Translations under genes and position numbers: made by a program
The notes under the pieces: model-generated
What the model was told of the DNA's origin: nothing
Database searches by the model: none
Seen by the model: the letters and a program-made list of their open reading frames with translations, nothing else
Part shown: one piece after another, positions 1-64,000 of the stretch
How positions within the stretch are numbered: the stretch's first letter is position 1
How the letters are laid out: every line of letters starts with the position of its first letter
Assembly (NCBI GenBank): GCA_964502005.1
Contig: CAZCUX010000001.1
Span: forward strand, 196,653 to 260,652
Source: an uncultured Enterobacterales bacterium
GTDB taxonomy: Bacteria; Myxococcota_A; UBA796; UBA2385
Reading direction: 5' to 3'
DNA: 64,000 nucleotides

Positions 1-1
1 T

Positions 2-247
2 TCAGCGGTCAACGCGGCCATTCGCGCCCATATTCACCCGGAGAACCTGCGGTACGTCGTGGTCACCAAGGACGCGGCGGCGCTCCAGGCGTCGTTGTCC
101 GATGGGGTCGCGACGCCGATGTTGTACAGTGGCAGCACTCCGCCGGCAGCGGGAACGCCGGCAGCGGAGCAAGACCAAGCCTGGGCGGCCTTGCCGCTCG
201 GCATCACCGAAACCACCATTGTTCCCGCGATGGGTATCTTTCGGTAG
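2..247 (+). CDS. 3' end of a CDS entering from upstream of the window (C-terminal 81 aa). The family is not securely recognised; the tail loosely resembles the C-terminus of M16-type peptidases.
   Basis: The frame is open from position 2 to TAG at 245-247 (SAVNAAIRAHIHPENLRYVVVTKDAAALQASL...). Third-position G+C is high, as in neighbouring genes. The CDS is truncated by the window edge. Confidence 0.4.
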   Translation, partial: SAVNAAIRAHIHPENLRYVVVTKDAAALQASLSDGVATPMLYSGSTPPAAGTPAAEQDQAWAALPLGITETTIVPAMGIFR

Positions 248-358
248 CGGGATCTGGTGTTGGCGGTAAAGTTGCAACCTTTCCTCAAGGAAATGGGGAG
301 GTTGCCGTAGTGCTGGGGGGGGGAGGCGGCGGACGCGCTTTCCCGTGAGAGAGGCCAA

Positions 359-1597
359 ATGTCGGGAGACGAGCCACGTTGGCACCAAGATGCATCGGTA
401 GATAGCGTCGGACAGGACCGTTTGGCGCGCTCGGTGTTGCGGGTGGTCAGCCAAATCCCTGCCGGGTCGCTGGTTTCGGTGCAAGGTGCGCCGGGCAGCG
501 GGCGCGATGAGTTTGTGCGGCGTGTCGCGTGGTTGGCGAGCACAGCGCGTTCTCGCAGCGCCGAGGTACCGCTCGCGTCGGTTCCGACGGTCGTGTGGTT
601 TGACGCGTGGTCCTGGTGCAAGCAAGGGCATGTCGTCGCGGGCTTGATTTTGGCGGTGGCCGCAGAGCTTCCGACGGCAAGCCCCTTGCGCGAGCGCGCC
701 CGCGAACTGGCGCTGGTGGCCGCGCGAATGCGCTACGATGGCGCAGTGCCCGATGGCCCCGGCTTGACGGCGAGCGCCAACGCGCTGGACCCCGTGGCCG
801 ACATGGGGCGCGCGTTTGCGCAGCTTGTGGCGAAGGTACGGGAAGCAAAGCCAGCCCGGATTCTGCTGGTTGTCGTACACGCCGAACGGTTGACGCCCGC
901 GAGCCGCTGGCAACTCATCGACGCGCTGCGGGTGTTGCTTTCGGAGCGTCCGGAGCTGGTGGGCCTATTGAGCATTGGCCGCGAGGCGATGCTCGATGCG
1001 GTGCGGTCGTATCACGGCGAGATGAACGAACACAGCGCCATGCGGCTGCTGGACGACATCTTCGACCTGAGCCTCACCGTGCCGAGCCTCGAAGTGCGTC
1101 GAATCGGAACGTTGCTGCGCACGGCGATTGGAGAGGCAGAAGGCACGATTCGGCGCAGTTTTGGCAGGGAAGCCCTCACGGGGCTCGCTGCGGCGGTGGC
1201 CCATCGCCCGCTTGGTTCGCCGCGGTTCATCGAGCGCCTGGCTTGGCGCACGGTGCTTCTCGCGGAGTATGCGGCCGAAGTGCGCGCAACGCGCGTGTTG
1301 ACGGAAGCGCAGTGGGCGTGGGTCATTGTGTCTGAGCGGTGGCCGGAGTTTCGGCGCTTCATGATTCGCGGTGGGCGCCAGCGGTGGGTCGAGCTGGCGC
1401 GGGTCATTCACGACATGTCCGCGGCGCAATCGGATCGGCCCGCGGTCGTAGCGGAGGACGGACCCCGCAGCATCGCCGCGTGGCTCGACGAAGACCCCAT
1501 TCTCCGCGACTACCTGCGGCTCAACGCCCAGGGCTTGGCGCAGGACGGGGAGGGGATATTTTGGCTCGAGAGCTTATTGTTGGCGGCGGGGCTGTGA
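359..1597 (+). CDS. KAP-family-like P-loop protein with degenerate Walker A and B motifs
   Basis: ATG at 359. The N-terminal layout is typical of KAP NTPases: D-x-LGR-like DSVGQDRLARSVLRVV, then a P-loop position reading GAPGSGRD instead of GxxGxGK[ST], then VVWFDAWSW (the FNAW-type block). The Walker B position reads ILLVVVHAERL instead of hhhhDDLDR. Confidence 0.6.
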   Translation: MSGDEPRWHQDASVDSVGQDRLARSVLRVVSQIPAGSLVSVQGAPGSGRDEFVRRVAWLASTARSRSAEVPLASVPTVVWFDAWSWCKQGHVVAGLILAVAAELPTASPLRERARELALVAARMRYDGAVPDGPGLTASANALDPVADMGRAFAQLVAKVREAKPARILLVVVHAERLTPASRWQLIDALRVLLSERPELVGLLSIGREAMLDAVRSYHGEMNEHSAMRLLDDIFDLSLTVPSLEVRRIGTLLRTAIGEAEGTIRRSFGREALTGLAAAVAHRPLGSPRFIERLAWRTVLLAEYAAEVRATRVLTEAQWAWVIVSERWPEFRRFMIRGGRQRWVELARVIHDMSAAQSDRPAVVAEDGPRSIAAWLDEDPILRDYLRLNAQGLAQDGEGIFWLESLLLAAGL

Positions 1598-1598
1598 C

Positions 1599-1814
1599 AT
1601 GGGACGGCGAGCGCACGTTGCGGCGGTGGTCATGGATACGGGAACGCGCATCATAAAGGCCCTTCCGCGGCGTTGGGTCGACCGTTTGGAGAGACGTTTT
1701 TTTTACGCGCTGTTTCAAGTGACGCGCGTTGAAAATGATGACTATGGGCAGGTTGTGGTGCCACCGCCCGGAGATGGCAGACCCAAAGAGTCCAACCAAG
1801 TCGTCGAGAACTGA
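1599..1814 (+). CDS. Possible small ORF (71 aa) immediately after the KAP-like gene; coding status uncertain
   Basis: ATG at 1599 lies 1 nt after the TGA at 1595-1597. Third-position G+C is visibly lower than in neighbouring genes and the ORF contains a T8 run. I recognise no family. Confidence 0.25.
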   Translation: MGRRAHVAAVVMDTGTRIIKALPRRWVDRLERRFFYALFQVTRVENDDYGQVVVPPPGDGRPKESNQVVEN

Positions 1815-1888
1815 CCGAGATCGGTCAAATTGGTTGGAAATACGAGCCCTCCTTCCGGTAGTGTCACCGGTGCATGCAGGGAGGTCCG

Positions 1889-2728
1889 ATGTTTCGCTCG
1901 TTTTTTGGGTTGGGTGCGGTGTGGCTCACCGGTTGTGTCTCCAAGGGCACGGCGGACGCCCGCTTGGTGGATGGCTTGACCGGACAGCCGCGGGCAGAAG
2001 TACCGGTGTTGTTGGAGGCCATCGCCACCGACGACCTCACTTGCAAGGTCTTTGATGGGAAGACCGACGCCGACGGGCGGGTCCATATCGAAGGAACCTG
2101 CCCCAATACCGCCTACCGCCTCAAAGTGAAGGACGACAATCTCGTGGTCGTCGGCGATTCGACCGTCGAAGGGGGCGTCGTGGACGGGCCGTTGTTGGAG
2201 CTGAAAACGTGGCGCGCGCCCAAGAGTCCGGGGGTGTACTTGCTCGACAACGACACCGCGTCCAACGTGCGCACGCGCACCAAGATTATGCGCGACGAAA
2301 AAATCGCGGGGACGGACATTGTCGCGCCGTATCCGGAGTCGGTCTTCAAGAACCCCACCGCGGTCGAGCCCGGGCGCTACCTCGTGTTGGTGGGCGAAGC
2401 GACCATCGAAAAGACACAAATCGTGCCTGTGATTCGTGAGCCCGAGAAGCGAACGTTCGCCAGCGGTGCGTCGCTCACCGGACATGCTTTCTTGGGCATT
2501 CGATTTACCTCGGACACCGAATACGAGACGGTCTCCGCGGTGATCGACGAATCCAAGCTCATTGTCGCAGGGGAGGGCGAGCGCGCGGTGCGGTACTTGT
2601 CAACCGACGCGCTGCCGCCGGGCCAATATGCGCTGTTCAAGGATGGCGATTGGGACGCGATGATTGTGGGCTTTGGTCCTGCTGCGGCGGCTCCTGCGCC
2701 AGAGGCTGCGCCGCCCGCCGAAGACTGA
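1889..2728 (+). CDS. Lipoprotein, function unknown
   Basis: ATG at 1889 is preceded by GGGAGG 5 nt upstream. The signal peptide has a lipobox: MFRSFFGLGAVWLTGC. The C-terminus is Ala/Pro-rich. An alternative ATG at 1874 is in frame. Confidence 0.7.
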   Translation: MFRSFFGLGAVWLTGCVSKGTADARLVDGLTGQPRAEVPVLLEAIATDDLTCKVFDGKTDADGRVHIEGTCPNTAYRLKVKDDNLVVVGDSTVEGGVVDGPLLELKTWRAPKSPGVYLLDNDTASNVRTRTKIMRDEKIAGTDIVAPYPESVFKNPTAVEPGRYLVLVGEATIEKTQIVPVIREPEKRTFASGASLTGHAFLGIRFTSDTEYETVSAVIDESKLIVAGEGERAVRYLSTDALPPGQYALFKDGDWDAMIVGFGPAAAAPAPEAAPPAED

Positions 2729-2742
2729 ATCGCGATTCAGTC
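2723..2742. terminator. Perfect 20-nt palindrome between convergent genes; candidate bidirectional terminator hairpin
   Basis: gactgaatcg/cgattcagtc is exactly self-complementary. It overlaps the TGA stop at 2726-2728. There is no U tract. Confidence 0.45.
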
Positions 2743-2845
2743 GCCGCTCGCAAAGAGCGCCAACGACAAACGGGCCGACGTGAAGACGCGGCCCGAGAGG
2801 GTACGAGAAGGCGGTGATTGCCGGGCCGCGGTAGGCCCGCGCGGG

Positions 2846-3145
2846 TCAGCCGTTGGTGAAATCGCCGAATTCGCGGCGCTTCATCCACTCGGGGAAGCCG
2901 GCGCCCATGTTGGTGCCAGCCCAATTGCGGCTAATGCGCGCAACGAAGAGGCGGTCGCCCGCTTCGACGTTCATGAACTGCTTGAGGTGGTCGCGGATTC
3001 CTCGGGCACCCATGCGGTTGGTCTCCAAGAAATACACGCCGGGGATACGGTTCGACCAGTTTCCGAGGGTCTTGATAGCGGCGTCCACCCGCTCTTTGAC
3101 GATGACGTCACCACTCTGGAACTCGACGGAGATCATGAAAACCAT
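2846..3145 (-). CDS. Small hypothetical protein (99 aa)
   Basis: The internal ATG at 3145 (MVFMISVEFQSGDVIVKERVDAAIKTLGNW...) starts the protein-like part of the 162-aa track ORF. The upstream extension is Arg/Pro-rich and overlaps the divergent promoter region. Confidence 0.55.
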   Translation of the reverse strand: MVFMISVEFQSGDVIVKERVDAAIKTLGNWSNRIPGVYFLETNRMGARGIRDHLKQFMNVEAGDRLFVARISRNWAGTNMGAGFPEWMKRREFGDFTNG

Positions 3146-3245
3146 TGGCGCGCCTCTGGGTTCGCGGTTGGCGGACAGGCTAACCCAACTCCAGCCGCGG
3201 GGCCGCAATCGAGATACGACGCGGCCCTGATTGGAGGTTGGGTCC

Positions 3246-3959
3246 ATGAACGTATTGGTCACCGGTGGCTCGCGTGGAATCGGCCGCGCCATCGCTCTCA
3301 AGCTCGCCCGTCCGGGCGGTACCGTCGTAATCAACTACCTTCGCAATGACGCGCGTGCGCGGCAAGTAGCGGAGGAAGTCGAGGCGAAAGGCGCGCGTGC
3401 GATTGTCGTGCAGGCAGATGTGCGGAGCGAGGGCGACCTCAAGCGCCTCGCCGCTGCGGTCGACGGCGTGGATGTCCTCGTTCACAATGCCGCCGTGGGC
3501 GCGATGAAGTCGTACGACAAAATGCGTACTTCCCATTGGGACCTCACCCTCGAGAGCTCGTTGCGTCCGTTTTGGCTATTGACCAAGCTGGTGCGTATGA
3601 ACGCAGGCGGCAGCGTCATTGGAATCAGCTCCATGGGCTCCCAGCGCTACATTCCGGGCTACATCGCTATGGGCGCGTCCAAGGGCGGCCTCGAAGCGAT
3701 GACCCGGCAGTTGGCCGTCGAGTTGGCCCCCCAGAAGGTGCGGGTCAACACCGTTTGTGGCGGCCTGATTGAGACCGAGACCCTCGCGTACCTCACGGAA
3801 GGGGAGAAGATGCTCCAGTTCGCGCGGGAATATACGCCCCTCGGTCGCGCGGGTTCGCCGGACGATATCGCTGGAGCCGTGGCGATGTTGGTCAGTCCCG
3901 ATGCTGCGTGGGTCACCGGGCAGGTCGTGGTCGTAGATGGTGGCCTGTCCTTGTTGTGA
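3246..3959 (+). CDS. SDR-family oxidoreductase, FabL-like enoyl-ACP reductase type
   Basis: GGAGG lies 8 nt upstream of ATG 3246. The cofactor motif is VLVTGGSRGIGRAIA. There is an NAAVG block. The Y-x6-K spacing (YIAMGASK) is characteristic of enoyl-reductase-type SDRs rather than classical Y-x3-K. Confidence 0.8.
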   Translation: MNVLVTGGSRGIGRAIALKLARPGGTVVINYLRNDARARQVAEEVEAKGARAIVVQADVRSEGDLKRLAAAVDGVDVLVHNAAVGAMKSYDKMRTSHWDLTLESSLRPFWLLTKLVRMNAGGSVIGISSMGSQRYIPGYIAMGASKGGLEAMTRQLAVELAPQKVRVNTVCGGLIETETLAYLTEGEKMLQFAREYTPLGRAGSPDDIAGAVAMLVSPDAAWVTGQVVVVDGGLSLL

Positions 3960-4067
3960 CAGATGCGGCGCGCCACCGTTTTGACCCTTGATGGGGTCGC
4001 AACGGTGCGCAGGATGAACGGAGTCGCGTGGGGGGTTGCGCCCTGCAGCGGGTTGACGGAGGTGCGG

Positions 4068-4724
4068 ATGGGTCGCGAGCGTTCGTCCGAGGTAGAAGCC
4101 GACATTATCGACGTCGACCCTGGTGGGGCAGGCGACGCACCGCGTCCGTCCGACGACGCCGGTGGGCATTCGTCGGAGGACTTCTGGAATGGCGGCGTGT
4201 TCAAGCGCCTCAACATCGAGGTCGACCCCGATGCCGTCGATGAGTCCGTCCAGCGTATCGTCGACCAAATCAAGCGCGGGGTCGTGCGGGGTCGTTATAC
4301 CAAGGTTCGTATCAAGTTCAAAGGTAAGCCGCTCGTCCGCGATATTCCCCTCAGTGTCTTTGTTGCCGCAGAGGCGGTTAGTTTTGTATACGTCGGTTTG
4401 CTAAAGGCATTGGTGGTCAATCTTGGCGCGCGGGCGGTCATTGACGTCGAGCTCATTTATGAGGCGGACGAAGACGTCGCAGAGGGCCGTGCCCAGTGGG
4501 AAGCGGGGGAAGTGCAGGCAGCCGAACGCGCGTATCGGGCGGCGTTGGCCAAGGAGCCCAAGCACACCGAAGCACTGTATCGACTGGGCGTGCTGCTGCG
4601 GGTCACCGGGCAGCGCGACGAAGCTATTCAGCGGCTCGAAGCGGCAGCCGCAGCGGAAGGGCCTATGGCGGACCTCGCGCGCGAAGCCCTCGACCGCATG
4701 AAGCGCGGCCCGCGCACGCTTTGA
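4068..4724 (+). CDS. DUF4342-like domain protein with C-terminal TPR-like repeat
   Basis: GGAGG lies 6 nt upstream of ATG 4068. The core KVRIKFKGKPLVRDIPLSVFVAAEAVSFVYVGLLKALVVNLGARAVIDVELIYE fits the DUF4342 pattern. The C-terminus (AERAYRAALAKEPKHTEALYRLGVLL) is TPR-like. The track ORF starts earlier, at 3963. Confidence 0.6.
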   Translation: MGRERSSEVEADIIDVDPGGAGDAPRPSDDAGGHSSEDFWNGGVFKRLNIEVDPDAVDESVQRIVDQIKRGVVRGRYTKVRIKFKGKPLVRDIPLSVFVAAEAVSFVYVGLLKALVVNLGARAVIDVELIYEADEDVAEGRAQWEAGEVQAAERAYRAALAKEPKHTEALYRLGVLLRVTGQRDEAIQRLEAAAAAEGPMADLAREALDRMKRGPRTL

Positions 4725-4839
4725 GCCGCGGTGCGACTGCGGCGCGGGGAGGGTTCGGGCGGAGACCAATTCCTGTCCCAGATCGGTCGAAGCGGGTGCG
4801 AACCTTGGCCGAATCGCGCACGGTTCGATACCTGCTCGC

Positions 4840-5649
4840 ATGACTGTATCTCCTACGCACTTGTTGTCGGCCGACCTTCGGGGTCGGCATGCCCTTGTTT
4901 GTGGTGCCAGCGCCGGCATCGGTCGGGCCACCGCCCTGGCCTTGGCGGCCCAAGGCGCGCGCATCACCGCCCTCGCCCGGCGGGCAGACCGCCTCGAAGG
5001 CTTGTTGCCGGAGCTGCGGGCGGCGGGCGCGCCATCGGCCGTCGCGTTGGTGGCGGACTTTGATGCCCGCGACCAACTGTTCGCTTCGGTTCGTGCGGTG
5101 GTGGTTGAGCAAGGCCCCGTCCACATTCTCATCCACAATACGGGGGGGCCGGCGGGGGGCCCTTTGCTCGAAGCTCCCGGCGACGCCCTTTCGGCAGCGT
5201 TTGCGCGGCACGTCCTTACGGCCCATGGTCTGGCGCAAATTTTGGTGCCAGGCATGATAGAAGCCGGATTTGGTCGTATTGTCAACATCGTTTCTACAAG
5301 TGTCTACGAGCCCATTCCGGGGCTGGGCGTGAGCAACACCATTCGGGGCGCGATGGCGAGCTGGGCCAAGTCCTTGGCGGACGAGCTGCCGCCGGGTGTC
5401 ACCATCAACAACGTGTTGCCGGGCTTCACCGACACCGAGCGCTTGGCGGTCTTGGCTGAAGGACGGGCAGCGCGCGCGGGCACCGACGCCGGGGCCGTTC
5501 GCACCGCCTGGGTTGGGCAAGTCCCCGAAGGACGCCTCGCACGTCCCGAAGAAACGGCAGCCGCCGTGGCCTTTTTGTGCTCACCGGCCGCTGGTTATAT
5601 TCGTGGCGTCAGCCTTCCGGTCGACGGAGGCCGGCTGCGCGGCGTATAA
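4840..5649 (+). CDS. SDR-family oxidoreductase
   Basis: ALVCGASAGIGRATALALA is the TGxxxGxG-type motif. The text also shows IHNTGGP and the C-terminal GYIRGVSLPVDGG. Confidence 0.85.
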   Translation: MTVSPTHLLSADLRGRHALVCGASAGIGRATALALAAQGARITALARRADRLEGLLPELRAAGAPSAVALVADFDARDQLFASVRAVVVEQGPVHILIHNTGGPAGGPLLEAPGDALSAAFARHVLTAHGLAQILVPGMIEAGFGRIVNIVSTSVYEPIPGLGVSNTIRGAMASWAKSLADELPPGVTINNVLPGFTDTERLAVLAEGRAARAGTDAGAVRTAWVGQVPEGRLARPEETAAAVAFLCSPAAGYIRGVSLPVDGGRLRGV

Positions 5650-5750
5650 GCGCGAACATCGGTAGGTTCGGCGTTCGCGGTCGACCGTTTTGTGCTTTGG
5701 GTGGCCCCACAGGTCCACACCACAACCCTCGGAAGGGTGGGAAGGCAATC

Positions 5751-6992
5751 ATGCAGTACGATGTGTTTTTTAGCATCAGCCAAACCCCCGTGCGTGGGCA
5801 TTGTCCGTCCGAAGCGGAGATGTTTCGGGCGTTTTTTGACCAAGTGCAAGTGGCGGACGAGCTCGGCTACGGCACCGCGTGGGTCGCGGAAGCGCACCTG
5901 AGCACCGAGGTGCAGCAGCGGCATTCGCGGGCGGTGGTCCCCCATTGGCGTGGCGAGATTGGCCTGAACACCGATATTTTCCAGCTTGCACACCAGGTCT
6001 TCGCGCGCACCAAGCGGATTCATGTGGGCAGCGCCGTGACCAATATTTTGTGCAACGGTGGACCGGTGGCGGCGGCGGAACGTATTGCGGCCTTCGCGGC
6101 CTTGCATGGGCTCAATCCTGAAGAGCGGCGCACGCTACAGTTTGGTTTCTCGGCGGGGCGCTTTGAGTTTATGAACCGCGCGTATGGCATGGAGCCGCGC
6201 AATGCGCTCGAAGCGGTGGCGTGGCCGGCGTTGCGGGGGCAGATTTTCGGTCAGGGCTGCGAAATCTTGCTGCGTCTGATGAATGGCGAAGCGTTGGCGG
6301 GTTCCGACATCCCCGAGGTGGTGCTCGACCGGTCCTTTTTCCGCTCCGACGCCGACTGGGCGCGGGTGCAAGATGCGGCCCGCGCCGAAGGTCGCACGGA
6401 CCTCGACGCCATTCGCTTCGACCGTTGGTGGAACTTTGAGGTGCTGCGTATTGTGCCGCGCGAGTGGCGGCGCGAGTTGGTCGACCTTGTGGTCGGAAGC
6501 CACGACCCTGCGCTCCAAGAAGCCCTCAATCGCTGGCGTCCCGTCAAGGTGTTCAACCTTTCGATTACCCGGCCCGAGGTCATTGAAGACACCCATCGCC
6601 GGCTCGCGGCGGCCTTTCACGCGGACGGCGGACCTTGGAAGCGCGAATATATGCCGCGCACGGTCATGGTCTTCTTGAACGCACAGGCGGGCTTGTCGGC
6701 GGAGGAGCAGCAAAAGGCCGCCGAAGCGGAGGCCCAGGAGGCGCTCTCGGCCTATTGGACAGCCCTAGAAGGCACGCTCGACCCGGGCAAGGTCGCCCAA
6801 GCCACCGACAACGCTATCATCGGCAATGTCGAGAGCGTCGCGGCGCAGCTTGTCGACCGTTTTCACCCCGATGACCGCTTGATGTTGTGGTTCGACTTCT
6901 TCAACCACGACAGCGCGCGTGTCATCGAAAATATGCGCGCATTTCAAGAGCAGGTGGCGCCGGCAGTCGCCGCGCGCTTGGGTCAGGCGTAG
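5751..6992 (+). CDS. LLM-class (luciferase-like) flavin-dependent oxidoreductase
   Basis: ATG 5751 follows GGAAGG. The N-terminus MQYDVFFSISQTP...ADELGYGTAWVAEAHL is typical of luciferase-like monooxygenases. The 5' part of the track ORF (5577-5750) is Arg-rich and non-protein-like. The 3' end overlaps the convergent gene by 10 nt. Confidence 0.8.
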   Translation: MQYDVFFSISQTPVRGHCPSEAEMFRAFFDQVQVADELGYGTAWVAEAHLSTEVQQRHSRAVVPHWRGEIGLNTDIFQLAHQVFARTKRIHVGSAVTNILCNGGPVAAAERIAAFAALHGLNPEERRTLQFGFSAGRFEFMNRAYGMEPRNALEAVAWPALRGQIFGQGCEILLRLMNGEALAGSDIPEVVLDRSFFRSDADWARVQDAARAEGRTDLDAIRFDRWWNFEVLRIVPREWRRELVDLVVGSHDPALQEALNRWRPVKVFNLSITRPEVIEDTHRRLAAAFHADGGPWKREYMPRTVMVFLNAQAGLSAEEQQKAAEAEAQEALSAYWTALEGTLDPGKVAQATDNAIIGNVESVAAQLVDRFHPDDRLMLWFDFFNHDSARVIENMRAFQEQVAPAVAARLGQA

Positions 6993-8629
6993 CGGTCGGC
7001 GAGGGCCAGCTCTATCTGTTGGCCCTCAAGCACGAGTTCGGCGATGTATGCACCGAGCTGCGCGCGGTCCCCCGCCTTGGCCGCGTGCTCCAACTGGCGG
7101 CACACCAACTCAATCCGCAGGGCGCCGACGGTCGCTGCCGCACCTTTGACCCGGTGGGCGGTGCGCGCGATGGTGTGCAGGTCGTCATCGCCCAAGGCGG
7201 TAGCGAGGGTGGGGTGGGACTCGGTGAGGTCGTCGAGGAACTTCGTCAACACGCGATTGACGAGGTCTTGACCTGGGCTGAGCGCCTGAAGCGTGCCGAT
7301 GGTTTGGGGGTCGAGGACCGGCAGCGTCTCGCTCTCGGTGGGCGTAGGCGGGAACAAGTGCGGAAGCAGCACGCTCTCGATGTCGTGGGTAGACACGGGC
7401 TTCGAAACCACGCCGTCAATGGGAGCATCGCGGAGTGAGGCGGGAAGCGACCCTTCGGAAAACCCCGAGCAGACGATGATGGCGCGCGGGCGGCGTGCGG
7501 GTCCGAAATGGTGGACTGCGTCGACCAAGGCGCGCGCGTCGGTGTCGCGCAGCATCGCGTCGACAATCAGGAGGTCAAACTTCTCGGCGTGGGCGCTCAC
7601 GATGGCCTCGGCGCGGGACTGGCGGTGAACCACATCGACCCCGAGGAGCTCGATACGCCCGATGGTAAGAAGGGAGGTGACAGCGTCGTCTTCGACCAGC
7701 AGCACCCGCGGCCGCTGGGGCGCGGCGGACGGCGCCGTGCGTGGGGCGACGCGGGACACGGGCGCTGCGGTCACCGGCAAGCGTACCTCGACGCCGTGGC
7801 CCTCCACCAAGACCTCGGCGCCCATCGCGTGCGCGAGGGTTTGGACCAGGATGTCGACCTCGGTGCCGCTATGGTTGGGTGACAGCTGCCACACGACATG
7901 CTGGGCTGGCGCGTCGTAGTCAACGAGGATGGTCGCCGGGGCAGACGGATGGAAATACGCGCGAAAAACGGCGGTCAGCAGCGCGACGATGCCTTCGGGC
8001 GCACCGGTCCAGGCATGGGTGAGGTCGGGCGGGACATGGACCGAAAGCGGGCCGTGGCGCCCAAAGTGGCCGTCGCAAGCGCGGTGGGTCACGGTTGCAG
8101 TGTCCCAGGACGTCGCATTTGGTTCGTCAAAAGCAGCCTTCATGCGTTGCTTGAAGTCAACGAGGCCCGACAGCGAATCGTTTGTCTGCAAGAGGGAGTC
8201 GTGGAGGCGTTTCCGCAGCACTGCATCGCGCCCCAACGATTGTATCGCGAGGGGCACCAACGCGGTGTGAAGGCTGGACGTGGTATCGTTCGCGAGAACC
8301 ACGATATAGTCGCCGCTTCCACCGAACCATGTCGCGACGATGGCGTGGACGGCGTCGCCCAAGTGGCTGCGTCCACCCACCATCGTGGCTTCGCCCATCA
8401 CTTGCGCTTCTTCCACGGCATGTTGCCACTGAAGGTCGTCGAGGTGCAGCGCTTGGGCGAGCGAATGCGCCGCGAGACGTGCGCGGTCGATGCCGAGAAT
8501 GCGCGCGGACGCCAAATTGGCGTAGGACATTTGCCCCTGGGCATCGACGATGACGACTCCCATTGGCAAAGACGCGAGGATGCTGTGCGCATCCGCGATT
8601 TCCAAAATCTGGGGGCCGTGTTCGCCCAT
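6983..8629 (-). CDS. PAS / degenerate kinase-like / receiver / HPt phosphorelay protein
   Basis: ATG 8629 follows GGGAG. The PAS-like N-terminus is LPMGVVIVDAQGQMSYANLASARILG. The REC domain has RVLLVEDD...DLLIVDAML...VSKP. The C-terminal HPt motif is AHRVKGAAATVGA. No H-box, N, G1 or G2 boxes are visible in the middle region. Confidence 0.75.
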   Translation of the reverse strand: MGEHGPQILEIADAHSILASLPMGVVIVDAQGQMSYANLASARILGIDRARLAAHSLAQALHLDDLQWQHAVEEAQVMGEATMVGGRSHLGDAVHAIVATWFGGSGDYIVVLANDTTSSLHTALVPLAIQSLGRDAVLRKRLHDSLLQTNDSLSGLVDFKQRMKAAFDEPNATSWDTATVTHRACDGHFGRHGPLSVHVPPDLTHAWTGAPEGIVALLTAVFRAYFHPSAPATILVDYDAPAQHVVWQLSPNHSGTEVDILVQTLAHAMGAEVLVEGHGVEVRLPVTAAPVSRVAPRTAPSAAPQRPRVLLVEDDAVTSLLTIGRIELLGVDVVHRQSRAEAIVSAHAEKFDLLIVDAMLRDTDARALVDAVHHFGPARRPRAIIVCSGFSEGSLPASLRDAPIDGVVSKPVSTHDIESVLLPHLFPPTPTESETLPVLDPQTIGTLQALSPGQDLVNRVLTKFLDDLTESHPTLATALGDDDLHTIARTAHRVKGAAATVGALRIELVCRQLEHAAKAGDRAQLGAYIAELVLEGQQIELALADRYA

Positions 8630-8849
8630 ACTTATGCTCCCGGTACGAGACAAGAATCGGCATCTGCGGAGGGAGGATTGATAGGGGTCTGCGTGGTCGC
8701 GGAAAAGAACGCGAACGCGGGCCGATAGGTCCCTAACGCTGTTGAATGCGAAATGCTCCGCGCAAACGTTGGGATGTTTGGGGATTTTGGTTTGTGATTC
8801 GACAAAAATGTAGTATATTACTGATTTGCCGAAGTCGTCGACGAATTTG

Positions 8850-8866
8850 CAGATATGGAATATCTG
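8850..8866. promoter_or_regulatory. Palindromic operator-like site in an AT-rich intergenic island
   Basis: CAGATAT-gga-ATATCTG is a perfect 7-bp inverted repeat. It is flanked by direct TTTGCAGA repeats at 8847-8854 and 8875-8882. It lies upstream of the sensor gene on the minus strand. Confidence 0.35.
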
Positions 8867-8903
8867 TCGTATAGTTTTGCAGAGAGATAGATAAACAATA
8901 CGC

Positions 8904-11351
8904 TTAGGTGCCAGCGATGTCGCGAAATGTCCCTCGAATTTCGCCCAAAAATCGGCTGGCCTTTTGTTGGAAACCGCGTTCGTTTCGTGTGGCCCACGAC
9001 AAATAAAGGCGACGGCGTGCGCGGGTCACTGCGACATACAACAAACGTCGCTCTTCTTCCAAGACCGAGGAATCACCCTGTTGTTCGAGTTTTTGGATTG
9101 CCTGCCAAGAGGGAAGTCCACTTTCTGATAGGCCAGGCAGCCATACTTCGTCGAACTCGAGTCCTTTTGATTGGTGCATCGTGAGAATGCGCACACCATC
9201 GAGTCCATCGAGGGCATCCACTTCGCGTACGAGCGTGGCGGTGTCGATGACCTTTGCCAGAGCTTCGGCGGGGGGCAGGTCTGCGTCGTCCATAACTGCG
9301 ACCCGATCTGCGAGCACCGCCAAGTTTTGTTGGCGGCGGGCCGCGTCGGGGTCCGAGTAACGAAGCGCCTCGGCGGCGATTTGCCGAATCAGCTCGGCTG
9401 GCCGCAGAGGTGTGCGCTGCCAACGCTCAAGGGCCGCCCGCAGCTTGGCGAACGCCGGCGCTTCTTTGGCCAACAGGGCCCAGCGGACCCCATGTCCCGG
9501 CGTTGCCCGTTCACCCAAAACGCGCGCAAGCTCGACAGTCGCAAGCACGTCGTCGAGCGCGCGGTGGGTGGGAATGACCGAAATGCCCAAGGTGTCGACC
9601 AGCGTGCCAAGTCGATGGTTGCGCGCTTCAGGGACAAGTCGGCGCGCGAACGGCAATGTGTCGAACTTGACCGTCAAGCGAAGGTCGACGCCGAGCCGGC
9701 GGGCGTACCCATGAAGCATCTTGACGTCAAACTGCACATTGTGGCCGACCACCGGTAGGTCGCCCACAAAGGCCTGAAGGGCCAATAGTGCTTGCTTGGG
9801 TTCGCGGCCTTTTTCTCGCAGCAGGGCGTCGGAGATGTGGTGGACGGCTTCGGATGCGCCGACGGGCACGGTGTTGCGCAACAGCATCGAGAAGGTGTCG
9901 CCGGGACGCTGGCTGTAGCTGCCTGCACGAACGCGGACGGCGGCGACTTCGATAATCTCGTCTTCTTCGGGGTCAAAGCCGGTGGTTTCGGTGTCGAGCA
10001 CGACGCAGTCGGGGCGTTCAAGCATCCAAAAGGGGTCGCCCCGGCGTACGGTGCGCGCATCGAGGACGTCGGTAATAGACAGCCCAACGGGGCGGCCCTC
10101 GGCTTGAATTCGCGCGACGGTTTTGGGCCCGACGCCCCGTACCATTCGACGTGCGATGCGGCGGGCTGCGACCGCGTCGTGGGGGTCATGGACCAAGCGC
10201 GCGAGGGCGAGGGCGTCTTTGACCTCGGAGCGACGAAAGAAGCGGGTGGTTTCGAGGGTGGTGTGCGGCACCTGATAGCGCTGCATTGCCGCAGATAGCG
10301 TGGTGATGGCCTTGTTGGTGCGAACGAGGACGGCCATTCGGGACGGCGCGATGCCGGCTTGGATTCGACGCTGCACGTCTTGGGCGATGGCTTCGGCTTC
10401 GGCATCGGTGCTGGAGTACACGGTGAGGGTGGCGACCTCGCCGTCGTGAAGGTCGCTCGCGGGCCGAACTTCGCTCTCTCGGTCGGGCATTGCGGCAGCG
10501 ACGGCGTCGGCAACGCGCAAGATGTGGCGGGTAGACCGGAAGTTCTCGGTCATTTTGAGACGCAAGACGGGGCCATAGTCTTCGGACAATCGCGCGAGGA
10601 GCGCGCGGGGTGCCGAGCCGCGCCACGAATAGATGGTTTGGTCCAAATCGCCGACGAGGCACAGAGAGCTTGCTTGGGCCGCGAGCACCCGGAGGACTTC
10701 GTACTCCGAGAGGTGGGTGTCCTGCACTTCGTCGACCAGCACGAGGTCGAAGGCCGTGGACCAGCGACCCGCCGTTTCGGGAATCTCGGTGAGCACCGCG
10801 CGCGAGAGGTAGACCAATCCGGCGAAGTCGATGGCGCCACGCACCTTGAGCGCGTCGGTGTAGGCTGCACCCCAGGGGACATTGAGGACAGCGCCGGTGT
10901 GCCACTCTGCGACCGCGCAATGGCCCAACGGAACCGCCGAGGTGGCGCTGTGCAAGGCGTGAACGGCGCGCTCGGGATTCTCTACGCCAATTTCATTGAG
11001 AATCTCGATTGCGTCATCTTCATCGATGACCCGAAAGTCCGCGGGAAGCCCCGCACCTGGAGGGTCGCTTCGAAGAATGCGCACGCAGAGCGCGTGAAAG
11101 GTAGAGACCACGACCTTCGCGGCGACGACTTCGCCGACCTCCTGGACCAAGCCCTCTACCATATGGTGCGCGGCGCGATTGGTGAAGGTGAGGGCCAGCA
11201 CACGCTCGGGGCGGATTTCCGATGGTGGTTGTAGCGCCGCCGCGACCCGCCGTGTGAGGGTGGTGGTCTTTCCTGACCCAACGGCAGCCAACACCAACAC
11301 GGTTCCGGTCTGGGCGTCGATGACCGCTTGTTGTTCGGGAGTCGGCTTCAT
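8904..11351 (-). CDS. UvrD/Rep-family helicase with an embedded DEDDh (DnaQ-like) 3'-5' exonuclease domain
   Basis: Start ATG 11351 (MKPTPEQQAVID). Helicase motifs: AAVGSGKTTTL, LALTFTNRAA, VLVDEVQDT, LVGDLDQTIYSWRG, ENFRST, then late ILTMHQSKGLEFDEV and LLYVAVTRARRRLYL. Between them lie exonuclease motifs: VVLDTETTG, GHNVQFDVKML and HRALDDVLAT. The 312 nt upstream in the track ORF are Arg-rich and overlap the GNAT gene. Confidence 0.85.
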   Translation of the reverse strand: MKPTPEQQAVIDAQTGTVLVLAAVGSGKTTTLTRRVAAALQPPSEIRPERVLALTFTNRAAHHMVEGLVQEVGEVVAAKVVVSTFHALCVRILRSDPPGAGLPADFRVIDEDDAIEILNEIGVENPERAVHALHSATSAVPLGHCAVAEWHTGAVLNVPWGAAYTDALKVRGAIDFAGLVYLSRAVLTEIPETAGRWSTAFDLVLVDEVQDTHLSEYEVLRVLAAQASSLCLVGDLDQTIYSWRGSAPRALLARLSEDYGPVLRLKMTENFRSTRHILRVADAVAAAMPDRESEVRPASDLHDGEVATLTVYSSTDAEAEAIAQDVQRRIQAGIAPSRMAVLVRTNKAITTLSAAMQRYQVPHTTLETTRFFRRSEVKDALALARLVHDPHDAVAARRIARRMVRGVGPKTVARIQAEGRPVGLSITDVLDARTVRRGDPFWMLERPDCVVLDTETTGFDPEEDEIIEVAAVRVRAGSYSQRPGDTFSMLLRNTVPVGASEAVHHISDALLREKGREPKQALLALQAFVGDLPVVGHNVQFDVKMLHGYARRLGVDLRLTVKFDTLPFARRLVPEARNHRLGTLVDTLGISVIPTHRALDDVLATVELARVLGERATPGHGVRWALLAKEAPAFAKLRAALERWQRTPLRPAELIRQIAAEALRYSDPDAARRQQNLAVLADRVAVMDDADLPPAEALAKVIDTATLVREVDALDGLDGVRILTMHQSKGLEFDEVWLPGLSESGLPSWQAIQKLEQQGDSSVLEEERRLLYVAVTRARRRLYLSWATRNERGFQQKASRFLGEIRGTFRDIAGT

Positions 11352-11818
11352 GTGCAGGGCACCGGCGGGAGCGGTACGGCTTCGAAGAGTTCGTAGTGGT
11401 CGCCGTTCATGCCCATCTGGCGGTACACCTCCGAAGCGCGGTGGTTTCGTCGGTCTACATACAAGCGAAGACCCATGGCGCCCTGTTCGTGCGCCTCTTG
11501 AACGATGTGTTGGTAGAGCGCCCGGTAGACGCCTTGCTTTCGGAAATCGGGCACGACGTATACGGACTGAATCCACCAGACATAGCCGCTGCGCCAGTCG
11601 CTCCACTCGCGGGTGACCATGGCCTGCCCAACGGGCTGCGCGGTGGCGGAGAGCGCGAGCCAATACGTGGCGTCTACGGTTTCCGTGAGCCCCGCGCGCA
11701 CGCCGCGGGCGACGGTCGCGGGGTCGAGGACAAGGTCTTCGGTTTCGGCGGCCAGCGCGCAGTTTCCGGCGACAAGGAAGGGCTCATCGGCGGGAGTGGC
11801 CTGTCGACAACGCCACAT
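11348..11818 (-). CDS. GNAT-family N-acetyltransferase
   Basis: The acetyl-CoA block is IQSVYVVPDFRKQGVYRALYQHIVQEA (Q/RxxGxG/A-like), followed by MGLRLYVDRRNHRASEVYRQMGM. Its stop overlaps the helicase start (ATGA at 11348-11351). Confidence 0.8.
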   Translation of the reverse strand: MWRCRQATPADEPFLVAGNCALAAETEDLVLDPATVARGVRAGLTETVDATYWLALSATAQPVGQAMVTREWSDWRSGYVWWIQSVYVVPDFRKQGVYRALYQHIVQEAHEQGAMGLRLYVDRRNHRASEVYRQMGMNGDHYELFEAVPLPPVPCT

Positions 11819-11824
11819 GGGCCC

Positions 11825-12562
11825 TCAGTTGGCTTGGCGGGTGGGACGAAGCAAGATGTCGTGGACTTGCACCCTTTGGGCGGCGCCGAGCGCAAACACC
11901 ACGCCCTCAGCGACATCTTGGGACGTGAGGACGGGGTAGCGGCCATAGGTTTCGGCGGCTGCGATGCGTGACCGATGGTAAAGCTCGGCAAACTCCGTCT
12001 CGACAAAGCCGGGGCTGATGCTCGACACACGAATCGGGGAGTTGGCAGCGTGGAGCTCAAGGCGCAGCGCTTCCGTGAGCGCTTTGACGGCGTGCTTGGT
12101 CGCGGCGTACATGCCGCTGTCGGACGGAACGCGGTGGGCGGCCATGCTGCTGATGTGGATGACGTGTCCGCGGCCCCGTTTTTGCATGCGCCGTATGGCT
12201 TCCCGCGTGCAGATCGTGAGCGCCAGCACGTTGACTTCCCACATCTCGCGCCAATGCTCGGTATTGCCCGACATGAGCGGCGAGAGGTGGCCGAGGCCGG
12301 CGTTGTTGACCAGGATATCGACACCGCCGTATACTTGCTCTATCTCCGCAAACATCCGTACAATGGCGCTTTCATCGCGCAGGTCGCATACAATCGGGTG
12401 AAAGCGAGCGCCCAATCGGTCGCGAAGCTGGTGCAAGCGCTCGGGACGGCGGGCGCAGCCCACCACGCGCAGGCCTTCGGTATGGAGGCGGCGCACGATG
12501 GCCTCGCCAATGCCGCTGGATGCGCCGGTGACCAATGCGACGGCGTTGGTCCAGCGGTCCAT
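11825..12562 (-). CDS. SDR-family oxidoreductase
   Basis: Start ATG 12562 (MDRWTNAVALVTGASSGIGEAI). Further motifs are NNAGLG and the catalytic YAATKHAV. The upstream part of the track ORF is not protein-like. Confidence 0.85.
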   Translation of the reverse strand: MDRWTNAVALVTGASSGIGEAIVRRLHTEGLRVVGCARRPERLHQLRDRLGARFHPIVCDLRDESAIVRMFAEIEQVYGGVDILVNNAGLGHLSPLMSGNTEHWREMWEVNVLALTICTREAIRRMQKRGRGHVIHISSMAAHRVPSDSGMYAATKHAVKALTEALRLELHAANSPIRVSSISPGFVETEFAELYHRSRIAAAETYGRYPVLTSQDVAEGVVFALGAAQRVQVHDILLRPTRQAN

Positions 12563-12778
12563 GCCGAATGCTTCTTCGGTGCCACAATCGACAATGTCGG
12601 AATCGGGATCGAGGGAATCCAACGGGTCTCCGGGGTAGTCAGAAAAACGCAGAGAATCGGGCAACAACCAACAGCCACGACTTCCTACCAGGGTATTACG
12701 AGCGCGACGTGGTCGGCACATGCAGCGCGTTGCTGGAAGTTGCGGTCTACGGACGCACCGTCAAAGGTCGGGAGGCCC

Positions 12779-14101
12779 ATGAACCCCCAGCGCAGGAATA
12801 CCATCGTCTCTACGGCGTTGCCAATCGTCGGCGGCATGTTGAGCCAAAACCTGCTCAATCTCGTTGATACAGCGATGGTGGGGCTTTTGGGTGACGTCTC
12901 CCTCGCGGCGGTCGGCATGGCGAGCTTTGGCAACTTCATGGCGACGGCGCTCATTACCGGCATGGGTTCGGGGGTGCAGGCGATGGCGGCCCGGCGCCGC
13001 GGCGAAGGTCGCGAGGGAGAGCAAGCCGTGCCGCTCAATGGAGGCCTGCTGCTGGCGTTGGCGATTGGTCTGCCGTGGTGTGCCGTGCTGATGGCGGCAG
13101 TCCCCACTCTGTTTCCGCTATTGAGCGACGACCCTGCCGTTGTGGCCGAAGGTGTGCCGTATTTGCAGGCACGTTTGACTGTAATGGCGGCAGTTGGTAT
13201 GAATTTTGCATTCCGCGGATATTGGAATGGCGTCAACCTGTCGCGGTTGTACTTTGGCACCTTGTTGGTCATGCATGCGACCAACATTGGTCTAAACTGG
13301 GTCCTTATTTTTGGGCATTTGGGCGCTCCCGCGATGGGAGCGACGGGTGCGGGAATCGCGAGCGCGGTGTCCACGGCGGTCGGCACGCTGACCTATTTTG
13401 GGCTGGCGTGGCGACATGCACGGCACGCAGGGTTTTTGCGTGTGCTGCCGAATCGCGACCAAATGCGGACCCTATTGCGCTTGGCTCTGCCCGCGGGTGG
13501 GCAGCAGTTTTTTATGGCGACCGGATATACGGTGTTTTTTCGGATCGTCGGTGCGGTGGGAACGCAGCAGCTCGCCGCCGCCAACGTCGTGTTGAATGTG
13601 ATGTTGGTGGGCTTGTTGCCCGGCATTGGTCTCGGAATATCCGCGGCGTCGTTGGTGGGACAAGCATTGGGGCGCGGGGACGCCCAAGATGCGCGGCAGT
13701 GGGGATGGGAAGTGGTGCAGGTCGCGATGGTGGTGATGGTTTTGCTCGGACTCCCGATGGTCTTTTTCCCTGACCTTGTGCTCTCGGTTTTCCTGCACAC
13801 ACCGGAAACGGTGGACATCGCGCGCCCGGCCCTTCGCCTTACCGGTGGACTACTGGTGCTGGATGCCGTGGGTATGGTGCTTCTCAATGCCCTGCAAGGC
13901 GCGGGCGCGACCCGTCGCGCGGCGCTGGTCGCGATTTTGTGCCAGTGGGGCATTGGCATTCCGATGGCCTACGCGTTGGGGCCAGGCTTGGGCCTCGACC
14001 TTGGTTGGATTTGGGCGAGCCAAGCTGTCTATCGTGGCTGTCAGGCGGCGATTTTTGTATGGACGTGGCGGGGCTCTTCGTGGACGCGCATTGTGGTGTA
14101 G
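12779..14101 (+). CDS. MATE-family efflux transporter
   Basis: GGGAGG lies upstream of ATG 12779. The N-terminus ALPIVGGMLSQNLLNLVDTAMVGLLG is typical of MATE/NorM. The protein has roughly 12 hydrophobic segments. The 5' 800 nt of the track ORF are antisense shadow of the SDR gene. Confidence 0.85.
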   Translation: MNPQRRNTIVSTALPIVGGMLSQNLLNLVDTAMVGLLGDVSLAAVGMASFGNFMATALITGMGSGVQAMAARRRGEGREGEQAVPLNGGLLLALAIGLPWCAVLMAAVPTLFPLLSDDPAVVAEGVPYLQARLTVMAAVGMNFAFRGYWNGVNLSRLYFGTLLVMHATNIGLNWVLIFGHLGAPAMGATGAGIASAVSTAVGTLTYFGLAWRHARHAGFLRVLPNRDQMRTLLRLALPAGGQQFFMATGYTVFFRIVGAVGTQQLAAANVVLNVMLVGLLPGIGLGISAASLVGQALGRGDAQDARQWGWEVVQVAMVVMVLLGLPMVFFPDLVLSVFLHTPETVDIARPALRLTGGLLVLDAVGMVLLNALQGAGATRRAALVAILCQWGIGIPMAYALGPGLGLDLGWIWASQAVYRGCQAAIFVWTWRGSSWTRIVV

Positions 14102-14109
14102 GAGCGGAA

Positions 14110-14754
14110 ATGCACCAGTCATTGGTTTCCTGGGATGTCGACGGCACACTCTATCTGCACGCGGATGTTCAAAAGGCCGTTACGAAGGCATTTTTCGCTG
14201 ATGTGCGACGGGGGCAGTGGCGCCGGGCCCGCCGCGGCGGTCGGGTGTGGCTGCGGCACAAGGAGACGATGCAGCGGTGTCGGCAAGCGGGGGGACGGGT
14301 CGATGAAGCCGCGCGGGCGTTTTGGCAAAACGATGATTGGACGATGTTTTTGGACGATTATTTGCTGCCGGCGCTCCGGCAGGTCGGCCCACGTCCCGGG
14401 CTCGTAAACGCACTCGCGGCCATCGCCGCAATGGGGGTTCCGCAGGTGGCGGCCTCGGATTTTCCCGTGACAGACAAGCTAGACGCGCTCGGTCTTGCGT
14501 CCTACTTCGCGGGGGGCTTCGATGGCCTCTCGCTGGGTGCCTTCAAGCCCCAGCCGGCGGTCTTTCAGGCGGCGCTCGACGCATTCCCGACCCCGCCGTC
14601 CCAAGTGCTGCACATCGGGGACCGCGCCGACACCGATGGTGTTGGTGCGCAGAGGATGGGATTTCAAGTTCTCGTGTGCCCCAATGGCCCGTTGGTGGGC
14701 GTTGTCGAGGCGCTAGAGGCGATGCGCGCACGGCAATCGGGAGCGGCAGGCTAA
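14110..14754 (+). CDS. HAD-superfamily hydrolase
   Basis: AGGAG lies upstream of ATG 14110. Motif I is SWDVDGTLY (DxDxT). The late motif is HIGDRADTDGVGA. Confidence 0.75.
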   Translation: MHQSLVSWDVDGTLYLHADVQKAVTKAFFADVRRGQWRRARRGGRVWLRHKETMQRCRQAGGRVDEAARAFWQNDDWTMFLDDYLLPALRQVGPRPGLVNALAAIAAMGVPQVAASDFPVTDKLDALGLASYFAGGFDGLSLGAFKPQPAVFQAALDAFPTPPSQVLHIGDRADTDGVGAQRMGFQVLVCPNGPLVGVVEALEAMRARQSGAAG

Positions 14755-15152
14755 GCGAGACGGCGGGCGAGGTCGGCGACAGCGGCGCGCCATTCGGCGC
14801 CTTCGGGCACGGAGTCCCACATCTCGGCGAGCTCCGATTGGTCTCCCAGTGCGCGATTTGCGGCTTTGTGGGCGATATCGGCGAACAGTGCGAGGGGGGC
14901 GAGCTCGGCTTGTGCCTGGACAACTTCGTCGGGGAGTTCGGGCCCGGGTCGGCCTGCGCCTACGGCCACCAATTCCGCGGCGGCGATTGCCGACACCGCT
15001 TCAAATGCGGGCAAGGGCGTGGTGCGCAGGGCGGCTTCGAGTGCGGTGATGATGATGTCGGGCGCATCGCCTGTGTCGAGTCCTTCGAGCACATCGTCGA
15101 CAAGGTCCAGTGCTTCATCGCTTTGAAGAGAAAACCAGCCAAAGGGTTCCAC
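14751..15152 (-). CDS. DUF4259-like protein
   Basis: GTG start at 15152. The protein is acidic and helical, with N-terminus MEPFGWFSLQSDEALDLVDDV, which resembles the WG-x-GPFDND-x-A-DF start of DUF4259 proteins. It overlaps the HAD gene end by 4 nt (convergent). Confidence 0.5.
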   Translation of the reverse strand: MEPFGWFSLQSDEALDLVDDVLEGLDTGDAPDIIITALEAALRTTPLPAFEAVSAIAAAELVAVGAGRPGPELPDEVVQAQAELAPLALFADIAHKAANRALGDQSELAEMWDSVPEGAEWRAAVADLARRLA

Positions 15153-15306
15153 AATGCCTCCGCGGCGTCAAACGAGGTCGCCGGCGCTTATCCCTTTGCC
15201 GCAGCGGTTGGGGCCGCCGCTGTTGGTTTGGGGCGACGACAAAACATTCGGTGTCACCCGCGGCGCGTGGCGGCATCCAAGGGGGCGTCGCTTGCACGGA
15301 GCACTG

Positions 15307-15639
15307 ATGATTCGCCAATTCTTGTCGTCTCTCCGCGGACCCTCGGTCGGTGCGCGCGCCGACCTCCCTGACCCCGCGGTGCCGCATCGCCTGCGCTTGT
15401 ATCAGTTTGAAGCCTGCCCCTACTGTCAGCGCGTTCTGCGTTGGCTGCAACAGCATCCAACGGTAGTGGTGGAGCGTTTGGATGTTCGCCGGGAACGGTC
15501 CGCGCGCAATGAATTGTGGGAAGCGACGGGACGCTCCCAGGTGCCGTGTTTGTTTATTGACGACACGCCGTTGTTTGAGTCGGCAGATATCGTCGACTAC
15601 CTGAACGCAGTGTTTCAGGCCCAGAACGCTTCCCGCTAA
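15307..15639 (+). CDS. Glutaredoxin-family protein
   Basis: The motifs LRLYQFEACPYCQRV (CPYC active site) and VPCLFIDDTPLFESADIVDYL are present. The start is uncertain: ATG 15307 is chosen, while the track ORF starts at 15154 with an Arg/Pro-rich extension. Confidence 0.7.
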   Translation: MIRQFLSSLRGPSVGARADLPDPAVPHRLRLYQFEACPYCQRVLRWLQQHPTVVVERLDVRRERSARNELWEATGRSQVPCLFIDDTPLFESADIVDYLNAVFQAQNASR

Positions 15640-15669
15640 AGACGTTCTGGTGCGCGGACTTCGCTGGGG

Positions 15670-16200
15670 TCAGTCGGCGAGGATGGCCGACCCATAATAA
15701 TGGTACGAAGTACGGTAATAGTCGTAGTAATAGTCGCCATAGTAATAGGGTTCGGTGGGCGAGTCTTCGAGGGAATTGTCCCACTCGAGGAGGGGACCGC
15801 TGAGGGTTGCCGGACCCCAGTCGAAGTATTCAAAGTAGACATGCTCGTTGCGCAGCATGAACATGCCAGACACGCCCGACGAGCCCAAGCCACACCCATC
15901 GTCGGCGACGTCGAGGTCGACCCAAAAGGCGTAGTCACAATCGCGGCAATCCGTGCGTTCGCCTTGCATGTGGAACGAGAGCAAGCAGCCCACGCTGTCG
16001 ATGTAGACCGAAATGGTGCCGTCGATGGTTTGGGGGTCGGAGATGCCCGGAGTGGTAGTGGGGGCTTCGGCGTCGCCGTTGTCGGCCCAAACGTCGTCTT
16101 TCCAGTTGCTATCGACTTCATCGGCGACGACAACATCATTGCCGCAAGCAGATGTATGGAGGCCAAAGAGGACCGCGATGGGCAGCAAAGGATGGCGCAT
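15670..16200 (-). CDS. Lipoprotein with Cys-rich core and a Tyr-rich C-terminal tail
   Basis: Start ATG 16200. The lipobox is MRHPLLPIAVLFGLHTSAC. The C-terminus is EPYYYGDYYYDYYRTSYHYYGSAILAD. Confidence 0.7.
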   Translation of the reverse strand: MRHPLLPIAVLFGLHTSACGNDVVVADEVDSNWKDDVWADNGDAEAPTTTPGISDPQTIDGTISVYIDSVGCLLSFHMQGERTDCRDCDYAFWVDLDVADDGCGLGSSGVSGMFMLRNEHVYFEYFDWGPATLSGPLLEWDNSLEDSPTEPYYYGDYYYDYYRTSYHYYGSAILAD

Positions 16201-16393
16201 AGGAGGGCTCCGATACAGACGAACGCACGCAGGCGACCGCGTGTGTCCGTAATATAGCCCGCTGTGGCGGCACTCTCGCGGGTCGTTTGGCGGCTTCGCC
16301 ACAAATAGTTGCCGGATTGGCGCGCGCAGGATCGGGAGCGCGCGCGCGAATGTGTCAAACGGCTGGACAGGTCGATATTTTCGCGAGCGCCGG

Positions 16394-17212
16394 TCAGTCT
16401 TCGGGCTGTTCGGGCACATCGAGGCAGAGCCGCTTGAACTCATCGCGGAGGCGTACCTTCAACGCAAAGTCGGGGCGCTCGCTGAGAATCTTCTCGAGAC
16501 CGAGCAAGAGCTGCCGATCGATATCGCGCGGAATCGAAGGGTCTCCCCGGCGGAGCGACTGCACCATGGCGTCAATTTCGTTTTGTGGCGTTGACTGGAA
16601 CACGGCGAGGGCGACCGCTGCTGGAGCATCCTCGTCGTCGGCGACTTCGATATCCAGCGTCGGGAGATTGGCGCGCTCGTCTTGTACCGCGAGGAACTGC
16701 TCGATGAAGCCGCGGGTCCACTCATGGGTCACGTCTGCTTCTTGCAACATCCAGTCCGATTGCGACTGGCGCGCGGGCTCGATTCCGACCAAATGCACGC
16801 GCACGCCAAAGTCTTGCGCGTGTTGCACTCCGACGCGGAGGTCTTCATCGCCGGTGAGCAGCACGGCTGAAGCCATGGCGCGATTGCGCGACAAGTTGAT
16901 CATGTCGGTCACGAGCAAGGAGTCAACGCCCTTTTGCTGTCCTTGCAGGTTGACCAAGCCCAATCGAACTTTCACATCTTGGGAAAATGCGAGGGCCCGG
17001 TGCTGGACGGTAGGGCCGTCGGAAGTGCCGTCGTACCAATAAATCCGAAGCAGGGGGAGGCCCGTGACGGAAAACGCAAACGAACGGATGGCGTCCACCG
17101 CTGCATCAATGTCCAAGTGCAACATACCGCGGGGCCGCTTCTGCCCACATAGGGCGGTGCTTCCTTGGGCAAACAAATAGCCGGCGTCAACAAATACAGC
17201 GCTCCTGTCCAT
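16394..17212 (-). CDS. NYN-domain (LabA/PIN-like) putative ribonuclease with an acidic C-terminal extension
   Basis: AVFVDAGYL...RIYWYDG...QKGVDSLLVTDM...AVLLTGDEDLRVGVQHAQDFGVRVHLVG matches the NYN/LabA acidic-residue pattern. The roughly 100-aa C-terminal part is unassigned. Confidence 0.75.
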   Translation of the reverse strand: MDRSAVFVDAGYLFAQGSTALCGQKRPRGMLHLDIDAAVDAIRSFAFSVTGLPLLRIYWYDGTSDGPTVQHRALAFSQDVKVRLGLVNLQGQQKGVDSLLVTDMINLSRNRAMASAVLLTGDEDLRVGVQHAQDFGVRVHLVGIEPARQSQSDWMLQEADVTHEWTRGFIEQFLAVQDERANLPTLDIEVADDEDAPAAVALAVFQSTPQNEIDAMVQSLRRGDPSIPRDIDRQLLLGLEKILSERPDFALKVRLRDEFKRLCLDVPEQPED

Positions 17213-17729
17213 GAGTATCCGTCTGCTCCCCGAAGAGTGGACCGTCGTAATGGGCCACTATTGCGTACATATTAGGCGGAGGTCGCCGCCGCTTCGTCGA
17301 CCTTTCTTCGAGACGGTATCAGAACCGTTTCAAATAATCAAGAACGCTTCGCCGATCAGAAAGGGTTGTGATTCTGATAGCTTGCATACCGACGTACGAA
17401 TACATGCGTAGAAGGGCAAGGCTACACCGTATATCTTGAGACGCGAATGGGCCGCCCAGGATGGGGGCGCGGTCCCCGGTTCTCAAACCAGCAAAAATGA
17501 AGTATTTTACATGCCGTTCTGCGCCGGCTATGCACCAAGGCCGGCGAAAAGACATGCTTTTGCCACCATGGGAGCGAATCTCAAGCAAAACGTGGGCGGG
17601 CGCATCGGCGCGCCTATTGCCAGGTGGAATCGCTGTATAACGCATATGGGTTATATGCGGTGTCTTTTGCAGCCCTCGGGCGGCCAAACGTTGGGGATGC
17701 CGCCCTCGGGTGGGGAGACCGAAGGCTGT

Positions 17730-17758
17730 AGTATAGCACACTATTTTTGGTTTTGCAA
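17730..17758 (-). promoter_or_regulatory. Strong sigma70-type promoter reading towards the NYN gene
   Basis: The minus strand reads cacTTGCAAaaccaaaaatagtgTGcTATACTac. This gives -35 TTGCAA (17758-17753), a 17-nt spacer, and an extended -10 TGn-TATACT (17735-17730). Confidence 0.55.
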
Positions 17759-17809
17759 GTGCTATACTCGTCGAAAGCGGTGGGCCAACACCTGTCCTTC
17801 GTGGCGTTG

Positions 17810-18301
17810 CTATACGCCGAAGAGGTCGTGGAGATACACGACGATAGCGGCCGCCTCGTCGCTGGTGACGGGAATGGCGGGCATTCCTCGTTTTCCTTCC
17901 AAGATTATTCGAATCACTTCGTCGTCGGAAATCCGACCGATTTCCCGGCTGAGGTCGGGGCCCGAACCGCCGCGCGCGTCTGCGCCGTGGCAAGACAGAC
18001 AATAGGTGGCGTAAAGCGCCTCGCCGTCGGGCGTGGTCCCGTCGCTGCCAGCGCCGCTTTCGCCTCCCGTGCCGTCGCCGCCGGTGCTTCCGTCGCCGCC
18101 GGTGCTTCCGTCGCCGCCGGTGCTTCCGTCGCCTCCGGTGCTGCCGTCATCGCCGGTGCTTCCGTCACTACCGCCGTCGCCCGTTCCATCGTCGCTTCCG
18201 GTGGTTTCGCTGCCGACCGTGCCTTGCGTTGCGGAGTCCTCTTTGTCTCCACATGCAATCATGCCAACCAGCAACAGGGGCAAAAATGACAGTTTACGCA
18301 T
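17810..18301 (-). CDS. Lipoprotein c-type cytochrome (monoheme) with a Gly/Asp/Ser/Thr repeat linker
   Basis: Start ATG 18301. The lipobox is MRKLSFLPLLLVGMIAC. The linker is (GDGSTG)n. The heme motif is CLSCH, with a distal GMPAIP Met. Confidence 0.8.
   Translation of the reverse strand: MRKLSFLPLLLVGMIACGDKEDSATQGTVGSETTGSDDGTGDGGSDGSTGDDGSTGGDGSTGGDGSTGGDGSTGGDGTGGESGAGSDGTTPDGEALYATYCLSCHGADARGGSGPDLSREIGRISDDEVIRIILEGKRGMPAIPVTSDEAAAIVVYLHDLFGV
18080..18169. repeat. 18-bp tandem repeat, about 5 units, inside the cytochrome c gene
   Basis: gccggtgcttccgtcgcc occurs 3 times exactly (18080-18133), followed by two degenerate units. It encodes the GDGSTG repeats on the minus strand. Confidence 0.85.
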
Positions 18302-18618
18302 TGGTATTTCCTTGGATACTATTTTTACGAGGGGATGGGGGATGCCGAAGGGGGCGAGAGGCCGAAACGAAGAACGCCGCTCGGTCACTGGCGAATCGGA
18401 AGCAAGAGGCACATCTTGGGGACGGCCACCGTGCTGTCCAATGTGGTGGGGGAGGGGCGCAGTTGGATATTGCACGTCCGCTACCAATTCGCTGCGTCCC
18501 CTACTTATTTTGACGAGTTTGGGGCAAACACCAACACAAATTGGGCGGATATGTTGTCCCCTGGTTCCGACCGGTCGGCCTTGCCCCAATCTATTCGGAG
18601 ACGGAGGCGGAGCGCCGG

Positions 18619-19146
18619 CTAAGGCAACCAGCCGGTGACCATCAAGCGAAGGTCCCAGCCCGATGTCTGGCCGTTGACCAAAGAATAGGTGCCAAATGTT
18701 TGGTCTGCACCAAATTCAAGCCGACCGCCGACATTCGCGTGGGGGCGATAGCTGCCTCCCAATGCAACGCGATAGCCCGGCCAAGGGCCAGGGTACGCTT
18801 CGTCCCACCAAGCGCTCCGTCCAAACCACGCGCTTGGGCCCACACCAGCGTCGATGCCGAAAATATCGATAGGCTGGTGATACACGCACATAATGGCAGC
18901 TTTGGGGCCCTGGATCCGGAGCTGGTCTTGGGCGTCTTGGCCGCTCATGTAGTCGAGGCGGAGGTTGAGGCGCCAGCCCAGAGGTACTTCGGCTTCTACC
19001 GCAACCCCGGACTTGACGTGTGCAGGTTTTCCGCGGTCGGTGCGCAAGAGTGGCCCCACCGACAGCGTGAGGTCGTTGCGACCTTCTCGGGGGTCGTCAG
19101 CGGCTGCGGCGACCGTCATCCACATGGCCCATGACAACATCAACAT
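18619..19146 (-). CDS. Putative outer-membrane beta-barrel protein
   Basis: A signal-like N-terminus is followed by alternating-residue strands (GWRLNLRLDYMSG, YRVALGGSYR, RLEFGADQTFG, WDLRLMVTGW). Its start overlaps the upstream stop by 1 nt (TGATG at 19144-19148). Confidence 0.5.
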   Translation of the reverse strand: MLMLSWAMWMTVAAAADDPREGRNDLTLSVGPLLRTDRGKPAHVKSGVAVEAEVPLGWRLNLRLDYMSGQDAQDQLRIQGPKAAIMCVYHQPIDIFGIDAGVGPSAWFGRSAWWDEAYPGPWPGYRVALGGSYRPHANVGGRLEFGADQTFGTYSLVNGQTSGWDLRLMVTGWLP

Positions 19147-20114
19147 CAGCGGCCTCCCGTGAGGTCGAGCCGGAACAAGTGGAGCTCATCTTCGAGAGTG
19201 AGCGCGAGTCGGGAGCCGGACGTGTCGACCGCCACTTCCAATCCCGGCGCAGGGGTGTCGATGGCGGTGATAGCATCGCCGGAGTAAGCGTCGAGAAGCA
19301 CAATCCGACCGCCACTGCCGACTGAAGTAGAGAGGGCGAGGGCCCGCACGGTGCGGAGGGCGTCCATGTCTTGCACGGGCTGGCCAATGTCGGTGTACCA
19401 TGCCTCTTCGCCGTCGTCGTACCATGAGCGAAGCTCGGTGGAGCCTACGTCGGCAACAATGAGCGCATTGGTGAGCTCGTCCCATGCGAGCAGCTGCCCG
19501 CCGCCGAGCCAGCTTGTGTGGCCTTCGGGACTGACGACACCAGACGATGCGCCATTGCTGTATCCTACGGCGCTGGAGGGCCGGCCGGACACCAGCCGCA
19601 GGTCATTTGTACACGCTTGTAAGCCGATGTCAGCTTGGAAGTGGATGGTGCCGTCGTTGAACCAATAGGTGACGACGCAGCCGGTGTCTGGGGCGCTCTC
19701 GGCAGTCGCGAAGCCATCGGGCATCAGCACCGCATCGTAGAGGACGCCGTCCTCGACCCGTCGCACTTCCTCGGCGGAGGACGTGGTGGCGATGACCACG
19801 GTGCTGGGCCGGGAAGCGTCGGTCGGATGCTCGACGAACAACACCCGAATCGTGTTGTTCTCTACGACATCACGAAGTTGAGAACTCGCGGGAAAGGCCA
19901 GTTGGTCGATGATTTCGCGACTGGAGATGTCTTGGCGCACGACATCGCCTTTTAGGGCCAACGATGGGTTGGTCAGACGTGCGTGGAGGTCCGCGGCGTC
20001 GTCTGCCAAGAAAACATCGCGGTACTCGCCAATAAATGCGCGTTCATGGACAATCGAGAGGTTGGACCCACAGCCCATCCAGACGACTGCCAAGAGAGGG
20101 ATTCCACGAGCCAT
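19146..20114 (-). CDS. Lipoprotein, function unknown
   Basis: GGAG lies 8 nt upstream of ATG 20114. The lipobox is MARGIPLLAVVWMGC. I recognise no catalytic motif. Confidence 0.65.
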   Translation of the reverse strand: MARGIPLLAVVWMGCGSNLSIVHERAFIGEYRDVFLADDAADLHARLTNPSLALKGDVVRQDISSREIIDQLAFPASSQLRDVVENNTIRVLFVEHPTDASRPSTVVIATTSSAEEVRRVEDGVLYDAVLMPDGFATAESAPDTGCVVTYWFNDGTIHFQADIGLQACTNDLRLVSGRPSSAVGYSNGASSGVVSPEGHTSWLGGGQLLAWDELTNALIVADVGSTELRSWYDDGEEAWYTDIGQPVQDMDALRTVRALALSTSVGSGGRIVLLDAYSGDAITAIDTPAPGLEVAVDTSGSRLALTLEDELHLFRLDLTGGR

Positions 20115-20153
20115 CGAGACCACTCCGCGGGGTGATTGCGGTTGATTCGGATG

Positions 20154-20999
20154 TCATTGCCGGCGACGAATTCTGCCGACACCGGACAGGGGACCGGCCA
20201 ACAAGGAATACATCAAGGATGGCGCGTGGCGGGCCAACGCGGTTGCAAAACGTCCGTGGCCGGTGAAAACAAGCTCCCGGCGACGGTCGTAGAGGGCGTC
20301 GAGCATTACCCGCGCAGCATCTTCACCAGACCACATGAGCCGCTGGGGGCGCGGGTCGGGCCGGTCCAAGTGCAACACACCCGCGTTGTCCACACGGGCA
20401 ATATCGCTTTCGACAAATCCAGGCTGAATCAGCGTACACGACGCGCCTGTGCCGGCGAGCTCCAAGTAGAGCGTGTCGCCGATTGCGCGCACGGCGGCCT
20501 TGCTGGCGGCATATGGCCCGCTCGTGGGCAGACCCAGATAGGCCATGACGCTGCCGACCAGCCCGATGCGGCCTTTGCTCTCGAGGAGCGCGGGAATGGC
20601 AACCTTGGCCGTGGATGCAACACCAATCACATTGATGTCGAGCTGGCGACGCCAGTCTTCGACCGTGAGGTCGACAATCGCGCCGTTGACAGAAACCCCT
20701 GCATTGGCCAGCACGAGGTCCAGATGGCCGAACTTTTCGGTGATGTGGGCGACAACGCGGGCCAGGGACTCTTCTTCGGTGACGTCGGCGGTTTGGATCT
20801 CGGCTTGCACCCCACGCGCGCGGCAAGCATCGGCCACGAGGGACAGCGCGCCCTCTCGACGTGCGGTCAGAACGACGTGTGCACCGCGCTCGGCGAGTGC
20901 GATTGCGGTGGCGCGTCCGATGCCGGAGCTTGCGCCGGTGACCCAGGCAACTTGGCCATCAAAGCGGCGGTGGCGAGCACGAAGAGTGAGGGCGGTCAC
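20154..20999 (-). CDS. SDR-family oxidoreductase
   Basis: Motifs: VAWVTGASSGIGRATAIALA, NAGV and YAASKAAV. GTG 20999 with GGAG upstream is preferred. A TTG at 21011 is also in frame. Confidence 0.85.
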   Translation of the reverse strand: MTALTLRARHRRFDGQVAWVTGASSGIGRATAIALAERGAHVVLTARREGALSLVADACRARGVQAEIQTADVTEEESLARVVAHITEKFGHLDLVLANAGVSVNGAIVDLTVEDWRRQLDINVIGVASTAKVAIPALLESKGRIGLVGSVMAYLGLPTSGPYAASKAAVRAIGDTLYLELAGTGASCTLIQPGFVESDIARVDNAGVLHLDRPDPRPQRLMWSGEDAARVMLDALYDRRRELVFTGHGRFATALARHAPSLMYSLLAGPLSGVGRIRRRQ

Positions 21000-21079
21000 G
21001 GACGACTCCAAAGCAGCGGACGAATGCTCCGCTTATCACACCCGCCATGGCCGGGGGACGCACACACGGCACTTCGGCT

Positions 21080-21700
21080 TCAATCCTTCGAAGCGGGGTC
21101 TGCGTCGGGCGTCGTGCGCTTCGGGACATCACCGGATGTTGGCTTGGCGAAGACATACCAATCAATCGTCTTTTCGGGGACAAGGCGGCTTTGGGTGCGC
21201 TCAGCACGCACGGGTTGCAGACCCAACGCGGTCGCGTTTGCGGGTACACCAAATGCACACACAAGGAGACCACCGGGACGCAGCGCCCGCACGACGGAAC
21301 GACCGGCGATGACGTGGCTTTGCATGTGGTTGAACACGCTAAATGCCATCACAAACTGGAACTGTGACTCGATATTGAGTGGCTGCTGAACGAGGTCGAC
21401 TTGATGTAATGACGGTTGCTTGCTTGATAGGCGATTGAGTGGTATCTCATAGTTTGCGAAGGCGCGCAGGCTGGGCTCGTGCCCGTCGACGCCGACGTAA
21501 CGACGCGGCAATAGGTAGTCGATGAGGTGAATGCCGGCGCGTCCGGCGCCACAGCCAAAGTCCAAGAGAGGATGGTCGGGCTGCAGACCCAATCGAAGCA
21601 GATAATCGTGCTGGTCGAGTCCCAAGGCCCAACCAGACCCATATATCCGATGGTGCTCTTCTTGTACCAAATTGACGGTATGGCCGCGTTTCCAGGTCAT
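21080..21700 (-). CDS. Class I SAM-dependent methyltransferase
   Basis: Motif I is LLDFGCGAGRAGIHL. The post-I segment is YVGVDG. RPGGLLV is also present. Confidence 0.75.
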   Translation of the reverse strand: MTWKRGHTVNLVQEEHHRIYGSGWALGLDQHDYLLRLGLQPDHPLLDFGCGAGRAGIHLIDYLLPRRYVGVDGHEPSLRAFANYEIPLNRLSSKQPSLHQVDLVQQPLNIESQFQFVMAFSVFNHMQSHVIAGRSVVRALRPGGLLVCAFGVPANATALGLQPVRAERTQSRLVPEKTIDWYVFAKPTSGDVPKRTTPDADPASKD

Positions 21701-21733
21701 GTGTAGCTCCCATGATGGGCGGCGTGGGCGCCG

Positions 21734-22372
21734 TCAATAACGATAGGAAAAGGCTGCTATCTCAAAGTCGAATGCCTTGGAGACCAAGAGGCGGGTCGTG
21801 TTGTCCATCCAGTCGCGGTAGTGTATTTGACTTGTGTTGGATTGGTTGGAGCGTGTGAGGGGAAGGGGAGGCAACCCAATGCGGGTGCAAACTTGGGCGA
21901 AGTCAGCGTCGATGGTCTCCATACGGCCGATGAAGTCTACTATCGGTCGAAAGTTGCGGTCGAACAACAGCCATCGGCTCCGGTCTTTCACATAGCGTCC
22001 GTGGGGAAAGCCGGGCTCTCCTACAAAATAGACGGTTCGCACCCACGCATTGAAGTGTTCGGGACTGGGGGGGCCGCTGATGCGCTTCATCTTGATTTGG
22101 TAGAAATAGCGCGACAGTGTAAGGGCATATGGATTGCGGGTGAAGCCGAATGAAAACCAACCATGGCTGGGTACCTGGAAGTGGCGCCGTATTTCGTCGA
22201 GGGATGCAAACTCCTCGATGACACACGGCTTCCCATCGACCCGGTTGGTCCAGACTTGGGTGAGGATGTCGCCGGGCGCGCATAGAGGCAGCAACGTGTC
22301 TTGGATGCTTGTGCCTGCGGTTTTGCGTGTTTTCACAAACACAAAACGATGTGCAAACGAGACGATGGCCAT
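21734..22372 (-). CDS. Sulfotransferase family 2-like protein
   Basis: The N-terminal PAPS 5'-phosphosulfate loop is HRFVFVKTRKTAGTSIQ. FTRNPY is also present. ATG 22372 overlaps the upstream stop by 1 nt. Confidence 0.65.
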   Translation of the reverse strand: MAIVSFAHRFVFVKTRKTAGTSIQDTLLPLCAPGDILTQVWTNRVDGKPCVIEEFASLDEIRRHFQVPSHGWFSFGFTRNPYALTLSRYFYQIKMKRISGPPSPEHFNAWVRTVYFVGEPGFPHGRYVKDRSRWLLFDRNFRPIVDFIGRMETIDADFAQVCTRIGLPPLPLTRSNQSNTSQIHYRDWMDNTTRLLVSKAFDFEIAAFSYRY

Positions 22373-23079
22373 CAGTTGGCACTCGCCCATGTTCTGCTCT
22401 TGTTGTGGAGCGCCAAGCGAAAAAGGCCACTATCGCGGTACAACCAGTGAAAGTTGAGGGTGCGTATGCGGAGCCGAACACCCATTTGTTCCGCCTTCCA
22501 AATGGCGAAGTTGAGGCTGAGCTGGTCGCGGCGGGACCCCTTTCGGTACTCGTCGGCCCAAAGTTGGCAAACAAGGTGCAACTGTTCGCTTCGGTTGTTC
22601 TTCACCATCATGCGGGTGCCGAATAGGCCGTACTGACGGGGGAAGCCGACTGCGGCATACCGCTCCATCTGTTGGATGACAATGCTTGGGTCGTCGAGCT
22701 TTGCATGGAGGACGGCGATGGCCTCATCGTAGATACAGCTTCTTGTGGGATGCGTAGCGATGAGCAGGTCGGTATCCGGTGTCCAATGTTGCGAGAGAAA
22801 TTGGTCGAGGTTGGTGTTGATGTGCGTTGAGCCGTCGATGGTGACGCAGATGTCGCAGTCGGCGGGTACGTGCCGATAGTGTTCGATTTTGGTCAATGAT
22901 GCGCGGCGTTTGGGGTCGGTTTCCCTCGGCGGCTCGTGGGCGACAACCTGGGGACGCCACACATTTGCTTGCATGGGCGCGTCGGTGCGGCACACATAAG
23001 ACCAGTTGGGTGTGACGACAGATGGGTCTCGAAGTTGGTCGTAGTCATTGAAAATATAGGTCAAAACGGTCTTTTTCAC
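22372..23079 (-). CDS. DUF616-type putative glycosyltransferase
   Basis: GTG start at 23079. YIFNDYD..., the conserved RDQLSLNFAIW block and the overall length fit DUF616/TOD1-like proteins. Confidence 0.6.
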   Translation of the reverse strand: MKKTVLTYIFNDYDQLRDPSVVTPNWSYVCRTDAPMQANVWRPQVVAHEPPRETDPKRRASLTKIEHYRHVPADCDICVTIDGSTHINTNLDQFLSQHWTPDTDLLIATHPTRSCIYDEAIAVLHAKLDDPSIVIQQMERYAAVGFPRQYGLFGTRMMVKNNRSEQLHLVCQLWADEYRKGSRRDQLSLNFAIWKAEQMGVRLRIRTLNFHWLYRDSGLFRLALHNKSRTWASAN

Positions 23080-23515
23080 AATTCGTCCGTCGTCGTTTCC
23101 AAGGTGATTGCTTGCGAAGCGTTGCAGGCGGCAATCCGCGAACCTGCTGCACCCAGCTCGCCGGTGGAGACTCCCGAATCAGGAAGCGGGTGGCGCGCGG
23201 TTTGGGTGGGGTGCGGGGCGGGTCGCCATTGAAGTCGTGGCGTTTCTCCGGGGCGCGAATGGTGAACGAGAGAGGAAAATAGTGTACCCAGGATTCTATC
23301 CGAGCGTCAACTGACTCCGTATTTGTACGGAACATGCTTGCACGAAAACAGCGGCCCGGGAGCCCATCGCCGTCGATTGCGTCAAAATCGAGCGACCTCC
23401 GCGCGCGCGGACATCCGTATAGCGCGACAATCGCGTGTGGATGAGCATTTGCGCCGCGTAGGTTCTAAGCCCACTCGGGTATTCGGGGAAGGGCGCGCCG
23501 TTGGCGGTGAATCGC

Positions 23516-24601
23516 TTATGGGCGCAACTGTTGAAAGCAGCGCAAAAAGTTAGCGCCGAGCACCTTTTGAATGCGCTTTTCCGTCCAGCGTCGTTGGAGC
23601 ATTCGCTCGACCAAAACAGGGTAATGGTCGGCGCCTGCGAGGTCGGGGGGCGGAATGATAGCACCGTCAAAATCACTGCCAATGCTGACGTGGTCTTCGC
23701 CCACAACCCGCAAGACGTGCTCCATATGGTCCAACACAAGGTCTGCGGAGTCGGTTTTGCCCCAAGGCTTCAAGAACAAGGACGAGAAGATAATGCCGAT
23801 GGTGCCACCGGTGTCGGCGATTGCGCGTAGCTGCGCGTCGTCGAGGTTGCGCCAATGCTGGCGAACGCCATCGACGCCCGTATGGGTGGCCAGGAGGGGC
23901 TTGCTTCGGTCGTGAACCCGCACGGCATCCCAAAATGCGGTGGGGTGAATATGGGCGAGGTCGACGAAAATGTTGGCGTGGTCGAGCTGTTGAACCAAGT
24001 CTTGGCCCCGAAGCGTGAGGCCCTTTTGGAAGCGCAGGAGGTGGTGGGGGCTCGACGTTGGTCCGTAGATGCTATTGGTGAGGTGGACCAACGTGACGCG
24101 CGCGATGAGATTGTCTGGGATAGACCGCACGCCGTCGGGTGCAGCTTCGAGGGCATTGCCTCCCTGAATGACGGGAATGACGGCATGTGCGCCGCGTGCG
24201 CGTACTTCGTTCCACTCGGAAAACGTGCGCGCGATGGCCAGGGCGCCATTGGTCTCTTGGACCATATGTTGGAGTCCCTTGAGGTTTTGGCGAAACAAGC
24301 GCCAACGCTCGGCAGGGCTCCGAAAGGGGTTGGTCGTAATGGACCACATGCCGCCGGTGAGGCCGCCTTCCCGCAGGCGTGGAATGTCGACGTGTCCGAA
24401 AAAGCGACGGCCAAGGGGACCGCCGCGGTGACGACTTGTCACCCGATACCCCCAAAGGCGCGGAGGAATGAAGGTGTCGAGGTGGAGGTCGATGACTTCG
24501 CACGACCGGGTGAGCGAGACGGCGGCCGTCGAGACACCGAGGCGGCGCGCGAGGGCGGCAGCGTCGGTGCGGAGGGGCACCGGAAGAGGAGGGACCGACA
24601 T
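23516..24601 (-). CDS. Membrane dipeptidase family (peptidase M19) protein
   Basis: Blocks present: VIDLHLDT, VIQGGNALE, VTLVHLTNS, VDLAHI, LATHTG and SIGSDFDG. Confidence 0.8.
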   Translation of the reverse strand: MSVPPLPVPLRTDAAALARRLGVSTAAVSLTRSCEVIDLHLDTFIPPRLWGYRVTSRHRGGPLGRRFFGHVDIPRLREGGLTGGMWSITTNPFRSPAERWRLFRQNLKGLQHMVQETNGALAIARTFSEWNEVRARGAHAVIPVIQGGNALEAAPDGVRSIPDNLIARVTLVHLTNSIYGPTSSPHHLLRFQKGLTLRGQDLVQQLDHANIFVDLAHIHPTAFWDAVRVHDRSKPLLATHTGVDGVRQHWRNLDDAQLRAIADTGGTIGIIFSSLFLKPWGKTDSADLVLDHMEHVLRVVGEDHVSIGSDFDGAIIPPPDLAGADHYPVLVERMLQRRWTEKRIQKVLGANFLRCFQQLRP

Positions 24602-24787
24602 GGTGCGGGTGATTCCTCGAACGGTTTTTGAGGCACCGGGATGGTGAGAAACGTTGGTGTGTTTGTGGGATAACCCGTTGGGTTTCAGCCCAACTCGCCG
24701 TCGCGAGGGCTACACTTCGCTCGCGCAGAACGGAATGCACTTTGTCTGTGCAGGCGGGACGAAGCACCCGCCCCACTGGAGAGCTTC

Positions 24788-25498
24788 TTGGCACCTTTCC
24801 GTCGTACTTGGCCATTTGGGCTTGGCCTGGGCTTCGTTGTTTCCCTTGGCTCGCTTGCGTTTGCAGGTGAGCTCGATCGCGCAGTGATTCGCGAGTTGCT
24901 CAACGAGTCGGGCTGGAACCAAGTGAGCAACGACGCCGCTCTTGGGCTCGTTGTCTCGGAGAAGAAGCTTCAAAGTGTAGACGCAACGGCGTATTTGGGT
25001 GTGCGTGACATCCCGCGGGAGGTCGACGTCGAACGTCTGTGGACATTGATTGTAGATGTTGATGGACACGACCGATTTGGGGGCAAGCTCGCGGAATCGA
25101 CCGTCGTGAAGCGCCATGGTGCTGCGGTCGACTTTTACCAAGTCCTCAAGCCGCCGCCGCTGATGGCAAGCGCCCAGCGATATTGGTTCGTTCACACGGA
25201 GTGGGAGCAAGGTGTCGGGGGCGTTCCGGGCCACCAGCGGCGATGCTGGAGCCAGCTTTCGGCGGACGAAGCCACAGAGGCACGGGCAGCAGTGGCGGCC
25301 AAGTACCCCGACGCGTCGTTGGTGCCCCTCACGCATGGCTGCTGGGAGGTGCTCCCGGCTTCGGGTGAAAAACCCGCCCAGCTTCGCTATCGCACGGTGA
25401 GCGACCCTGGCGGGATGGTCGCGCGGTCGTTGGTGGGAATGCTGACGAGCCATACTTTGCCCGACAACCTCAATACCTTCATTGAAGCGGCGCGATAG
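24788..25498 (+). CDS. Secreted START/SRPBCC-like lipid-binding domain protein
   Basis: TTG start at 24788. The signal peptide is WPFGLGLGFVVSLGSLAFAGE. The remainder is START-like in length and pattern. The start codon is uncertain. Confidence 0.55.
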   Translation: MAPFRRTWPFGLGLGFVVSLGSLAFAGELDRAVIRELLNESGWNQVSNDAALGLVVSEKKLQSVDATAYLGVRDIPREVDVERLWTLIVDVDGHDRFGGKLAESTVVKRHGAAVDFYQVLKPPPLMASAQRYWFVHTEWEQGVGGVPGHQRRCWSQLSADEATEARAAVAAKYPDASLVPLTHGCWEVLPASGEKPAQLRYRTVSDPGGMVARSLVGMLTSHTLPDNLNTFIEAAR

Positions 25499-25577
25499 CG
25501 TCGAAACACTCCGTTTGTGTGTTTACATGTCAACCTGCCCCAAACAGGGTAAGTTGCCGGCGTAGTCCGAGGTGTGG

Positions 25578-26141
25578 ATGTCCATATTGTTCCATCGGTT
25601 GGCGACCGTGGTTGTGTGTGGTATACTCGGTGGGATTGCCGTGACTGCGCATGCCGCAGACGACGACAAGCCAGCAAAAAAGCCGTTGCCCGCGGGAGAC
25701 GTCGTCGTGAGCCGGTCGGTTCGGGCCGACGCCGGCGATATTTACACTTGGTTGCTCGACCTGGACCACCACCGACAAGTGTGGCCGGAAGGGTGCACGA
25801 CCAAGTGGGAGTATGGCACCACAACGGCAGGTATTGGCGCAAACGCGCGGTTGACCTATCGGGTGGCCATGATGCGTCGTCGTTTGACCGCGACCGTGTC
25901 CGAAGGCGACCCTGGCCGTTACCTCAAAGTCGACCACGCGGGCCGCACCGGTTTCGCGACCACGTGGACCCTCAACGACCTTGGCTCGGGCCAAACGCGC
26001 GTAGAAGTACATACCTGGGTCGACCCTCCGCCTTGGCCCCTGACGGCCACGTACATGAACCGGATTCGTCCGGCGTGGACCGAGTGCCACCGGGGCCTGC
26101 TGGACAACCTTGCGCGGGAAATGACCGGCAGCGCGCCATAA
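25578..26141 (+). CDS. Secreted SRPBCC-family (polyketide cyclase/dehydrase-like) protein
   Basis: GAGG lies upstream of ATG 25578. The signal peptide is MSILFHRLATVVVCGILGGIAVTAHA. SRPBCC-like beta-rich segments include IYTWLLDLDHHRQVWP. Confidence 0.6.
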   Translation: MSILFHRLATVVVCGILGGIAVTAHAADDDKPAKKPLPAGDVVVSRSVRADAGDIYTWLLDLDHHRQVWPEGCTTKWEYGTTTAGIGANARLTYRVAMMRRRLTATVSEGDPGRYLKVDHAGRTGFATTWTLNDLGSGQTRVEVHTWVDPPPWPLTATYMNRIRPAWTECHRGLLDNLAREMTGSAP

Positions 26142-26263
26142 AGCCCGCGTAGGTACACTGACGCAAGAGTGCGTTTGGTTGATTTGGGTCAGATTCGATG
26201 AATCGTTTCGACCCATTCCCGGTGTTTTGTACGATTGTCTGAAATTTTCCTTGGCTTGATTTC

Positions 26264-27733
26264 ATGCGTGCCCGAAGGGCGCCTATGAAATCGTCCGAAC
26301 TTCAGCTTCAAAACCTAAACGCCCTATTTATGGTTCCTGTGCTCCCTGTGGCCCTGTGTGGGTTTTCGGTGGTTGCCTTGGGCTTGGGTGCATTCGTCAC
26401 CATCGACGGACGGGCGTGGGCCCTCGCCCACGAGCTGCACGCGGGAACCCTGACCCCTGCGTCGATTACCGAGTACAGCGGGTGGGTGCGGCGGTACGTC
26501 ATGGCCACCACAGCGATTGGTGCGCTATTGGTGCCGTTGAGTGCGGCCGCGTCGTTTGTGGTGCTGCGGCGGGTGGTTGAACGCATTGATGCAGCGGTCA
26601 TTTTCGCCGAAAATCGATTGCGTGGACAGGCGGCGTCTTTGGTGTTGGGCCACACCGATTGTGGCTTGGGACGCATCGAGCGTTGCCTCGTTGCGCTCTC
26701 GCATGCAATCGAAGAGCGGGACGATGCGTTTCAGGCAGAAGCGCAGGGCGCGCGCTTAGAAGGTGAGCTTCAGCGCGCTCTCGAACTCGTCGACGACGAA
26801 GCTGACGTGATGGATGTGACCGTCCGCGCGTTGTTTCAAGTTGTGCCGGAGGGGGCCGTAGAGTTGCTCTTGGCCGATTCGAGTCAAGCCCACTTGCGGC
26901 GAGCCGTCGCAACGCCGGCGATGCCGCACGTTGGATGCGCGGTGGCATCCCCCAACGAATGCGCGGCTGTTCGACGCGGAAGCACGCTGATGTTTGCCTC
27001 GTCGGAGGCCCTTGATGCTTGCCCGCGTACCCGTGGCCGGGCCGTCGGAGGCTGCTCGGCGGTCTGCACGCCGGTGACGGTGATGGGGCGGACTATCGGC
27101 GTCATGCATCTCCAAGGCGATGAACACACGCTGCCGAGCGCGGGGGAGCTTCGTCATTTCCAATCTATCGCGGCCAATGTTGGCACACGGTTGGGTGTCT
27201 TGCGAACGCTCGCCGAAACCCAACGCGCAGCCCGCACCGACCCGCTGACCGGCCTCATGAACCGTCGCACCTTTGAAGCCGAAGCGACACGGCGTATGGC
27301 AAGTGTAGGACATGGCTTGTTGGTGATGGCCGACATCGACCACTTCAAGCGTCTCAACGACACCCATGGCCACCAAACCGGCGACCGTGCCATTTGCCTC
27401 TACTCGCGGGTGATTCGGGAAGGTCTGCGCGAAGACATCGACCTTGTGGCCCGGTATGGTGGCGAGGAGTTTATTCTGCTGCTCCCCGGTCTCGATCTCG
27501 ACGCGGGTCTCGCGCGCCTCGAAGCGGTGCGGAAGCGCCTGGACGACGCGCTCCGCGGTAGCGAGGTCCCGCGATTTACTTGTAGCATGGGCGTGGCGCA
27601 GTTTCCCGTCGATGGCGACTCCCTCCACGCGCTCACCCAAGTCGCCGACACCGCGCTGTACGCCGCCAAGCGCAACGGCCGCGACCGCATAGAAGTCGCC
27701 CTACAATCGGAGATTGCGGCCGCCGCACGTTGA
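26264..27733 (+). CDS. Membrane-anchored diguanylate cyclase (GGDEF domain, GGEEF active site)
   Basis: Two N-terminal hydrophobic segments are followed by a GAF-like middle region. The catalytic region reads DPLTGLMNRR...DIDHFKRLNDTHGHQTGD...ARYGGEEF. An alternative ATG lies at 26285. Confidence 0.85.
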   Translation: MRARRAPMKSSELQLQNLNALFMVPVLPVALCGFSVVALGLGAFVTIDGRAWALAHELHAGTLTPASITEYSGWVRRYVMATTAIGALLVPLSAAASFVVLRRVVERIDAAVIFAENRLRGQAASLVLGHTDCGLGRIERCLVALSHAIEERDDAFQAEAQGARLEGELQRALELVDDEADVMDVTVRALFQVVPEGAVELLLADSSQAHLRRAVATPAMPHVGCAVASPNECAAVRRGSTLMFASSEALDACPRTRGRAVGGCSAVCTPVTVMGRTIGVMHLQGDEHTLPSAGELRHFQSIAANVGTRLGVLRTLAETQRAARTDPLTGLMNRRTFEAEATRRMASVGHGLLVMADIDHFKRLNDTHGHQTGDRAICLYSRVIREGLREDIDLVARYGGEEFILLLPGLDLDAGLARLEAVRKRLDDALRGSEVPRFTCSMGVAQFPVDGDSLHALTQVADTALYAAKRNGRDRIEVALQSEIAAAAR

Positions 27734-27826
27734 AACCCAACGGCACGCGGGCCCGCTGGCGGATACAAGGGTCGGAGAACGGCCGGGGAATGGTTGCCCG
27801 GCACCGCTCCCTCGTTGGAGGCCCCG

Positions 27827-28744
27827 ATGCCGACTCCGAACCCTGGTGGTGGCCGCATTGTCGCCGGCGCCATCGCTCCTCACCCGCCCCATTTGGTCTA
27901 CGCGGAAAATCCTCCCCAAAATGAACCGCGGGCGGAGTGCGGGTGGGAGAACCTTCGGTGGGGCTATGAGCGCCTTCGTCGCAATCTCAGCGCCCTGGAC
28001 ATCGACGTTATCGTGGTGCATTCCCCCCACTGGAAGACGTCCCAGGGCCACCATTTGTTGGCGGCGCCGCATTTCAAGTCCTTGAGCGTCGACCCCATCT
28101 TCCCGAACTTGTTTCGGTACCACTACGACCTCGCGGTGGACGTCGCGCTCGCAGAAGCCATCGCCGAAGAAGGCGGCCAAGCGGGCCTCACGATGCAGCT
28201 CATGCGGAATCCCGACTTCCGCGTGGACTATGGCACCATTACGTCCTGCCATCTCACGCGCCCCCAGTGGGACATCCCGATTGTCGCGATTTCCTCCAAT
28301 CGGGTCTATTTCGATTATAACAATGATGTGGGCGACCGCCAAATGGTTGCGCTTGGACGCGCAACGCGGCGCGCAGTCGAGCGATTGGGGCGCCGAGCGT
28401 TGTTGTTGGCAAGCAATTCTTTGTCACACCGCCACTTCACGGACGAGTCCGAGCTTCCCGAGGACATGTCCAAAGAGCGTATCTACCATCACGGCCAGTA
28501 CATCTGGGACATGCACGTGCTCGACTTGATGAAGAAGGGCCGCTGTCGGCAATTGATGGCGGAGATGCCTGACTTCATCGAGCACGCGACCAGCGAAGCC
28601 AAAGACGGCAGCTTGTCTTGGTTGATGGGGGCTCTGGAGTTCCCCGACTATCCCGCGGAAGTACACGCTTACGGGACCGTCATTGGTACCGGAAATGCCG
28701 TGGTGGAGTGGCAGCCCCCCGTTGTCGGGATGGAGGCACGATGA
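27827..28744 (+). CDS. LigB-type extradiol ring-cleavage dioxygenase, catalytic (AmnB/beta-like) subunit
   Basis: GGAGG lies 6 nt upstream of ATG 27827. Blocks: GAIAPHPPHLV, IVVHSPHW and SNSLSHRH, which carry the His residues expected for the LigB-family Fe site and catalytic base. Confidence 0.75.
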   Translation: MPTPNPGGGRIVAGAIAPHPPHLVYAENPPQNEPRAECGWENLRWGYERLRRNLSALDIDVIVVHSPHWKTSQGHHLLAAPHFKSLSVDPIFPNLFRYHYDLAVDVALAEAIAEEGGQAGLTMQLMRNPDFRVDYGTITSCHLTRPQWDIPIVAISSNRVYFDYNNDVGDRQMVALGRATRRAVERLGRRALLLASNSLSHRHFTDESELPEDMSKERIYHHGQYIWDMHVLDLMKKGRCRQLMAEMPDFIEHATSEAKDGSLSWLMGALEFPDYPAEVHAYGTVIGTGNAVVEWQPPVVGMEAR

Positions 28745-30177
28745 CTGTCGAGCTTGCCCTGATTGTACCTCGGATGCCGCATCCGCTGCTGTGTCCCGAT
28801 GCGAGCCCCGGCTACCGCGCCCTGGCCGACGCCTACGCCGAAGCGCGCCGGCGCATCGCCGACCTCAAACCCGACGTGCTCGTGCTGTATAGCGCCGGTT
28901 GGCCTTGTGTGGTGGGGCACCAGATTCAGGCCGACCCCAACCCCACCTGGGTCCACGTCGACCAGGACTTTCACGCGCTCGGGAGCATTCCGTATTCCTT
29001 GCGCATGGACCCCCAGTTCGGCGCGGATTGGTGCCAATCTGCGACAGAACGTGGCCTGCATTGCCGAACCGTCGCCTACCGCGGCTTTCCCATCGACACC
29101 GGTACGGTCACCGCGTTGAAGCTGCTCGACCCCGACTCCCGTATTCCGGCCAGCGTGGTGTCATGCAATATGTATGCCGACCGTGCCGAGACGGTCGTTT
29201 TGGGCAAGGCGGCGGCCGATGTGCTGTCGCAGCGGGGCATACGCGCGGTCGCGGTCGCCGTGACCAACCTGAGCCATCGGCTCCTCCCGGTCCCGGTGCC
29301 TCCGTCCGAAGACCGCTTTGCGTCGATGAAAGACGACGAGTGGGTGCGGAAGCTGCTCGAAATCTTGGGCGAAGGGCGCCTCGAAGACGTGAGCCAGCTT
29401 GCGCGAACGTTTACCGCCCAAGCCCACGCCGATTCCAAGCTCAAGGCCATTTGGTGGCTCGCGGCGGTCTCGGGTGCCCACAACCGGTACCAAGGCGAAG
29501 TTCTCGCGTATGCGCCGGTGCAAGGAACCGGCTGTGCTGTGGTGGCCTTGACGCCCGACCGCACTGGCGCGGCGGGGCTTGAGTTCGATGAAGACGACGT
29601 AGACGTGTTCCGCGGCGACCGAAACGTGCTGGCCGCGGCACCGGGCCAAACCGTCGAAGTGGCACCCGCGCCCGTCGCGAAGCCCGCGCCCAAAGCGGCC
29701 GCGCCCGTTGCGCGCGCCGGTCGGGTGGATGTTGCCGCGGACCAAGCGCCGAAGCCCGTCGGCGCGTACCCCCACGCCCGCCGTGTCGGCGACCTGTTGT
29801 TCTTGTCCGGGGTCGGCCCGCGGCAGCCCGGCACCGACGCCATTCCGGGCGGTCCCGTGCGCGACGCCGCCGGTCAACCGGTCGATTACGACATCGAGGC
29901 GCAGACCCGCGCCGTCATCGAAAACGTGCGCCGCATCTTGGAAGCCTCGGGGTCCTCCCTTGACCGCGTGCTGGACGTCACCACGTTTCTGGTCAACATG
30001 GACCGCGACTTTGCAGGCTACAACAAGGTCTACGGTGAGATGCTCGGCAAGGTCGGGCCCACCCGCACCACGCTCGCGATTCGCGCGTTGCCGACCCCCA
30101 TCGCGATCGAGCTAAAGGTGGTCGCCGCTGCTGGAGATGTCGATATGGCGCGGCTTACCGGTGGACAACGTGGCTGA
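28741..30177 (+). CDS. Fusion protein: LigB-type non-catalytic (AmnA/alpha-like) subunit plus C-terminal RidA/YjgF-family deaminase
   Basis: ATG 28741 overlaps the upstream stop (ATGA). The N-domain parallels the previous gene, but the HSPHW position reads YSAGW. An Ala/Pro linker (APAPVAKPAPKAAAPVA) follows. The RidA blocks are PKPVGAYPHARRVGDLLFLSGVG, IEAQTRAVIENVRRIL and GPTRTTLAIRALPTPIAIELKVVA. Confidence 0.75.
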   Translation: MTVELALIVPRMPHPLLCPDASPGYRALADAYAEARRRIADLKPDVLVLYSAGWPCVVGHQIQADPNPTWVHVDQDFHALGSIPYSLRMDPQFGADWCQSATERGLHCRTVAYRGFPIDTGTVTALKLLDPDSRIPASVVSCNMYADRAETVVLGKAAADVLSQRGIRAVAVAVTNLSHRLLPVPVPPSEDRFASMKDDEWVRKLLEILGEGRLEDVSQLARTFTAQAHADSKLKAIWWLAAVSGAHNRYQGEVLAYAPVQGTGCAVVALTPDRTGAAGLEFDEDDVDVFRGDRNVLAAAPGQTVEVAPAPVAKPAPKAAAPVARAGRVDVAADQAPKPVGAYPHARRVGDLLFLSGVGPRQPGTDAIPGGPVRDAAGQPVDYDIEAQTRAVIENVRRILEASGSSLDRVLDVTTFLVNMDRDFAGYNKVYGEMLGKVGPTRTTLAIRALPTPIAIELKVVAAAGDVDMARLTGGQRG

Positions 30178-30838
30178 CCGTCGCCTCTACGACATCACGC
30201 CGCGCATCAGCCCGCGGTTGGCGGTGTTCCCTGGCGACACAGCCTTTTCGCGCGCCGTGCTGCTTTCGATGGCCGACGGCGCCAACATCGACCTCTCGTC
30301 GATGACGACAACATTGCACCTGGGCGCCCACGCCGATGCACCGTCGCACTACACCCCCCATGGCGTCAGCATCGCCGACCGCGACCCCCGGCGCTATCTC
30401 GGTCGCTGCCAGGTGGTGTCGGTCCCCGATACCCGTGGCCGAAGGGTCACGGTCGACGACCTTCGCGAGCCCGTGATGGCGCCGCGCGTGCTGTTTTTTA
30501 CGCACTCGTTTCCCGCGCCGGAGCAGTGGAATGGCGACTTCGCTTCTTTGTCGCCAGAGCTGATTGCGCATCTTCACGACGATTGCGGTGTGTCGCTCGT
30601 GGGCATCGATACGCCGAGCGTTGACCCCGAGACCGACCGGGACCTGCCCTCCCACGCTGCTCTCGCGGCGCGCGATATGGCGGTGCTCGAAGGTTTGGTG
30701 CTGCACGATGTCCCGCCGGGCATCTACACCCTGATTGCGCTGCCCTTGCCCATCGAAGGCGGCGACGCGAGCCCGCTCCGCGCGGTGTTGCTCGAAGGCG
30801 ATTGGGGCCTCGATGCCCTCGCGCTCGCCGGGTCTTGA
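30137..30838 (+). CDS. kynB: Kynurenine formamidase (cyclase-family arylformamidase)
   Basis: LYDITPRISPRLAVFPGDTAF...TTLHLGAHADAPSHY contains the HxGxHxDxPxH metal motif, and GIDTPSVD is present. The start is uncertain: ATG 30137 overlaps the upstream gene by 41 nt, and GTG 30170 overlaps it by 8 nt. Confidence 0.8.
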   Translation: MSIWRGLPVDNVADRRLYDITPRISPRLAVFPGDTAFSRAVLLSMADGANIDLSSMTTTLHLGAHADAPSHYTPHGVSIADRDPRRYLGRCQVVSVPDTRGRRVTVDDLREPVMAPRVLFFTHSFPAPEQWNGDFASLSPELIAHLHDDCGVSLVGIDTPSVDPETDRDLPSHAALAARDMAVLEGLVLHDVPPGIYTLIALPLPIEGGDASPLRAVLLEGDWGLDALALAGS

Positions 30839-31134
30839 GCCACTGAATCGCCATTCATTTCTGGAGCGCCACGCAAGAAGACGCTTCCGCGCCCACAAGA
30901 GGGACCGCCAGAAGGAGATTGCGCGTATCCCTAGGAAAGAGGGCATCGTCCCCAGCTGCGCCAAGTCCGAAGTCGCGCAAATCTACCCGAGCGCCTTGCG
31001 ACTCGCCGGTATCGCGCCCATGTCCGGTGAGGTCTTCTGGCCGCACGGTTCCTGGGCCGGATAAACCAATCGGCCCCCCGTTGGGAGACATCACAACGAG
31101 GGGCGAAGTGTATCCGGAAGTCGGGCGGCCGCTG

Positions 31135-31506
31135 TCACTTCAGCAGTCGCCCGTTCTCGTCGGCCAACACCTGACCCCCATAGATGGGCCAGGGGTACTT
31201 GCTCAGCCACTTCGGCATCGTCCGCAAAATCTCGGGTACGATGTCGTTATCCATGAACTTATCGAGTTTGAAGGTCACGCCGAGAGCCTCGGAACGCTCC
31301 GACTCCTTCTTGAACGCGGCGTCCACCAGTTCTTGGTGTTCCCGGTAGAAGTTATCGGAGTACACGTCAAGCTCCCGACGCATCTCATCCGTTGTACCGA
31401 GAGGTGTCCGGATGGACACCTCTTCGCGGACCAAGAGGTGAAAAACCTTCCTGAAGGTCGTTTCTGCCTTCGCTGCCTTCTTTTTGCCCTTCTTCTTTGT
31501 CTTCAT
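31135..31506 (-). CDS. Small hypothetical protein (123 aa) with a poly-Lys N-terminus
   Basis: Start ATG 31506 (MKTKKKGKKKAAKAETTF...). Codon usage is coding-like. The start overlaps the stop of the upstream small ORF (ATGA at 31503-31506). Confidence 0.65.
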   Translation of the reverse strand: MKTKKKGKKKAAKAETTFRKVFHLLVREEVSIRTPLGTTDEMRRELDVYSDNFYREHQELVDAAFKKESERSEALGVTFKLDKFMDNDIVPEILRTMPKWLSKYPWPIYGGQVLADENGRLLK

Positions 31507-31685
31507 GACACACTCTCCCCATCGGAGACCCACGCGGCCTCAGCCTCCCGGGCGCAGCGGACGGCCGGGGACGCCCCGCGCTTGGCGAAGCGGGACCTCC
31601 TGCGGCCCGCGCCGCCGTTGAACGTGTATTCCTGGGCGTCGACGCCCTGGAGGCCTTTCTGGGTGGCCCGGTTGCGGTCGCGCAT
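31503..31685 (-). CDS. Small basic hypothetical protein (60 aa)
   Basis: AAGGAG lies 6 nt upstream of ATG 31685. Third-position G+C is very high. The ORF is coupled by ATGA to the downstream 123-aa gene. Confidence 0.6.
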   Translation of the reverse strand: MRDRNRATQKGLQGVDAQEYTFNGGAGRRRSRFAKRGASPAVRCAREAEAAWVSDGESVS

Positions 31686-31897
31686 CGGCAACTCCTTCGG
31701 TTAGCGGCGGGGCGGCAGGCTAACCGCCCCCTCACACTCTCATTACGGGGAGGGGGGCGGAGAAGTATACGTTCCGGTGGCGGGAGTGGGCCTTTCCAGC
31801 AGCACGCGGGGCATTCACCAAGGCGCGCTTCGCACCTCGGCGCACGGCGAGGAGGCGTCCGACCATCGCCGGACGCCCTGGGACATAAGCCGGAAGC

Positions 31898-32716
31898 CTA
31901 GCGCCCTTGGAGGCGGTTCACTTCGCGGGCAATGCGTGCGTCTTTGTCGCTCGAAAGCTGCGCCAGCTCGGGCAACGTCGCGGCGCGTGCGGCGTCGAGG
32001 TGCTGGAGGGTCCGCAGCGCCCGGAACCGAACGTCGGCGTCGGGGTCGGCCAAGAGCGCGCGGATTGCGTCGAACGCACCGGTAATGCCTGCATAGCCGA
32101 TGCTGCGTGCCGCCTCTGCGCGCACGGCGGCGCTCTCGTCGTGCAAGGACGGGAACACGAGGTCGGCAAGTGCAGCGCCTTGCTTGTGGTTGCCGACGAC
32201 GCGAATGGCGGCCAGCCGAACGTCTTCGTCGTTGTCGCGTACGGCAAACGTCACGGCTTCCCGCGCGATGTCGACAGGCGCATCGCGCAGCACTTCGACC
32301 ATCATTCGCCGCACGAGGGCGTCTTCTTCGAGCTGCGCCATTCCGGCGACGGCCTCGGTCCAATCTCCGCCGGTTCGCGCCAGCGCGCCCAACAAGCCGA
32401 CGCGGGCTTCGGGGGCGTCTTGGCCGGACGCGATGCGCACGATGAGCGCACCCGCAGCTTCGGGAACGCGCCAATCGGGGTTGGTGAAGAGGGGTTGCCC
32501 GTTCCGGCTTGGCAAGGGGCCGTCGGTCGCGATGGCGTCGGCCAGACCCGGCGCGCCGGAAAGCGAGAGCTCTTCGGCGCTTTCGAGGGCGCGCTGGGCC
32601 CAGGCGGCATCAACGGACGTGAGGGGCGTCGACAGGCCGGCGAGTGCGGAGGGTGCGTAAAACGCGACCGCTGCGACGAACATCCGACCCAAAGAAAGAG
32701 AGGTGAAATCGCGCAT
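31898..32716 (-). CDS. HEAT-repeat protein with N-terminal signal-like segment
   Basis: There are repeated helical units with D-x-D/E-VR motifs: NDEDVRLAAIRVVG, DESAAVRAEAARSIG, DPDADVRFRALRTL and DKDARIAREV. The start lies 3 nt after the PAD-like gene stop. Confidence 0.7.
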   Translation of the reverse strand: MRDFTSLSLGRMFVAAVAFYAPSALAGLSTPLTSVDAAWAQRALESAEELSLSGAPGLADAIATDGPLPSRNGQPLFTNPDWRVPEAAGALIVRIASGQDAPEARVGLLGALARTGGDWTEAVAGMAQLEEDALVRRMMVEVLRDAPVDIAREAVTFAVRDNDEDVRLAAIRVVGNHKQGAALADLVFPSLHDESAAVRAEAARSIGYAGITGAFDAIRALLADPDADVRFRALRTLQHLDAARAATLPELAQLSSDKDARIAREVNRLQGR

Positions 32717-32719
32717 GGG

Positions 32720-34390
32720 TCAGTCCTCCAACAAATGACGGGCGTTGTCCCACCAGCCACCCACGGGGGTGCGCCGGGTGTTGCTGCCGCAGTGAACCTC
32801 GCCCCACATCAGGTGGTACGAGTCGAAATCGTCGAGCCAATGGGGCGTGACGTTCGACGGCAACATCGCTTCAAACTCGATGACGAAGGGGTCGGACGAC
32901 ACCGATGCGCTCGACCCGCGCAAGAAGGGGTCGGGGATAAACAAGTCTGCCGAGGAGTGGTCGTCCCAGGTGTTGACCTGCATGTTGACGGTGCCCGTGA
33001 TGAGCGAAAGGGCCACGCCACCGCACTCGCTGCTGCGCTCGAACACTGCGGGAACGCGCACGATGTCGCCTTCATCGAGACCGAGGGCCGCCTTGAAGCG
33101 GTCGATGTTCGGCTCGATGTTTTCGTCCATCAGGTCGCGGTTGTAGGACCACAAGGGCCCGTCGTCGACCATCTCGCCGATATTGCTGAAACCGTGCCCG
33201 TATTCGTACCGGGGCAGGTAGGTGGAGGGGTCGAGGGACTCCAAGAAGGTACGGCCAAGGTCGATGTCAGCGACGTAGAGGCGGAAGCCTTTGGGGGCGC
33301 TGGGGTCAGGCAAGAAGGTCGAGAACTCGTCGACGTGGCCGACGCACAACCAGCCAATGTCGAGGGTGAAGGGCGCCTGTACCTTTTGCTCCGCCAAAAA
33401 CTCTTGCATCCCGGCGGTCATCGCATAACGACCGGAGTCGCCGTAATATGCGCGGCCAAAGGGGTATTCGACGCCATCAACGGTGACGGGGGGGCTGACC
33501 TCCAGGTTGCCGAAGCTATCTTGGGAGGTCGGACGGCCGGTTCCCCAGGTCCAGACGCCGGTGTCGGGGCCCCACATGACCTCTTCGGGGACGATGTCGA
33601 GGTAGCGGTCGCCGCCCGAGCGAATGCTGTCGATGACGAACTGCATCTCGTAGCCGGGAGCGGTGAGGGTGCCGTACTCCAGCTCGTCTTGAATCCAGAC
33701 ATCGTAGCCGACGGTGCGCCCGTTGACGGTGCCAAAGTCGCCGCCGAGAATGTCTTGGAAGCCATCGATGAACGCTTCGTTTCCGTAGCGCCCGGTGCCG
33801 GTGTCGACGGCGACGGCCCACTGCGCCTCTTGGAGGTGGTGGTTCAGAATCAGCGGTGCCGAGAGCAAGCCAATGCTGTGGGTGTCGAGCGTCGCGCCGT
33901 CTGCGCCAATGTGTTCGAGCGTGAGCTCCGCGGTCGACATCGGCAGCTTGAACTCAACGGCGATGGTGGTGGGGTCCACCGAAGACGAGAGGTCGACAGT
34001 AAGGGTGCTGTCGTCAAGGGCGACCTCGCCGCCAACCCACACGCGTACTTCGTCGATGTCGCCGTCGAGAGTCAAGCGCACAATCTCGCCCTCGCCGAGC
34101 ATCCCGAATGCCTCGGCGTCCCAGCCGAGGGGGACGTGCTCGCCGTCGTCGGGCGAGAGGTCTTCCCAGTCGTGCTGTGCGTTTTCGTCGTCGTCATCGA
34201 GGTTCGCGACGCCCAACACTTCGTCGCCCAACGTTGAGAACAACGTTACAGGCTCCGCGGTGGTCTCGGAGGTGTTGCCCGTACTGGACCCCCCCTCTTC
34301 TTTGGTGTTGCCATTGCAGGCAGCAAAAAGAACAGACGCGAGCCCCAGCGCAATCGCTGGTCCCAGGCGTCCAGGTTGGAAATCCGGCAT
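32720..34390 (-). CDS. Protein-arginine deiminase (PAD) family lipoprotein
   Basis: The lipobox is LGLASVLFAAC. PAD catalytic-domain blocks are DSFGNLEVSPPVTVDGVEYPFGR, VQAPFTLDIGWLCVGHVDEF, KGFRLYVA and the C-terminal YHLMWGEVHCGSNTRRTPVGGWW. Confidence 0.8.
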   Translation of the reverse strand: MPDFQPGRLGPAIALGLASVLFAACNGNTKEEGGSSTGNTSETTAEPVTLFSTLGDEVLGVANLDDDDENAQHDWEDLSPDDGEHVPLGWDAEAFGMLGEGEIVRLTLDGDIDEVRVWVGGEVALDDSTLTVDLSSSVDPTTIAVEFKLPMSTAELTLEHIGADGATLDTHSIGLLSAPLILNHHLQEAQWAVAVDTGTGRYGNEAFIDGFQDILGGDFGTVNGRTVGYDVWIQDELEYGTLTAPGYEMQFVIDSIRSGGDRYLDIVPEEVMWGPDTGVWTWGTGRPTSQDSFGNLEVSPPVTVDGVEYPFGRAYYGDSGRYAMTAGMQEFLAEQKVQAPFTLDIGWLCVGHVDEFSTFLPDPSAPKGFRLYVADIDLGRTFLESLDPSTYLPRYEYGHGFSNIGEMVDDGPLWSYNRDLMDENIEPNIDRFKAALGLDEGDIVRVPAVFERSSECGGVALSLITGTVNMQVNTWDDHSSADLFIPDPFLRGSSASVSSDPFVIEFEAMLPSNVTPHWLDDFDSYHLMWGEVHCGSNTRRTPVGGWWDNARHLLED

Positions 34391-34480
34391 GTCAACCTCA
34401 CGTTCGCAGGCTCGAACCGTGTCCTGTGTGGAATAGCCGATTGCGAGCGGAGTCGGCTACCCTTTCCTCGTTTTGCCTGT

Positions 34481-35674
34481 TTACAAACGGGGACGGCCTC
34501 GAATTCCGAAGTCGTAAAAATCGACATCCACGACCGGGGGCACCAGCTCCCGCGGCAACAGCAGCGTGCGAACGCTCCACAGGTCGGCGAAGATGCGGTG
34601 GCGGGTGGTGCGGTCGAGATAGTCCACGCCGCTTGAGCCTCCGGTGCCCACGCGCCGGCCAATGACGCGCTCGACCATCCGGGCGTGGCGCGTTCGGAAC
34701 AACACAAGCTGTTCTTCGACTTCGACGACTGTATCCAACAATAGCCGAGGCCATGCGAGCAAGGGCAACGAGCGGTGGCTCTCGATGAACAGCAACGCGG
34801 CGCGAATCCGTCGGCGTCGCGCACGGGCGGCGGTTATGTCGGCTCCGGCGGGAAGGTTGGACTCATCGAGGTCTTCGGCATTGAGAAACTGGCGTGCGGT
34901 GATGCGCGATTGGGCGAAGCGAACCTCGACCTCTTCGGCGGCGGTCAAGCCGGTGGCGACCAAGCGCTCGGTTTGGCGCTGGTAATGCACATCCAGAGCT
35001 TGCTCGTATTCATCGAGAAATGCGTCGACCACGTCGTTGTCATTGGCATCACCCGGAGACGACCCATTGATGGGCGTGCGGTACAGCCAATCGTGGAGGC
35101 CTGCGCGAATGGTGTGGCCTTGCTGTGCATCCGCGGTGGCCTTCGACAGCCGCTCCCAGGCCAATGCGCCTGTTGGCGAATGTTGGGCGAGTTCGCGGAT
35201 ATGGTCGAGCGCATCGGTCTTCCCGTAGGTTTCCCGGTGGTCGGGCTGGAGACCAAGGACGATCTCCAGCTCGCGCATCTGAAAGCTCTGAAACCCACTC
35301 GCGGGCATCAGCTTTTCGCGGAAGCCCAAAAAGTCCTGGGGTGTGAGCGTCTCAATGATGTGAAACTGCTCGACCGCGAGGCGAAGAATTTGCCCCACAC
35401 GGCGCAAGTGGTGGACCACATGGGGAATGGTCGCTTCATCGACGGGGCCTTGGAGAAACAACGAGACCGTCTCGCGTAGCTCCCGCAGCACCATCTTGAA
35501 CCACAGCTCATAGGCTTGATGGACGATGATGAACAGCAGCTCATCGGGAACCATCGACGCTTCGTCGCCCTCTAGGCCTCCTTGGAGCGCAAGAAGTTTG
35601 TCGAGGGAGAGGTAGTCCCAATAGTTCGGGACACGGGGCGTAGGCGCCGAAGGGGAGGGGGGAAGGGTCGTCAC
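34481..35674 (-). CDS. kynA: Tryptophan 2,3-dioxygenase
   Basis: GGAGG lies upstream of GTG 35674. YWDYLSLDKLLALQ...DELLFIIVHQAYELWFKMVLRELR is the TDO signature helix. The C-terminal GGSSGVDYL block carries the heme-proximal region. The 134 codons upstream in the track ORF are not protein-like. Confidence 0.8.
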   Translation of the reverse strand: MTTLPPSPSAPTPRVPNYWDYLSLDKLLALQGGLEGDEASMVPDELLFIIVHQAYELWFKMVLRELRETVSLFLQGPVDEATIPHVVHHLRRVGQILRLAVEQFHIIETLTPQDFLGFREKLMPASGFQSFQMRELEIVLGLQPDHRETYGKTDALDHIRELAQHSPTGALAWERLSKATADAQQGHTIRAGLHDWLYRTPINGSSPGDANDNDVVDAFLDEYEQALDVHYQRQTERLVATGLTAAEEVEVRFAQSRITARQFLNAEDLDESNLPAGADITAARARRRRIRAALLFIESHRSLPLLAWPRLLLDTVVEVEEQLVLFRTRHARMVERVIGRRVGTGGSSGVDYLDRTTRHRIFADLWSVRTLLLPRELVPPVVDVDFYDFGIRGRPRL

Positions 35675-35807
35675 GGTGCCTCCAAGTGACAACACTGTAA
35701 TGCTGTCCGGGCCGCTGCGTGATGGCCGGACCCCGGTGGAGGGTACGAATGTGCTACCTTTCCGCGCACTTTGGCGGCCGTCGTCGTTCGCCAGCAGGAG
35801 GCAAGCA

Positions 35808-36917
35808 ATGATTCGTCCGGTCCGTATGGTGGCGCTGGCTTCGGTTGTGGGTGTTTGGGGTGGTTGTGACAAAGCGTCTACGGACCCTGCCGTGCCCAAA
35901 GCAGCGGTAGAGAAGGCGTTTGCAGACGCAAACCCCGGCGGTCGCTCGTCCGTGGAGCTGGGCGGTCGAAATGTGTGGCTCGAAGCGGGGATGTTTGTCC
36001 CCGGATGTCTGGAGTCCAAAGACCTCGCATTCAACGACATTCCCGCCGAGCGTCCTTCGGGATCTGCGCCGCGCATTTCGCCGACGTATGCGAACCAGCG
36101 CTACATCACGGGCACAAGCGAGCGCGGCGTTTGTGTGGTGTTGGGCGCCGACCCCCAAGCCACGGTCACCAACGTGGTGTACGACGGTGCCGAATGGGTC
36201 GTCGATTACACTGTCGCCGTCTCGGAGCCAACGCCTTGGTTTGAATGTTTGATGGACCGCATCAAAAACAACCAAGCCACGGTCAAAATCGCCGAGGACG
36301 GCACCGCGAGCGTGCAGCAGGACCTCACCTTGTTGCGGGGCGGCTGCTCCCTCGACCTGCCCAAAGATGTCGAGCGACGGGGGGGTGACCGCCCGACCGC
36401 GAAGCCTCCAAAGCCGCCCACCGCCGAGGCCGTCGCCGCGCTCGCACGCGACTTCGACAAAGCGCTCTTTGAGGCAGACTTTGTGGCCGCGCGAAAGTTG
36501 GTTCGCTGTGTCAACTTGTTTGAATCGCCCATGTGGGATGCGTGCGCCCTTTCGGAGCTGATTGCGGTGGGGCCGTCGTTTTCGGGCGAGCCGCGTGGAC
36601 GCGACGGCACCCCTTGGATGGAATACGTCGTGCGCGGCCCGGATGAGTTTGCGCGGATTGTGCCGGAACGTGGTGACCCTACGCTTTTTCACGTCATGAT
36701 GAAGCACAAGCGGAGCGGCGCCGACCGCAGCTTTACGGTGCAGTGGGCAGACGGAAAGTGGCATTTGTTTGGCGTGGTGCAGCTCAAGGCCGAAGGGCTC
36801 ACGGCGATGCGGTTTGTCAACGACCTGCACGACCGCAAGAAGATGGACATTCTTGAGCGACGCATCAAGGGCGACAAGATTGACCATCTCGGCAATCCCA
36901 TCGAAGAAGAGGAATAA
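35808..36917 (+). CDS. Lipoprotein, function unknown
   Basis: AGGAGG lies upstream of ATG 35808. The lipobox is MIRPVRMVALASVVGVWGGC. Confidence 0.7.
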   Translation: MIRPVRMVALASVVGVWGGCDKASTDPAVPKAAVEKAFADANPGGRSSVELGGRNVWLEAGMFVPGCLESKDLAFNDIPAERPSGSAPRISPTYANQRYITGTSERGVCVVLGADPQATVTNVVYDGAEWVVDYTVAVSEPTPWFECLMDRIKNNQATVKIAEDGTASVQQDLTLLRGGCSLDLPKDVERRGGDRPTAKPPKPPTAEAVAALARDFDKALFEADFVAARKLVRCVNLFESPMWDACALSELIAVGPSFSGEPRGRDGTPWMEYVVRGPDEFARIVPERGDPTLFHVMMKHKRSGADRSFTVQWADGKWHLFGVVQLKAEGLTAMRFVNDLHDRKKMDILERRIKGDKIDHLGNPIEEEE

Positions 36918-36922
36918 CGAAC

Positions 36923-38674
36923 GTGAAGGTGACCGTCGAGGGACCGCTGGTGGACGCGGATGCCGCGTGGCGCTTGATTTCCGAGACGGGCTTGTTGTTG
37001 CGCCTCGCGGGCGCGCCGCCGGTACGCATTCGCCTCGCCGAAGACGGCGATGGTGAGGTGATTCCCAGCGGTACGATGCTCGGCCCTGCCGGGCTGCGGC
37101 ACGCATTCGAAGACGCGGGCCTCTCGTGGGTCCGCGGGCAGCACTTGCACCTGGAGCGGCGGATTCAAGGTCCGCTGCTGCGGAGCATTCGCCTGACCGC
37201 GACCCTCACCCCCGCAGACGGCGGAGTGCAGCCGACCCTCACGTTGGAGGTCGAGCCGCGCATCGGCGCGAGCAGCGGCTTGGTTTCCCTCTACACCCGC
37301 GGCGTCGTAAGCGGCTGGAACCGCGAGCTGGCGGCACTTCCGGGGCCGGGACGGATGGGGGAGCCCCGCGTCCGGCGCGCGTTGGACATCACGACACTCG
37401 CGGCCTTGTCGCGGTGGAGCGAGCGCGGCGCAGGAACGGCCCTGCGGGCGCGGGTGGAGCGCTGGATGCGCCAAGCGCCGCTCCGGCAGCTTCGACGCTT
37501 GTCCCCCCTGGGATTGGCCGAAGGTTGGCAAGAGGACGGTGAGCTCGACCGCGCATCGGCGGTGTTGGACGAGTTGGTAGAAGGCATCGCGGCGGGCGCC
37601 CTGGACCTCCATTGGGCGGTGGTTTGCCCGCGCTGTGCCGCGCCTGTGCAGCAAGTCGAGGCCCTCAATCGTCTACCGGAGCAAGCGCGATGCCCGTGGT
37701 GTGGGGTCACGAGCCCGGTAGACCTTGTCTCGACCGTAGAAGCGGTGCTCGCGGCGCCAGGCTGGCTTGGGTCGGGCGAGCCGTCTTGCCACTCGTTGGC
37801 CGCCGCATCGCCGGAAACAGTCGCGGCGGTCTTGTTGTCGCCCCGCAGCGCCCATTCTTTTGCGCTTTCACTCCCGCCAGGGGAGTATCGCCTCGTTGCC
37901 GGTGCGGGTGCCGGACGCCTCGATGGTGTGCTGCAGGTCACCGAGGGCGGCCCTGCTGCGGCCCAATGGACCCCCGGACAGGGTCCGGTGGCTGTGGGGA
38001 CAGGTGTGGTGTCGCTGCTGGTGCAAAACCCCACGGGACGCCGCTTGTTCGTGCGAATGCTCGAAACCTCCGGTTTGCGACCGCGCACACCCGCGTTTGC
38101 GTTGTTGTGCCGACCGCGGTTTCAAGCCCGGCTCGGCGGCCAAGCGCCGGCGCCCGATGTGCTCCTCGCCGTCGGCGATGCCACCGTTATGTTTACTGAC
38201 CTTACCAAGACCGCGCAGTACTTTTATCGCCATGGCGACCGCGCGGGCATTCACCATATTCGGCGTCGTTTGGACATCATCGTGCGGGGCGGCCAATCGG
38301 CCGGCGGCATTCGCGTGAAGACATTGGGCGACGGCGTGCTGATGTTGTTTTCTACGCCTCTGGCCGCAGTGCAGGCGGCGCTCGCGATACTCGCAGGACC
38401 GGCGGCGGGGAAGGGCGATGAGCCCCATTTGCGCGTGGGCATTGCCCGTGGCGCGCTTCTGACCGAACACACCGACGCGGCGGGCTTTGATTGCTCGGGT
38501 GCGACCGTGTCGGAAGCAGCGCGTGCGGTGTACGGCGCGGCGCCCAATCAGCTCAGGATGACGGCCAGCGTCGGAGACCACCCTGCGGTTCGGTCATGGT
38601 TGGCCCATGTGGAAAAGGAAGTATTGACCGACAAAGATGGCCTTCGGACTTTGTGCGTCGAGGCCATTTATTAG
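36923..38674 (+). CDS. Class III adenylate/guanylate cyclase with a large N-terminal region containing a Cys4 zinc-ribbon-like motif
   Basis: GTG start at 36923, 6 nt after the upstream stop. The Cys motifs are CPRC...(20 aa)...CPWC. The C-terminal catalytic blocks are TVMFTDLTKT and IRVKTLGDGVLMLF. Confidence 0.7.
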   Translation: MKVTVEGPLVDADAAWRLISETGLLLRLAGAPPVRIRLAEDGDGEVIPSGTMLGPAGLRHAFEDAGLSWVRGQHLHLERRIQGPLLRSIRLTATLTPADGGVQPTLTLEVEPRIGASSGLVSLYTRGVVSGWNRELAALPGPGRMGEPRVRRALDITTLAALSRWSERGAGTALRARVERWMRQAPLRQLRRLSPLGLAEGWQEDGELDRASAVLDELVEGIAAGALDLHWAVVCPRCAAPVQQVEALNRLPEQARCPWCGVTSPVDLVSTVEAVLAAPGWLGSGEPSCHSLAAASPETVAAVLLSPRSAHSFALSLPPGEYRLVAGAGAGRLDGVLQVTEGGPAAAQWTPGQGPVAVGTGVVSLLVQNPTGRRLFVRMLETSGLRPRTPAFALLCRPRFQARLGGQAPAPDVLLAVGDATVMFTDLTKTAQYFYRHGDRAGIHHIRRRLDIIVRGGQSAGGIRVKTLGDGVLMLFSTPLAAVQAALAILAGPAAGKGDEPHLRVGIARGALLTEHTDAAGFDCSGATVSEAARAVYGAAPNQLRMTASVGDHPAVRSWLAHVEKEVLTDKDGLRTLCVEAIY

Positions 38675-38688
38675 CGGCGCCAAACAGT

Positions 38689-38717
38689 AATATAGCACAT
38701 GTTTTCGAGATTTGCAA
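38689..38717 (-). promoter_or_regulatory. Second copy of the TTGCAA-N17-TGnTATAYT promoter-like module
   Basis: The minus strand reads cacTTGCAAatctcgaaaacatgTGcTATATTact. The geometry and flanks match the module at 17730-17758. It lies in the gap between convergent genes and points into the 3' end of the cyclase gene. Confidence 0.4.
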
Positions 38718-38790
38718 GTGTAGCCGCTTCGACCGACCGCATGTTGGCCCATCGTCCCGTGACGACGGAGCGAACGTTGGGTTTGTATGC

Positions 38791-39645
38791 CTAAAGGTCC
38801 TCGTTGAGCACGCCAAATCCCCCTTGCACAAACTCGCGCAGGTATCGGAAATCGCTGGTCCGTGCCTCTTCAGGCGTTCCTTGAAACGCGATGCGTTTGT
38901 CGTATACCATCGCCAACCGGTCCGTCACGGTGAAGACCGTGTCCATATCGTGCGTCACCACAATAGAAGTAACGCCCAGCTTCTCTTGCAACGACAAGAT
39001 AATCGTGTTGATTCGCCGCACGTTGACGGGGTCAAGGCCGGTGGTGGGTTCGTCATACAAGATAACTTCTGGCTTGATGGCAATCGCCCGTGCTAGCCCG
39101 ACGCGCTTTCGCATTCCGCCCGATAGCTGCGCGGGCTTTTTGTTTTCGATGCCTGGCATGTCAACCATTTCGAGGACTTCGGCCACGCGGGCGTCCATCT
39201 CGGCCTCGGTGCCCCAGCCGTGCTCCCGCAGCGGATACTTGATGTTTTCTGCGACGGACATCGAGTCGAAGAGCGCAGCACCTTGAAACAGCATCGCGAC
39301 GCGGCTTCGCAATCGCAGCAGCGCCGTTTCGTCCATCTCGGCTACGTTTTCGCCGAAAACGCGGATATTGCCCCGGTCGATTTCAAGGAGTCGAATCAGG
39401 AGCTTGAGCATTACGCTCTTTCCGACACCGGACCCGCCGATGATGGTCAAGGTCTCGCCGGGGTATACGTCGAGGTCGAGTCCTCGGTAAATGTTGAGGG
39501 CGCCGAAGGATTTGTGCACATCCCGAAAGGTAATGATGGGCGTGGCACCTGGCCGTTCATGGGGACGAACGCGGTCGGCAGCGCGAAAGGCCTCGGCGCG
39601 CTCGCGAACGTGTGCAGGCAGGTCGGGCGAGGGGGCGTGGGACAT
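38791..39645 (-). CDS. mlaF: MlaF-like ABC transporter ATP-binding protein
   Basis: Walker A is GGSGVGKS. The signature is LSGGMRKRVGLARA. Walker B is ILYDEPTTGLD. The overall pattern is that of MlaF/Ttg2A. Confidence 0.8.
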   Translation of the reverse strand: MSHAPSPDLPAHVRERAEAFRAADRVRPHERPGATPIITFRDVHKSFGALNIYRGLDLDVYPGETLTIIGGSGVGKSVMLKLLIRLLEIDRGNIRVFGENVAEMDETALLRLRSRVAMLFQGAALFDSMSVAENIKYPLREHGWGTEAEMDARVAEVLEMVDMPGIENKKPAQLSGGMRKRVGLARAIAIKPEVILYDEPTTGLDPVNVRRINTIILSLQEKLGVTSIVVTHDMDTVFTVTDRLAMVYDKRIAFQGTPEEARTSDFRYLREFVQGGFGVLNEDL

Positions 39646-40409
39646 TAGGCGTAGACCGCGGTGAGGACTTGCGTGAGGAGGAAGTCTGCGACGAGGATAG
39701 TGACGGAAATATAGACGACGGACGCTGTGGTTGCGCGTCCGACACCCTCGGTTCCGCCGTGGGTCCGCATGCCATTCCAGCAGGCAATCAATGCGATGAT
39801 TGAGCCGAAAAACAGACTCTTGATGAGGCCGTGAACCACGTCAGATACGAGCAAGGCGTCGAGCATGGTTTGTACGCTAAACTTGAGCGTCATTCCCACC
39901 TGCGCCACCGTGATGACCACGCCGCCGACGCACCCGACGACGTCTGCCATGATGGTCAATAGGGGAATTGCGATGGTCATCGCGACCACGCGCGGCAGCA
40001 CGAGCTTTCTCACGGGGTCGGCGCCGAGGGCACGAATGGCGTCAATCTGCTCTGTGACCGCCATACTGCCGATTTCCGCGGTGATGCCCGCGCCCACGCG
40101 CCCGCCAACCAAGAGGCTCGTCAGGACGGGGCCAAGCTCGCGTACAATGCCGATGCCAACGAGCTTTCCGGTATACATTGTCGCCCCAAAGGGCTTCAGG
40201 CCCACGGCAAACTGGGTCGCCATGACCATACCGGTAAACACCGCTGTGAGGAGGGTAATGGACCAAGAGTCCACGCCGCCTTGCTCCAACTGCACCAGCG
40301 TGAGACGCCACTCAAACGGTCGACGAAAAAGCTCTCGTACGGTCTGCATAGTGAGCAGGGTGATTTCACCCAGCGCCGAAAAGAACGTGACAAGAGGGTT
40401 GGTGCTCAT
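39645..40409 (-). CDS. mlaE: MlaE-like ABC transporter permease
   Basis: The blocks VRELGPVLTSLLVGGRVGAGITAEIGSMAVTEQIDAIRALG are highly characteristic of MlaE. ATG 40409 overlaps the upstream stop (ATGA). The stop overlaps the mlaF start (TAATG). Confidence 0.85.
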   Translation of the reverse strand: MSTNPLVTFFSALGEITLLTMQTVRELFRRPFEWRLTLVQLEQGGVDSWSITLLTAVFTGMVMATQFAVGLKPFGATMYTGKLVGIGIVRELGPVLTSLLVGGRVGAGITAEIGSMAVTEQIDAIRALGADPVRKLVLPRVVAMTIAIPLLTIMADVVGCVGGVVITVAQVGMTLKFSVQTMLDALLVSDVVHGLIKSLFFGSIIALIACWNGMRTHGGTEGVGRATTASVVYISVTILVADFLLTQVLTAVYA

Positions 40410-40897
40410 GAGCGCCGGGCCTGAAAGCCGTCGACGACATTTCGAAATGCGGGCCAACCGGCGTCAAAGGTTGTCGGGGGCGCAAAATAGAGGAGGTCGT
40501 AGAGGCAGTCGTTCTTCTTGGTGACGACGGCGCCTACCTTGACGGCGACGCCATCGATGTTGCCATCCCAGATTCGCACCAGTGCATCGCGGTTGTCGAG
40601 GCGTAGCATCTCGTCGCGAGTAGGTAAACCACTGGCGATGCCAAAAGTCAAGTGTGTCGCAAGGTCTTCGAGTCTGCCGTCTTCGTACCGTTTCCCACAG
40701 TTTGCGCTGGTGTAAATGGTCCCAAATATTTCTGGGTGATACCAGGCATGGTCCGCCGAACCCGGCGACTGCGCCTTCCAGCCCTCGCCAGGATTGCCGA
40801 CGGAATAGCCAGGGGAAACGCGCCTATCGGTTTTGTGTCGACATGCGCCGAGCGCGGCAAATCCGACCAACACCATCATCGCCCGTGAATGGGTCAT
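40406..40897 (-). CDS. Lipoprotein, function unknown (163 aa)
   Basis: Start ATG 40897. The lipobox is MMVLVGFAALGAC. The gene is coupled by ATGA at both ends. Confidence 0.65.
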   Translation of the reverse strand: MTHSRAMMVLVGFAALGACRHKTDRRVSPGYSVGNPGEGWKAQSPGSADHAWYHPEIFGTIYTSANCGKRYEDGRLEDLATHLTFGIASGLPTRDEMLRLDNRDALVRIWDGNIDGVAVKVGAVVTKKNDCLYDLLYFAPPTTFDAGWPAFRNVVDGFQARRS

Positions 40898-41640
40898 GTT
40901 GCAGACTCGGAGGCGGCGGTCGACTCTTCTTTGGTGAGGGTCATGAAGACTTCTTCGAGGTCGGCGGAGCCACGCCCGGACAATAGCTCTTCGACGGTGG
41001 CAAAGGCAACCAAGCGACCCTTGAACAAAATGCCGATGCGGTCGCATACTTCTTGGGCGGTGTCGAGGGAGTGGGTGGACAAGAAGACCGACCGGCCGCT
41101 GTCTGCGACTTCGCGAAATCGCTCCTTGATGCGCTTCGCGCCGTGGGGGTCGAGGCCCACCATCGGTTCGTCCACGATGAGCACACGCGGTTCGTGCAGA
41201 AGTGCGGCAGACAAGACGAGGCGTTGCTTCATGCCGTGGCTAAACGCTTCGACCAGCTCGTCGGCGCGCTCCAGGAGGCCGTTTTCGTCCAAGAGACGGT
41301 CACCTCGGTGCTCGATGGTCTTCCGGTCGAGGCCGTAGATTCCGCCAACGAACGCCAAAAACTCACGCGCGGTGAGCTTGTCGTACAAGTAAGGACGGTC
41401 AGGAATATATCCAATCCGGCGGCGGCTCTCGACCGGATTGGCGATAATATCGATGCCGTCGATGTGAATGGTGCCCTTGGAGGGAACCAACACCCCGGAC
41501 AGCATCCGAATCGTTGTTGTCTTTCCGGCTCCGTTGGGTCCAAGAAAACCAAAGACTTCTCCGGGCCGAACGTGCAAGTTCAACGGATGGAGCGCCTGAA
41601 ATGTCCCATATCGTTTTTCAACGTTTTCAATTCGAATCAT
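40894..41640 (-). CDS. ABC transporter ATP-binding protein (ABC-2/drug-export type)
   Basis: Walker A is GPNGAGKTT. The signature-like block is FSHGMKQRLVLSAAL. Walker B is LIVDEPMVGLD. The H-loop is LSTH. Confidence 0.85.
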   Translation of the reverse strand: MIRIENVEKRYGTFQALHPLNLHVRPGEVFGFLGPNGAGKTTTIRMLSGVLVPSKGTIHIDGIDIIANPVESRRRIGYIPDRPYLYDKLTAREFLAFVGGIYGLDRKTIEHRGDRLLDENGLLERADELVEAFSHGMKQRLVLSAALLHEPRVLIVDEPMVGLDPHGAKRIKERFREVADSGRSVFLSTHSLDTAQEVCDRIGILFKGRLVAFATVEELLSGRGSADLEEVFMTLTKEESTAASESAT

Positions 41641-41701
41641 CGACCTTCCAAGCCTCCCTGACGGGATAGGGCCAACGTAGCACAGCGGGTCAACATCGGG
41701 A

Positions 41702-43225
41702 TTACGGACTTGCTTCGGCTTCGTTCACTACAAAACCAAGTCGACCCATATACGCCATGATTTCGATTTGGCGGTCGAGGTCGCCTTCGACGAGCTTGAC
41801 GTGGGTGGCGTCTGCGGGAAACTGGCCGAAGGTGGGGTCGAGGGGCACCCAGTCGAGGTTCGGACCCATACGAACTTCGGGCCATGCGTGATAATAAAAC
41901 GCGCCTACACCTTGGGTGCCGGGGACGCGGTCGCTATAAACCACACCGGCGGCAATTCGCGCGGGAATGCGGGCTGCACGCGCCAATGACACAAACAAGG
42001 CGGTGTGTTCATTGCAGTCGCCTTGGCCGCGGTCCAGCACTTCAAGTCCGTTGGGAACGCCGACCACTGGGATGTCTTCGACGTAGGTGTCGACAAACGC
42101 GGCGATGCGCTGTGCCGCGCTAAGGCGGTCGGGGGCGTCGCCGATGACGGACAGGGCCTTCTCGCGCATCCGCGGGTGTGCGGCAGGGATCGTGTAGGTG
42201 TCGGCGAGCCACTCCTCCGCATCCGGCTCAACGGCGACGTCTGCCGCGATTGGCGTGCCAGAAACCAATGCCGATTCGGTTGCGCGGGTGATGACAAGAG
42301 TGTCGCCATCGCGCTGTTGGAGGGGAGGGAACGCGGGCACACGGCTTGCGGCCTCTCCAACGATTCCGAGCGAGAGGTGGTGGGTGGTGCGAGGTTCGCG
42401 AATTCGTCCTTCAGCGCGCACGGCGGATTGGGCGATGAGGTCCACGGGCCCTTCGGACTTGGGCACGGCTTGGGCCTCCTCGCGGGTCATGCGCACGGAC
42501 TGCAGTCCCAGTGCGGATTCTTCGCGGAGGACGTCGCCCGATGTGGTGACGAGCATCCGGGTTTCGACACCGGAAAAGGAGCGCGTGAGCCACCAAGCCT
42601 CTTCGCTGCCGTAGACAATTTCGGCGCCATCGACGTGAACCTCCATTGTGCCTTCGGCGAGGGTCACGGGGTCGAAATACGGGAGCGACAGGGTTGCGCC
42701 TTCGACCAAGTCGGCGTCGGCGATGAAGCGCTCAAACGAAAGGCCGACGGCAGGAGGTTTGGTGACCGGGAATCGAAGGACGCTGGTCTCTCCGGCTTGG
42801 TGAACATCCATCACAATCTCGTTGCCTTGCACCTCGCCTTCAACGCTCAGTCGCACGGGGTCAGCCGCCATGAAGAACTCGAAGTTCTGCAGTGTGCCAC
42901 CGGCGTCGACTTTGGCCGTCCCCGCAGTGATGACCTCTTGCACCTGTCCGGCCGCAGCAAAGCGGAAGCTCGACCGTTGCTCGTAAAGCTGCCCTCCATC
43001 GGTAGTGGGCGCCGTACGCGACACGGAAAACCCGACATGGTGTTCATGAAAAAAGATTCCGTACCAACGCTCGCGGGAGGGCCCTGCGACCAACGCGGCG
43101 GGATCGATGGGTACGATGACACCGGTATCATCGGGCTTTTGGGTAAATGCGACAGCAAGCCCAACGAACGCGACGACCGAAGCGACCTCGACGGCCAGCA
43201 GAACGGGCGGTTGTCCACGAACCAT
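41702..43225 (-). CDS. Membrane-anchored transglutaminase-like domain protein
   Basis: GGAGG lies upstream of ATG 43225. One N-terminal TM segment is present. The C-terminal core GQGDCNEHTALFVSLARAARIPARIAAGVVY...FYYHAWPEV carries the Cys and His of the transglutaminase-like fold. Confidence 0.75.
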   Translation of the reverse strand: MVRGQPPVLLAVEVASVVAFVGLAVAFTQKPDDTGVIVPIDPAALVAGPSRERWYGIFFHEHHVGFSVSRTAPTTDGGQLYEQRSSFRFAAAGQVQEVITAGTAKVDAGGTLQNFEFFMAADPVRLSVEGEVQGNEIVMDVHQAGETSVLRFPVTKPPAVGLSFERFIADADLVEGATLSLPYFDPVTLAEGTMEVHVDGAEIVYGSEEAWWLTRSFSGVETRMLVTTSGDVLREESALGLQSVRMTREEAQAVPKSEGPVDLIAQSAVRAEGRIREPRTTHHLSLGIVGEAASRVPAFPPLQQRDGDTLVITRATESALVSGTPIAADVAVEPDAEEWLADTYTIPAAHPRMREKALSVIGDAPDRLSAAQRIAAFVDTYVEDIPVVGVPNGLEVLDRGQGDCNEHTALFVSLARAARIPARIAAGVVYSDRVPGTQGVGAFYYHAWPEVRMGPNLDWVPLDPTFGQFPADATHVKLVEGDLDRQIEIMAYMGRLGFVVNEAEASP

Positions 43226-43552
43226 CGGGCCTCCAGGCACGCGACCGCGCGCGACGTTGCGCGCCGGCGGGGGTGAGGGGGAAGGATATCGTAGTCAAGA
43301 AGACTTGGCGCAGGTCGGCCGGGATGGGTGCGTGGGACTCGCTTCCTTTTTTGGAGTTTGGTGGGGCTGTTGGGGCGCCGTCGGATCTTTGTTTTCGGTT
43401 CGCAGAAGAAACATTACGCGGGTTTCTCCGCCCATGCCGCTTGAATTCGCCATAGGATACGATTTCTACCGGTAATTCTCCTTGAGAACTGGCGACCGGG
43501 AACCGAGGGTGTCGGCTTGCATTCGCACCGCTGCCCATAAGGAAAAGAGAAG

Positions 43553-44794
43553 ATGCAGATTCTAAGCTGGGGCACCTCTGATGTCGGACAAGCGCGCAAA
43601 GTCAATGAGGATGCGTTCTTGGTCGAGCGGGAGCTCGGACTTGTTGCTGTTGCCGACGGTATGGGTGGCTTTCAACGCGGAGATGTTGCATCGCAGCTTG
43701 CTGTCAATGTCCTAAAGGAGGCCGTGGGGTCCAATCGGGCGGTCATCGAGCTGTATCGCCGCACCCCTACGGACGGTTCCCGCGGCGCGGTGCGCGCGAT
43801 GCTCGAAGAGGCGTTTCAGAGGGCGTGTGAAGAGGTCCACCAAGCCGCCATCGCCATCACGGGGGAGGGGGGCCGCATGGGCACCACGATGGATGCCCTC
43901 TTGATAGTTGGAACGACGGCATTTATCGCCCATGTCGGTGATGGGCGCATTTTCCTCCAACGTGGCCGCGAAGTACATCAGATTTCCGAGGACCACTCCT
44001 TGGTGGCCGAAAAAGTCCGAGAAGGCTTGCTCACACCCGAACAGGCACGGAAAGTCAAATTCAAAAACGTGATTACCCGTGCATTGGGTGTGTTTCCATC
44101 GGTCATGGTCGATACCCTGCACTTTGAGCTCGACCCCGGCGACCGCTTGTTGATTTGTAGTGATGGTTTGTATCGCTACATTGGTCTGCGAGAGATGGGC
44201 TTCACGCTCATGGGCGACATTTCCGCAGATACTACCCTTCAGCTTGTGGGCACGGCGAACGAGCGCGGTGGCCGCGACAACATCACCGCGGTGCTGGTTT
44301 CGGTGCGTGACTCCGGCGAATCCGAGCGCTCCATCGCGGTTTCCGAGCAAATGGAAGTCCTGCGAAAGTGCACGCTGTTCCAGTATTGCACGTACCGCGA
44401 GCTCATGCGCATCGCCCAAATCTCCCAGGTGCGCGATATCGTTCCCGGCTCTGTGCTGTACCGTGACGGTGACCCTGGGAGCGAAGCATTTGTTATCGTT
44501 TCTGGTGAGGTGGTCATCGAAAAGAACGGCAACCCGATTGCTACGCTTGGGCCGGCGGAGTTTTTTGGCGAGTCGTGCTTCTTGGACCCTGCTGGGCGCT
44601 CCGCGACCGCGCGGTCTTTGCACGAAACACGCCTACTGGTCATCAGCCGCGCTGCTTTTATGCACCTGATGAAGCAAGACGCGGACCTCGCCGTGAAGCT
44701 GATGTGGCAACTCCTTCGGAAGTTCTCCCATATGGTCCGTTCGGGCGATGCAACATTGGTGGCGGACGCCGTCACTTTGGGCCCAAGCACCTGA
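43553..44794 (+). CDS. PP2C-family Ser/Thr phosphatase fused to a cyclic-nucleotide-binding domain
   Basis: The PP2C blocks are GQARKVNEDAF, VADGMGG, LLICSDGL and RGGRDNITAV. The C-terminal cNMP-like block is FGESCFLDPAGRSATARS. Confidence 0.8.
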   Translation: MQILSWGTSDVGQARKVNEDAFLVERELGLVAVADGMGGFQRGDVASQLAVNVLKEAVGSNRAVIELYRRTPTDGSRGAVRAMLEEAFQRACEEVHQAAIAITGEGGRMGTTMDALLIVGTTAFIAHVGDGRIFLQRGREVHQISEDHSLVAEKVREGLLTPEQARKVKFKNVITRALGVFPSVMVDTLHFELDPGDRLLICSDGLYRYIGLREMGFTLMGDISADTTLQLVGTANERGGRDNITAVLVSVRDSGESERSIAVSEQMEVLRKCTLFQYCTYRELMRIAQISQVRDIVPGSVLYRDGDPGSEAFVIVSGEVVIEKNGNPIATLGPAEFFGESCFLDPAGRSATARSLHETRLLVISRAAFMHLMKQDADLAVKLMWQLLRKFSHMVRSGDATLVADAVTLGPST

Positions 44795-44869
44795 AATTGG
44801 CGTTGGGTCCGAGCGGTGGCCTTGGGCAGAGCGGATTCGGGCCGCTCCCCCGCTGCGCTTGCCTTGGGG

Positions 44870-45709
44870 CTACGGAATACCGAGGCCCACGCGTTCACCG
44901 CGGAAGTCGCCCACGAAGGGGAGGTTGGTGGAGCATGCGTCCCAGCTCAACCAAATAAACTGTGCCTTGCCCTTGATATTGCGAAGCGGAACGAAGCCCC
45001 ATCCGCGGCTATCAAAGGAATGGTCGCGGTTGTCACCCATGACAAACACGTTGCCTTCGGGAACCGTGATGGGTCCGAAGTCACCAGCGCCGCGGCCATA
45101 TTGGCGCGTGTAGAGGATTTCGTGGGGACGCTCGCCGAAGGTTTCGACGTAATGTTTCTCGACGCTTTCGCGACAGTCGTCGTCCACAAACGTGAACTCG
45201 TCGATGTACTCGCGACCTTGGGCTTCACCGTTGACATAAAGTATGTTTTCGCGAAGCTCGACGGTATCGCCGGGAATGCCCACCACGCGCTTCACATAGT
45301 CGATGGTGGCAAATGGGGGGACAGGTAGGTCAACCCAGTGTTTGACGCCCTTGTCCTCGCCGGGGAATACAAAAACGACGACGTCGCCGCGCTCCGGCAA
45401 GCTGAGACCCAGCATCGGGACGCGGGTGAGCGGTATCCGAAATCCATAGGAAAACTTGGTAACGACGATGTTGTCGCCAATCGCAAGTGTGGGCACCATC
45501 GAACCAGACGGGATTCGGAACGGCTCGATGAGCATCGAGCGGACCACCAACACCGCCAGGAATGCCGGACCCCACGTACGAATGATTTCCCAGATACCGG
45601 CCAGCAGGCCGCCACCCGATTCTTCCTCCCCGGACTCGGGCGGCGCGACTTCGACGCCATTGGCGGAACGCTGCGTCCGCCCTTCGTCTTTGGACTGATT
45701 ATCGCTCAC
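44870..45709 (-). CDS. lepB: Signal peptidase I
   Basis: GGAGG lies upstream of GTG 45709. Box B is IPSGSMVPTL. Further blocks are VKRVVGIPGD and VMGDNRDHSFDSRGWGFV. Confidence 0.85.
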   Translation of the reverse strand: MSDNQSKDEGRTQRSANGVEVAPPESGEEESGGGLLAGIWEIIRTWGPAFLAVLVVRSMLIEPFRIPSGSMVPTLAIGDNIVVTKFSYGFRIPLTRVPMLGLSLPERGDVVVFVFPGEDKGVKHWVDLPVPPFATIDYVKRVVGIPGDTVELRENILYVNGEAQGREYIDEFTFVDDDCRESVEKHYVETFGERPHEILYTRQYGRGAGDFGPITVPEGNVFVMGDNRDHSFDSRGWGFVPLRNIKGKAQFIWLSWDACSTNLPFVGDFRGERVGLGIP

Positions 45710-45804
45710 GGAACCGTCCTCCGAATATTCGACCGTCAGGGACGGCGGTCCCCAGTTGGCGTGGTCGCGTAACCCGTGACGGAGGCGGGGCGTCCCATCG
45801 AAGC

Positions 45805-47688
45805 TCAGTGGAGGCGAAATACCGTGACGCCGGTGCCGTCATCAAAGTGGTGCTGCTCCAGAATGTGGTCTCCAAGCTGATCCTTTAGGTGCTGGATTCC
45901 TGAAGGTCCGTAGGCTGCTTCGTCTACGATGACAAAACGAAGTCCGTCGGCGACCATTCCATCCACGACCACTTGGCGATGTGCCGCAAACGAAGGATGG
46001 ATAGCACTACTCGGGATGTCGCGTCCCGAAAGCACGGGGAGGGCGATGTCATCCCAGTTTTGAATCATGCCCGCTGTGTCTGTGTCGATGCGCATCGGCG
46101 CCAAGGTTTTGAGGCTTGGGTAGCCAATGAGAGGGCGCCTCATTTGCACTTGCAAATACCAGCTATCCGTCGATGACAGGTGCTCCGAAATATTCGCAAA
46201 TACTGGTAAATCGGCGCGCTTGCCCGACTTTGGTGCGGGCCGCCGTTGTGGTAACAACACGACGGCCCCCTCCTCGGGAACCTCGGCGACCCAGGTTGCA
46301 AAAGAGACCGCGGGCAACGAGTGTGCCGGAAAAGGGGCGTGAAACGCTGCTGTCCGAAGGCCCGCCCACAACGCGCCCACGCTTGCGCCCAACACCGCGA
46401 GCGCGCCCACGACGCGGAACAACGGAGGCACCCAGCCACGCCGGTCGATAAAGTGCGCCGCGCGGGCGACGCCGTCGCCACCGGCCACCGCGAATGCAAA
46501 GGTGGCCATCACAAGCCAACGGTGGGGAAATCGAACCGAGCGAATCCCCGGAAGGTCCCGCGCAGCGTCGTTGACGGACAAGATGGTGGCACCCACACTT
46601 CGTCCACTGTCGCCGAGCCATACAGCGAGTTCGGCGGGCAAGCGTGGATTGAGCCCAAAGGACAAAATGAGGGTGGCCGCCCCCGCAGCGAGCCACGGCG
46701 CACTTCGAGGAAGCCCGAGGACCCCGAAGAGAATCGCGGGCCAAAGTACCCACGCAGGGATGACCGTGGGGGCGAGGCTGGGGTCGCGGGTGTGCCGTCC
46801 GCCGAACTCGTACTGCCACCAGGTGTGGAGGTCGGCCGCGTTCATCTGGAGCAGCCTGAGCGTCTCACCGGATGACGTGTTCTCGGTTGGAAATGCGCGA
46901 AACAAAAACGCGATAGCCAGGGCACCGAAGGCCAGAACGGTGACGAGGACCGCAATCGACGCGGGGCCCTCCCGTCTGCGGAGGGGGGTCCAAGGAACCA
47001 ACAATAGGGGTGTCAGCACAAACACAGACAGCACGGCGGCAAATACGCCGTGATAAGGAGAATCGAGTACCATCATCACGGCGGCGAAACCCGTGACCAA
47101 CGCAAGCGTGCGGGACGGCCGCTCGGAGAGCTTGGTGGCGAGCGCGAAGAACACAGGCATGAGCCACATGGCGACGTGCTCGGGCGTACCGTCCGCTACG
47201 GCATGAAGAAGCATCGGCGCGGCCGGCATCGCGGCGCCGGCGACGCCGCCCGCGACCCAGGACCTTGTGCGCGTCCGGGTGAGTACTGCCGTTGCCATTC
47301 CAGCAGCCCACAGAAGGCCCATGATGGTGGCGTTGAAGCCGTGAACCGGCCCCACAATCCAGCCGAGGGGCGCGGACAGCAGGCCAGAAAACCACGGCAG
47401 GACCAACGCCATTACGCCGCTGGGGTGATTGATTTCAAAGGACCAAATGGGGGTGTTGGGCGGGAAAAGGGACCGCCGCAAATGGTCGAGGCCCCACATG
47501 CCGCGAACAGCATCCGTGTCCGCGTCGCCCAAGATAGTCGCCGCTTCGATGCTCCAAAGCGGATGCACCAAGACCAACACCATCACCAAATATACGAGCG
47601 CAATGCCCAGGGGAGGTGCGAGGTCGCCGGGGTGAATCGACGCGCGCCAACGTTGCGTCGGGGTGGAGCCGTCGTCGTTTGGGGTCAA
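45805..47688 (-). CDS. Polytopic membrane protein, possibly a GT-C-fold glycosyltransferase (function uncertain)
   Basis: TTG start at 47688 with GGAG upstream. More than 10 hydrophobic segments are followed by a soluble C-terminal domain. I recognise no diagnostic motif. Confidence 0.55.
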   Translation of the reverse strand: MTPNDDGSTPTQRWRASIHPGDLAPPLGIALVYLVMVLVLVHPLWSIEAATILGDADTDAVRGMWGLDHLRRSLFPPNTPIWSFEINHPSGVMALVLPWFSGLLSAPLGWIVGPVHGFNATIMGLLWAAGMATAVLTRTRTRSWVAGGVAGAAMPAAPMLLHAVADGTPEHVAMWLMPVFFALATKLSERPSRTLALVTGFAAVMMVLDSPYHGVFAAVLSVFVLTPLLLVPWTPLRRREGPASIAVLVTVLAFGALAIAFLFRAFPTENTSSGETLRLLQMNAADLHTWWQYEFGGRHTRDPSLAPTVIPAWVLWPAILFGVLGLPRSAPWLAAGAATLILSFGLNPRLPAELAVWLGDSGRSVGATILSVNDAARDLPGIRSVRFPHRWLVMATFAFAVAGGDGVARAAHFIDRRGWVPPLFRVVGALAVLGASVGALWAGLRTAAFHAPFPAHSLPAVSFATWVAEVPEEGAVVLLPQRRPAPKSGKRADLPVFANISEHLSSTDSWYLQVQMRRPLIGYPSLKTLAPMRIDTDTAGMIQNWDDIALPVLSGRDIPSSAIHPSFAAHRQVVVDGMVADGLRFVIVDEAAYGPSGIQHLKDQLGDHILEQHHFDDGTGVTVFRLH

Positions 47689-47757
47689 CCAAGTCTCCGG
47701 AATCGCACCCTCATTAGAATCGGTAGGAGCCGGCAGGTTCGTGAGGGTGGTACTTCG

Positions 47758-48309
47758 TTATAGCGCATTCTCGTATGGCGCGGCGATTGAAGGCAGATGG
47801 TGGAGTGCTTCCCGGGCGTCTTGAAGCGATGTGGGGCCATCCGACCACGCGCCGCGAATGGCGCCGCTGCCGTCCACCAACAACAGCCATGGGAATGGAG
47901 CGACCAGCGGTAGTGGCTGCAAGCGCTCTCGTAGGTCTGCCAGTGCCACATCATCGGCGGGCTGGAGGGTCCACACGGACGCAAGTGCGTCGTGCAAGGA
48001 AGGCTGACCCGCGACAAACAACAGTGCGATGTTGGGCTCGTCATGGAGCGCGGTTAGCCATTCTTGGCAGCGTGACGCACAGGTCTTGTCCGTCACGACG
48101 AGCAAGCGATTTCGACCGTCGCGCAAGCTCGCGGGCCGGCCTTCGGTATGCAAGAGGCCCTGCGCAGGGAGCCGCGTAAGAAATGGCGCTGGTGTGCTGG
48201 GTTCTGCCGACCACATCGCGCCGAGGGGTATGGCCAACACGACCAGCGCAAACGCGACCCAGCCCGGACGGGTGAGGGGATGAGGCAGGGGAGCGGGAGC
48301 TTCGTCCAC
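47758..48309 (-). CDS. Membrane-anchored protein with a CxxxC motif (possible thioredoxin-fold/Sco-like accessory protein)
   Basis: GTG start at 48309. There is one TM segment. The CxxxC motif is TDKTCASRC. The gene lies directly downstream of the heme O synthase gene. Confidence 0.45.
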   Translation of the reverse strand: MDEAPAPLPHPLTRPGWVAFALVVLAIPLGAMWSAEPSTPAPFLTRLPAQGLLHTEGRPASLRDGRNRLLVVTDKTCASRCQEWLTALHDEPNIALLFVAGQPSLHDALASVWTLQPADDVALADLRERLQPLPLVAPFPWLLLVDGSGAIRGAWSDGPTSLQDAREALHHLPSIAAPYENAL

Positions 48310-48315
48310 GATGCC

Positions 48316-49347
48316 TCAGACCAGCAGTCGGATGATTGCGTCGACCGAAAGCGTCGCAAACAATCCGGTGAGGTAGGCCAGCGAGACGAAGAAAAAGCGG
48401 CGTGCCCACTTGGCGCCGCCTTCGTAGGCGACTCCCTTCCACGCTTCGTACAAAAACCAGAACCCGAGCGCGCCACCGAGAAACAGGGTCACGAGGCCGG
48501 CGACATTGAGAAGCAGGAGCACGACAGGTAGTCCGACGAGCGGGGCCGTGTACAGCAACGCTTGGCGCCGCGCAGCAGGGATTCCGTGCTCGTTGGGAAA
48601 TACTATCATGCCTGCGTTTTCGTACTCTTTGCCGCGGTAGATTCCGATGGCGAGGGAGTGCGGAATCTGCCACAAGAAGATGAGAGCAAAGAGGGCCAAG
48701 CCACCCCAATCGAGGGAGCCAGTGGCCGCTGTCCAGCCAATCAGCGGCGGCAGTGCGCCGGGAACCGCGCCCACGAGGGTAGAAAGCGAGGACTGCCGCT
48801 TCATGGGCGTGTAGATGAGCACATACAGAATCAGCGCGATGGCAGCCAAAAGACCCGCGAGAGGTGTCGTGAGGGCTGTCAACAGCGGTACGGACACCAA
48901 GGACAACGCGAGCCCAAACGCGAGGGCGCCCATGGGATGCAAGCGACCCGCAGGCAACGGGCGCGTGCGGGTGCGCGCCATGAGGCGGTCGAGGTCGCGC
49001 TCGAGATAACAGTTGAGGGCGTTTGCTCCGCCGACAACCAAGGTCGTTCCGAGGACCGCCGCGATTCCTGTTGTCCAGCTAACGGGGGTTTGCGCGAGCA
49101 AGAGGCCGCCGCCTGCGGTGAACAGGACCAAGGAACTGAGCTGGGGCTTCGTGAGCGAGATGAGGTCGGTGAGCACAGAGCGGCTCTTCGGCTGCCCATG
49201 CGGGATGCCATCGACGACCGCAGTGTGGACTTCTTCGGATGCGTTCCCCTCCACCGCGGACCATTCTGCCGCAGTGCTTGCGCTCGACCGCTGCTCTTCC
49301 GCAGTCGTAGACACAGCAGCAGGAAGCAGGGCCGGTTGGAGCGGCAT
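48316..49347 (-). CDS. ctaB: Heme O synthase (protoheme IX farnesyltransferase)
   Basis: Blocks: LTKPQLSSLVLFT, GGANALNCYLERDLDRLMARTRTRPLPAG, IYTPMKR and LWQIPHSLAI. ATG 49347 with GGAG upstream is chosen. The 546 nt upstream in the track ORF are not protein-like. Confidence 0.85.
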   Translation of the reverse strand: MPLQPALLPAAVSTTAEEQRSSASTAAEWSAVEGNASEEVHTAVVDGIPHGQPKSRSVLTDLISLTKPQLSSLVLFTAGGGLLLAQTPVSWTTGIAAVLGTTLVVGGANALNCYLERDLDRLMARTRTRPLPAGRLHPMGALAFGLALSLVSVPLLTALTTPLAGLLAAIALILYVLIYTPMKRQSSLSTLVGAVPGALPPLIGWTAATGSLDWGGLALFALIFLWQIPHSLAIGIYRGKEYENAGMIVFPNEHGIPAARRQALLYTAPLVGLPVVLLLLNVAGLVTLFLGGALGFWFLYEAWKGVAYEGGAKWARRFFFVSLAYLTGLFATLSVDAIIRLLV

Positions 49348-49895
49348 CGAAATCTCCACGGGACAGACGCCCACACGTCCGACGGTCGAACCCATCGGAG
49401 GAGGCGCGAATTGCCCTCTTCGTCGGTATCTGTCAAGGACCTTCGGCACAGGAACGAGATCGCAGCGAAACTGTTCGACGTCAGTTTTTGATGGATTTGT
49501 GGCGTTGCTGGAGCAAGCGAATTGGCGTCTGCAATGGCGGGGCGGTGAGATGCACCGGTTGGACGGCGGATGCTGCACATGCCGCGGGGAATGTGACTCT
49601 GCCGACACTGTGACATCCGTTGACGTGACGTGTGCCCGTCTGTTAGCCCCATTCCTTCGCTCGAAGACACTCATGCGAGGAGCTTGCGAGGCATTCGCGG
49701 TGGTTGGTTCCGAGATTGCGCTCGTGTAGGATTTTTCCCTCGTTCCAGTGGGCACTCGCCCATGGCACTTTGGGACCCCTTCGCTCTTCGCTGGTGGCAT
49801 CGTGTGGGGTACGTCTTCTTTGGTCCACTTTCTTTCTGCACCCCCTTTCGGTACCGGGCACACCCCTCGTGTGCACCGTTTGCCCCGGGACAACC

Positions 49896-50348
49896 ATGCA
49901 GCTTGAGTTCATCTTCCAGAACCCGCTCGTCATTTTCGTCGTCCTGTTCGGGATGAGCTGCACGATGGGTCTGTCCGTCGTGATTCCGCTCGTCGCGAAC
50001 GTCATCCTCGCCGTGTATAGCGGTTGGGTAGGCGATCTTGCGGCTTCCAAGGCCAACGGGGCTACGCCAGGCTCTGTCTTCCCCGACGAGCGGCCTGACT
50101 TCCCCAAGCAGGTCGTTGGCTACGAGCCTGGCCACGAGCCGAAAAAGGTCGCCCCGGGGCCCGTGCAGGTGGAACCCGACCATGTGCCGGTGGGTATGCT
50201 TGCCCGCTTGGCATTCGCTGTGACCCTTGCGGCTGCAGTCCTCGTGCTCGGTGGCGTGAAGCTGTTTGAAGCCCGTGTCGCTTCGGAAATGGCTGCCAAG
50301 GGCTACGAGGACACCACCACCGCGATTCCCCACGCTAAGGCGAAGTGA
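49896..50348 (+). CDS. Small membrane protein (150 aa), first gene of the oxidase operon
   Basis: ATG at 49896. Hydrophobic segments are present at both ends. The stop overlaps the SCO gene start (GTGA). Confidence 0.55.
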   Translation: MQLEFIFQNPLVIFVVLFGMSCTMGLSVVIPLVANVILAVYSGWVGDLAASKANGATPGSVFPDERPDFPKQVVGYEPGHEPKKVAPGPVQVEPDHVPVGMLARLAFAVTLAAAVLVLGGVKLFEARVASEMAAKGYEDTTTAIPHAKAK

Positions 50349-51238
50349 GTCTCGCGGTCGCCAACGCCGTGAAGGCACGGTTCACCGGAACCCTCCGGTG
50401 GGCCGTGCTTGCGTTTGCTCTGTGTGCTTCGATTTCCCAGCCTGCGATGGCATCGCGGGGCGAGGGGTTGGGCACGGGCAGGCGTTTGGCGGATGAGGTC
50501 CCGCCTGAGCTCGCTGCGGTCGCGGTGGACGAACATTTGGGCGCCCCCGTCGACCCTTCGCTTTCGTTTCGGGCGGAAGATGGTTCGATTGTTCGCTTGG
50601 GAGACCTCCTCACCGGGGACATCCCAACACTGGTCACGCTGAACTACTTTACGTGCGAAACCCTCTGCTCCTTCCAGCTCAACGCTGTGCTCGAAGGCCT
50701 CAAGCAGTTGGATTGGGTCGCTGGGAAAGAGTTCCGGGTGGTCACGGTGAGCATCGACCCCAAGGAAGATGCTGCGTTGGCCCGCACCAAGAAGGCTTCG
50801 TACCTCGAAGCTCTCGGAAAGGGCGACGTAGAGTGGCGATTTCTCACAGGGGAACAGGCCTCGATTGAGGCTCTCGCGAGCACGCTGGGCTTTGGGTACA
50901 GCTACGATGAGCGGTCTGGGCAGTACGCCCATCCTGCCGTGATTATGGTGCTGTCGCCTGAGGGCAATGTCGCTCGCTACCTCTATGGAATTTCGTACAC
51001 GGCAATGGACATCAAGTTTGCGCTGATGGAAGCGGCGGCTGGGCGGGTCGGAAGTCCCGCCGAGAAGCTGGTTCTGAGCTGTTTTCAGTATGATGAGTCT
51101 TCCGGACGGTACACTCCGTTCGCCTTCGGGATCATGCGGCTTGGTGGGCTGGCCACTGTGCTCGTGATGGGGCTCGTCGGAGTGGTTTTGTGGCGTCGCG
51201 AGCTTTTCAGTCGCGGCGATGGGAGTGTTTCGAGATGA
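50345..51238 (+). CDS. SCO1/SenC-family copper chaperone
   Basis: LVTLNYFTCETLCSFQL carries the CxxxC motif. YAHPAVIMVLSPEG carries the conserved His. A C-terminal TM segment is present. Confidence 0.8.
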   Translation: MSLAVANAVKARFTGTLRWAVLAFALCASISQPAMASRGEGLGTGRRLADEVPPELAAVAVDEHLGAPVDPSLSFRAEDGSIVRLGDLLTGDIPTLVTLNYFTCETLCSFQLNAVLEGLKQLDWVAGKEFRVVTVSIDPKEDAALARTKKASYLEALGKGDVEWRFLTGEQASIEALASTLGFGYSYDERSGQYAHPAVIMVLSPEGNVARYLYGISYTAMDIKFALMEAAAGRVGSPAEKLVLSCFQYDESSGRYTPFAFGIMRLGGLATVLVMGLVGVVLWRRELFSRGDGSVSR

Positions 51239-52290
51239 ACTCGCTGTTGCTGCATCTGTTGGCTGCGCCATCGGCGCAGGCGGCAGAGGGGGCTACCTTC
51301 TGGTTGCCGCCTCAGGCGTCCACCTACGCGGGCGATACGGACTTCGTATTCTACTTCATCTACTGGACCTGCGTCTTCTTCTTCATCGTGATGATGGGCG
51401 CAGTAGGGTACTTCGTTCTGTCGTACCGCCAGAAGTCGGAAGGCGAAAAAGTTCCGGATATCAAGGGCAGCCATGCTCTTGAGCTCGGTTGGGCGACGGT
51501 TCCCGGGGTATTCCTCGTGGCCATGTTCTACCTGGGCTTTGAAGGCTGGGTGAACCAAGCCGTGCCGCCCAAAGACGCCTATGAAATCCGCGTGACCGCT
51601 CAAAAGTGGAACTGGAGCTTCACGTACTTGAAGGATGGAAAGGCGGTCACGAAGGGCGGCCAGGACTCCGAATGTATGAAGGCCGTGGACTCGCCCCGGC
51701 GGGACGTAGAGTGCAATGAGCCTCTGCGAATTCCGGCTGGCAAGCCCGTGAAGCTGGTCATGAACAGCATCGACGTTCTGCACAGCTTCTACGTTCCCGA
51801 CTTCCGTATCAAGAAGGACGTTGTTCCTGGCCGGTATACGGTGGTTTGGTTCGAAGCGCCGGAAGTCGGGCCCCATGACATCTTCTGCACCGAGTACTGC
51901 GGCGACAAGCACGGCTATATGTACAGCCGTGTGGAAGTCCTCGAGCCGGCCAAGTTTGATGCATGGCTCAAGGAAGAAGCCGACAAGCTGGGTGAGGGCG
52001 GCTTGCCCCCCGCGAAGGAATTCTTCGCGCAGAAGGGCTGTCCTGCCTGTCACAGCGTAGACGGCGCCAACGGCGTTGGGCCTACGCTCAAAGGCAAGTA
52101 CGGCACGATGGAAAAGCTTGCTGACGGCTCGGAAGTCAAGATTGACGACGAGTATCTGCGCGAGTCCATCTTGAATCCCACCGCGAAGATTGTTGCCGGC
52201 TACCCCCCCGCGATGCCGTCCTTCCAAGGACAGCTCAAGGAAGCCGAAGTCAACCATCTTATCGACTACATCAAGACTCTGGCCGAGTGA
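51235..52290 (+). CDS. ctaC: Cytochrome c oxidase subunit II with a fused C-terminal cytochrome c domain (caa3 type)
   Basis: ATG 51235 overlaps the SCO stop (ATGA). The CuA site is [10 protein letters not shown]...[12 protein letters not shown]. The C-terminal heme motif is CPACH. Confidence 0.9.
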
Positions 52291-52300
52291 GAGGCAACCG

Positions 52301-53947
52301 ATGAGCACCACTTCCCTCGACGGCGTGGGACACAGCCACGGTGGCGAAAACTACCTCAACGCCAAGCGTGGGTTGATGTCGTGGATTTTCACGATCGATC
52401 ACAAGCGGATCGGCGTGATGTATCTAGCGACTGTCCTTACCTACTTCCTCGCAGGCGGTCTTTTGGCGCTCGGCATTCGTGCTGAGTTGTTTACGCCCGA
52501 AGGCGACCTGTTCCCGGCGGCGATGTACAACCGCGTGTTCACCGTTCACGGGGCCATCATGGTCTTCCTCGTGTTGGTGCCCGCGATTCCCGCCACGCTG
52601 GGCAACTTCGTGTTGCCCCTCCAGTTGGGCACTCTCGACGTTGCATTCCCCAAGCTGAACCTCGCAAGCTACCACATTTATGTGCTTGGCTCGCTGTTCT
52701 TGCTCTACGTCCTCATCAACGGTGGCGTAGACACCGGCTGGACCTTCTACACCCCCTACTCGAACAGCGATGGTGCCGACCCCAACGTGGTGTGGGCATT
52801 GATGGGCGCGTTCATCCTCGGGTTCAGCTCGATTTTGACCGGTCTCAACTTCATCGTCACCATTCACAAAATGCGCGCTCCGGGGCTTACTTGGGGTCGG
52901 TTGCCCTTGTTCCTGTGGGCCATCTACGCCACCAGCGTCATCCAGGTGCTTGCTACACCGGTCATCGCCATCACCCTCTTCCTGTTGATGTTTGAAAACA
53001 TCGTGGGAATCGGCATCTTTGACCCGGCGCTCGGCGGCGACCCCGTCCTGTTCCAGCACTTCTTCTGGTTCTACAGCCACCCCGTTGTGTACGTCATGGC
53101 GCTCCCGGCGTTCGGCGTCATCTCCGAAACCGTGACCATCCACAGCCGCCGCCACATCTTCGGCTACACCGCGATTGCGGCCTCGTCGGTGGCCATCGCG
53201 GCAATCGGCTTCCTGATTTGGGGCCACCACATGTACGTTTCGGGACAGTCGGAGTTGAGCGGCACCATCTTCTCGATGTTGACCTTCGGCGTCGGCCTGC
53301 CCACCGCAATCAAGCTTTGCTCCTGGATTGCAACGCTCTACCGCGGCAGCATTCGCATGAACGCCGTCATGCTCTACACGTTGGCGTTCCTTTGGATTTT
53401 CGCCATCGGTGGTTTGACCGGTCTGTTCCTCGCTACCCTCGCGACGGACGTTCACCTCCACGACACCTACTTCGTGGTCGCGCACTTCCACTACGTCATG
53501 ATGGGCGGCGTTTTGTTTGCCCTCATCGCCGGTATGCATCACTGGTGGCCGAAAATCACGGGCAAGATGTTCAACGAGTCCATCGCAAAGGTGGCTTGGG
53601 TCGTGGCCTTCGTCGGCTACAACCTCACCTTCTTCCCCCAGTTCGTAGCGGGTTCGCGCGGTATGCCCCGGCGGTATCACCAGTACGTCCCCGAGTTTGA
53701 ACTGTGGAACCAGCTGTCCACCATCGGCTCGTTCATCTTCGGCTTGGGCCTGTTCATCATCCTCGGCTACCTGATTCACTCCTTGTTCAAGGGTGAAAAG
53801 GCTCCGAAGAACCCCTGGGGCGGCATGTCGCTCGAGTGGGAAGCTGCATCGCCCCCGGTCGAGCACAACTTTGCTGGCCCGGTGGTGTGCAAGACTGGTC
53901 CTTACGACTTCCCCGAAATCGAAAAGTCCGTCGGCCACGCCCACTGA
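52301..53947 (+). CDS. ctaD: Cytochrome c oxidase subunit I
   Basis: Blocks: [32 protein letters not shown] and HFHYVMMGG. Confidence 0.9.
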
Positions 53948-54020
53948 CCCAACTTCTTCCGATCCCTGCGTCGCGGGTCCGCCCAGCGGCGCAGGGAAGC
54001 GGGAAACCTGGAGCTTTCCA

Positions 54021-54695
54021 ATGAGTGCTGCAGCAGAACACGGGCACGGGCACGAACATCCGCCGTACCTCGCCCATCACTTCTTCACGATGAACCAGCA
54101 GGCCGACTCTGCCAAGATGGGCATGTGGCTGTTCCTGGTTCAGGAAATCCTGTTCTTCGCCGGCTTGTTCATGGCATACACCGCCATGCGCTACATCTAC
54201 CCCGGCACTTGGTTGAGCGCGGCTGAGGAGCTGGACAAGGTGATGGGCGCGACCAACACGGTCGTCCTGTTGACCTCCTCCCTCACGATGGCCTTGGGCG
54301 TTCGCGCCGCCCAAATGGGCAACAACAAGGCAGTGGCCGCTTGGTGTGCCGCTACGTTGTTGGGCGCATACGGGTTCATGGTCATCAAGTACCTTGAGTA
54401 CTCCCACAAGCTGCACGTCGGGCTTCTTCCTGGCGAGTTCTTCAGCTTTGAAGGCTTGGACCGCAACGCAGTGGACGCACCCCAGCTGTTCTTCAGCGTC
54501 TATTTCATGATGACTGGAGTTCACGGTCTTCACGTTGTCATCGGTATTGGCGTCATCGTGTGGATTATGTTCAAGGCGTTGGGCGGCAAGTTCAACTCTG
54601 AGAACTACGCAGCGGTCGAGAATGTCGGCTTGTACTGGCACCTTGTCGACCTTATCTGGATTTTCCTCTTCCCCCTTCTCTACCTGGTTCGGTAG
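54021..54695 (+). CDS. ctaE: Cytochrome c oxidase subunit III
   Basis: Blocks: MGMWLFLVQEILFFAGLF, YFMMTGVHGLHV and GLYWHLVDLIWIFLFPLLY. Confidence 0.9.
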   Translation: MSAAAEHGHGHEHPPYLAHHFFTMNQQADSAKMGMWLFLVQEILFFAGLFMAYTAMRYIYPGTWLSAAEELDKVMGATNTVVLLTSSLTMALGVRAAQMGNNKAVAAWCAATLLGAYGFMVIKYLEYSHKLHVGLLPGEFFSFEGLDRNAVDAPQLFFSVYFMMTGVHGLHVVIGIGVIVWIMFKALGGKFNSENYAAVENVGLYWHLVDLIWIFLFPLLYLVR

Positions 54696-54710
54696 GTCGT
54701 GGAGGCACCC

Positions 54711-55100
54711 ATGGCTCATCATGCGAACGCCGCCCACGGCGACGAACATCACGACGGCCTCGGCCATCACATCTCGCCGCTCTCTACCTACTTCGCCGTT
54801 TACGGTGCATTGTTGGTGTTGACGGTGTTGACGGTGGCGGTCAGCTACGCGGAGCTTCCGCCGGAGCAGTCCATCCCGGCTGCAATTGCGGTGGCATCGG
54901 TGAAGGCCACGTTGGTTGCTGCTTGGTTCATGCATCTCAAGTATGACAAGCGCTTCAACGTGTTCATCTTCCTCGCTGCGTTGTGGTTCATGGCGGTCTT
55001 CTTCATCTTCACCCTGTTCGACCTCACGTCGCGGGGTAAGGTGTTGGAAACCAACAACCACTACGAGTTCCGGCTGGACAAAGAAGAGTCGGGCTCCTGA
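54711..55100 (+). CDS. ctaF: Cytochrome c oxidase subunit IV (prokaryotic caa3 type)
   Basis: GGAGG lies 5 nt upstream of ATG 54711. Three hydrophobic helices and the KATLVAAWFMHLKYD block are typical of this small subunit. Confidence 0.75.
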   Translation: MAHHANAAHGDEHHDGLGHHISPLSTYFAVYGALLVLTVLTVAVSYAELPPEQSIPAAIAVASVKATLVAAWFMHLKYDKRFNVFIFLAALWFMAVFFIFTLFDLTSRGKVLETNNHYEFRLDKEESGS

Positions 55101-55115
55101 GTCCCGAGGCTTTGG

Positions 55116-55352
55116 ATGACCGACGATAGGTCAGACAACGGGGCGGCCATTGGCCGCCCTTCGTGTATTTGTGGCTATGACCGGAATCACCATATGGTGT
55201 CTCCGGTTCCTACCTACACCAACTGGGGCAAGTTCTGGGTCATCTTCATGGGTGTGAGCACGCGGCCAATTCGGATTGATTTCCAGTGCCGAGTTTGCAA
55301 CGAAGTGTTCGACCACACCGAAGATCCCGCAGAGCTCGCCCAATACCTTTGA
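55116..55352 (+). CDS. Small Cys-containing hypothetical protein (78 aa)
   Basis: ATG at 55116, directly after the oxidase genes. The motifs are CxC (SCICG) and CxxC (CRVC). Coding status is plausible but unproven. Confidence 0.4.
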   Translation: MTDDRSDNGAAIGRPSCICGYDRNHHMVSPVPTYTNWGKFWVIFMGVSTRPIRIDFQCRVCNEVFDHTEDPAELAQYL

Positions 55353-55418
55353 CGCACTGCAGGATGGTCTGCGGTCGGCTATGTGGCCACCGTTCCCGTC
55401 CTCTGTAGGAGAGACAAG

Positions 55419-56396
55419 ATGAAGGCTCCCATCAAGGTTGCGGTCACTGGCGCCGCTGGTAACATCGGCTACGCCCTCCTTTTCCGCATTGCATCTGGCG
55501 ACTGCTTCGGCAAAGACCAGCCCGTCATTTTGAGCCTGCTCGAAGTGACCCCTGCGCTTGGCGCCTTGGAAGGCGTCGTGATGGAGTTGAACGATTGCGC
55601 GTTCCCGCTCCTTCACGGCATCGAAACCAGCGACGACCCCAACGTCGCGTTCAATGGTGCGAACCAGATTTTCCTCGTGGGTAGCCGCCCCCGTGGTCCT
55701 GGGATGCAGCGCGCCGACCTCGTGGCGGTCAACGGCCCTATCTTCACCGGCCAAGGCCAGGCGATTTCTCGTGCAGCCTCCGATGTTCGCGTGATTGTGG
55801 TGGGCAACCCCTGCAACACCAACGCGCTCATCGCCATGCACGCTGCCAAGGACGTTCCCGCCGAGCGGTTCACCGCAATGACCCGCCTCGACCAAAACCG
55901 CGCCATTTCGCAGTTGGCCGGCAAGTTGGGCAAAAATCCGTCCAGCATCACCAAGATGGCCATCTGGGGCAACCACGGCCCCGCGATGTACGCCGACTAC
56001 TTCCAGGCCGAGTGCGATGGTACCCCCATCACCAGCCTGATCGACGAAGCCTGGCTCAAGGGTGAGTTCCTCGCGACGGTTTCGGATCGTGGCAAGGCCA
56101 TCATCGATGCCCGTGGCAAGTCGAGCGCCGCGAGCGCTGCTGCCGCCGCTATCGACCATATGGCCGATTGGGCCAATGGCACGCGCGCCGGCGACTTCGT
56201 GAGCATGGCCATTCCGAGCAAGGGCTGGTACGGCATCCCCGAAGGCCTCATCTTCAGCTTCCCCGTGACCATTCAGAACGGTGTCTACACCGTGGTGGAA
56301 GGTCTTCAGCACGGCGCGTTCTCGCAGGAGCGCATCGCGGCCAACGTGGCTGAGTTGGAAGAAGAGCGCAACGCCATCCTCGACCTGCTCAAGTAA
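55419..56396 (+). CDS. mdh: Malate dehydrogenase
   Basis: Blocks: [31 protein letters not shown] and IWGNHG. This is the MDH type 2 pattern. Confidence 0.9.
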
Positions 56397-56447
56397 GGAC
56401 TGCTTCGGCCTCCCGTGTGTGGAGGCCCGAATGTCGTACCGTCCCAG

Positions 56448-56484
56448 CCACTTCGATGCGTATTTGCGTCGAAGTGGTTTTTTT
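56448..56484 (+). terminator. Rho-independent terminator of mdh
   Basis: ccacttcgatgc / gcgtcgaagtgg forms a 12-bp stem with one G-U pair and a 6-nt loop, followed by T7 (56478-56484). A smaller GGCCTCC/GGAGGCC hairpin lies at 56407-56427. Confidence 0.8.
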
Positions 56485-56656
56485 ACGAATCCAGGCTGCC
56501 CTGGTTGTTGGGATTGTGGCATAGTGCGGAGCCAAGGAATCTCCCTGTTACCGTGCCGACATTGTCGCTGTGCTGCGATTGCGGCATAGTAGGGGTTGGA
56601 GTGGGATTGCCCTCCTGCCCGTAGGTCGGGTTCTCGTCGTTACTTCTGGAGTGGAC

Positions 56657-58219
56657 ATGCACCGCAGCGCGTTGGCCATGGTTGTACTTCTTGCGTCGTG
56701 CAGCGACCAAAACTTCTCGAAGCTCACCGACCAAAACCAGGGCGACGAGCCCAATATTGAAGTCAGCCCCTTGCTGCTTCAGTTTGGTACGGCCGCGCGC
56801 GACGACGACGCCATCGTGCAGACCTTCGTCGTGCGCAGCACGGGTGCCGTCGACCTTCATATCGACAGCATCATTGTCGATGGCGATGCGGCAGCAAGCT
56901 TCACCGTACTGACCGACCTTTCCGGCGTTGTGCTGCCACCGGGCACCGAGAAGAGCGTGGATGTCGCGTTTGTCCCGATGGGTGCAAACCAGCAGTTCGC
57001 AACCGCCACCGTCATCAGCGACGACCCCGACGAACCCTTGGTCGGTGTAGAGCTTTACGGTGAAGGTGCGGTCCCAGAGCTTGCTATCACTCCCAATCCG
57101 CTGGACTTCGGCACGTCCTATGTCGGCTGCGGCAATGAGCTGTTGGTCGAGCTGACCAACGTTGGCTCCGATACGCTCATCATCGACAGCTTCGAACAAA
57201 CGGGAGATGTCGAAATCCAGCTCTCTGCCTATGCCAGCTTGCCGCTCACGTTGGAGCCGGGTGAGTTTTCGCAGGCAACGTTTACCTTCTCGCCCGAAGA
57301 AGAAGGCGCATTCACGGGCGCTTTCGCCGTTACCTCCAATGAGCCCCTGGGCACGCGGGTAGCGGACCAAGCGGGAATTGGCGCGTTTGCTGGCTGGTAC
57401 ACCGATGTTTGGGAGATCCCCAGCGATCCACCCACCGACATCATGTTCGCCATCGACCAGTCCTGCTCGATGGACGACGACCAAGCCCGCCTCGCGAGCA
57501 ACTTCTCGACCTTCATTTCGTTGTTGTCGGGATACTCGAACGATTGGCAAATCATCATCGCCAACAACGATGATGGCTGCAACCAAACCGGCATCCTCAC
57601 GCCGGGAACCGCGAGCTACCAGTCCATCTTTACGAGCCAGGTCGGTGTGGGCGGTGGCTCGTTTACCGAAGCGCTTCTCACGGTTGGGGCACGCGCCGCA
57701 GAGTCCGCTGCATACGCCGGTGGCTGCAACTACGGCTTCATGCGGGAAGGCGCCGCGCTGCACTTGGTTGTGGTGTCCGACGAGCCCGAACAGTCCGCGT
57801 TTATCTCCGGCGACAACTGGAGCACCTTGGTCTCGCGGCTCCAGGCGGCCAAGGGCGACCCCGGAATGGTGAAGATTTCGGCCATCGCGGGTGACTATCC
57901 GAGCGGTTGCGGCAGCGCCGACGCGGGCGACGGCTACTACCAAGCCGTCGGTGCCACCCATGGCGAGTTCATCTCGATTTGCTCAGACTGGGCCAATGCT
58001 TCTACTCTTGAGCAGCTGGCCTCGGCGTCTATCATCCAAAACGCCTTCGAGTTGCTGCAAAAGCCCATTCCTGAGACCATTCAGGTCTACGTCAACGGCG
58101 TCGGCGTGAGCGACTGGACCTACAACCCCACGGCAAACACCGTCACGCTCGACACCGCCAACCCCACGGGTGGCGACGTCGTCGAGATTTCGTATGGCGG
58201 CGCCGCCAGCTGCGACTGA
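56657..58219 (+). CDS. Lipoprotein with two Ig-like (choice-of-anchor-D-like) repeats and a vWA-like domain
   Basis: The lipobox is MHRSALAMVVLLASC. The repeats are LQFGTAARDD...VVRSTGAVDLHIDS and LDFGTSYVGCGNELLVELTNVGSDTLIIDS. A MIDAS-like DxSxS motif occurs in FAIDQSCSMDDD. Confidence 0.65.
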   Translation: MHRSALAMVVLLASCSDQNFSKLTDQNQGDEPNIEVSPLLLQFGTAARDDDAIVQTFVVRSTGAVDLHIDSIIVDGDAAASFTVLTDLSGVVLPPGTEKSVDVAFVPMGANQQFATATVISDDPDEPLVGVELYGEGAVPELAITPNPLDFGTSYVGCGNELLVELTNVGSDTLIIDSFEQTGDVEIQLSAYASLPLTLEPGEFSQATFTFSPEEEGAFTGAFAVTSNEPLGTRVADQAGIGAFAGWYTDVWEIPSDPPTDIMFAIDQSCSMDDDQARLASNFSTFISLLSGYSNDWQIIIANNDDGCNQTGILTPGTASYQSIFTSQVGVGGGSFTEALLTVGARAAESAAYAGGCNYGFMREGAALHLVVVSDEPEQSAFISGDNWSTLVSRLQAAKGDPGMVKISAIAGDYPSGCGSADAGDGYYQAVGATHGEFISICSDWANASTLEQLASASIIQNAFELLQKPIPETIQVYVNGVGVSDWTYNPTANTVTLDTANPTGGDVVEISYGGAASCD

Positions 58220-58236
58220 ATCGTCGCTTCCGTATT

Positions 58237-58267
58237 CACAGGCTCGCCAGCTGTTGGCGGGCCTGTG
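58237..58267. terminator. Hairpin between convergent genes; candidate bidirectional terminator
   Basis: cacaggctcgcca-gctgt-tggcgggcctgtg forms a 13-bp stem with one G-U pair and a 5-nt loop. There is no U tract. Confidence 0.55.
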
Positions 58268-58272
58268 TTGCT

Positions 58273-59280
58273 TCAGCGGGGCAGCTGGGTGAAGGCGTGC
58301 AATGCTCGGGCAATGTGGTCGTCGTGGATGTCCAGGTGCGTCACGAGGCGTAGCTCTTGGGGCCCTACGCCCAGCACCCGCACGCCAAAACCGGCGAGAT
58401 GGGCCACAGCGTCGGCAGCCACGGGCACGGTGACGTACACCATGTTGGTGTCGGGCGTTCGCACGGTGTAGCCTTGTGCCGCGAGACCCTCCGCGAGAAC
58501 GCGCGCCCGTCGGTGGTCGTCGGCGAGACGGTCAATGTGGTGGGTGAGCGCGTACATTCCGGCTGCAGCCAGGATTCCGGCTTGGCGCATGCCCCCGCCG
58601 AGGGCCTTGCGAAAGCGGCGGGCCCGCTCTTCGAGGGCGGCGGGCATCGCGAGCACGCTCCCCACCGGTGCGCCCAATCCTTTGGACAGGCACAGGCTCA
58701 CTGTATCGAAGTCTCGCGTCCGACGCGCCGCCGACACGCCCGATGCGACCACGGCGTTCATCAGCCTTGCGCCATCGAGGTGTGCCGCAGCGCCGTGTTG
58801 ATGGGCTACATCGGCGAGGGCGTCGAGGCGTTCGAGGGGATGGACGGTGCCTCCGCCGCGGTTGGACGTGTCTTCGACCGAAACGAGGGTCGCAGGGCTG
58901 AAGTGCGCATCGACAGGGCGAAACGCCGCCGCGACCGCGCGGGGGTCGAGGACGCCATTCACGCCGACGATGGGCCGCGTGGACACGCCTGACAGCATCG
59001 CCGCGCCGCCGGCCTCGTAGTTGAACGGGTGGGCGCCCGCCTCGCAAAGCATCTCGTCGCCGGCGCGAGTGTGAATGTGAATTGCGATTTGATTGGCCAT
59101 CGTACCGGATGGTACGAAAATCGCCCGCTCTTTTCCGAGCAGCTGCGCGGCCATCGCCTCAAGCGCGAGGACGCTGGGGTCCTCGCCGAAGACGTCGTCG
59201 CCGACTTCTGCGTTGGCCATCGCTGCGCGCATTGCGGGGACCGGGCGGGTGACGGTGTCGCTTCGAAGGTCGACGAACAT
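58273..59280 (-). CDS. ltaE: Low-specificity L-threonine aldolase
   Basis: Blocks: [33 protein letters not shown] and [12 protein letters not shown] (PLP Lys). Confidence 0.85.
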
Positions 59281-60893
59281 CAGGCGGTCCTCCGCGTAAC
59301 GAGCGTCGGAAGGTAGTCGGTGGGGGGCGAGACCTCGGCCAATGTGAGCACCGTTGCGCCAATTCGTGCGATGCTACCAGCGATGTCGCTGTCGCCTTGG
59401 GGCACAGCGAGGGTCCATTCGTGGGTGGGGTCCACAAGGAGGAACGGAACCGGATTCAACGAATGGCTGGTGGACGGCACGAGCTGGTGCTTGTCGTCAT
59501 AGAGCAAGGCGCCCGTTTTTTTATTTCGAGACGCCATCTCTTCCACGTTGCCGTGGTCGGCGGTGACAAGCAAGATGGTGCCCGTATCTTCCGCCGCGCG
59601 GACCAAGCGGCCCAAGGCGCGGTCCAGCGCTTCGACGGCCTGCACCGCGGCGGCGAGATTGCCCGTGTGCCCGACCATGTCGCCATTGGCGAGGTTGATG
59701 CGTGCGGCATCAAAGCTACGGGCGGTCATTTGACGAATTACTTCGTCGACAATCTGTTCGGCCTTCATCTCGGGCTTTTCGTCAAAGGGAACGACGTCCG
59801 ATAGCACTTCGTGGCGTCGCTCTCCCTTTGGGACGTCGCTGCGGTTGCCATTGAAGAAATAGGTGACGTGGCCGAATTTTTGTGTTTCGCTCGCGGCGAA
59901 CGAGCGGCGTTGTGCGTGCGAAAGGTGCTCAGAGACGGTCCCTGCAATCGCGGGCGGTGCGACGAGTGTGCAGCCAGGAATTGCGAGGTCGCCGTCGTAC
60001 TCCATCATTCCGACGAACAGCACCTCGGGACGGGGAGAACGTTCGAACGCGGTGAAGTCGTCCCACGCTTCGAATGCGCGGCTGATTTCAATCGCCCGGT
60101 CTCCGCGGAAGTTGGTCAGCACGCAGCAGTCGCCGTCTTCCATCCCCGAATACCCCTCCACGACAAAGGGGGGCATCCACTGGTCGTCGACGCGGGCGTC
60201 GGCGGCGTAGCGTGCTTCAATTCCTGCACGCGCGGAGACTTCGCGCGGACCTTCACCGCCTACATGCAGGCGCCAACCTCGCTCCACCATGGGCCAATCG
60301 GCCTCGTAGCGGTCCATCGTGACGACCATTCGGCCGCCGACGGTGGCGATGGCATAGTCGAAGCCTTGGTCACGGGCGGTCTGAAGCGCGGCCTCAAGGC
60401 GGTCCACGAAGCCAAGCGCGCTGCGGGGTTGCACATCGCGGCCGTCGGTCAACACATGGACGCGCAGTCGACGTACGTCCGTCTGGCGTGCTTTTTCGAT
60501 GAGGAGTATGGTGTGGTCGATGTGGCTGTGCACATTTCCATCGCTCAACAAGCCCAACAGGTGCAGGGTGCCCCCGCGTTCGGTTCGCCTCTGAATGGCA
60601 TCCCACGCGATGCTTTCCCAAATTCGTCCGCTTTCGAAGGCATCCTGGACCAGCTTCGCGCCTTGCGCAAACACCCGGCCCGCGCCCATTGCGTTGTGGC
60701 CGACCTCCGAGTTGCCCATGTCGTCGTCGGAGGGCATTCCGACCGCGCGGCCGTGTGCCGCCAACAAGCACCAAGGGTGATTGGCGAGAAGGGAATCCCA
60801 GACGGGGGTGTGGGCGAGGTGAATGGCGTTTGCGGCGTCGGGGCGGCCCCAACCGAAGCCATCCAGGACACACAACAAATGGGGCGTGGGCAT
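59280..60893 (-). CDS. gpmI: 2,3-bisphosphoglycerate-independent phosphoglycerate mutase
   Basis: Blocks: [31 protein letters not shown] and VTADHGN. The stop overlaps the ltaE start by 1 nt. Confidence 0.9.
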
Positions 60894-60982
60894 TGGTCCT
60901 CCGCGAGGTTTGCCCGACCTAACCCACTGTTGGATGTTTCGGATGCGAGGGCGGCTTCGGAAGACGACGGGGCCGCGCGTTT

Positions 60983-61504
60983 TTAGGGACCCGGATGCTC
61001 GCCCGTGGCCTCGTGGGTGCTCGTATATTCGTCCCAGTCGGGCTCAGATGGCTCGTCTGCGGGGAGGATGGGGTGGGGCACCGATGCGACCCAAAACGCG
61101 GCGTGAATGCCTGCGAGGGCACTAACAGGGATGACGCGTAACCAATACACCCCATAAAACACTTTGAGAATGTTCCAGATTCCCGAGTTCCATTGGGGGG
61201 GCCAAAACAAAAAGTACAGCGTGACGGCACACCAGCCGGCCGCTATCCCCGCGAACGCTCCAAGTGCCACCCTGCGTGCGGTGGTGGAGCAAGGTACGGA
61301 CAATAAGGGATACCACGCGAGGCCCATTGCAGCGCCCAGTTGGAGCGACCGAATGCTCGCCGGGCCGAACAACGCCATCCAAAGCGGCGTATGGGAGTCC
61401 GTGACCTGCACGGCAAAGGACACCGTCCAACCTGCCCCGCAAAACACAAGCGCCGCGCGAACGGCCGAACGGAGGCGGGGATGAAAGGCCAGAATTTTAG
61501 GCAT
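60983..61504 (-). CDS. Hypothetical membrane protein
   Basis: About four hydrophobic segments are present. ATG 61504 is chosen; a GTG at 61519 is also in frame. I recognise no family. Confidence 0.5.
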   Translation of the reverse strand: MPKILAFHPRLRSAVRAALVFCGAGWTVSFAVQVTDSHTPLWMALFGPASIRSLQLGAAMGLAWYPLLSVPCSTTARRVALGAFAGIAAGWCAVTLYFLFWPPQWNSGIWNILKVFYGVYWLRVIPVSALAGIHAAFWVASVPHPILPADEPSEPDWDEYTSTHEATGEHPGP

Positions 61505-61597
61505 TAGGTGCGCGGCCACAAATAGTTGTCACGGAACCTGCCGAACGAAGCCCACCGGGGAGACATGGTCGCGGTAGCATGGGGTTGCGGAGGCATC

Positions 61598-62815
61598 ATG
61601 GTTGGTCGTGTGGTTGTCATCGGGGGCGGAATCACAGGAGTCCTCTCTGCAGTACGGCTCGCGCGGGCAGGTTTTGAGGTGGTTCTGGTGGAAGCCCATC
61701 ATATTGGTGCCGGGAGCAGCTCCCGTACCGCTGCGGGGATCCGTCAGCAATTCTCCACACCCGAGACAGTCCTTGGGATGCGGTATGCAGTGGACGTCTA
61801 CCGTCGATTTCCCGAGGAGGTCGGCGGACTGGTTTCACCTATCGTCGAAAATGGGTACCTGTTTTTGCTCGAAGGGGGCTTGGAGGCCGCTCGTTCCCGC
61901 GTCGCGATGCAAAAGGCCCAAGGACTCGCAGAAGTCGAGTTCCTGACCGCCGACGAAACGGTGGAACGCTTTTCGTTTGTGGACGGTTCCACAATCGTTG
62001 GCGCGACCTGGTGCCCGTCCGATGGCTTCTTGCGCCCCGAGGTGGTGTACGGGGAAGCAGCGGCCTCGGCCCGCGCGTATGGCGTCGACATTCGGCAACA
62101 AGCGCCGGTGACCGACGTTCGCGTGCAGGGCGACCGCATCGTGTCGGTGCGGGCGGGCGACTCCTGGGTCAGTGGCGACGTGTTTGTCGACGCGACGAAT
62201 GCGTGGAGTCCGCGTTTGGCGCAGGTGTTGGGTGCGGAGGTGCTCCCCGTTTCGCCTGTTCGCCGCTATCTTTGGTTTATCGGTCGGGGCGGCGACATGG
62301 CAGCTGAGACGCTCGTGCGAATGCCGATGGTCGTGACGCCTGCTGGTGCTTATTGTCACCCGGAAAACGCCGAGACCTTGATGACCGGCTGGGCCCATGA
62401 TGCCGCGCCAGAGCCAGAATTTGCCTTTGAGGACCAAGACCGCATTGAGCCTGCGTTCCATCACAAAGCCGGCGTCGATGGGCGCGCGGTCGATACTTGG
62501 ATGACGCTCTCGCATTACCTCCCTGCGGTTGGCGAATTCAAGGGCATTCACGCCACAACGTGTGGCATGTATGCCGTAACACCCGACCACAACCCATTTT
62601 TGTCTTATGACCAGGCCCGTACCAACCTAATTCGGGCCGTGGGCTTTAGCGGACACGGCGCCATGTTTGGGCCTTTCTCCGCGCTGACGGTTCACGCGCT
62701 CGTCGAAGCAGGCCGCAACGTAGACTCGGTGCATGTCTTGGGTCGTGAAGCAAATGTCAGCGCGTTTCGGACAGGGCGTTCGTTCCATGGGCACACCGAA
62801 GCTCTCGTGATTTAG
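61598..62815 (+). CDS. FAD-dependent oxidoreductase (DAO/sarcosine-oxidase-beta-like family)
   Basis: GGAGG lies upstream of ATG 61598. The dinucleotide fold is VVVIGGGITGVLSAVRLARAGFEVVLVE. RTAAGIR and GFSGHG are also present. Confidence 0.8.
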   Translation: MVGRVVVIGGGITGVLSAVRLARAGFEVVLVEAHHIGAGSSSRTAAGIRQQFSTPETVLGMRYAVDVYRRFPEEVGGLVSPIVENGYLFLLEGGLEAARSRVAMQKAQGLAEVEFLTADETVERFSFVDGSTIVGATWCPSDGFLRPEVVYGEAAASARAYGVDIRQQAPVTDVRVQGDRIVSVRAGDSWVSGDVFVDATNAWSPRLAQVLGAEVLPVSPVRRYLWFIGRGGDMAAETLVRMPMVVTPAGAYCHPENAETLMTGWAHDAAPEPEFAFEDQDRIEPAFHHKAGVDGRAVDTWMTLSHYLPAVGEFKGIHATTCGMYAVTPDHNPFLSYDQARTNLIRAVGFSGHGAMFGPFSALTVHALVEAGRNVDSVHVLGREANVSAFRTGRSFHGHTEALVI

Positions 62816-63038
62816 CGCCTTGGGTTGCCTGTCGCGCGGAGCGGCAAGCGCCTTTCCTTGCTGCTGGCACCGTATGCTCACATGGCATCCGTCGCGAGGC
62901 GACGTGGGTTGCGTTATCGAGCTACCAGCCGGAAACCATTGCTCCCTGCGGGTTCCCCAACGCCCTGTGCGTCAAGCATCCCGAACCTGCGTGGAGCGAG
63001 CGTCAAAACAGTGATGCGGTCGTAACTTTGGAGGTCGT

Positions 63039-64000
63039 ATGAGTGGAGTGTCGGCACCTGGCCACGATTCGTTGGAGTCCTCGGGCACGTTTCCTGCGCC
63101 CACAGCCGATGAGCTCCGCCTGGCCTACCGCATCGCGGTTCGTTCGCGTTCGACCGAAGAGCATATCGTTCGCCTCGCAAGCCGCGGCGAAGTGAAGTTT
63201 GCGATTTGGGGTCCTGGCGAAGAAGTGCACGGCTCCGCGACTGCGCTCGCGCTCTCAAAAGTGGTGGGCGTCGACCGCTTTGGTATCGTGCCCCACTACC
63301 GCTCGGGCTGCTTGTGCGCGATGTGGTGCGAGCTCCAGGGCCGCGAGGGCTTCACCCGCGATGTGCTCCGCCAGCAGTTTTCCAAAGACACAGACCCCAT
63401 GAGCCGTGGTCGCCAGATGGTGTACCACCTCGACATTCGCGAGGTCGGTATTCTTCCGGTGCAAAGCCCCGTAGGGATGCAGCTCGGCAAAGCGGCCGGC
63501 TATGCCTTGGGATTCCGCATGAAAGGAATCCACGATGCGGTGACGATGGGCATCATCGGCGACGGCACCTCCGCCGAAGGCGACCTCCACGACACCATGA
63601 ACGCTGTCAGCGTCTGGTCTTTGCCCACCATCGTCTGCGTCACCGACAACGGCATCGCCATTAGCACGACGCCCGAAGAAGGCCGTGGCATTCGGTCTTT
63701 TGCCAAATATGCCGAGAGTTTCGGCGTCCGCGCATTTGCCTGCGACGGAAACGATTTCTGGGACGTCTACAATACAACGTTGGCCTGCGCCACGTACTGC
63801 CGGGACGAGCAAAAACCTGCGTTCTTGCACGTTCACAGCTTGCCTCGCTTCAACGGCCACAGCTCCGCCGCGGACATGACCTTCGACCTCAACCAGTCCG
63901 ACCCCTTGGTCGCGTTTGGTGCGCAGTTGGTGGAAATGGGTGTGCTGCAAGCCGGCGACGAGCTGCGCCGCGTACCCGGTGAAGGGCGCGACTTCTTCGC
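63039..64000 (+). CDS. Thiamine-diphosphate-dependent 2-oxoacid dehydrogenase E1 alpha subunit, 5' part (truncated by the window end)
   Basis: GGAGG lies upstream of ATG 63039. My translation gives ...HYRSGCLCAMW...GMQLGKAAGYALG...GIIGDGTSAEGDLHDTMNAVSVWSLPTIVCVTDNGIAIST, which is the GDG-x(24-27)-N TPP motif. There is no stop before position 64000. Confidence 0.8.
   Translation, partial: MSGVSAPGHDSLESSGTFPAPTADELRLAYRIAVRSRSTEEHIVRLASRGEVKFAIWGPGEEVHGSATALALSKVVGVDRFGIVPHYRSGCLCAMWCELQGREGFTRDVLRQQFSKDTDPMSRGRQMVYHLDIREVGILPVQSPVGMQLGKAAGYALGFRMKGIHDAVTMGIIGDGTSAEGDLHDTMNAVSVWSLPTIVCVTDNGIAISTTPEEGRGIRSFAKYAESFGVRAFACDGNDFWDVYNTTLACATYCRDEQKPAFLHVHSLPRFNGHSSAADMTFDLNQSDPLVAFGAQLVEMGVLQAGDELRRVPGEGRDFF

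What the first reader, a model, noticed from the sequence alone, without database searches (positions are those of the whole stretch)
17213..17809. About 0.6 kb of AT-richer, highly structured non-coding DNA with a strong promoter, upstream of the NYN nuclease gene: long leader or ncRNA candidate
No protein-like ORF occupies 17213-17809. My hand count gives about 55% G+C for 17491-17610, against about 70% in typical genes. A near-consensus promoter on the minus strand (TTGCAA-17-TGcTATACT, 17758-17730) would start transcription near 17723 and read about 510 nt before the NYN start codon at 17212. That transcript contains many clean hairpins. Examples in plus-strand coordinates are GGGCGGC 17678-17684 with GCCGCCC 17699-17705, flanked by direct CCCTCGGG repeats. 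Others are CGCATAT 17641-17647 with ATATGCG 17653-17659, and ATCAGAA 17355-17361 with TTCTGAT 17372-17378. A ribonuclease-family gene preceded by a long structured RNA is an unusual pairing and could be a cis-regulatory leader or an independent RNA partner.
Basis: seen in the sequence. Interest (0 to 1): 0.6.

Follow-up and report, generated by a model that had tools for sequence, protein, structure and literature searches.

The report
Composite spacer upstream of NYN gene
The 0.6 kb gap is not one long structured RNA: only the 185 bases next to the NYN gene are conserved, probably as its promoter and short leader, and they replace a widespread small RNA, apparently undescribed, that precedes the same gene in most other bacteria.

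Summary
The interval 17213-17809 is non-coding, AT-richer than the window (54.8% vs 62.2% G+C) and enriched in short perfect hairpins. The promoter-like site is real-looking. As a whole it does not fold better than shuffles (z -1.4), and no Rfam family matches.

Comparison with the only close relative (L003, NYN 93% identical) splits it into three parts.
- **17213-17398:** 88-90% identical where silent sites are 54% identical. It has no conserved ORF and no unusual folding energy. It is most likely the NYN promoter/operator (TTGATT-17-TACCGT) plus a ~94-nt 5' UTR.
- **17399-17639:** unalignable and SNP-rich, so a spacer.
- **17640-17809:** a significantly structured hairpin cluster (z -3.8) straight after the cytochrome c stop codon. 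It embeds TTGCAA-17-TGcTATACT, which has a near-twin at 38.7 kb.

Orthologous NYN genes carry a covarying two-hairpin RNA that starts at the predicted transcription start site. It was found in at least 55 of 80 genomes and 14 of 19 viral contigs. It is absent from Rfam, and two literature searches found nothing. The window lacks it (best 2.7 bits).

The parts
17213..17398 (-). Conserved non-coding block directly upstream of the NYN start codon. Proposed to be promoter/operator plus 5' UTR.
   Evidence: It is 88-90% identical to L003, while NYN third codon positions are 59% and 4-fold sites 54% identical. No frame is open in both genomes across the whole block. The frame open in both over its distal part is rejected as coding. 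nhmmer finds it in no other NYN locus.
17313..17341 (-). Candidate proximal promoter: -35 TTGATT (17341-17336), 17-nt spacer, -10 TACCGT (18-13). Predicted TSS near 17306.
   Evidence: Read from the sequence. Both hexamers are identical in L003, and the two local substitutions fall in the spacer. The -35 lies 129 nt from the ATG, inside the 98-166 nt range (median 119) seen for TTGAC to ATG in 33 orthologous loci. It is a weak consensus match, below the scan threshold. This is inference.
17213..17306 (-). Predicted ~94-nt 5' UTR. It holds hairpin A (AGGUCG..CGACCU, 17303-17280), hairpin B (GUGGCCC..GGUCCAC, 17258-17237) and a CUC-UUCG-GGG mini-hairpin over the GGGGAG stretch (17237-17226).
   Evidence: Folding gives MFE -25.3 kcal/mol and z +0.37, so it is not unusually stable. 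The last 28 nt of the UTR and the first 26 nt of the CDS are identical in L003, silent sites included. No compensatory change is available to test the hairpins.
17290..17355 (-). Direct repeat TCGGCGAAGCG (17355-17345) and TCGaCGAAGCG (17300-17290), 55 nt apart. They flank the candidate promoter and are possible protein-binding sites.
   Evidence: (D4). Both copies are the perfect 11-mer in L003. The word itself is not enriched in the window (8 matches vs 4.5 expected). Weak evidence.
17399..17639 (.). Poorly constrained spacer.
   Evidence: 17399-17549 cannot be aligned with L003:1-151. Three of the five differences to contig L002 lie at 17543, 17568 and 17581. Local folding z ranges from -1.8 to +0.3.
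17640..17809 (-). Structured hairpin cluster immediately after the cytochrome c stop codon. It comprises a hairpin at about 17801-17772, a 10-bp inverted repeat at 17768-17730, a Y-shaped GC-rich element at 17727-17671 and a hairpin at 17659-17641.
   Evidence: Folding 17630-17815 on the minus strand gives MFE -65.1 kcal/mol, z -3.76, with 0 of 200 shuffles as stable. Repeats are (I1, I3, I16). No U-tract follows on the minus strand, so the scan calls no intrinsic terminator there.
17730..17758 (-). Distal sigma-70-type promoter-like site TTGCAA-17-TGcTATACT. Predicted TSS near 17723.
   Evidence: One search gives 9 of 12 matches plus TG. It has a near-twin at 38717-38689 (CACTTGCAAA..AAAA..TGTGCTATAyTAC). 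The pattern occurs twice against 0.04 expected, with 0 of 100 shuffles reaching that. Its -10 is one arm of the 10-bp inverted repeat. Contig L002 from another sample ends at 17724.
16394..17212 (-). NYN/LabA-like gene (272 aa) served by the element.
   Evidence: Pfam PF01936, E 1.6e-11. The AlphaFold model has pLDDT 87, and its best PDB match is 2qip, a Vibrio parahaemolyticus protein of unknown function. Acidic residues D9, D97, D103, D122, E123 and D124 are invariant in 23 homologues.
17810..18301 (-). Upstream cytochrome c lipoprotein gene whose 3' end borders the hairpin cluster.
   Evidence: Pfam Cytochrome_CBB3, E 8.9e-14. NCBIfam gives cytochrome c551/c550-like matches below the cut-off.

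Best explanation
The interval is a composite intergenic region with three parts that behave differently.

1. **17213-17398.** This is the control region of the NYN gene. It holds a weak sigma-70-type promoter (TTGATT-17-TACCGT, predicted TSS near 17306), flanked by an 11-nt direct repeat, plus a ~94-nt 5' UTR and translation-initiation region. I propose it is read by sequence, through a DNA- or RNA-binding regulator that could be the NYN protein itself, and not through a stable RNA fold. It occupies the place of the two-hairpin RNA that precedes orthologous NYN genes in most other lineages.
2. **17399-17639.** This is unconstrained spacer.
3. **17640-17809.** This is a cluster of stable hairpins at the 3' end of the cytochrome c transcript, probably acting as termination or stabilising structures. 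It embeds a genuine-looking extended -10 promoter. That promoter may add a long-leader NYN transcript or make a short RNA.

Shown: the conservation pattern, the absence of coding potential, the folding statistics, the promoter twin, and the absence of the family motif. Inferred: the transcription start sites, the regulator, and the terminator role.
For: - **Conservation split.** The proximal 185 nt are 88-90% identical to L003, against 54% at 4-fold sites, and the sequence beyond 17398 cannot be aligned.
- **SNPs.** Differences to a second sample cluster in the middle part (Fisher P 0.006).
- **Not coding.** The plus-strand ORF is broken twice in L003, and the upstream-ORF ATG is lost there. 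The minus-strand frame has flat GC3 (0.51 vs 0.70-0.73 in real genes). By my reading in the frame, 9 of 9 changed codons are non-synonymous.
- **Proximal promoter.** Both hexamers are conserved and the substitutions lie in the spacer. The distance to the ATG fits the family range, and hairpin A starts about +3 of the predicted TSS, as P1 starts at the TSS in the family.
- **Constraint across the start codon.** The sequence is identical from -28 to +26 around the ATG, silent sites included.
- **Folding.** The conserved part has z about 0. The cytochrome c-proximal part has z -3.8. Its largest structure starts at 17727, upstream of the predicted TSS at 17723, so it forms completely only in read-through from cytochrome c.
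- **Distal promoter.** The pattern occurs twice against 0.04 expected.
Against: - Only one close relative exists. No covariation test is possible, and the far part 17550-17809 has no comparator at all.
- The proximal promoter is a weak consensus match (TACCGT as -10) and was not called by the scan.
- None of the minus-strand hairpins has a U-tract, so a terminator role is not demonstrated.
- The strong distal promoter, and a contig from another sample that ends 1 nt from its predicted TSS, are what a real 510-nt leader would also produce.
- No transcript data are available.
Confidence: 0.5

Rival explanations
1. Transcription starts near 17723 from TTGCAA-17-TGcTATACT and reads a single ~510-nt structured cis-regulatory leader into the NYN gene.
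For: - The promoter is significant as a pair.
- Short perfect hairpins are enriched.
- Contig L002 ends at 17724.
- The Bryobacterales locus L029 shows that about 1 kb of non-coding DNA holding RNA elements can precede this gene.
Against: - 17399-17549 cannot be aligned with L003 although the adjacent 185 nt are about 90% identical.
- SNPs cluster at 17543-17581.
- The whole-leader folding z is -1.38, and the conserved part has z about 0.
- No Rfam match.
- In 33 orthologous loci the promoter sits 98-166 nt from the ATG.
Confidence: 0.2
2. The distal promoter makes a short, independent structured RNA, roughly 17723 to 17640. This RNA would be the functional counterpart of the family's NYN-associated small RNA, that is, an RNA partner of the nuclease.
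For: - The promoter is followed at once by very stable structure (z -3.8 to -4.1).
- In the family, the RNA is a promoter-proximal unit whose P1 starts at the TSS. It also occurs free-standing with its own promoter (L029 and L036).
- The twin promoter at 38.7 kb is also followed by a hairpin.
Against: - No terminator-like U-tract lies downstream on the minus strand.
- The outer stem of the main structure begins upstream of the predicted TSS.
- The family model scores only noise here, 2.6 bits for 17672-17685.
- No comparative data exist for this stretch.
Confidence: 0.13
3. The conserved 17213-17306 leader is a strongly diverged homologue of the family's two-hairpin NYN RNA. Hairpin A would correspond to P1 and hairpin B to P2, and the leader would work the same way.
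For: - The gene family is the same, and the nearest NYN relatives carry the motif or a variant of it.
- Hairpin A begins about +3 of the predicted TSS, as P1 does. It starts with AAGGUCG, as in L007 and L031.
- A CUCUUCGGGGAG stretch recalls the P2 sequence GGCUCCUUCGGGAGCC.
- L004 has the same architecture yet is also missed by the model, so the model's reach is limited.
Against: - A filters-off cmsearch gives at best 2.7 bits, and that hit lies outside the leader.
- The conserved loop (GACUA..AAU), the linker (YUACUA), the 7-10-bp GC-rich P2 and the U-rich tail are all missing.
- The leader is not thermodynamically stable.
Confidence: 0.1
4. A small protein gene explains the conservation. 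The candidates are the minus-strand ORF ending at 17319 and the plus-strand ORF 17211-17411.
For: - The minus-strand frame has only 1 stop in 198 codons.
- It is also open over all 77 codons of L003:1-231 and ends at the same stop codon.
Against: - GC3 is 0.51, against 0.70-0.73 in neighbouring genes.
- All 9 changed codons in the alignable part are non-synonymous, and changes spread 4/5/4 over codon positions (my reading in the frame).
- There is no similarity upstream of 17398.
- No Pfam match.
- The plus-strand ORF carries 2 stops in L003.
- The most conserved stretch (17213-17318) lies outside the minus-strand ORF.
Confidence: 0.03

Closest known systems
Two-hairpin RNA upstream of NYN/LabA-like genes
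   Same: The downstream gene family is the same. The position is the same, between a sigma-70-type promoter and the NYN start. The promoter-to-ATG distance is similar, and a hairpin begins at the predicted TSS.
   Different: The window lacks the defining P1 loop, linker, GC-rich tetraloop P2 and U-rich tail. It scores noise against the model. Its leader is not unusually stable.
Autoregulatory 5' UTRs of ribonuclease genes (E. coli rne 5' UTR, Rfam RF00040; rnc and pnp leaders). Named from general knowledge.
   Same: A conserved non-coding leader precedes a nuclease-family gene. Feedback by the encoded enzyme is a plausible mechanism.
   Different: There is no sequence or structure similarity: no Rfam hit even at E <= 10. 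RNase activity and self-binding of this NYN protein are untested.
Type III toxin-antitoxin loci (ToxIN, CptIN, TenpIN). Named from general knowledge.
   Same: For the family motif, the layout matches: promoter, small structured RNA, terminator-like hairpin, then a nuclease gene. The module also occurs on viral or proviral contigs and next to integrases.
   Different: The window has no tandem RNA repeats and no terminator before NYN. NYN is not a ToxN-type fold. No PADLOC model matches.
Intrinsic terminators and 3'-UTR stabilising hairpins
   Same: The hairpin cluster 17640-17809 begins within 10 nt of the upstream gene's stop codon and is far more stable than shuffles.
   Different: No U-tract follows any minus-strand hairpin. 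Termination is inferred, not shown.

Membership tests
Any Rfam 15 family | Score at or above the family's gathering threshold | tested here: not met
   There were no matches in the whole window at gathering thresholds. In 17000-18700 at E <= 10, only two chance-level hits appeared, both outside 17213-17809.
NYN-associated two-hairpin RNA (model R1) | Significant score against the covariance model (members score 20-79 bits) | tested here: not met
   Neither the window nor L003 gave a hit at E <= 1. With filters off, the best score is 2.7 bits (E 2.6), and it is not in the conserved leader.
NYN-associated two-hairpin RNA (model R1) | P1 of 8-11 bp with a loop that starts GACUA and ends AAU, then a YUACUA or CAUAA linker | tested here: not met
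   Hairpin A has 6 bp with the loop ACGAAGCGGCGG, followed by a 21-nt linker. Compare the members.
NYN-associated two-hairpin RNA (model R1) | GC-rich 7-10-bp P2 with a UNCG-type tetraloop and a U-rich tail, 10-60 nt before the NYN start | tested here: not met
   Only a 3-4-bp CUC-UUCG-GGG element is present, with no U-tail. No minus-strand terminator was called in the interval.
NYN-associated two-hairpin RNA (model R1) | Location between a sigma-70-type promoter and an NYN/LabA-like gene, with the first hairpin starting at the TSS | tested here: inconclusive
   The candidate TTGATT-17-TACCGT lies 129 nt from the ATG, within the family range of 98-166. Hairpin A starts about +3. The promoter is weak and the TSS is only predicted.
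Sigma-70-type promoter (distal site 17758-17730) | -35 and -10 hexamers at 17-nt spacing, with a TG extension | tested here: met
   9 of 12 matches plus TG. The pattern occurs twice in the window against 0.04 expected.
Sigma-70-type promoter (distal site 17758-17730) | Transcripts start about 7 nt downstream of the -10 | not testable with these tools
   No transcript data are available. The only hint is that contig L002 ends at 17724.
Intrinsic terminator (for the cytochrome c gene) | GC-rich stem followed by a U-tract on the transcribed strand | tested here: not met
   Stable stems are present, but no minus-strand site in 17640-17809 passes the stem-plus-T-run scan.
Type III toxin-antitoxin locus | Tandem direct repeats of the antitoxin RNA upstream of the toxin gene | tested here: not met
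   TRF finds no array in 17100-17809. The repeat finder gives only short two-copy families.
Small protein-coding gene | An ORF kept in the relative, with a coding composition and substitution pattern | tested here: not met
   The plus-strand ORF is broken in L003. The minus-strand frame has flat GC3 and only non-synonymous changes.
Mobile element or repeat (MITE/REP) | Further copies in the genome, or similarity to plasmid or phage DNA | tested here: not met
   No second copy exists in the 64-kb window beyond the 35-nt promoter twin. There is no blastn match in plasmids or phages.

The most novel reading that the evidence does not exclude
NYN/LabA-like nucleases and the small structured RNA encoded just upstream form a conserved, mobile RNA-protein module. 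It could be an autoregulatory RNA-protein unit or a type III toxin-antitoxin-like pair. The window's lineage would then have swapped the canonical RNA for a new one with the same job: either the conserved 185-nt block or the structured RNA behind the distal promoter.
Probability: 0.15. Interest if true: 0.7.

Novelty: new member of a known kind. Interest (0 to 1): 0.4.

Why it matters
**In the window.** The result is modest. It is a lineage-specific, strongly conserved promoter and 5'-UTR block for an uncharacterised nuclease-family gene. Next to it lie a 3'-end hairpin cluster and a credible promoter type for this poorly sampled organism, whose nearest named relatives are Myxococcota at 58% identity.

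**In the family.** The same NYN gene is preceded in many phyla, and on viral contigs, by a covarying ~70-nt two-hairpin RNA with its own promoter. That RNA is not in Rfam 15, and two full-text searches found no description. It gives a concrete handle on the unknown function of bacterial LabA-like NYN proteins. The window is a natural "motif-replaced" variant for comparison.

Tried and rejected
- **Rfam.** Nothing relevant in the window or in 12 related loci.
- **tRNA/tmRNA scan.** None found.
- **Closer relatives.**
  - The single-protein genome scan found none.
  - The full-length protein search gave only P0001 above 57% identity.
  - The N-terminal 85-aa search gave at most 71%.
  - A conserved 28-mer had no match in JGI metagenomes.
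  - Covariation analysis of the window's own leader was therefore impossible.
- **Leader profile.** nhmmer with the window+L003 leader found nothing in 86 loci.
- **Family model.** It scored noise in the window.
- **Small-protein hypotheses.** Rejected.
- **Repeat or mobile element.** No copies in the window, and no plasmid or phage similarity. No tandem repeats.
- **Function of the NYN protein.**
  - PADLOC, NCBIfam and PDB sequence searches gave nothing.
  - The fold search gave only 2qip, a protein of unknown function. The C-terminal four-helix part stayed unmatched.
- **Known operators.** I compared the conserved block by eye with LexA-type boxes recalled from memory. None fitted, and this was not pursued.
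- **First MAFFT alignments of the family RNA.** A3 and A4 misaligned P1, and RNAalifold recovered only P2. A trimmed core set, A5, was needed.

Full report
**Setting**

The interval 17213-17809 lies between two minus-strand genes. Upstream is a cytochrome c lipoprotein gene (17810-18301; Pfam Cytochrome_CBB3, E 8.9e-14). Downstream is an NYN/LabA-like gene (16394-17212; PF01936, E 1.6e-11). The window is 62.2% G+C and the interval is 54.8%, the 1st percentile of 597-nt windows. The "70% in typical genes" is too high.

The organism is poorly sampled. An identical iPGM protein sits on a 575-kb NCBI contig. The next relatives are 72% identical, and the nearest named ones are Myxococcota at 58%.

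**Checking the observation**

- Perfect hairpins of at least 7 bp with 3-20-nt loops number five. Shuffles give 0.68 (P about 0.003) and the window averages 1.19 per 597 nt, so the interval is in the top 1.5%.
- The promoter-like site TTGCAA-17-TATACT with a TG extension is at 17758-17730.
- That site has a near-twin at 38717-38689, sharing CACTTGCAAA..AAAA..TGTGCTATAyTAC. The pattern TTGCAA-N14-TGnTAnnnT occurs exactly twice in 64 kb against 0.04 expected.
- "Highly structured" does not hold for the whole. The 513-nt putative leader has MFE z -1.38 on the minus strand and -1.75 on the plus strand.
- In 120-nt windows only 17613-17772 stands out on the minus strand, at z -2.3 to -4.1.
- No Rfam family matches in the window, and there are no tRNA or tmRNA genes.

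**Comparative evidence for the window itself**

Contigs L001 and L002 come from the same genome at 100% and 99.87% identity. The only other close relative in 5.8 billion protein clusters is P0001, at 93% amino-acid identity. All other homologues are at or below 57%. An N-terminal query found nothing closer. The P0001 contig, L003, carries 337 nt upstream of NYN.

In the NYN coding sequence, third codon positions are 59% identical and 4-fold sites 54%, so neutral DNA is close to saturation. Against that background:
- 17213-17397 is 88-90% identical.
- 17398-17549 cannot be aligned.
- The sequence is identical from 28 nt before to 26 nt after the ATG, silent sites included.
- Of the five differences between the window and L002, three fall at 17543, 17568 and 17581 (Fisher P 0.006).

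Selection therefore acts on the NYN-proximal 185 nt and not on the middle of the interval. The part from 17550 to 17809 has no comparator.

**Is the conserved block coding?**

No.
- The plus-strand 66-aa ORF (17211-17411) has two stops in L003.
- The upstream-ORF ATG at 17270 is lost in L003.
- One minus-strand frame is oddly open in both genomes and ends at the same stop codon. Its GC3 is 0.51, against 0.70-0.73 in neighbouring genes.
- By my reading of the alignment, all nine changed codons in that frame are non-synonymous, and changes spread 4/5/4 over codon positions.
- The two peptides share nothing upstream of 17398.
- The most conserved stretch lies outside this ORF.

The scarcity of stop codons in that frame remains unexplained.

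**Is the conserved block a stable RNA?**

It is not detectably so.
- 17213-17332 has z about 0.
- The predicted 94-nt UTR has z +0.37.
- The one perfect hairpin inside the block (ATCAGAA/TTCTGAT) is broken in L003.
- Hairpins A (17303-17280) and B (17258-17237) are neither disrupted nor supported. The two substitutions in B fall on an internal mismatch.

**What the gene family shows**

An alignment-based scan of GTDB genomes returned 80 loci with NYN homologues at 40-66% identity. They come from Acidobacteriota, Gemmatimonadota, Verrucomicrobiota, Myxococcota, Alpha- and Gammaproteobacteria, Chloroflexota and Rhodothermales. Most carry the same two-hairpin element just upstream of the gene:
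- **P1:** 8-11 bp, with a loop that begins GACUA and ends AAU.
- **Linker:** YUACUA or CAUAA.
- **P2:** GGGCYCC-UNCG-GGRGCCC, usually followed by a U-rich tail.
- **Downstream:** 10-60 nt further on comes the start codon.

Support for the structure:
- On a MAFFT alignment of 19 core sequences, the structure is 89% paired. Eleven of 15 pairs change on both sides, and 0 of 500 shuffles reach this.
- A covariance model, R1, finds the element at E < 0.01 in at least 55 of the 80 loci, always on the gene's strand.
- On 47 model-aligned hits, 93.5% of cells pair and 13 of 15 pairs show double changes. That alignment is fitted to the model, so it leans towards the structure.
- A TTGAC -35 box lies 32-40 nt before P1 in 28 of 33 loci, so P1 starts at the predicted TSS. 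The -35 lies 98-166 nt (median 119) from the ATG.

Distribution of the element:
- Free-standing copies with their own promoters occur in L029 and L036.
- Fourteen of 19 NYN loci on IMG/VR contigs have it.
- The one metagenome hit to a motif-derived pattern is again followed by an NYN gene.
- Rfam 15 has no family for it, and two full-text searches found no description.

**The window is not a member**

Neither the window nor L003 gives a hit. With filters off, the best score in 16300-18700 is 2.7 bits, and it lies outside the conserved leader. nhmmer with the window+L003 leader finds nothing in the other loci. The model's reach is limited, however. L004, the next-closest NYN at 57%, has the same architecture but is also missed.

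By analogy, the window has TTGATT-17-TACCGT at 17341-17313. Both hexamers are identical in L003, and the local substitutions sit in the spacer. The site is 129 nt from the ATG, and hairpin A begins about +3 of the predicted TSS. An 11-nt direct repeat (TCGGCGAAGCG) flanks this promoter at a 55-nt spacing and is perfect in L003. This is the basis for reading 17213-17398 as promoter/operator plus a ~94-nt UTR. It is an inference.

**The cytochrome c-proximal part**

Folding 17630-17815 on the minus strand gives -65.1 kcal/mol and z -3.76, with 0 of 200 shuffles as stable. It forms four hairpins that start within 10 nt of the stop codon. The distal promoter's -10 is one arm of a perfect 10-bp inverted repeat.

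The largest element, at 17727-17671, begins 4 nt upstream of the predicted TSS. It can therefore form completely only in transcripts coming from cytochrome c. No U-tract follows any of the hairpins, so a terminator or stabiliser role is plausible but unproven.

The promoter itself is probably real, given its twin. Contig L002 ends at 17724, 1 nt from the predicted TSS, which may or may not be meaningful.

**The NYN protein**

The AlphaFold model has pLDDT 87. It matches only 2qip, a Vibrio parahaemolyticus protein of unknown function. Acidic residues are invariant across 23 homologues. No PADLOC, NCBIfam or PDB sequence match was found. Its substrate is unknown, so any feedback mechanism is hypothetical.

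**Verdict**

The interval is composite: a conserved NYN control region, a free-drifting spacer, and a structured 3' flank of the upstream gene with an embedded promoter. A single 510-nt structured leader is the less likely reading, at about 0.2.

The most interesting outcome lies outside the window. It is an apparently undescribed small RNA tied to this NYN gene family, which the window's lineage has lost or replaced.

Noticed in passing
L007:2921-2988, L010:2410-2478, L023:2395-2463, L024:2413-2480 and about 50 further loci (alignments A5, A7; model R1): A covarying ~70-nt two-hairpin RNA with its own TTGACA-type promoter sits directly upstream of NYN/LabA-like genes in many phyla. It is in no Rfam 15 family, and two literature searches found nothing.
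   Followed up: yes
L029:1662-1727 and 1854-1916; L036:3569-3628 (minus strand): These are free-standing extra copies of that RNA, not followed by an NYN gene. The two L029 copies each have their own promoter-like site, inside about 1 kb of non-coding DNA upstream of the L029 NYN gene. They suggest an independent small-RNA unit and not only a leader.
   Followed up: partly
L036, L054, L063 (Rhodothermales), the ~180 nt upstream of the NYN start: Three to five tandem GC-rich hairpins (GGGGGCCUC..GAGGCCC, spaced by AAACA) lie in front of the NYN gene. They form an array-like variant of the P2 hairpin.
   Followed up: no
L090-L108 (IMG/VR contigs); L004:1539-2750: NYN homologues occur on 19 viral or proviral contigs, and 14 of them carry the RNA. 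Phage-type integrase genes lie next to NYN in L004 and on the P0003 contig. The module looks mobile.
   Followed up: partly
window 38689-38717 (minus), with downstream 38590-38684: This is a near-twin of the distal promoter. It sits about 70 nt after the stop of an ABC ATPase gene (38791-39645) and is followed by the hairpin AUGGCCU..AGGCCAU and a U-rich stretch. It would transcribe antisense to the 3' end of the plus-strand gene 36923-38674, so it may make a short antisense RNA.
   Followed up: partly
window 17724 and 17543-17581 (contig L002, Logan SRR23848398): A contig from another sample ends 1 nt from the TSS predicted for the distal promoter. Three of its five SNPs cluster in 39 nt of the spacer. 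The sample type is unknown.
   Followed up: partly
window 17213-17809, minus-strand frame of ORF 17319-18002 and plus-strand frame of ORF 17436-18005; L003:1-231: One frame on each strand has only 1 stop in 198 codons, against 5-8 in the other frames. The minus-strand frame is also open across L003 and ends at the same stop codon. Composition and substitution pattern say it is not coding. The cause is unexplained.
   Followed up: yes
window 18072-18166: An 18-nt tandem repeat of 5.3 copies (92% matches) lies inside the cytochrome c lipoprotein gene and encodes a Gly/Asp/Ser/Thr linker. It is the likely reason contig L001 ends at 18101.
   Followed up: no
window about 31150-31900: A second stretch has 5-6 perfect short hairpins per 597 nt, as dense as the finding itself.
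   Followed up: no
window 16201-16393 vs L003:1157-1349: The spacer after NYN keeps conserved blocks: a CCCGC..GCGGG hairpin followed by CTATATT, and the region before the next gene's start. This looks like the promoter and ribosome-binding region of the downstream 176-aa lipoprotein gene.
   Followed up: no

What the first reader, a model, noticed from the sequence alone, without database searches (positions are those of the whole stretch)
27827..30838. Aminophenol-type ring-cleavage module (AmnB-like, AmnA-like-RidA, kynB) with overlapping genes but no kynureninase, KMO or HAAO
Three consecutive plus-strand genes overlap: ATGA at 28741-28744, and an 8-41 nt overlap at the kynB start. The first is a LigB-family dioxygenase subunit that keeps the expected His residues (APHPPH, HSPHW, LSHRH). 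The second is a paralogous subunit that lost one of them (YSAGW) and is fused to RidA. The third is kynurenine formamidase. In the known 2-aminophenol pathway, AmnA/AmnB is the dioxygenase and AmnD, a RidA-family protein, is the 2-aminomuconate deaminase. Coupling those parts to kynB, with kynA 4 kb away, suggests a non-canonical route from tryptophan-derived arylamines. No kynureninase, kynurenine monooxygenase, cupin-type 3-hydroxyanthranilate dioxygenase or AmnC-type dehydrogenase is visible anywhere in this window.
Basis: partly seen in the sequence, partly recalled or inferred. Interest (0 to 1): 0.65.

Follow-up and report, generated by a model that had tools for sequence, protein, structure and literature searches.

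The report
Aminophenol ring-cleavage operon tied to tryptophan breakdown
Three overlapping genes encode a 2-aminophenol-type ring-opening dioxygenase, fused to the deaminase of the same pathway and coupled to a formamidase, and they belong to a widespread, uncharacterised gene set in marine archaea and soil and marine bacteria that probably degrades tryptophan without the usual kynurenine-pathway enzymes.

Summary
Three translationally coupled genes sit at 27827-30838. They encode AmnB (about 65% identical to solved 2-aminophenol 1,6-dioxygenase beta subunits), an AmnA-like alpha subunit fused to an AmnE/AmnD-type 2-aminomuconate deaminase, and a KynB-type arylformamidase. A eukaryote-like TDO lies 3.6 kb away. 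The 64-kb window has no kynureninase, KMO, cupin HAAO, ACMSD or aldehyde dehydrogenase.

About 125 related loci show that this trio is the core of a conserved, undescribed gene set. In Myxococcota and Acidobacteriota the order is TDO-SDR-LLM-asparaginase-II-like hydrolase-AmnC-AmnB-AmnA::RidA-KynB. In Marine Group II archaea it is alpha/beta-hydrolase-SDR-TPR-LLM-hydrolase-AmnC...AmnB-AmnA::RidA-permease. In this window the SDR-TPR-SDR-LLM block lies 21 kb upstream. The hydrolase and AmnC are not in the window.

My best reading is a kynureninase-independent route. The LLM would cut (N-formyl)kynurenine by Baeyer-Villiger-type oxygen insertion. The asparaginase-like enzyme would release L-aspartate, and the formamidase would free 2-aminophenol. 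AmnAB, AmnC and the RidA domain would then convert it to 4-oxalocrotonate. The enzyme families are shown. The substrate and the first steps are inferred. This is a new variant of a known kind.

The parts
27827..28744 (+). amnB-like: catalytic beta subunit of a 2-aminophenol 1,6-dioxygenase (LigB superfamily), 305 aa
   Evidence: Pfam LigB E 1.9e-26. PDB matches 3vsg_B E 3.5e-113, 8ihg_A 1.6e-111 and 7txy_B 1.4e-101, ungapped over 293 residues. His19, His68, Glu257 and His201 align with CnbCb 13/62/251/195.
28741..29556 (+). amnA-like domain of gene 2 (residues 1-272): non-catalytic alpha subunit, a paralogue of the beta subunit
   Evidence: PDB matches 7txy_A E 7e-53, 3vsg_A 9e-40 and 8ihg_B 1e-33. 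It is 29% identical to gene 1. Both His ligands are replaced (Arg10, Gly53).
29578..29631 (+). conserved acidic motif L-EFDEDDV-x-V-F/Y-x-G-D/E-R-x-V-L (residues 280-297), followed by a variable Pro/Ala-rich linker (to about 29730)
   Evidence: The motif is invariant or nearly so in 18 and in 32 fusion proteins from bacteria and archaea. It is absent from free-standing AmnA proteins, which end before it. pLDDT is about 40 in the monomer model. It is probably a docking motif (inference).
29731..30177 (+). RidA domain of gene 2 (residues 331-463, plus tail): AmnD/AmnE-type 2-aminomuconate deaminase
   Evidence: Pfam Ribonuc_L-PSP E 1.6e-22. Best PDB match is 6izh_A, 2-aminomuconate deaminase, E 3e-30, against 4e-21 for the next RidA. 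The alignment runs through the long Lp2 loop that generic RidAs lack (PMC6742747). The conserved Ser-Gly, Arg442 and Lys459 are present.
30137..30838 (+). kynB-like arylformamidase (cyclase family); the likely start is GTG 30170
   Evidence: Pfam Cyclase E 3.4e-14. TIGR03035 arylformamidase scores 179.9 bits, below the 223.05 cut-off. PDB KynB matches 4cog E 6e-40, 4cob and 4co9. The motif H61-x3-H65-x-D67-x3-H71 is present.
34481..36076 (-). tryptophan 2,3-dioxygenase ORF; the TDO domain spans 34481-35626 and the first ~150 codons of the ORF are probably not translated
   Evidence: Pfam Trp_dioxygenase E 1.8e-54. The best PDB matches are Drosophila and human TDO, E 2e-45. The orthologue in L039 is called at 389 aa. 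TDO lies in the same cluster in L004, L007, L009, L010, L023, L027, L052, L076 and L092.
3246..6992 (+). detached block SDR (3246-3959), TPR protein (4068-4724), SDR (4840-5649), luciferase-like monooxygenase LLM (5751-6992): the upstream part of the conserved gene set
   Evidence: tblastn: SDR 54-56% and LLM 56-61% identical to the cluster genes of L009, L010 and L011. Gene calls and Pfam. The same SDR-TPR-SDR-LLM order occurs in L130 and L131. LLM model has pLDDT 86.5 and a luciferase-like fold.
25572..27733 (+). upstream neighbours: SRPBCC/Polyketide_cyc2 protein (25572-26141) and GAF-GGDEF protein (26264-27733); possible accessory or regulatory genes
   Evidence: Pfam. An SRPBCC gene precedes amnB in L001, L002, L003, L020 and L039. 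A GGDEF protein precedes TDO in L009, L023 and L027. Membership in the system is not shown.

Best explanation
The three genes form one operon. It encodes the ring-opening end of a conserved, uncharacterised catabolic pathway for a tryptophan-derived N-formyl arylamine. Shown by sequence: gene 1 plus the N-terminal domain of gene 2 make an AmnB/AmnA-type (alpha2beta2) 2-aminophenol 1,6-dioxygenase. The C-terminal domain of gene 2 is an AmnD/AmnE-type 2-aminomuconate deaminase tethered by a flexible linker. Gene 3 is a metal-dependent arylformamidase. Inferred from conserved gene neighbourhoods: TDO opens tryptophan to N-formylkynurenine. The luciferase-like flavin monooxygenase (5751-6992 in this window) inserts oxygen between the aryl ring and the ketone of (N-formyl)kynurenine, a Baeyer-Villiger-type reaction, giving a beta-aspartyl aryl ester (or, after O-to-N shift, an N4-aryl-asparagine). 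The asparaginase-II-like hydrolase releases L-aspartate. KynB (or the alpha/beta-hydrolase in the archaeal version) removes the formyl group before or after this. The freed 2-aminophenol is cleaved by AmnAB to 2-aminomuconate semialdehyde, oxidised by AmnC and deaminated by the fused RidA domain to 4-oxalocrotonate. An SDR may reduce this further. The fusion and the conserved acidic motif probably keep the deaminase, and perhaps AmnC, next to the dioxygenase, so that the unstable semialdehyde does not cyclise to picolinate. My estimates: enzyme-family assignments about 0.9; link to a tryptophan or kynurenine-type substrate about 0.65; the specific Baeyer-Villiger/aspartate-release route about 0.35.
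For: Family identity.

The operon is conserved. In 29 bacterial genome loci anchored on the fusion, AmnB is present in 26/26, KynB in 19/20 and AmnC in 14/21. TDO, LLM and the hydrolase are each present in 7-8 of 15 loci with 9 kb of upstream flank. Stop/start overlaps are kept in relatives.

Reverse test: in 70 low-GC metagenome loci anchored on the asparaginase-like gene, LLM is present in 57/57, AmnC 58/58, AmnB 35/35, the RidA domain 31/32, TPR 43/43 and SDR 40/43.

Fully co-directional cluster in L009: TDO-SDR-LLM-hydrolase-AmnC-AmnB-AmnA::RidA-KynB. Compact variants place the hydrolase directly against the core: L132 has hydrolase-AmnB-AmnA::RidA-KynB; L032, L054 and L063 have (RidA-)KynB-hydrolase-AmnB-AmnA.

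The ALDH of the clusters is closest to solved 2-aminomuconate-6-semialdehyde dehydrogenases, E 1e-150 to 1e-157.

The hydrolase keeps the ReAV catalytic residues, including Arg47, which holds the alpha-carboxylate of L-Asn. This fits a beta-aspartyl substrate. Only the Zn ligand Lys138 is changed, to an invariant Glu (PMC12292245).

The LLM is a confident luciferase-like TIM barrel. Its structural neighbours include flavin monooxygenases, RutA and a type II Baeyer-Villiger monooxygenase.

KynB and the alpha/beta-hydrolase are mutually exclusive across loci, and no locus has both. This suggests that a hydrolase step of that kind is obligatory.

No KMO, kynureninase, HAAO or ACMSD family recurs in any set of loci or occurs in the window.
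Against: There is no biochemical or expression evidence.

In this window the hydrolase and AmnC are missing, and the LLM block is 21 kb away. The pathway is therefore assembled from relatives.

TDO is on the opposite strand, separated from kynB by a HEAT-repeat gene, a protein-arginine deiminase (PAD) gene and an unannotated ORF. It is found near the operon in only about half of the bacterial loci with enough flank.

The archaeal loci have neither TDO nor KynB within 10 kb (0/43 and 0/32). The alpha/beta-hydrolase is not detectably close to the eukaryotic kynurenine formamidases in the PDB.

The LLM fold does not reveal its chemistry; the Baeyer-Villiger enzyme 5aec ranks only 50th. No flavin reductase is in any cluster. 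SDR and TPR have no assigned step.

KynB scores below the NCBIfam equivalog cut-off.

No lower meta-pathway genes were seen, so the fate of 4-oxalocrotonate is open.
Confidence: 0.6

Rival explanations
1. Hydroxylation variant. The LLM hydroxylates kynurenine to 3-hydroxykynurenine (a non-homologous KMO). The AmnAB-like enzyme cleaves 3-hydroxykynurenine (or 3-hydroxyanthranilate) directly. The asparaginase-like serine hydrolase then removes the beta-aspartyl side chain from the ring-fission product by C-C hydrolysis, giving L-aspartate and 2-aminomuconate semialdehyde for AmnC and RidA.
For: It uses the same conserved gene set. 3-Hydroxykynurenine is itself an o-aminophenol. The hydrolase keeps the alpha-carboxylate anchor Arg47. 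The PDB fold matches include HcbA1, annotated there as hexachlorobenzene monooxygenase; reading it as an aromatic-hydroxylating LLM rests on my own knowledge.
Against: AmnB is about 65% identical, without gaps, to enzymes characterised on 2-aminophenol. A substrate with a bulky ortho side chain would be expected to reshape the pocket. No ACMSD-type decarboxylase occurs anywhere, which argues against 3-hydroxyanthranilate. C-C hydrolysis by a class 3 asparaginase fold has no precedent that I know of. Aromatic hydroxylation is rare among LLMs.
Confidence: 0.15
2. An ordinary aminophenol or anilide degradation module unrelated to tryptophan. The formamidase-like enzyme de-acylates some other N-acyl or N-formyl aminophenol (for example from nitroaromatic, benzoxazinoid or phenoxazinone turnover). 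AmnAB, AmnC and RidA run the known 2-aminophenol meta pathway. TDO proximity is coincidental.
For: AmnB, AmnA, AmnC and the deaminase are all closest to enzymes from pollutant-degrading amn/cnb clusters. KynB is below its equivalog cut-off. Many loci have the trio without TDO nearby.
Against: TDO lies inside the co-directional cluster in Acidobacteriota and Myxococcota. KynB is closest to genuine kynurenine formamidases. The hydrolase keeps an amino-acid alpha-carboxylate anchor, and the archaeal clusters end with an amino-acid permease. The lower amn genes did not recur among the flanking genes of any locus; nitroreductase and mutase genes were not specifically looked for. The gene set is abundant in open-ocean metagenomes, where such xenobiotics are unlikely.
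Confidence: 0.15
3. A biosynthetic or protective role rather than catabolism. The module makes picolinate-type chelators or signalling molecules from aminophenols, or detoxifies auto-oxidising aminophenols. The RidA domain quenches reactive enamine/imine by-products.
For: 2-Aminomuconate semialdehyde cyclises spontaneously to picolinate (title and abstract of PMC3790839). The window type lacks AmnC nearby. A GGDEF signalling protein is adjacent.
Against: AmnC is adjacent in most relatives (58/58 in the archaeal loci). A deaminase of the AmnE type acts after AmnC, which drives flux away from picolinate. No tailoring or export genes are conserved.
Confidence: 0.05

Closest known systems
amn / cnb / nbz 2-aminophenol meta-cleavage clusters (Pseudomonas sp. 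AP-3 amnBACDFEHG-type, Comamonas CNB-1 CnbCab, Burkholderia xenovorans LB400 amnRJBACDFEHG)
   Same: A heteromeric LigB-type dioxygenase made of a catalytic beta subunit and an iron-free paralogous alpha subunit. It is followed in the pathway by 2-aminomuconate semialdehyde dehydrogenase and a RidA-family 2-aminomuconate deaminase. Sequence similarity to these enzymes is high (PMC3790839, PMC6742747).
   Different: The alpha subunit is fused to the deaminase through a conserved acidic motif and a Pro/Ala linker. An arylformamidase is translationally coupled. No lower-pathway genes (decarboxylase, hydratase, aldolase, acetaldehyde dehydrogenase) recur in the flanks. The partners are TDO, an LLM, an asparaginase-II-like hydrolase, an SDR and a TPR protein. 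The hosts are uncultured Myxococcota, Acidobacteriota and Marine Group II archaea rather than pollutant degraders.
ARO bacterial microcompartment of Actinobacteria (Micromonospora rosaria; PDB 7TXY; PMC10470539)
   Same: It contains the closest solved alpha subunit (7txy_A, E 7e-53). It has the same early enzymes (dioxygenase, AldDh, deaminase). Both appear to keep the early, unstable intermediates confined.
   Different: Confinement, if any, would come from gene fusion rather than encapsulation. That paper reports no kynurenine or tryptophan genes in ARO loci.
Bacterial tryptophan catabolism via 3-hydroxyanthranilate (Burkholderia kynurenine-pathway cluster; nba genes of Pseudomonas fluorescens KU-7)
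   Same: It starts with TDO and KynB. It converges on 2-aminomuconate semialdehyde, then 2-aminomuconate, and then a dedicated RidA-family deaminase (bioRxiv 10.64898/2026.06.05.730449; the rest from my own knowledge of Colabroy and Begley 2005).
   Different: That route needs KMO, kynureninase, cupin HAAO and ACMSD. None of these is in the window or recurs in about 125 related loci. Here a LigB-type aminophenol dioxygenase takes the ring-opening role, and alanine release by kynureninase would be replaced by aspartate release.
4-Hydroxyacetophenone pathway of Pseudomonas fluorescens ACB (Baeyer-Villiger monooxygenase HAPMO, aryl esterase, hydroquinone dioxygenase); own knowledge, a resemblance in logic only
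   Same: An aryl ketone is converted to an aryl ester, the ester to a phenol, and the phenol is ring-cleaved. This is the logic proposed here for kynurenine.
   Different: HAPMO is a type I (FAD/NADPH) enzyme, whereas here the candidate is a luciferase-like (type II-like) protein. The hydrolase here is an asparaginase fold. Nothing here has been tested.
Rut pyrimidine pathway (RutA LLM, RutB amidase, RutC RidA, RutD alpha/beta-hydrolase)
   Same: The same combination of enzyme families: LLM oxygenase, amidohydrolase, RidA and alpha/beta-hydrolase. RutA is among the structural matches of the LLM.
   Different: Rut has no ring-cleavage dioxygenase or ALDH. The RidA domain scores only 2e-6 against the RutC model, versus 1.8e-23 for the generic Rid model, and its best solved match is the 2-aminomuconate deaminase 6izh. 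The substrates are unrelated.

Membership tests
2-aminophenol 1,6-dioxygenase (AmnAB/CnbCab; LigB superfamily) | Catalytic beta subunit with the 2-His-1-carboxylate iron site and the catalytic His | tested here: met
   His19, His68, Glu257 and His201 align without gaps to CnbCb His13, His62, Glu251 and His195. The residue roles come from my own knowledge of LigB/CnbC structures.
2-aminophenol 1,6-dioxygenase (AmnAB/CnbCab; LigB superfamily) | Adjacent paralogous alpha subunit that lacks the iron ligands | tested here: met
   The gene 2 N-terminal domain is 29% identical to gene 1, with His19->Arg and His68->Gly. The best PDB matches are alpha subunits.
2-aminophenol 1,6-dioxygenase (AmnAB/CnbCab; LigB superfamily) | Closer to characterised aminophenol dioxygenases than to other LigB-type enzymes | tested here: met
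   E 1e-101 to 1e-113 for AmnB-type chains, against 4e-16 for 3,4-dihydroxyphenylacetate 2,3-dioxygenase. The TIGR02298 HpaD score of 97.6 bits is far below its 315.95 cut-off.
2-aminophenol 1,6-dioxygenase (AmnAB/CnbCab; LigB superfamily) | Cleaves 2-aminophenol to 2-aminomuconate 6-semialdehyde | not testable with these tools
   Needs an enzyme assay.
2-aminomuconate deaminase (AmnD/AmnE/NbaF; RidA family) | RidA fold with the conserved cleft residues (Ser-Gly, Arg, Lys) | tested here: met
   Pfam PF01042 E 1.6e-22. S356/G357, R442 and K459 are invariant or nearly so in the family alignments. They correspond to AmnE Ser35/Gly36, Arg117 and Lys135 (PMC6742747).
2-aminomuconate deaminase (AmnD/AmnE/NbaF; RidA family) | Extended Lp2 loop that distinguishes AmnE from generic RidA proteins | tested here: met
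   The alignment to 6izh runs through the loop with 3 gap positions. Alignments to PH0854 and TTHA0137-type RidAs open a 12-13-residue gap there.
2-aminomuconate deaminase (AmnD/AmnE/NbaF; RidA family) | Free-standing protein of about 140 aa (a homohexamer in AP-3) | tested here: not met
   Here it is the C-terminal domain of a 478-aa fusion. All 120 listed homologues share the fusion. Unfused versions exist in L032 and L063.
Kynurenine formamidase KynB (cyclase family, TIGR03035) | Cyclase-family fold with the HxxxHxDxxxH metal motif | tested here: met
   PF04199 E 3.4e-14. H61, H65, D67 and H71 are present. Best PDB matches are the KynB structures 4cog, 4cob and 4co9.
Kynurenine formamidase KynB (cyclase family, TIGR03035) | Reaches the curated equivalog score | tested here: not met
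   179.9 bits against a cut-off of 223.05. It may be a diverged arylformamidase with a different preferred formanilide.
Canonical kynurenine pathways (kynA-kynB-kynU anthranilate branch; KMO-kynureninase-HAAO-ACMSD branch) | Kynureninase, with or without KMO, HAAO and ACMSD, encoded with kynA/kynB | tested here: not met
   None of these is in the 64-kb window, in 5 kb beyond its right end, or among recurrent families in about 125 related loci. The rest of the genome could not be examined.
Complete amn-type meta-cleavage operon | AmnC and lower-pathway genes (4-oxalocrotonate decarboxylase, hydratase, aldolase, acetaldehyde dehydrogenase) alongside amnAB | tested here: not met
   The window has no Aldedh. 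AmnC is adjacent in relatives. Lower-pathway families do not recur in any locus set.
ARO bacterial microcompartment | BMC shell proteins encoded with the dioxygenase | tested here: not met
   tblastn with a PduA-like BMC-H probe gave no hit in the window (best E 1.6) or in any locus at 1e-3.

The most novel reading that the evidence does not exclude
This is the ring-opening core of a globally distributed, kynureninase-, KMO- and HAAO-independent tryptophan catabolic pathway. It is shared, probably by horizontal transfer, between Marine Group II archaea, Myxococcota and Acidobacteriota. In it a luciferase-like flavoenzyme performs a Baeyer-Villiger cleavage of (N-formyl)kynurenine. A class 3 asparaginase homologue releases L-aspartate, and 2-aminophenol becomes a normal intermediate of amino-acid metabolism. 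The AmnA::RidA fusion joins a two-fold-symmetric dioxygenase to a three-fold-symmetric deaminase. With its invariant acidic docking motif, it would build a supramolecular assembly that channels the unstable aminomuconate semialdehyde, a fusion-based counterpart of the actinobacterial ARO microcompartment.
Probability: 0.3. Interest if true: 0.85.

Novelty: new variant of a known kind. Interest (0 to 1): 0.72.

Why it matters
If the inference holds, 2-aminophenol, known mainly as a pollutant intermediate, would be a natural intermediate of tryptophan breakdown in abundant uncultured marine and soil microbes. It would come from a third way of dismantling kynurenine, one that releases aspartate rather than alanine or anthranilate.

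The inference would assign functions to four large unannotated or mis-annotated protein families:
- the AmnA::RidA fusion
- a 410-aa luciferase-like monooxygenase
- an 'asparaginase' that is about 79% conserved across two domains of life
- an arylformamidase clade

It would also add a carbon and nitrogen route to the metabolism of Marine Group II archaea. And it would offer a natural example of stabilising a labile meta-cleavage intermediate by enzyme fusion instead of a microcompartment.

The hypothesis can be tested directly with four to six recombinant proteins and commercially available substrates.

Tried and rejected
1. Canonical genes hidden in the window. Pfam sweeps of all sizeable ORFs found none. 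The 429-aa FAD enzyme at 61526-62815 is DAO-type, not KMO. The PLP enzyme at 58273-59280 is a beta-eliminating lyase or threonine-aldolase type, not kynureninase.

2. Looking beyond the window. Only short Logan contigs could be fetched. About 1.5 kb on the left and about 5 kb on the right show no kynurenine genes. The 575-kb NCBI contig named was not retrievable, and one look-up found nothing.

3. Literature. Six full-text searches found no paper linking kynB/TDO to amnAB, no Baeyer-Villiger route for kynurenine and no Marine Group II aminophenol report.

4. LLM chemistry from structure. The model is good, but Foldseek gives only generic luciferase-like neighbours at TM about 0.5-0.6. phmmer against the PDB was essentially empty. 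The afdb50 library was unavailable.

5. The alpha/beta-hydrolase as a eukaryote-type kynurenine formamidase. No such PDB match was found; the best is a carboxylesterase. The equivalence to KynB therefore rests only on mutually exclusive distribution.

6. The formyltransferase-like gene at the same position in L011, L014 and L085 was noted but not interpreted further.

7. Promoter and terminator scans gave nothing above chance.

8. My first greedy ORF caller picked antisense ORFs in high-GC loci. It was replaced by codon-position GC filtering.

9. Cultured carriers. None was identified. The best case is a closed 6.87-Mb metagenomic contig.

10. Recurrent archaeal neighbours (panB, AspRS, SAM synthetase, a Lon-substrate-binding-domain protein, GH1, glutathione peroxidase) were rejected as pathway members. 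They are housekeeping synteny.

Full report
**Observation**

The region 27827-30838 holds three plus-strand genes, exactly as described.
- Gene 1 (27827-28744, 305 aa) ends in the ATGA at 28741-28744, which also starts gene 2 (28741-30177, 478 aa).
- Gene 3 starts at ATG 30137 (41-nt overlap) or at the in-frame GTG 30170 (8-nt overlap) and ends at 30838.
- Gene callers used a 4-8-nt overlap in relatives.
- Pfam gives LigB for gene 1, LigB plus Ribonuc_L-PSP for gene 2 and Cyclase for gene 3.

**Identity of the three proteins**

Gene 1 aligns without a gap over 293 residues to the beta subunits of solved 2-aminophenol / 2-amino-5-chlorophenol 1,6-dioxygenases. The matches are 3vsg_B E 3.5e-113, 8ihg_A 1.6e-111 and 7txy_B 1.4e-101. 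The next LigB enzyme, a homoprotocatechuate dioxygenase, scores only 4e-16. His19, His68, Glu257 and His201 sit at the positions of the iron ligands and the catalytic His.

The first 272 residues of gene 2 match the alpha subunits of the same enzymes (7txy_A 7e-53). They are 29% identical to gene 1, with both His ligands replaced by Arg10 and Gly53.

The C-terminal domain of gene 2 is a RidA fold. Its best solved relative is the 2-aminomuconate deaminase AmnE (6izh, E 3e-30), against 4e-21 for the next RidA. The alignment runs through the long Lp2 loop, which the AmnE paper describes as absent from the three RidA homologues it compared (TdcF, YEO7, hp14.5) (PMC6742747).

Gene 3 is closest to solved KynB kynurenine formamidases (4cog, E 6e-40) and keeps the HxxxHxDxxxH metal motif. 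It scores 179.9 bits against the NCBIfam arylformamidase equivalog, whose cut-off is 223.

**Anatomy of the fusion**

After the AmnA domain comes an 18-residue motif, L-EFDEDDV-x-V-F/Y-x-G-D/E-R-x-V-L (residues 280-297). It is invariant or nearly so in fusion proteins from Myxococcota, Acidobacteriota and archaea. A Pro/Ala-rich linker of variable length follows, and then the RidA domain.

In an AlphaFold monomer model both domains are confident, but the motif and the linker are not (pLDDT about 40). This is what one expects of a short docking motif that binds another chain. That reading is an inference.

All 120 listed homologues have the LigB + RidA architecture. A few are about 830 aa, which would fit AmnB-AmnA-RidA triple fusions; this was not checked.

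**The window**

A TDO ORF lies at 34481-36076 on the minus strand. It is closer to insect and human TDO than to bacterial TDO.

Pfam scans of essentially all sizeable ORFs, plus tblastn with cluster proteins, found none of the following:
- a kynureninase-type enzyme
- KMO (the FAD enzyme at 61526-62815 is DAO-type)
- a 3-HAO cupin
- ACMSD
- an aldehyde dehydrogenase

About 5 kb beyond the right end also shows nothing relevant. The absence claims are therefore confirmed for the window. The rest of the genome could not be read.

**Related loci anchored on the fusion**

A genome scan returned 37 loci from MAGs labelled Myxococcota or 'Deltaproteobacteria', Acidobacteriota (Holophagaceae, Solibacteraceae) and Marine Group II archaea (Poseidoniales, Thalassarchaeaceae).

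| Partner gene | Bacterial loci with enough flank | Archaeal loci |
|---|---|---|
| AmnB | 26/26 | 5/5 |
| KynB | 19/20 | 0/7 |
| AmnC-type ALDH | 14/21 | 3/5 |
| TDO | 7/15 | 0/5 |
| LLM | 7/15 | 3/5 |
| Asparaginase-II-like hydrolase | 8/15 | 3/5 |

The clearest example is L009 (Acidobacteria). All of its genes are co-directional: TDO-SDR-LLM-hydrolase-ALDH-AmnB-AmnA::RidA-KynB. The ALDH is closest to solved 2-aminomuconate-6-semialdehyde dehydrogenases, E 1e-150 to 1e-157. AmnC is therefore part of the system and is only missing from this window.

**Reverse test anchored on the hydrolase**

The hydrolase is strikingly conserved, with 79% mean column identity between bacteria and archaea. 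A metagenome scan found at least 484 stretches encoding it, and 80 loci were fetched.

| Gene in the 70 low-GC, archaeal-type loci | Present / loci with enough flank |
|---|---|
| LLM | 57/57 |
| AmnC | 58/58 |
| AmnB | 35/35 |
| RidA domain | 31/32 |
| TPR protein | 43/43 |
| SDR | 40/43 |
| alpha/beta-hydrolase | 37/43 |
| Amino-acid permease with an EF-hand tail | 27/32 |
| KynB | 0/32 |
| TDO | 0/43 |

- High-GC loci repeat the bacterial order, with TDO and KynB.
- No locus has both KynB and the alpha/beta-hydrolase.
- Compact variants put the hydrolase directly against the core. L132, a closed 6.87-Mb contig, has hydrolase-AmnB-AmnA::RidA-KynB. L032, L054 and L063 have (RidA-)KynB-hydrolase-AmnB-AmnA, with an unfused RidA in L032 and L063.
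- Clustering all flanking ORFs revealed no other recurrent pathway family. The remaining recurrent archaeal neighbours are housekeeping genes.

**This window's version**

The orthologous SDR (4840-5649) and LLM (5751-6992) lie 21 kb upstream of amnB, in a block SDR-TPR-SDR-LLM. The SDR is 54-56% and the LLM 56-61% identical to the cluster genes of L009-L011. The same block is conserved in the closest relatives. The hydrolase and AmnC are not in the window.

**Accessory proteins**

The hydrolase belongs to the class 3 (Rhizobium etli) asparaginases. It keeps Arg47, Ser48, Lys51, Ser80, Cys135, His139, Asp187, Cys189 and Lys263. Only the zinc ligand Lys138 is replaced, by an invariant Glu. In ReAV, Ser48 is the nucleophile that forms a beta-aspartyl enzyme, and Arg47 holds the substrate alpha-carboxylate (PMC12292245).

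The LLM has almost no sequence match in the PDB. It still models confidently (pLDDT 86.5) as a luciferase-like barrel. Its structural neighbours include RslO1, luciferases, RutA, F420 enzymes and, at rank 50, a type II Baeyer-Villiger monooxygenase. The family is confirmed. The chemistry is not.

**Proposed mechanism**

Shown: the window encodes a competent AmnAB-type dioxygenase, an AmnE-type deaminase domain and an arylformamidase in one operon. These genes are evolutionarily linked to TDO, AmnC, an LLM and a beta-aspartyl-type hydrolase.

Inferred steps:
1. TDO makes N-formylkynurenine.
2. The LLM attacks the aryl ketone with a flavin peroxide and inserts oxygen. The electron-rich aryl group migrates, giving a beta-aspartyl aryl ester.
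3. The asparaginase-like enzyme releases L-aspartate.
4. KynB removes the formyl group. Its tight coupling to amnAB rather than to TDO fits deformylation of 2-formamidophenol just before ring cleavage. Deformylation at the kynurenine stage is equally possible. In the archaeal clusters the alpha/beta-hydrolase would do this step.
5. AmnAB opens 2-aminophenol.
6. AmnC oxidises the semialdehyde.
7. The tethered RidA domain deaminates 2-aminomuconate to 4-oxalocrotonate.

The SDR may reduce a downstream product. This guess rests only on the absence of lower meta-pathway genes.

The logic parallels the 4-hydroxyacetophenone pathway (own knowledge).

The fusion joins a dimer-forming enzyme to a trimer- or hexamer-forming one. 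Together with the acidic motif it may hold the three early enzymes together. In Actinobacteria the same enzymes sit in the ARO microcompartment (PMC10470539).

**Rival explanations**

- A hydroxylation variant: the LLM makes 3-hydroxykynurenine, AmnAB cleaves it, and the hydrolase removes aspartate by C-C hydrolysis. This uses the same genes. It fits less well with the ungapped 65% identity of AmnB to 2-aminophenol enzymes and with known asparaginase-fold chemistry.
- A tryptophan-independent anilide or aminophenol degradation module. This is weakened by TDO lying inside the clusters, by the amino-acid features of the hydrolase and the permease, and by abundance in open-ocean metagenomes.
- A picolinate or detoxification role. 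This is weakened by the near-universal AmnC.

**Known versus new**

Each enzyme family is known, and the dioxygenase-AmnC-deaminase sequence is the classical upper 2-aminophenol pathway. I found the following described nowhere in the searchable literature:
- the AmnA::RidA fusion with its conserved motif
- the obligatory formamidase
- the LLM and asparaginase-like partners
- the absence of kynureninase, KMO, HAAO and ACMSD
- the distribution in Marine Group II archaea, Myxococcota and Acidobacteriota

**Limits**
- There is no experimental evidence.
- The genome outside the window is unread.
- No TDO or KynB is near the archaeal clusters.
- No flavin reductase is in any cluster.
- SDR and TPR have no assigned step.
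- The equivalence of KynB and the alpha/beta-hydrolase rests only on their distribution.

Noticed in passing
window 29578-29631 (residues 280-297 of gene 2): An invariant acidic motif, LEFDEDDVxV(F/Y)xG(D/E)RxVL, lies between the AmnA domain and the Pro/Ala linker. It is conserved from archaea to Acidobacteria and predicted disordered in the monomer model. It may be a docking peptide for AmnB, AmnC or a neighbouring protomer.
   Followed up: partly
window 31898-34390 (minus strand); also L001 and L039: A HEAT-repeat protein and a protein-arginine deiminase (PAD, Pfam E 6e-61) lie between kynB and TDO. HEAT-PAD-TDO is conserved in the closest relatives, and L039 adds a MOSC-domain gene. Bacterial PADs are uncommon (own knowledge). 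The link to TDO is unexplained.
   Followed up: no
window 34481-36076 (minus strand): The TDO is closer to Drosophila and human TDO (E 2e-45) than to bacterial TDO (E 6e-32), with an insertion relative to the bacterial model. The 531-codon ORF has about 150 N-terminal codons without a match. Since the orthologue is called at 389 aa, the true start is probably internal.
   Followed up: partly
L009:6205-7302, L014:3340-4506 and alignment A1: The asparaginase-II-like protein is 69-93% identical between Acidobacteria, Myxococcota and Marine Group II archaea (79% mean column identity). This points to recent inter-domain transfer or unusually strong constraint. Its zinc ligand Lys138 is always Glu.
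   Followed up: partly
window 25572-26141 and 26264-27733: An SRPBCC (Polyketide_cyc2) gene precedes amnB in the window, L001-L003, L020 and L039. In the window a GAF-GGDEF diguanylate cyclase is inserted between it and amnB. A GGDEF protein also precedes TDO in the acidobacterial clusters L009, L023 and L027.
   Followed up: partly
window 8904-11818 (minus strand); L041 4933-7829: A UvrD helicase with an embedded RNase T exonuclease domain (815 aa) and an acetyltransferase lie next to the SDR-LLM block in the window and next to the amnB operon in L041. This hints that the two blocks were once adjacent.
   Followed up: no
P0013, P0020, P0054 (about 830 aa) and P0068 (708 aa): Some homologues of the fusion are long enough to be AmnB-AmnA-RidA triple fusions. 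Conversely, L032 and L063 have an unfused RidA gene placed before kynB.
   Followed up: no
L013, L016, L018, L021, L022, L024 (for example L021 11362-11979, minus strand): In Acidobacteriota a conserved gene of 195-205 aa lies on the opposite strand between amnA::ridA and kynB. Its N-terminus looks like a signal peptide (judged by eye). It was not scanned against any family library.
   Followed up: no
L011 513-, L014 408-1253, L085 6323-: In three archaeal loci the position upstream of SDR, normally held by the alpha/beta-hydrolase, is occupied by a Formyl_trans_N-like protein. Its best PDB matches are the 10-formyl-THF dehydrogenase hydrolase domain and PurN. It is another formyl-handling fold at the same place.
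   Followed up: partly
window 61526-62815 (+): A DAO-family FAD oxidoreductase (E 8e-50) lies next to a 2-oxoacid dehydrogenase E1 gene. It is not KMO-like and is probably unrelated to the finding.
   Followed up: partly
window 30919-31704 (+): A 261-codon ORF directly after kynB has no Pfam match and no tblastn match even in the 77-84% identical relative L001. It may not be a real gene.
   Followed up: partly

What the first reader, a model, noticed from the sequence alone, without database searches (positions are those of the whole stretch)
31898..35674. kynA - PAD - HEAT-repeat genes form a tight same-strand cluster
All three genes lie on the minus strand. Tryptophan 2,3-dioxygenase ends at 34481 and the PAD-like gene starts at 34390 (90-nt gap). 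The HEAT-repeat gene starts 3 nt after the PAD stop. I do not recognise a pathway that links a Trp-oxidising heme enzyme to an exported Arg-deiminating enzyme and a signal-bearing HEAT scaffold. The arrangement could be a protein- or peptide-modification module rather than plain NAD or kynurenine catabolism.
Basis: inference. Interest (0 to 1): 0.55.

Follow-up and report, generated by a model that had tools for sequence, protein, structure and literature searches.

The report
Exported arginine deiminase with HEAT partner
The three genes are really there, but only the arginine-deiminase lipoprotein and its HEAT-repeat partner form a conserved two-gene unit across Myxococcota; the tryptophan dioxygenase is a neighbour in one lineage only and belongs with the kynurenine genes on the other side.

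Summary
On the minus strand lie kynA/TDO (34481..35674), a PAD lipoprotein (32720..34390) and a signal-peptide HEAT protein (31898..32716), with 90-nt and 3-nt spacers.

In 79 PAD loci from other genomes, a HEAT gene follows PAD on the same strand in 77 of 78 assessable cases. It usually overlaps the PAD stop by 4 nt or lies within 3 nt of it. TDO lies upstream in only 5 of those loci, and all TDO-linked PADs fall in one PAD subclade.

Sister genomes share the backbone lipoprotein <-> kynA ... kynB–LigB/RidA–LigB–GGDEF. There the slot after kynA holds an S9 peptidase lipoprotein instead of PAD–HEAT. Two relatives have kynA–PAD–HEAT–S9, which indicates that the cassette was inserted into this slot.

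TDO has no signal peptide, whereas PAD and HEAT are both exported. kynA therefore belongs with kynB and the LigB/RidA genes.

PAD–HEAT is an autonomous, translationally coupled, extracytoplasmic cassette. PAD keeps the catalytic Asp/His/Asp/Cys residues, and its model superposes on human PAD4. HEAT is a protein-binding solenoid with an invariant Arg in a predicted β-hairpin loop. Its role as regulator, adaptor, inhibitor or substrate is inferred, not shown. Interest is modest.

The parts
34481..35674 (-). kynA: tryptophan 2,3-dioxygenase, long eukaryote-like form, 397 aa, no signal peptide. A neighbour of the PAD-HEAT cassette, not a part of it.
   Evidence: Pfam PF03301, 1.8e-54. Best PDB matches are Drosophila and human TDO at 1.7e-45, with 'HQAYELWF', the proximal-His region 'RTRHARMVERVIG' and 'GTGGSSG' conserved. 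GGAGG lies before GTG 35674. Gene call of 397 aa.
34391..34480 (-). 90-nt kynA-PAD spacer with no significant secondary structure.
   Evidence: Sequence. RNA fold -25.5 kcal/mol against a shuffle mean of -26.6, z = +0.33. No terminator or promoter hit here. The equivalent spacer ranges from about -4 to about 700 nt in relatives.
32720..34390 (-). PAD: peptidyl-arginine deiminase lipoprotein, 556 aa. It has a signal and lipobox (Cys25), a low-complexity tether, a PAD_M-like beta domain (about residues 50-175) and a PAD_C catalytic domain (173-547).
   Evidence: Pfam PF03068, 207 bits. phmmer to human PAD4, 2.3e-41. D235/H352/D354/C534 align to PAD4 D350/H471/D473/C645 and are invariant in 23 homologues. 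The AF2 model (pLDDT 86) matches hPAD4 over about 546 columns, TM 0.73.
32724..32729 (-). GGAGGA Shine-Dalgarno for the HEAT gene, embedded in the last codons of PAD (translational coupling).
   Evidence: Sequence '...ttGGAGGActgacccATG'. In relatives the PAD stop and HEAT start mostly overlap by 4 nt or lie 0-3 nt apart.
31898..32716 (-). HEAT partner: exported 272-aa alpha-solenoid. It has a Sec signal (about residues 1-26), a conserved N-terminal beta-hairpin 'P-S-R71-x-G-x-P-x-F', and then about 6 HEAT_2 repeats.
   Evidence: Pfam HEAT_2, 1e-13. AF2 model pLDDT 91.5, with residues 68-76 as a hairpin. Foldseek hits are alphaRep/HEAT binder scaffolds only. R71 is invariant in 19 homologues and 96% conserved in 76. 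Found downstream of PAD in 77 of 78 loci.
31853..31878 (-). Stable GC-rich hairpin 20 nt after the HEAT stop, with no U-tract. It is the likely 3' end of the PAD-HEAT transcription unit.
   Evidence: Sequence. Fold -31.8 kcal/mol, z = -2.29, with 3 of 200 shuffles as stable.
30137..30838 (+). kynB: arylformamidase (cyclase family), convergent with the cassette. A conserved partner of kynA.
   Evidence: Pfam Cyclase PF04199, 3.4e-14. NCBIfam TIGR03035, 5.9e-53, below the curated cut-off. Present in every kynA backbone examined.
27794..30177 (+). LigB-type extradiol dioxygenase pair. The second subunit (28741..30177) is fused to a RidA/YjgF deaminase domain. These genes lie upstream of kynB and are conserved with kynA and kynB.
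   Evidence: Pfam LigB and Ribonuc_L-PSP. NCBIfam Rid family, 1.8e-23. Syntenic in L001, L002, L081, L083, L085 and L088-L091.
35808..36917 (+). Conserved lipoprotein of unknown function (369 aa from M45; 'VVGVWGGC' lipobox), divergent from kynA. It is part of the conserved backbone.
   Evidence: No Pfam, NCBIfam or PADLOC hit. Gene call of 369 aa. An orthologue sits next to kynA in all backbones.

Best explanation
The cluster is a composite of two unrelated units that are adjacent in one Myxococcota lineage.

Unit 1 is cytoplasmic tryptophan and aromatic-amine catabolism. kynA (TDO) works with the convergent kynB arylformamidase and a LigB-type ring-cleavage dioxygenase pair fused to a RidA deaminase.

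Unit 2 is an autonomous, translationally coupled two-gene cassette that is conserved across Myxococcota. It encodes a membrane-tethered (lipoprotein) two-domain peptidyl-arginine deiminase and an exported HEAT-repeat solenoid.

The cassette was inserted into a variable slot just downstream of kynA. In PAD-less relatives that slot holds an S9 prolyl-oligopeptidase lipoprotein.

Proposed mechanism (inferred, not shown): PAD is anchored in the cell envelope and converts peptidyl-Arg to citrulline on envelope or extracellular proteins or peptides. The HEAT protein is made in fixed ratio from the same mRNA and binds PAD as a dedicated partner. It could be a regulator or latency factor, a substrate adaptor, or itself the substrate through its invariant hairpin Arg71.

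What is shown: gene order, co-conservation, coupling signals, conserved export signals, conserved catalytic residues and fold. What is inferred: enzymatic activity, physical PAD-HEAT interaction, substrates, and the biological role.
For: PAD-HEAT pairing
- HEAT lies immediately 3' on the same strand in 77 of 78 assessable loci.
- The stop/start gap is mostly -4 to +3 nt, and the window has an SD inside the PAD 3' end.
- No third gene family is conserved around PAD. The next best is a Ser/Thr kinase in 15 of 80 loci at scattered positions.
- Genomes with two PAD paralogues keep a separate HEAT for each, and the HEAT identity matrix mirrors the PAD matrix.

kynA is not part of the cassette
- TDO is found in 5 of 79 loci. 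All TDO-linked PADs fall in a single subclade.
- Starting from TDO instead, the backbone MlaE/ABC-cyclase-lipoprotein <-> kynA ... kynB-LigB/RidA-LigB-GGDEF is conserved. The slot holds Peptidase_S9 (with MOSC, YbjN or ThrRS) in L081, L083 and L085, and PAD-HEAT in L080 and L086.
- L009 and L010 have kynA-PAD-HEAT-S9.
- The kynA-PAD spacer varies from about -4 to about 700 nt.

Compartments
- The PAD lipobox Cys is >=90% conserved. HEAT signal peptides are conserved. The TDO N-terminus has no signal.

Enzyme competence
- The catalytic D/H/D/C residues and the Ca1 ligands Q234 and E238 are conserved.
- The model superposes on hPAD4.

HEAT as a binder
- Its only structural neighbours are alphaRep, HEAT and armadillo binder scaffolds.

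Unit boundary
- A hairpin follows HEAT.
Against: - Within the window's own subclade the kynA-PAD-HEAT order is kept across substantial divergence (PAD 47-69% identity, TDO 61-75%).
- In the window and in L086 the spacing is short enough for co-transcription, and the 90-nt spacer has no terminator-like structure. Co-expression with kynA in this lineage is therefore possible.
- No direct evidence exists for PAD-HEAT binding, for deiminase activity, or for the side of the envelope on which PAD acts.
- The Ca2 ligand N373 and the substrate residue R374 of PAD4 are not conserved (S258 and G259 by the alignment), so regulation and specificity may differ from animal PADs.
- All loci sampled are Myxococcota-like. 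Pairing in other PAD-bearing phyla was not tested.
Confidence: 0.8

Rival explanations
1. One reading: kynA, PAD and HEAT are one functional module that modifies a protein or peptide by Trp oxidation plus Arg deimination on a HEAT scaffold.
For: The order is conserved in one subclade: the window, L001, L002, L007, L009, L010, L086 and L088-L090. Spacing is tight in the window (90 nt) and in L086 (-4 to +23 nt). The spacer has no terminator-like hairpin. Bacterial PF03068 PADs can modify peptides, as in citrulassin (bioRxiv 10.1101/2020.07.16.207027).
Against: TDO is absent from the other 74 PAD-HEAT loci. The kynA backbone exists without PAD-HEAT. The TDO is a canonical free-Trp enzyme with no signal peptide, while PAD and HEAT are exported. 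No precursor peptide, cyclase, or other RiPP or NRPS genes were found nearby. The spacer reaches about 600-700 nt in L001 and L009.
Confidence: 0.05
2. PAD-HEAT is an effector-immunity pair. The lipoprotein PAD is a toxin delivered to prey or competitors, for example on vesicles or by outer-membrane exchange. The periplasmic HEAT protein protects the producer, possibly by plugging the active site with Arg71.
For: The layout is an enzyme gene followed by a small, tightly coupled partner. Both proteins are in the envelope. Each paralogous PAD keeps its own cognate HEAT. The invariant Arg lies in a predicted beta-hairpin loop. From general knowledge, Myxococcota are predators and use lipoprotein toxins with adjacent immunity genes (the SitA/SitI system); this was not tested here.
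Against: The PADs are conserved orthologues at 40-70% identity over their full length, with no polymorphic C-terminal swapping. Most genomes have one copy. No T6SS, Tra or Rhs genes recur nearby. No PADLOC or toxin-family hit was found. No delivery domain is recognisable.
Confidence: 0.12
3. The slot after kynA is an amino-acid and peptide scavenging neighbourhood. PAD, like the S9 peptidase, processes extracellular peptides (releasing ammonia from Arg residues) to feed catabolism that includes Trp degradation, so the linkage is loose but functional.
For: In sister genomes kynA is followed by an S9 prolyl-oligopeptidase that is also a lipoprotein. L009 and L010 carry PAD-HEAT and S9 together. 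An M19 dipeptidase lies at 23516..24601 in the window.
Against: PAD-HEAT occurs in dozens of unrelated contexts without kynA or S9. A dedicated HEAT partner is not expected for a bulk catabolic enzyme. No Arg, citrulline or ornithine catabolic genes or transporters were seen adjacent.
Confidence: 0.08

Closest known systems
Two-domain bacterial/fungal PADI (PF03068) as defined by Cummings et al. 2021 (PMC8826395), and the Streptomyces PAD that makes citrulassin (bioRxiv 10.1101/2020.07.16.207027)
   Same: It has a PAD_C catalytic domain with conserved Asp/His/Asp/Cys. It has a divergent PAD_M-like beta domain and no PAD_N. The Ca2 site differs from animal PADs. 'Proteobacterial' PADs from aquatic metagenomes were already noted in those surveys.
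   Different: Here the enzyme is a lipoprotein, and therefore extracytoplasmic. It is almost always followed by a translationally coupled exported HEAT protein. The cited survey described bacterial PAD neighbourhoods as 'highly diverse' and does not mention a HEAT partner. No substrate is known for this clade.
Human PAD4/PAD2 (PDB 1wd8, 4n2b and others)
   Same: The fold matches over about 546 aligned columns, TM 0.73. The catalytic tetrad, W347/Q346-equivalent residues and Ca1 ligands are conserved.
   Different: There is no PAD_N domain. PAD4 N373 and R374 are replaced by S258 and G259. The protein is exported and lipid-anchored rather than nuclear or cytosolic, at about 27% identity.
Porphyromonas gingivalis PPAD (PF04371)
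   Same: It is a bacterial, cell-surface or secreted peptidyl-arginine deiminase acting outside the cytoplasm.
   Different: It belongs to a different family (the agmatine-deiminase-like PAD_porph), is Ca-independent, is a T9SS cargo and has no HEAT partner. The window protein gives no PF04371 hit.
Bacterial kynurenine pathway genes kynA/kynB(/kynU)
   Same: kynA and kynB are present and conserved together in the same neighbourhood.
   Different: They are convergent rather than in one operon, and are separated by a variable cargo slot. They associate with a LigB-type dioxygenase pair fused to RidA instead of kynU. No kynureninase or KMO was found in the stretches scanned.

Membership tests
Peptidyl-arginine deiminase, PF03068 (two-domain bacterial/fungal type) | PAD_C domain scoring above the Pfam gathering threshold | tested here: met
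   207 bits against a cut-off of 25, covering profile positions 7-394 of 395.
Peptidyl-arginine deiminase, PF03068 (two-domain bacterial/fungal type) | Catalytic Cys645 plus the Asp350/His471/Asp473 equivalents | tested here: met
   C534, D235, H352 and D354 align to the PAD4 residues and are invariant in 23 homologues.
Peptidyl-arginine deiminase, PF03068 (two-domain bacterial/fungal type) | PAD_M-like immunoglobulin domain present and PAD_N absent | tested here: met
   Pfam finds no PAD_N or PAD_M. The AF2 model has an N-terminal beta domain (residues about 57-177) and aligns to hPAD4 over about 546 columns. The protein has only about 530 mature residues.
Peptidyl-arginine deiminase, PF03068 (two-domain bacterial/fungal type) | Calcium-site ligands | tested here: inconclusive
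   Of the Ca1 ligands, Q234 and E238 are conserved; E411 was not mapped. Of the Ca2 ligands, E236, D254 and S255 are conserved but N373 is replaced by S258. An invariant N63-x-D65-D66-D67...D74 acidic motif lies in the N-terminal domain. Metal dependence was not tested.
Peptidyl-arginine deiminase, PF03068 (two-domain bacterial/fungal type) | Deimination of peptidyl-arginine to citrulline | not testable with these tools
   This needs an enzyme assay.
Tryptophan 2,3-dioxygenase (kynA) | Trp_dioxygenase domain with the distal His, the proximal heme His and the GTGGSSG motif | tested here: met
   PF03301 at 185.9 bits against a cut-off of 34.9. The alignment to Drosophila and human TDO shows the conserved motifs. 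The NCBIfam equivalog TIGR03036 scores 153.6, below its 390.7 cut-off, because that model represents the short bacterial form.
HEAT_2 / PBS-lyase-type HEAT repeat proteins | Tandem HEAT_2 repeats forming an alpha-solenoid | tested here: met
   PF13646 at 51.8 bits against a cut-off of 27.7. The model has pLDDT 91.5 and is all paired helices. Foldseek gives alphaRep/HEAT scaffolds. It is not NblB: 33 bits against a cut-off of 300.
   TDO lies next to PAD in 5 of 79 loci, against HEAT in 77 of 78. The kynA backbone exists without PAD-HEAT.
RiPP / peptide-modification gene cluster (e.g. the citrulassin type) | Precursor peptide plus core maturation enzymes (lasso cyclase, protease, RRE or the like) nearby | tested here: not met
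   Neighbouring genes are LigB, RidA, a cyclase-family formamidase, GGDEF, Mla/ABC, lipoproteins and an orphan small ORF. Short precursor ORFs were not searched exhaustively.
Polymorphic toxin-immunity pair | Variable toxin module, a delivery domain or secretion-system linkage, and a cognate immunity gene downstream | tested here: inconclusive
   A downstream coupled partner is present. No polymorphism, delivery domain or recurrent secretion genes were seen, and no PADLOC hit.

The most novel reading that the evidence does not exclude
Myxococcota carry an obligate two-component extracytoplasmic citrullination system. A lipid-anchored PAD would be controlled or targeted by a dedicated HEAT-solenoid subunit. 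The subunit's invariant Arg71, in a predicted beta-hairpin loop, would dock in the PAD active site as a pseudo-substrate latch, or would itself be citrullinated as a switch. This would be the first bacterial PAD with a dedicated protein partner, and the first envelope citrullination system outside Porphyromonas.
Probability: 0.15. Interest if true: 0.6.

Novelty: new variant of a known kind. Interest (0 to 1): 0.33.

Why it matters
For the finding as written, the result is deflationary. The kynA-PAD link is inherited gene order in one lineage, so it is not a new Trp/Arg modification pathway.

What remains is a clean and previously unremarked regularity. The Myxococcota clade of PF03068 PADs is exported as a lipoprotein and is almost invariably paired with a translationally coupled HEAT protein. 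Functions of bacterial PADs are nearly unknown; citrulassin maturation in Streptomyces is the only one found in the held literature.

A dedicated partner gives an experimental handle through co-purification, inhibition or activation assays, and envelope citrullinome analysis. Cultured strains that carry the cassette include Enhygromyxa salina DSM 15201 (L017) and Paraliomyxa miuraensis SMH-27-4 (L069).

The analysis also delineates a conserved kynA / kynB / LigB-LigB::RidA neighbourhood that may be a non-canonical route for aromatic-amine ring cleavage.

Tried and rejected
- Promoter and terminator consensus scan of 30.5-37 kb. Hit numbers were at shuffle level and none lay in the spacers, so it was uninformative for a GC-rich non-E. 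coli genome.
- HEAT homology search in the 5.8-billion-protein set. It returned only 17 close relatives because of the word filter. The locus-based tblastn and clustering was much more sensitive.
- Reciprocal test 'does HEAT always have a PAD?' by metagenome scan. The first alignment had no usable conserved stretch. The narrower one returned only 5 close relatives from the same subclade. The reciprocal question is therefore unanswered beyond that clade.
- PADLOC scan for defence-system membership. It gave only generic HEAT repeat noise, so this idea was rejected.
- NblB, deoxyhypusine-hydroxylase-like or other enzymatic HEAT proteins. NCBIfam NblB scored 33 bits against a cut-off of 300. No His/Glu metal motifs stand out among the conserved columns. 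Rejected.
- Search for kynU or KMO near the cluster. None was found in ORFs of 200 aa or more between 12 and 27 kb, or in the gene calls for 35.7-45.7 kb.
- Literature searches for a PAD-HEAT pairing or for Myxococcota PADs found nothing relevant in the held library.

Full report
**1. The observation**

The window is about 62% GC.

- ORF 34481..36076 matches Pfam Trp_dioxygenase (E 1.8e-54). The functional start is the GTG at 35674. It is preceded by GGAGG and agrees with a 397-aa gene call on an identical public contig.
- ORF 32720..34390 matches Pfam PAD, PF03068 (207 bits).
- ORF 31898..32716 matches HEAT_2.

The kynA–PAD spacer is 90 nt. The PAD stop (32722..32720) is followed by 'ccc' and then the HEAT ATG at 32716. 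A GGAGGA sits inside the last PAD codons. PAD begins with a lipoprotein signal (…LFAAC25) and HEAT with a Sec signal (…ALA|G). The observation, including 'exported' and 'signal-bearing', is correct.

**2. Are the three genes co-conserved?**

I built a 23-sequence PAD alignment and used it to retrieve 79 PAD loci, with up to 10 kb of flank, from one-genome-per-species contigs. Almost all are Myxococcota MAGs. Cultured representatives include Enhygromyxa salina (L017) and Paraliomyxa miuraensis (L069), and L078 is a Nannocystis sp. MAG.

- tblastn with the window's proteins found HEAT immediately 3' of PAD on the same strand in 68 loci.
- Clustering all ORFs within ±7 kb raised this to 75 of 80, counting the window.
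- Of the five missing, two contigs end within 140 nt of PAD (L039, L067).
- Two others (L009, L010) carry a diverged HEAT gene overlapping the PAD stop by 4 nt.

So 77 of 78 assessable loci have the partner. Only L047 lacks it. The distance from the PAD stop to the HEAT start is typically −4 to +3 nt.

No other family is conserved around PAD. The next best is a Ser/Thr kinase in 15 loci at scattered positions.

TDO is upstream of PAD in only 5 of 79 loci (5 of the 69 with at least 2 kb upstream). In an NJ tree, the TDO-linked PADs (the window, L001, L002, L007, L009, L010, L086) fall in a single subclade. That subclade also contains L006, which has no TDO.

**3. The reciprocal view from kynA**

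I looked up the genomic context of TDO homologues at 57–75% identity.

- The window's own contig and L086 show kynA–PAD–HEAT.
- L081/L082, L083/L084 and L085 share the same backbone: Transglut_core, Mla/ABC genes, a 362–384-aa protein of unknown function (the lipoprotein orthologue) divergent from kynA and, in most, a DUF5939/cyclase-like gene between them. On the far side, convergent, lie kynB (Cyclase), LigB::RidA, LigB and usually GGDEF.
- In those loci the slot after kynA holds a Peptidase_S9 gene plus MOSC, YbjN, ThrRS or hypothetical genes, and no PAD.
- That S9 peptidase is itself a lipoprotein.
- L009 and L010 have kynA–PAD–HEAT–S9. This is the intermediate expected if PAD–HEAT was inserted between kynA and S9.
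- The 64-kb window has no S9 homologue.
- A Polyangiaceae TDO (L087) sits in an unrelated context.

The kynA–PAD spacer varies widely:

| Locus | kynA–PAD spacer |
|---|---|
| L086 | −4 to +23 nt |
| window | 90 nt |
| L010 | about 159 nt |
| L007 | about 182 nt |
| L002 | about 251–359 nt |
| L009 | about 597 nt |
| L001 | about 702 nt |

. Five further metagenome relatives of the HEAT protein all belong to the same lineage, and the three that span the region keep the kynA–PAD–HEAT order.

The conclusion is that kynA's conserved partners are kynB and the LigB/RidA genes. PAD–HEAT is cargo in a variable slot.

**4. What the proteins are**

TDO is a bona fide, eukaryote-like long TDO. It has conserved distal and proximal His regions and the GTGGSSG motif, and it has no signal peptide.

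PAD aligns to human PAD4 (2.3e-41).

- D235, H352, D354 and C534 align to PAD4 D350, H471, D473 and C645. Q234 and E238 align to the Ca1 ligands Q349 and E353.
- These six residues are invariant or nearly invariant among 23 homologues.
- PAD4 N373 and R374 correspond to S258 and G259. This fits the 'two-domain' fungal, actinobacterial and proteobacterial PADI class described by Cummings et al. (PMC8826395).
- The AF2 model (pLDDT 86) superposes on hPAD4 over about 546 columns (TM 0.73). The match includes an N-terminal β domain equivalent to PAD_M, and there is no PAD_N.
- The lipobox Cys is at least 90% conserved.

HEAT folds confidently (pLDDT 91.5) into a solenoid. Its only structural neighbours are alphaRep, HEAT and armadillo protein-binding scaffolds. 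It has no enzyme signature. Besides the repeat motif D-x-D-x-x-V-R, its most conserved feature is an N-terminal 'S/T-R71-x-G-x-P-x-F' element. This forms a β-hairpin with the invariant Arg in the loop.

**5. Transcription signals**

- The 90-nt kynA–PAD spacer has no structure beyond shuffles (z = +0.33). Read-through from kynA cannot be excluded in this genome.
- Twenty nt after the HEAT stop is a stable hairpin (31853..31878; −31.8 kcal/mol, z = −2.3). It lacks a U-tract and is a plausible end of the unit.
- The consensus promoter and terminator scan was uninformative.

**6. Mechanism**

Shown:

- PAD and HEAT form a near-obligate, translationally coupled pair.
- Both proteins carry conserved export signals.
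- PAD retains the catalytic apparatus and fold of active PADs.
- When the cassette is duplicated, each PAD keeps its own HEAT, and the HEAT identities mirror the PAD identities.

Inferred:

- PAD is tethered in the envelope and citrullinates envelope or extracellular proteins or peptides.
- HEAT binds PAD as a regulator or latency factor, as an adaptor, or as the substrate.

They are ranked in the rival section. The three-gene module is contradicted by synteny and by compartment.

**7. Comparison with what is known**

Bacterial PF03068 PADs are known. One function has been demonstrated, citrulassin maturation in Streptomyces. Their neighbourhoods have been described as 'highly diverse' (bioRxiv 10.1101/2020.07.16.207027). 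Neither that survey nor Cummings et al. mentions a HEAT partner or a lipoprotein form. Searches of the held library found nothing on Myxococcota PADs. The PAD–HEAT cassette is therefore best called a new variant of a known kind. This statement is limited to the literature I could search.

**8. Verdict**

The kynA linkage is lineage-specific gene order, not a pathway. The conserved object is the exported PAD–HEAT pair. Interest is modest (0.33), and would be higher only if the HEAT protein proves to be a dedicated regulator or pseudo-substrate of an envelope citrullination system.

Noticed in passing
window 27794..30838 (+), with kynA at 34481..35674 (-): A LigB-type dioxygenase pair is conserved with kynB and kynA across several Myxococcota backbones. 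Its second subunit is fused to a RidA/YjgF deaminase domain (28741..30177). No kynureninase or KMO lies nearby. This may be a non-canonical ring-cleavage route for 3-hydroxyanthranilate or 2-aminophenol (AmnAB/AmnD-like; that comparison is from memory and was not tested).
   Followed up: partly
L081 9183-11904; L083 9105-11198; L085 9217-11454; L009 12616-14805; L010 10122-12377: The slot between convergent kynA and kynB is variable cargo space. In PAD-less relatives it holds an S9 prolyl-oligopeptidase that is itself a lipoprotein. L009 and L010 carry PAD-HEAT and S9 together. The 64-kb window has no S9 homologue.
   Followed up: yes
window 31135..31506 (-) and 31503..31685 (-): Two small orphan ORFs (123 aa with a Lys-rich N-terminus, and 60 aa) lie between HEAT and kynB. 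GC there dips to 54%, against 62-70% around it. They have no Pfam, NCBIfam or PADLOC hit and no homologue in any of the 79 loci. In close relatives (L088, L089) HEAT abuts kynB directly, so this looks like a recent small insertion.
   Followed up: partly
window 35808..36917 (+) and 36923..38674 (+): A 369-aa lipoprotein with no recognisable domain is divergently transcribed from kynA in every backbone examined. A 583-aa DUF5939/guanylate-cyclase-like protein follows it in the window and in several backbones (L001, L002, L007, L081), but is absent from others (L083, L085, L086). Function unknown.
   Followed up: no
L023 and L054 (assembly CAZFLE01); L029 and L060 (assembly CAZCVP01): Two MAGs each carry two paralogous PAD-HEAT cassettes. 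The PAD and HEAT identity matrices split into the same two groups, so the cassette was duplicated as a unit and each PAD kept its own HEAT.
   Followed up: yes
window HEAT residues 67-77 (about 32486..32518, minus strand): The motif P-x-S/T-R-x-G-x-P/R-x-F, with an invariant Arg71, forms a beta-hairpin ahead of the HEAT repeats. It is the most conserved non-repeat feature of the partner protein and a candidate PAD docking or pseudo-substrate element. This is speculation.
   Followed up: partly
window PAD residues 63-74 (about 34169..34204, minus strand): An invariant acidic motif N-x-D-D-D-D-E...D (N63, D65, D66, D67, D74) lies at the start of the PAD_M-like domain. It is reminiscent of the N153/D155/D157/D165 calcium cluster of PAD4 (from memory). 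It was not mapped residue by residue.
   Followed up: no
record titles of L008, L019-L021, L023, L026, L029-L032 and others: Many TPA MAG records titled 'uncultured Enterobacterales', 'Enterobacteriaceae' or 'Rickettsiales' carry PAD-HEAT loci that nest among Myxococcota sequences. Those taxonomic labels look unreliable.
   Followed up: no
window 23516..24601 (-), 21734..23079 (-), 16394..17212 (-): Other genes seen while scanning upstream are an M19 membrane dipeptidase, sulfotransferase-like and TOD1/MUCI70 glycosyltransferase-like genes, and a NYN-domain protein. None is related to the finding.
   Followed up: no
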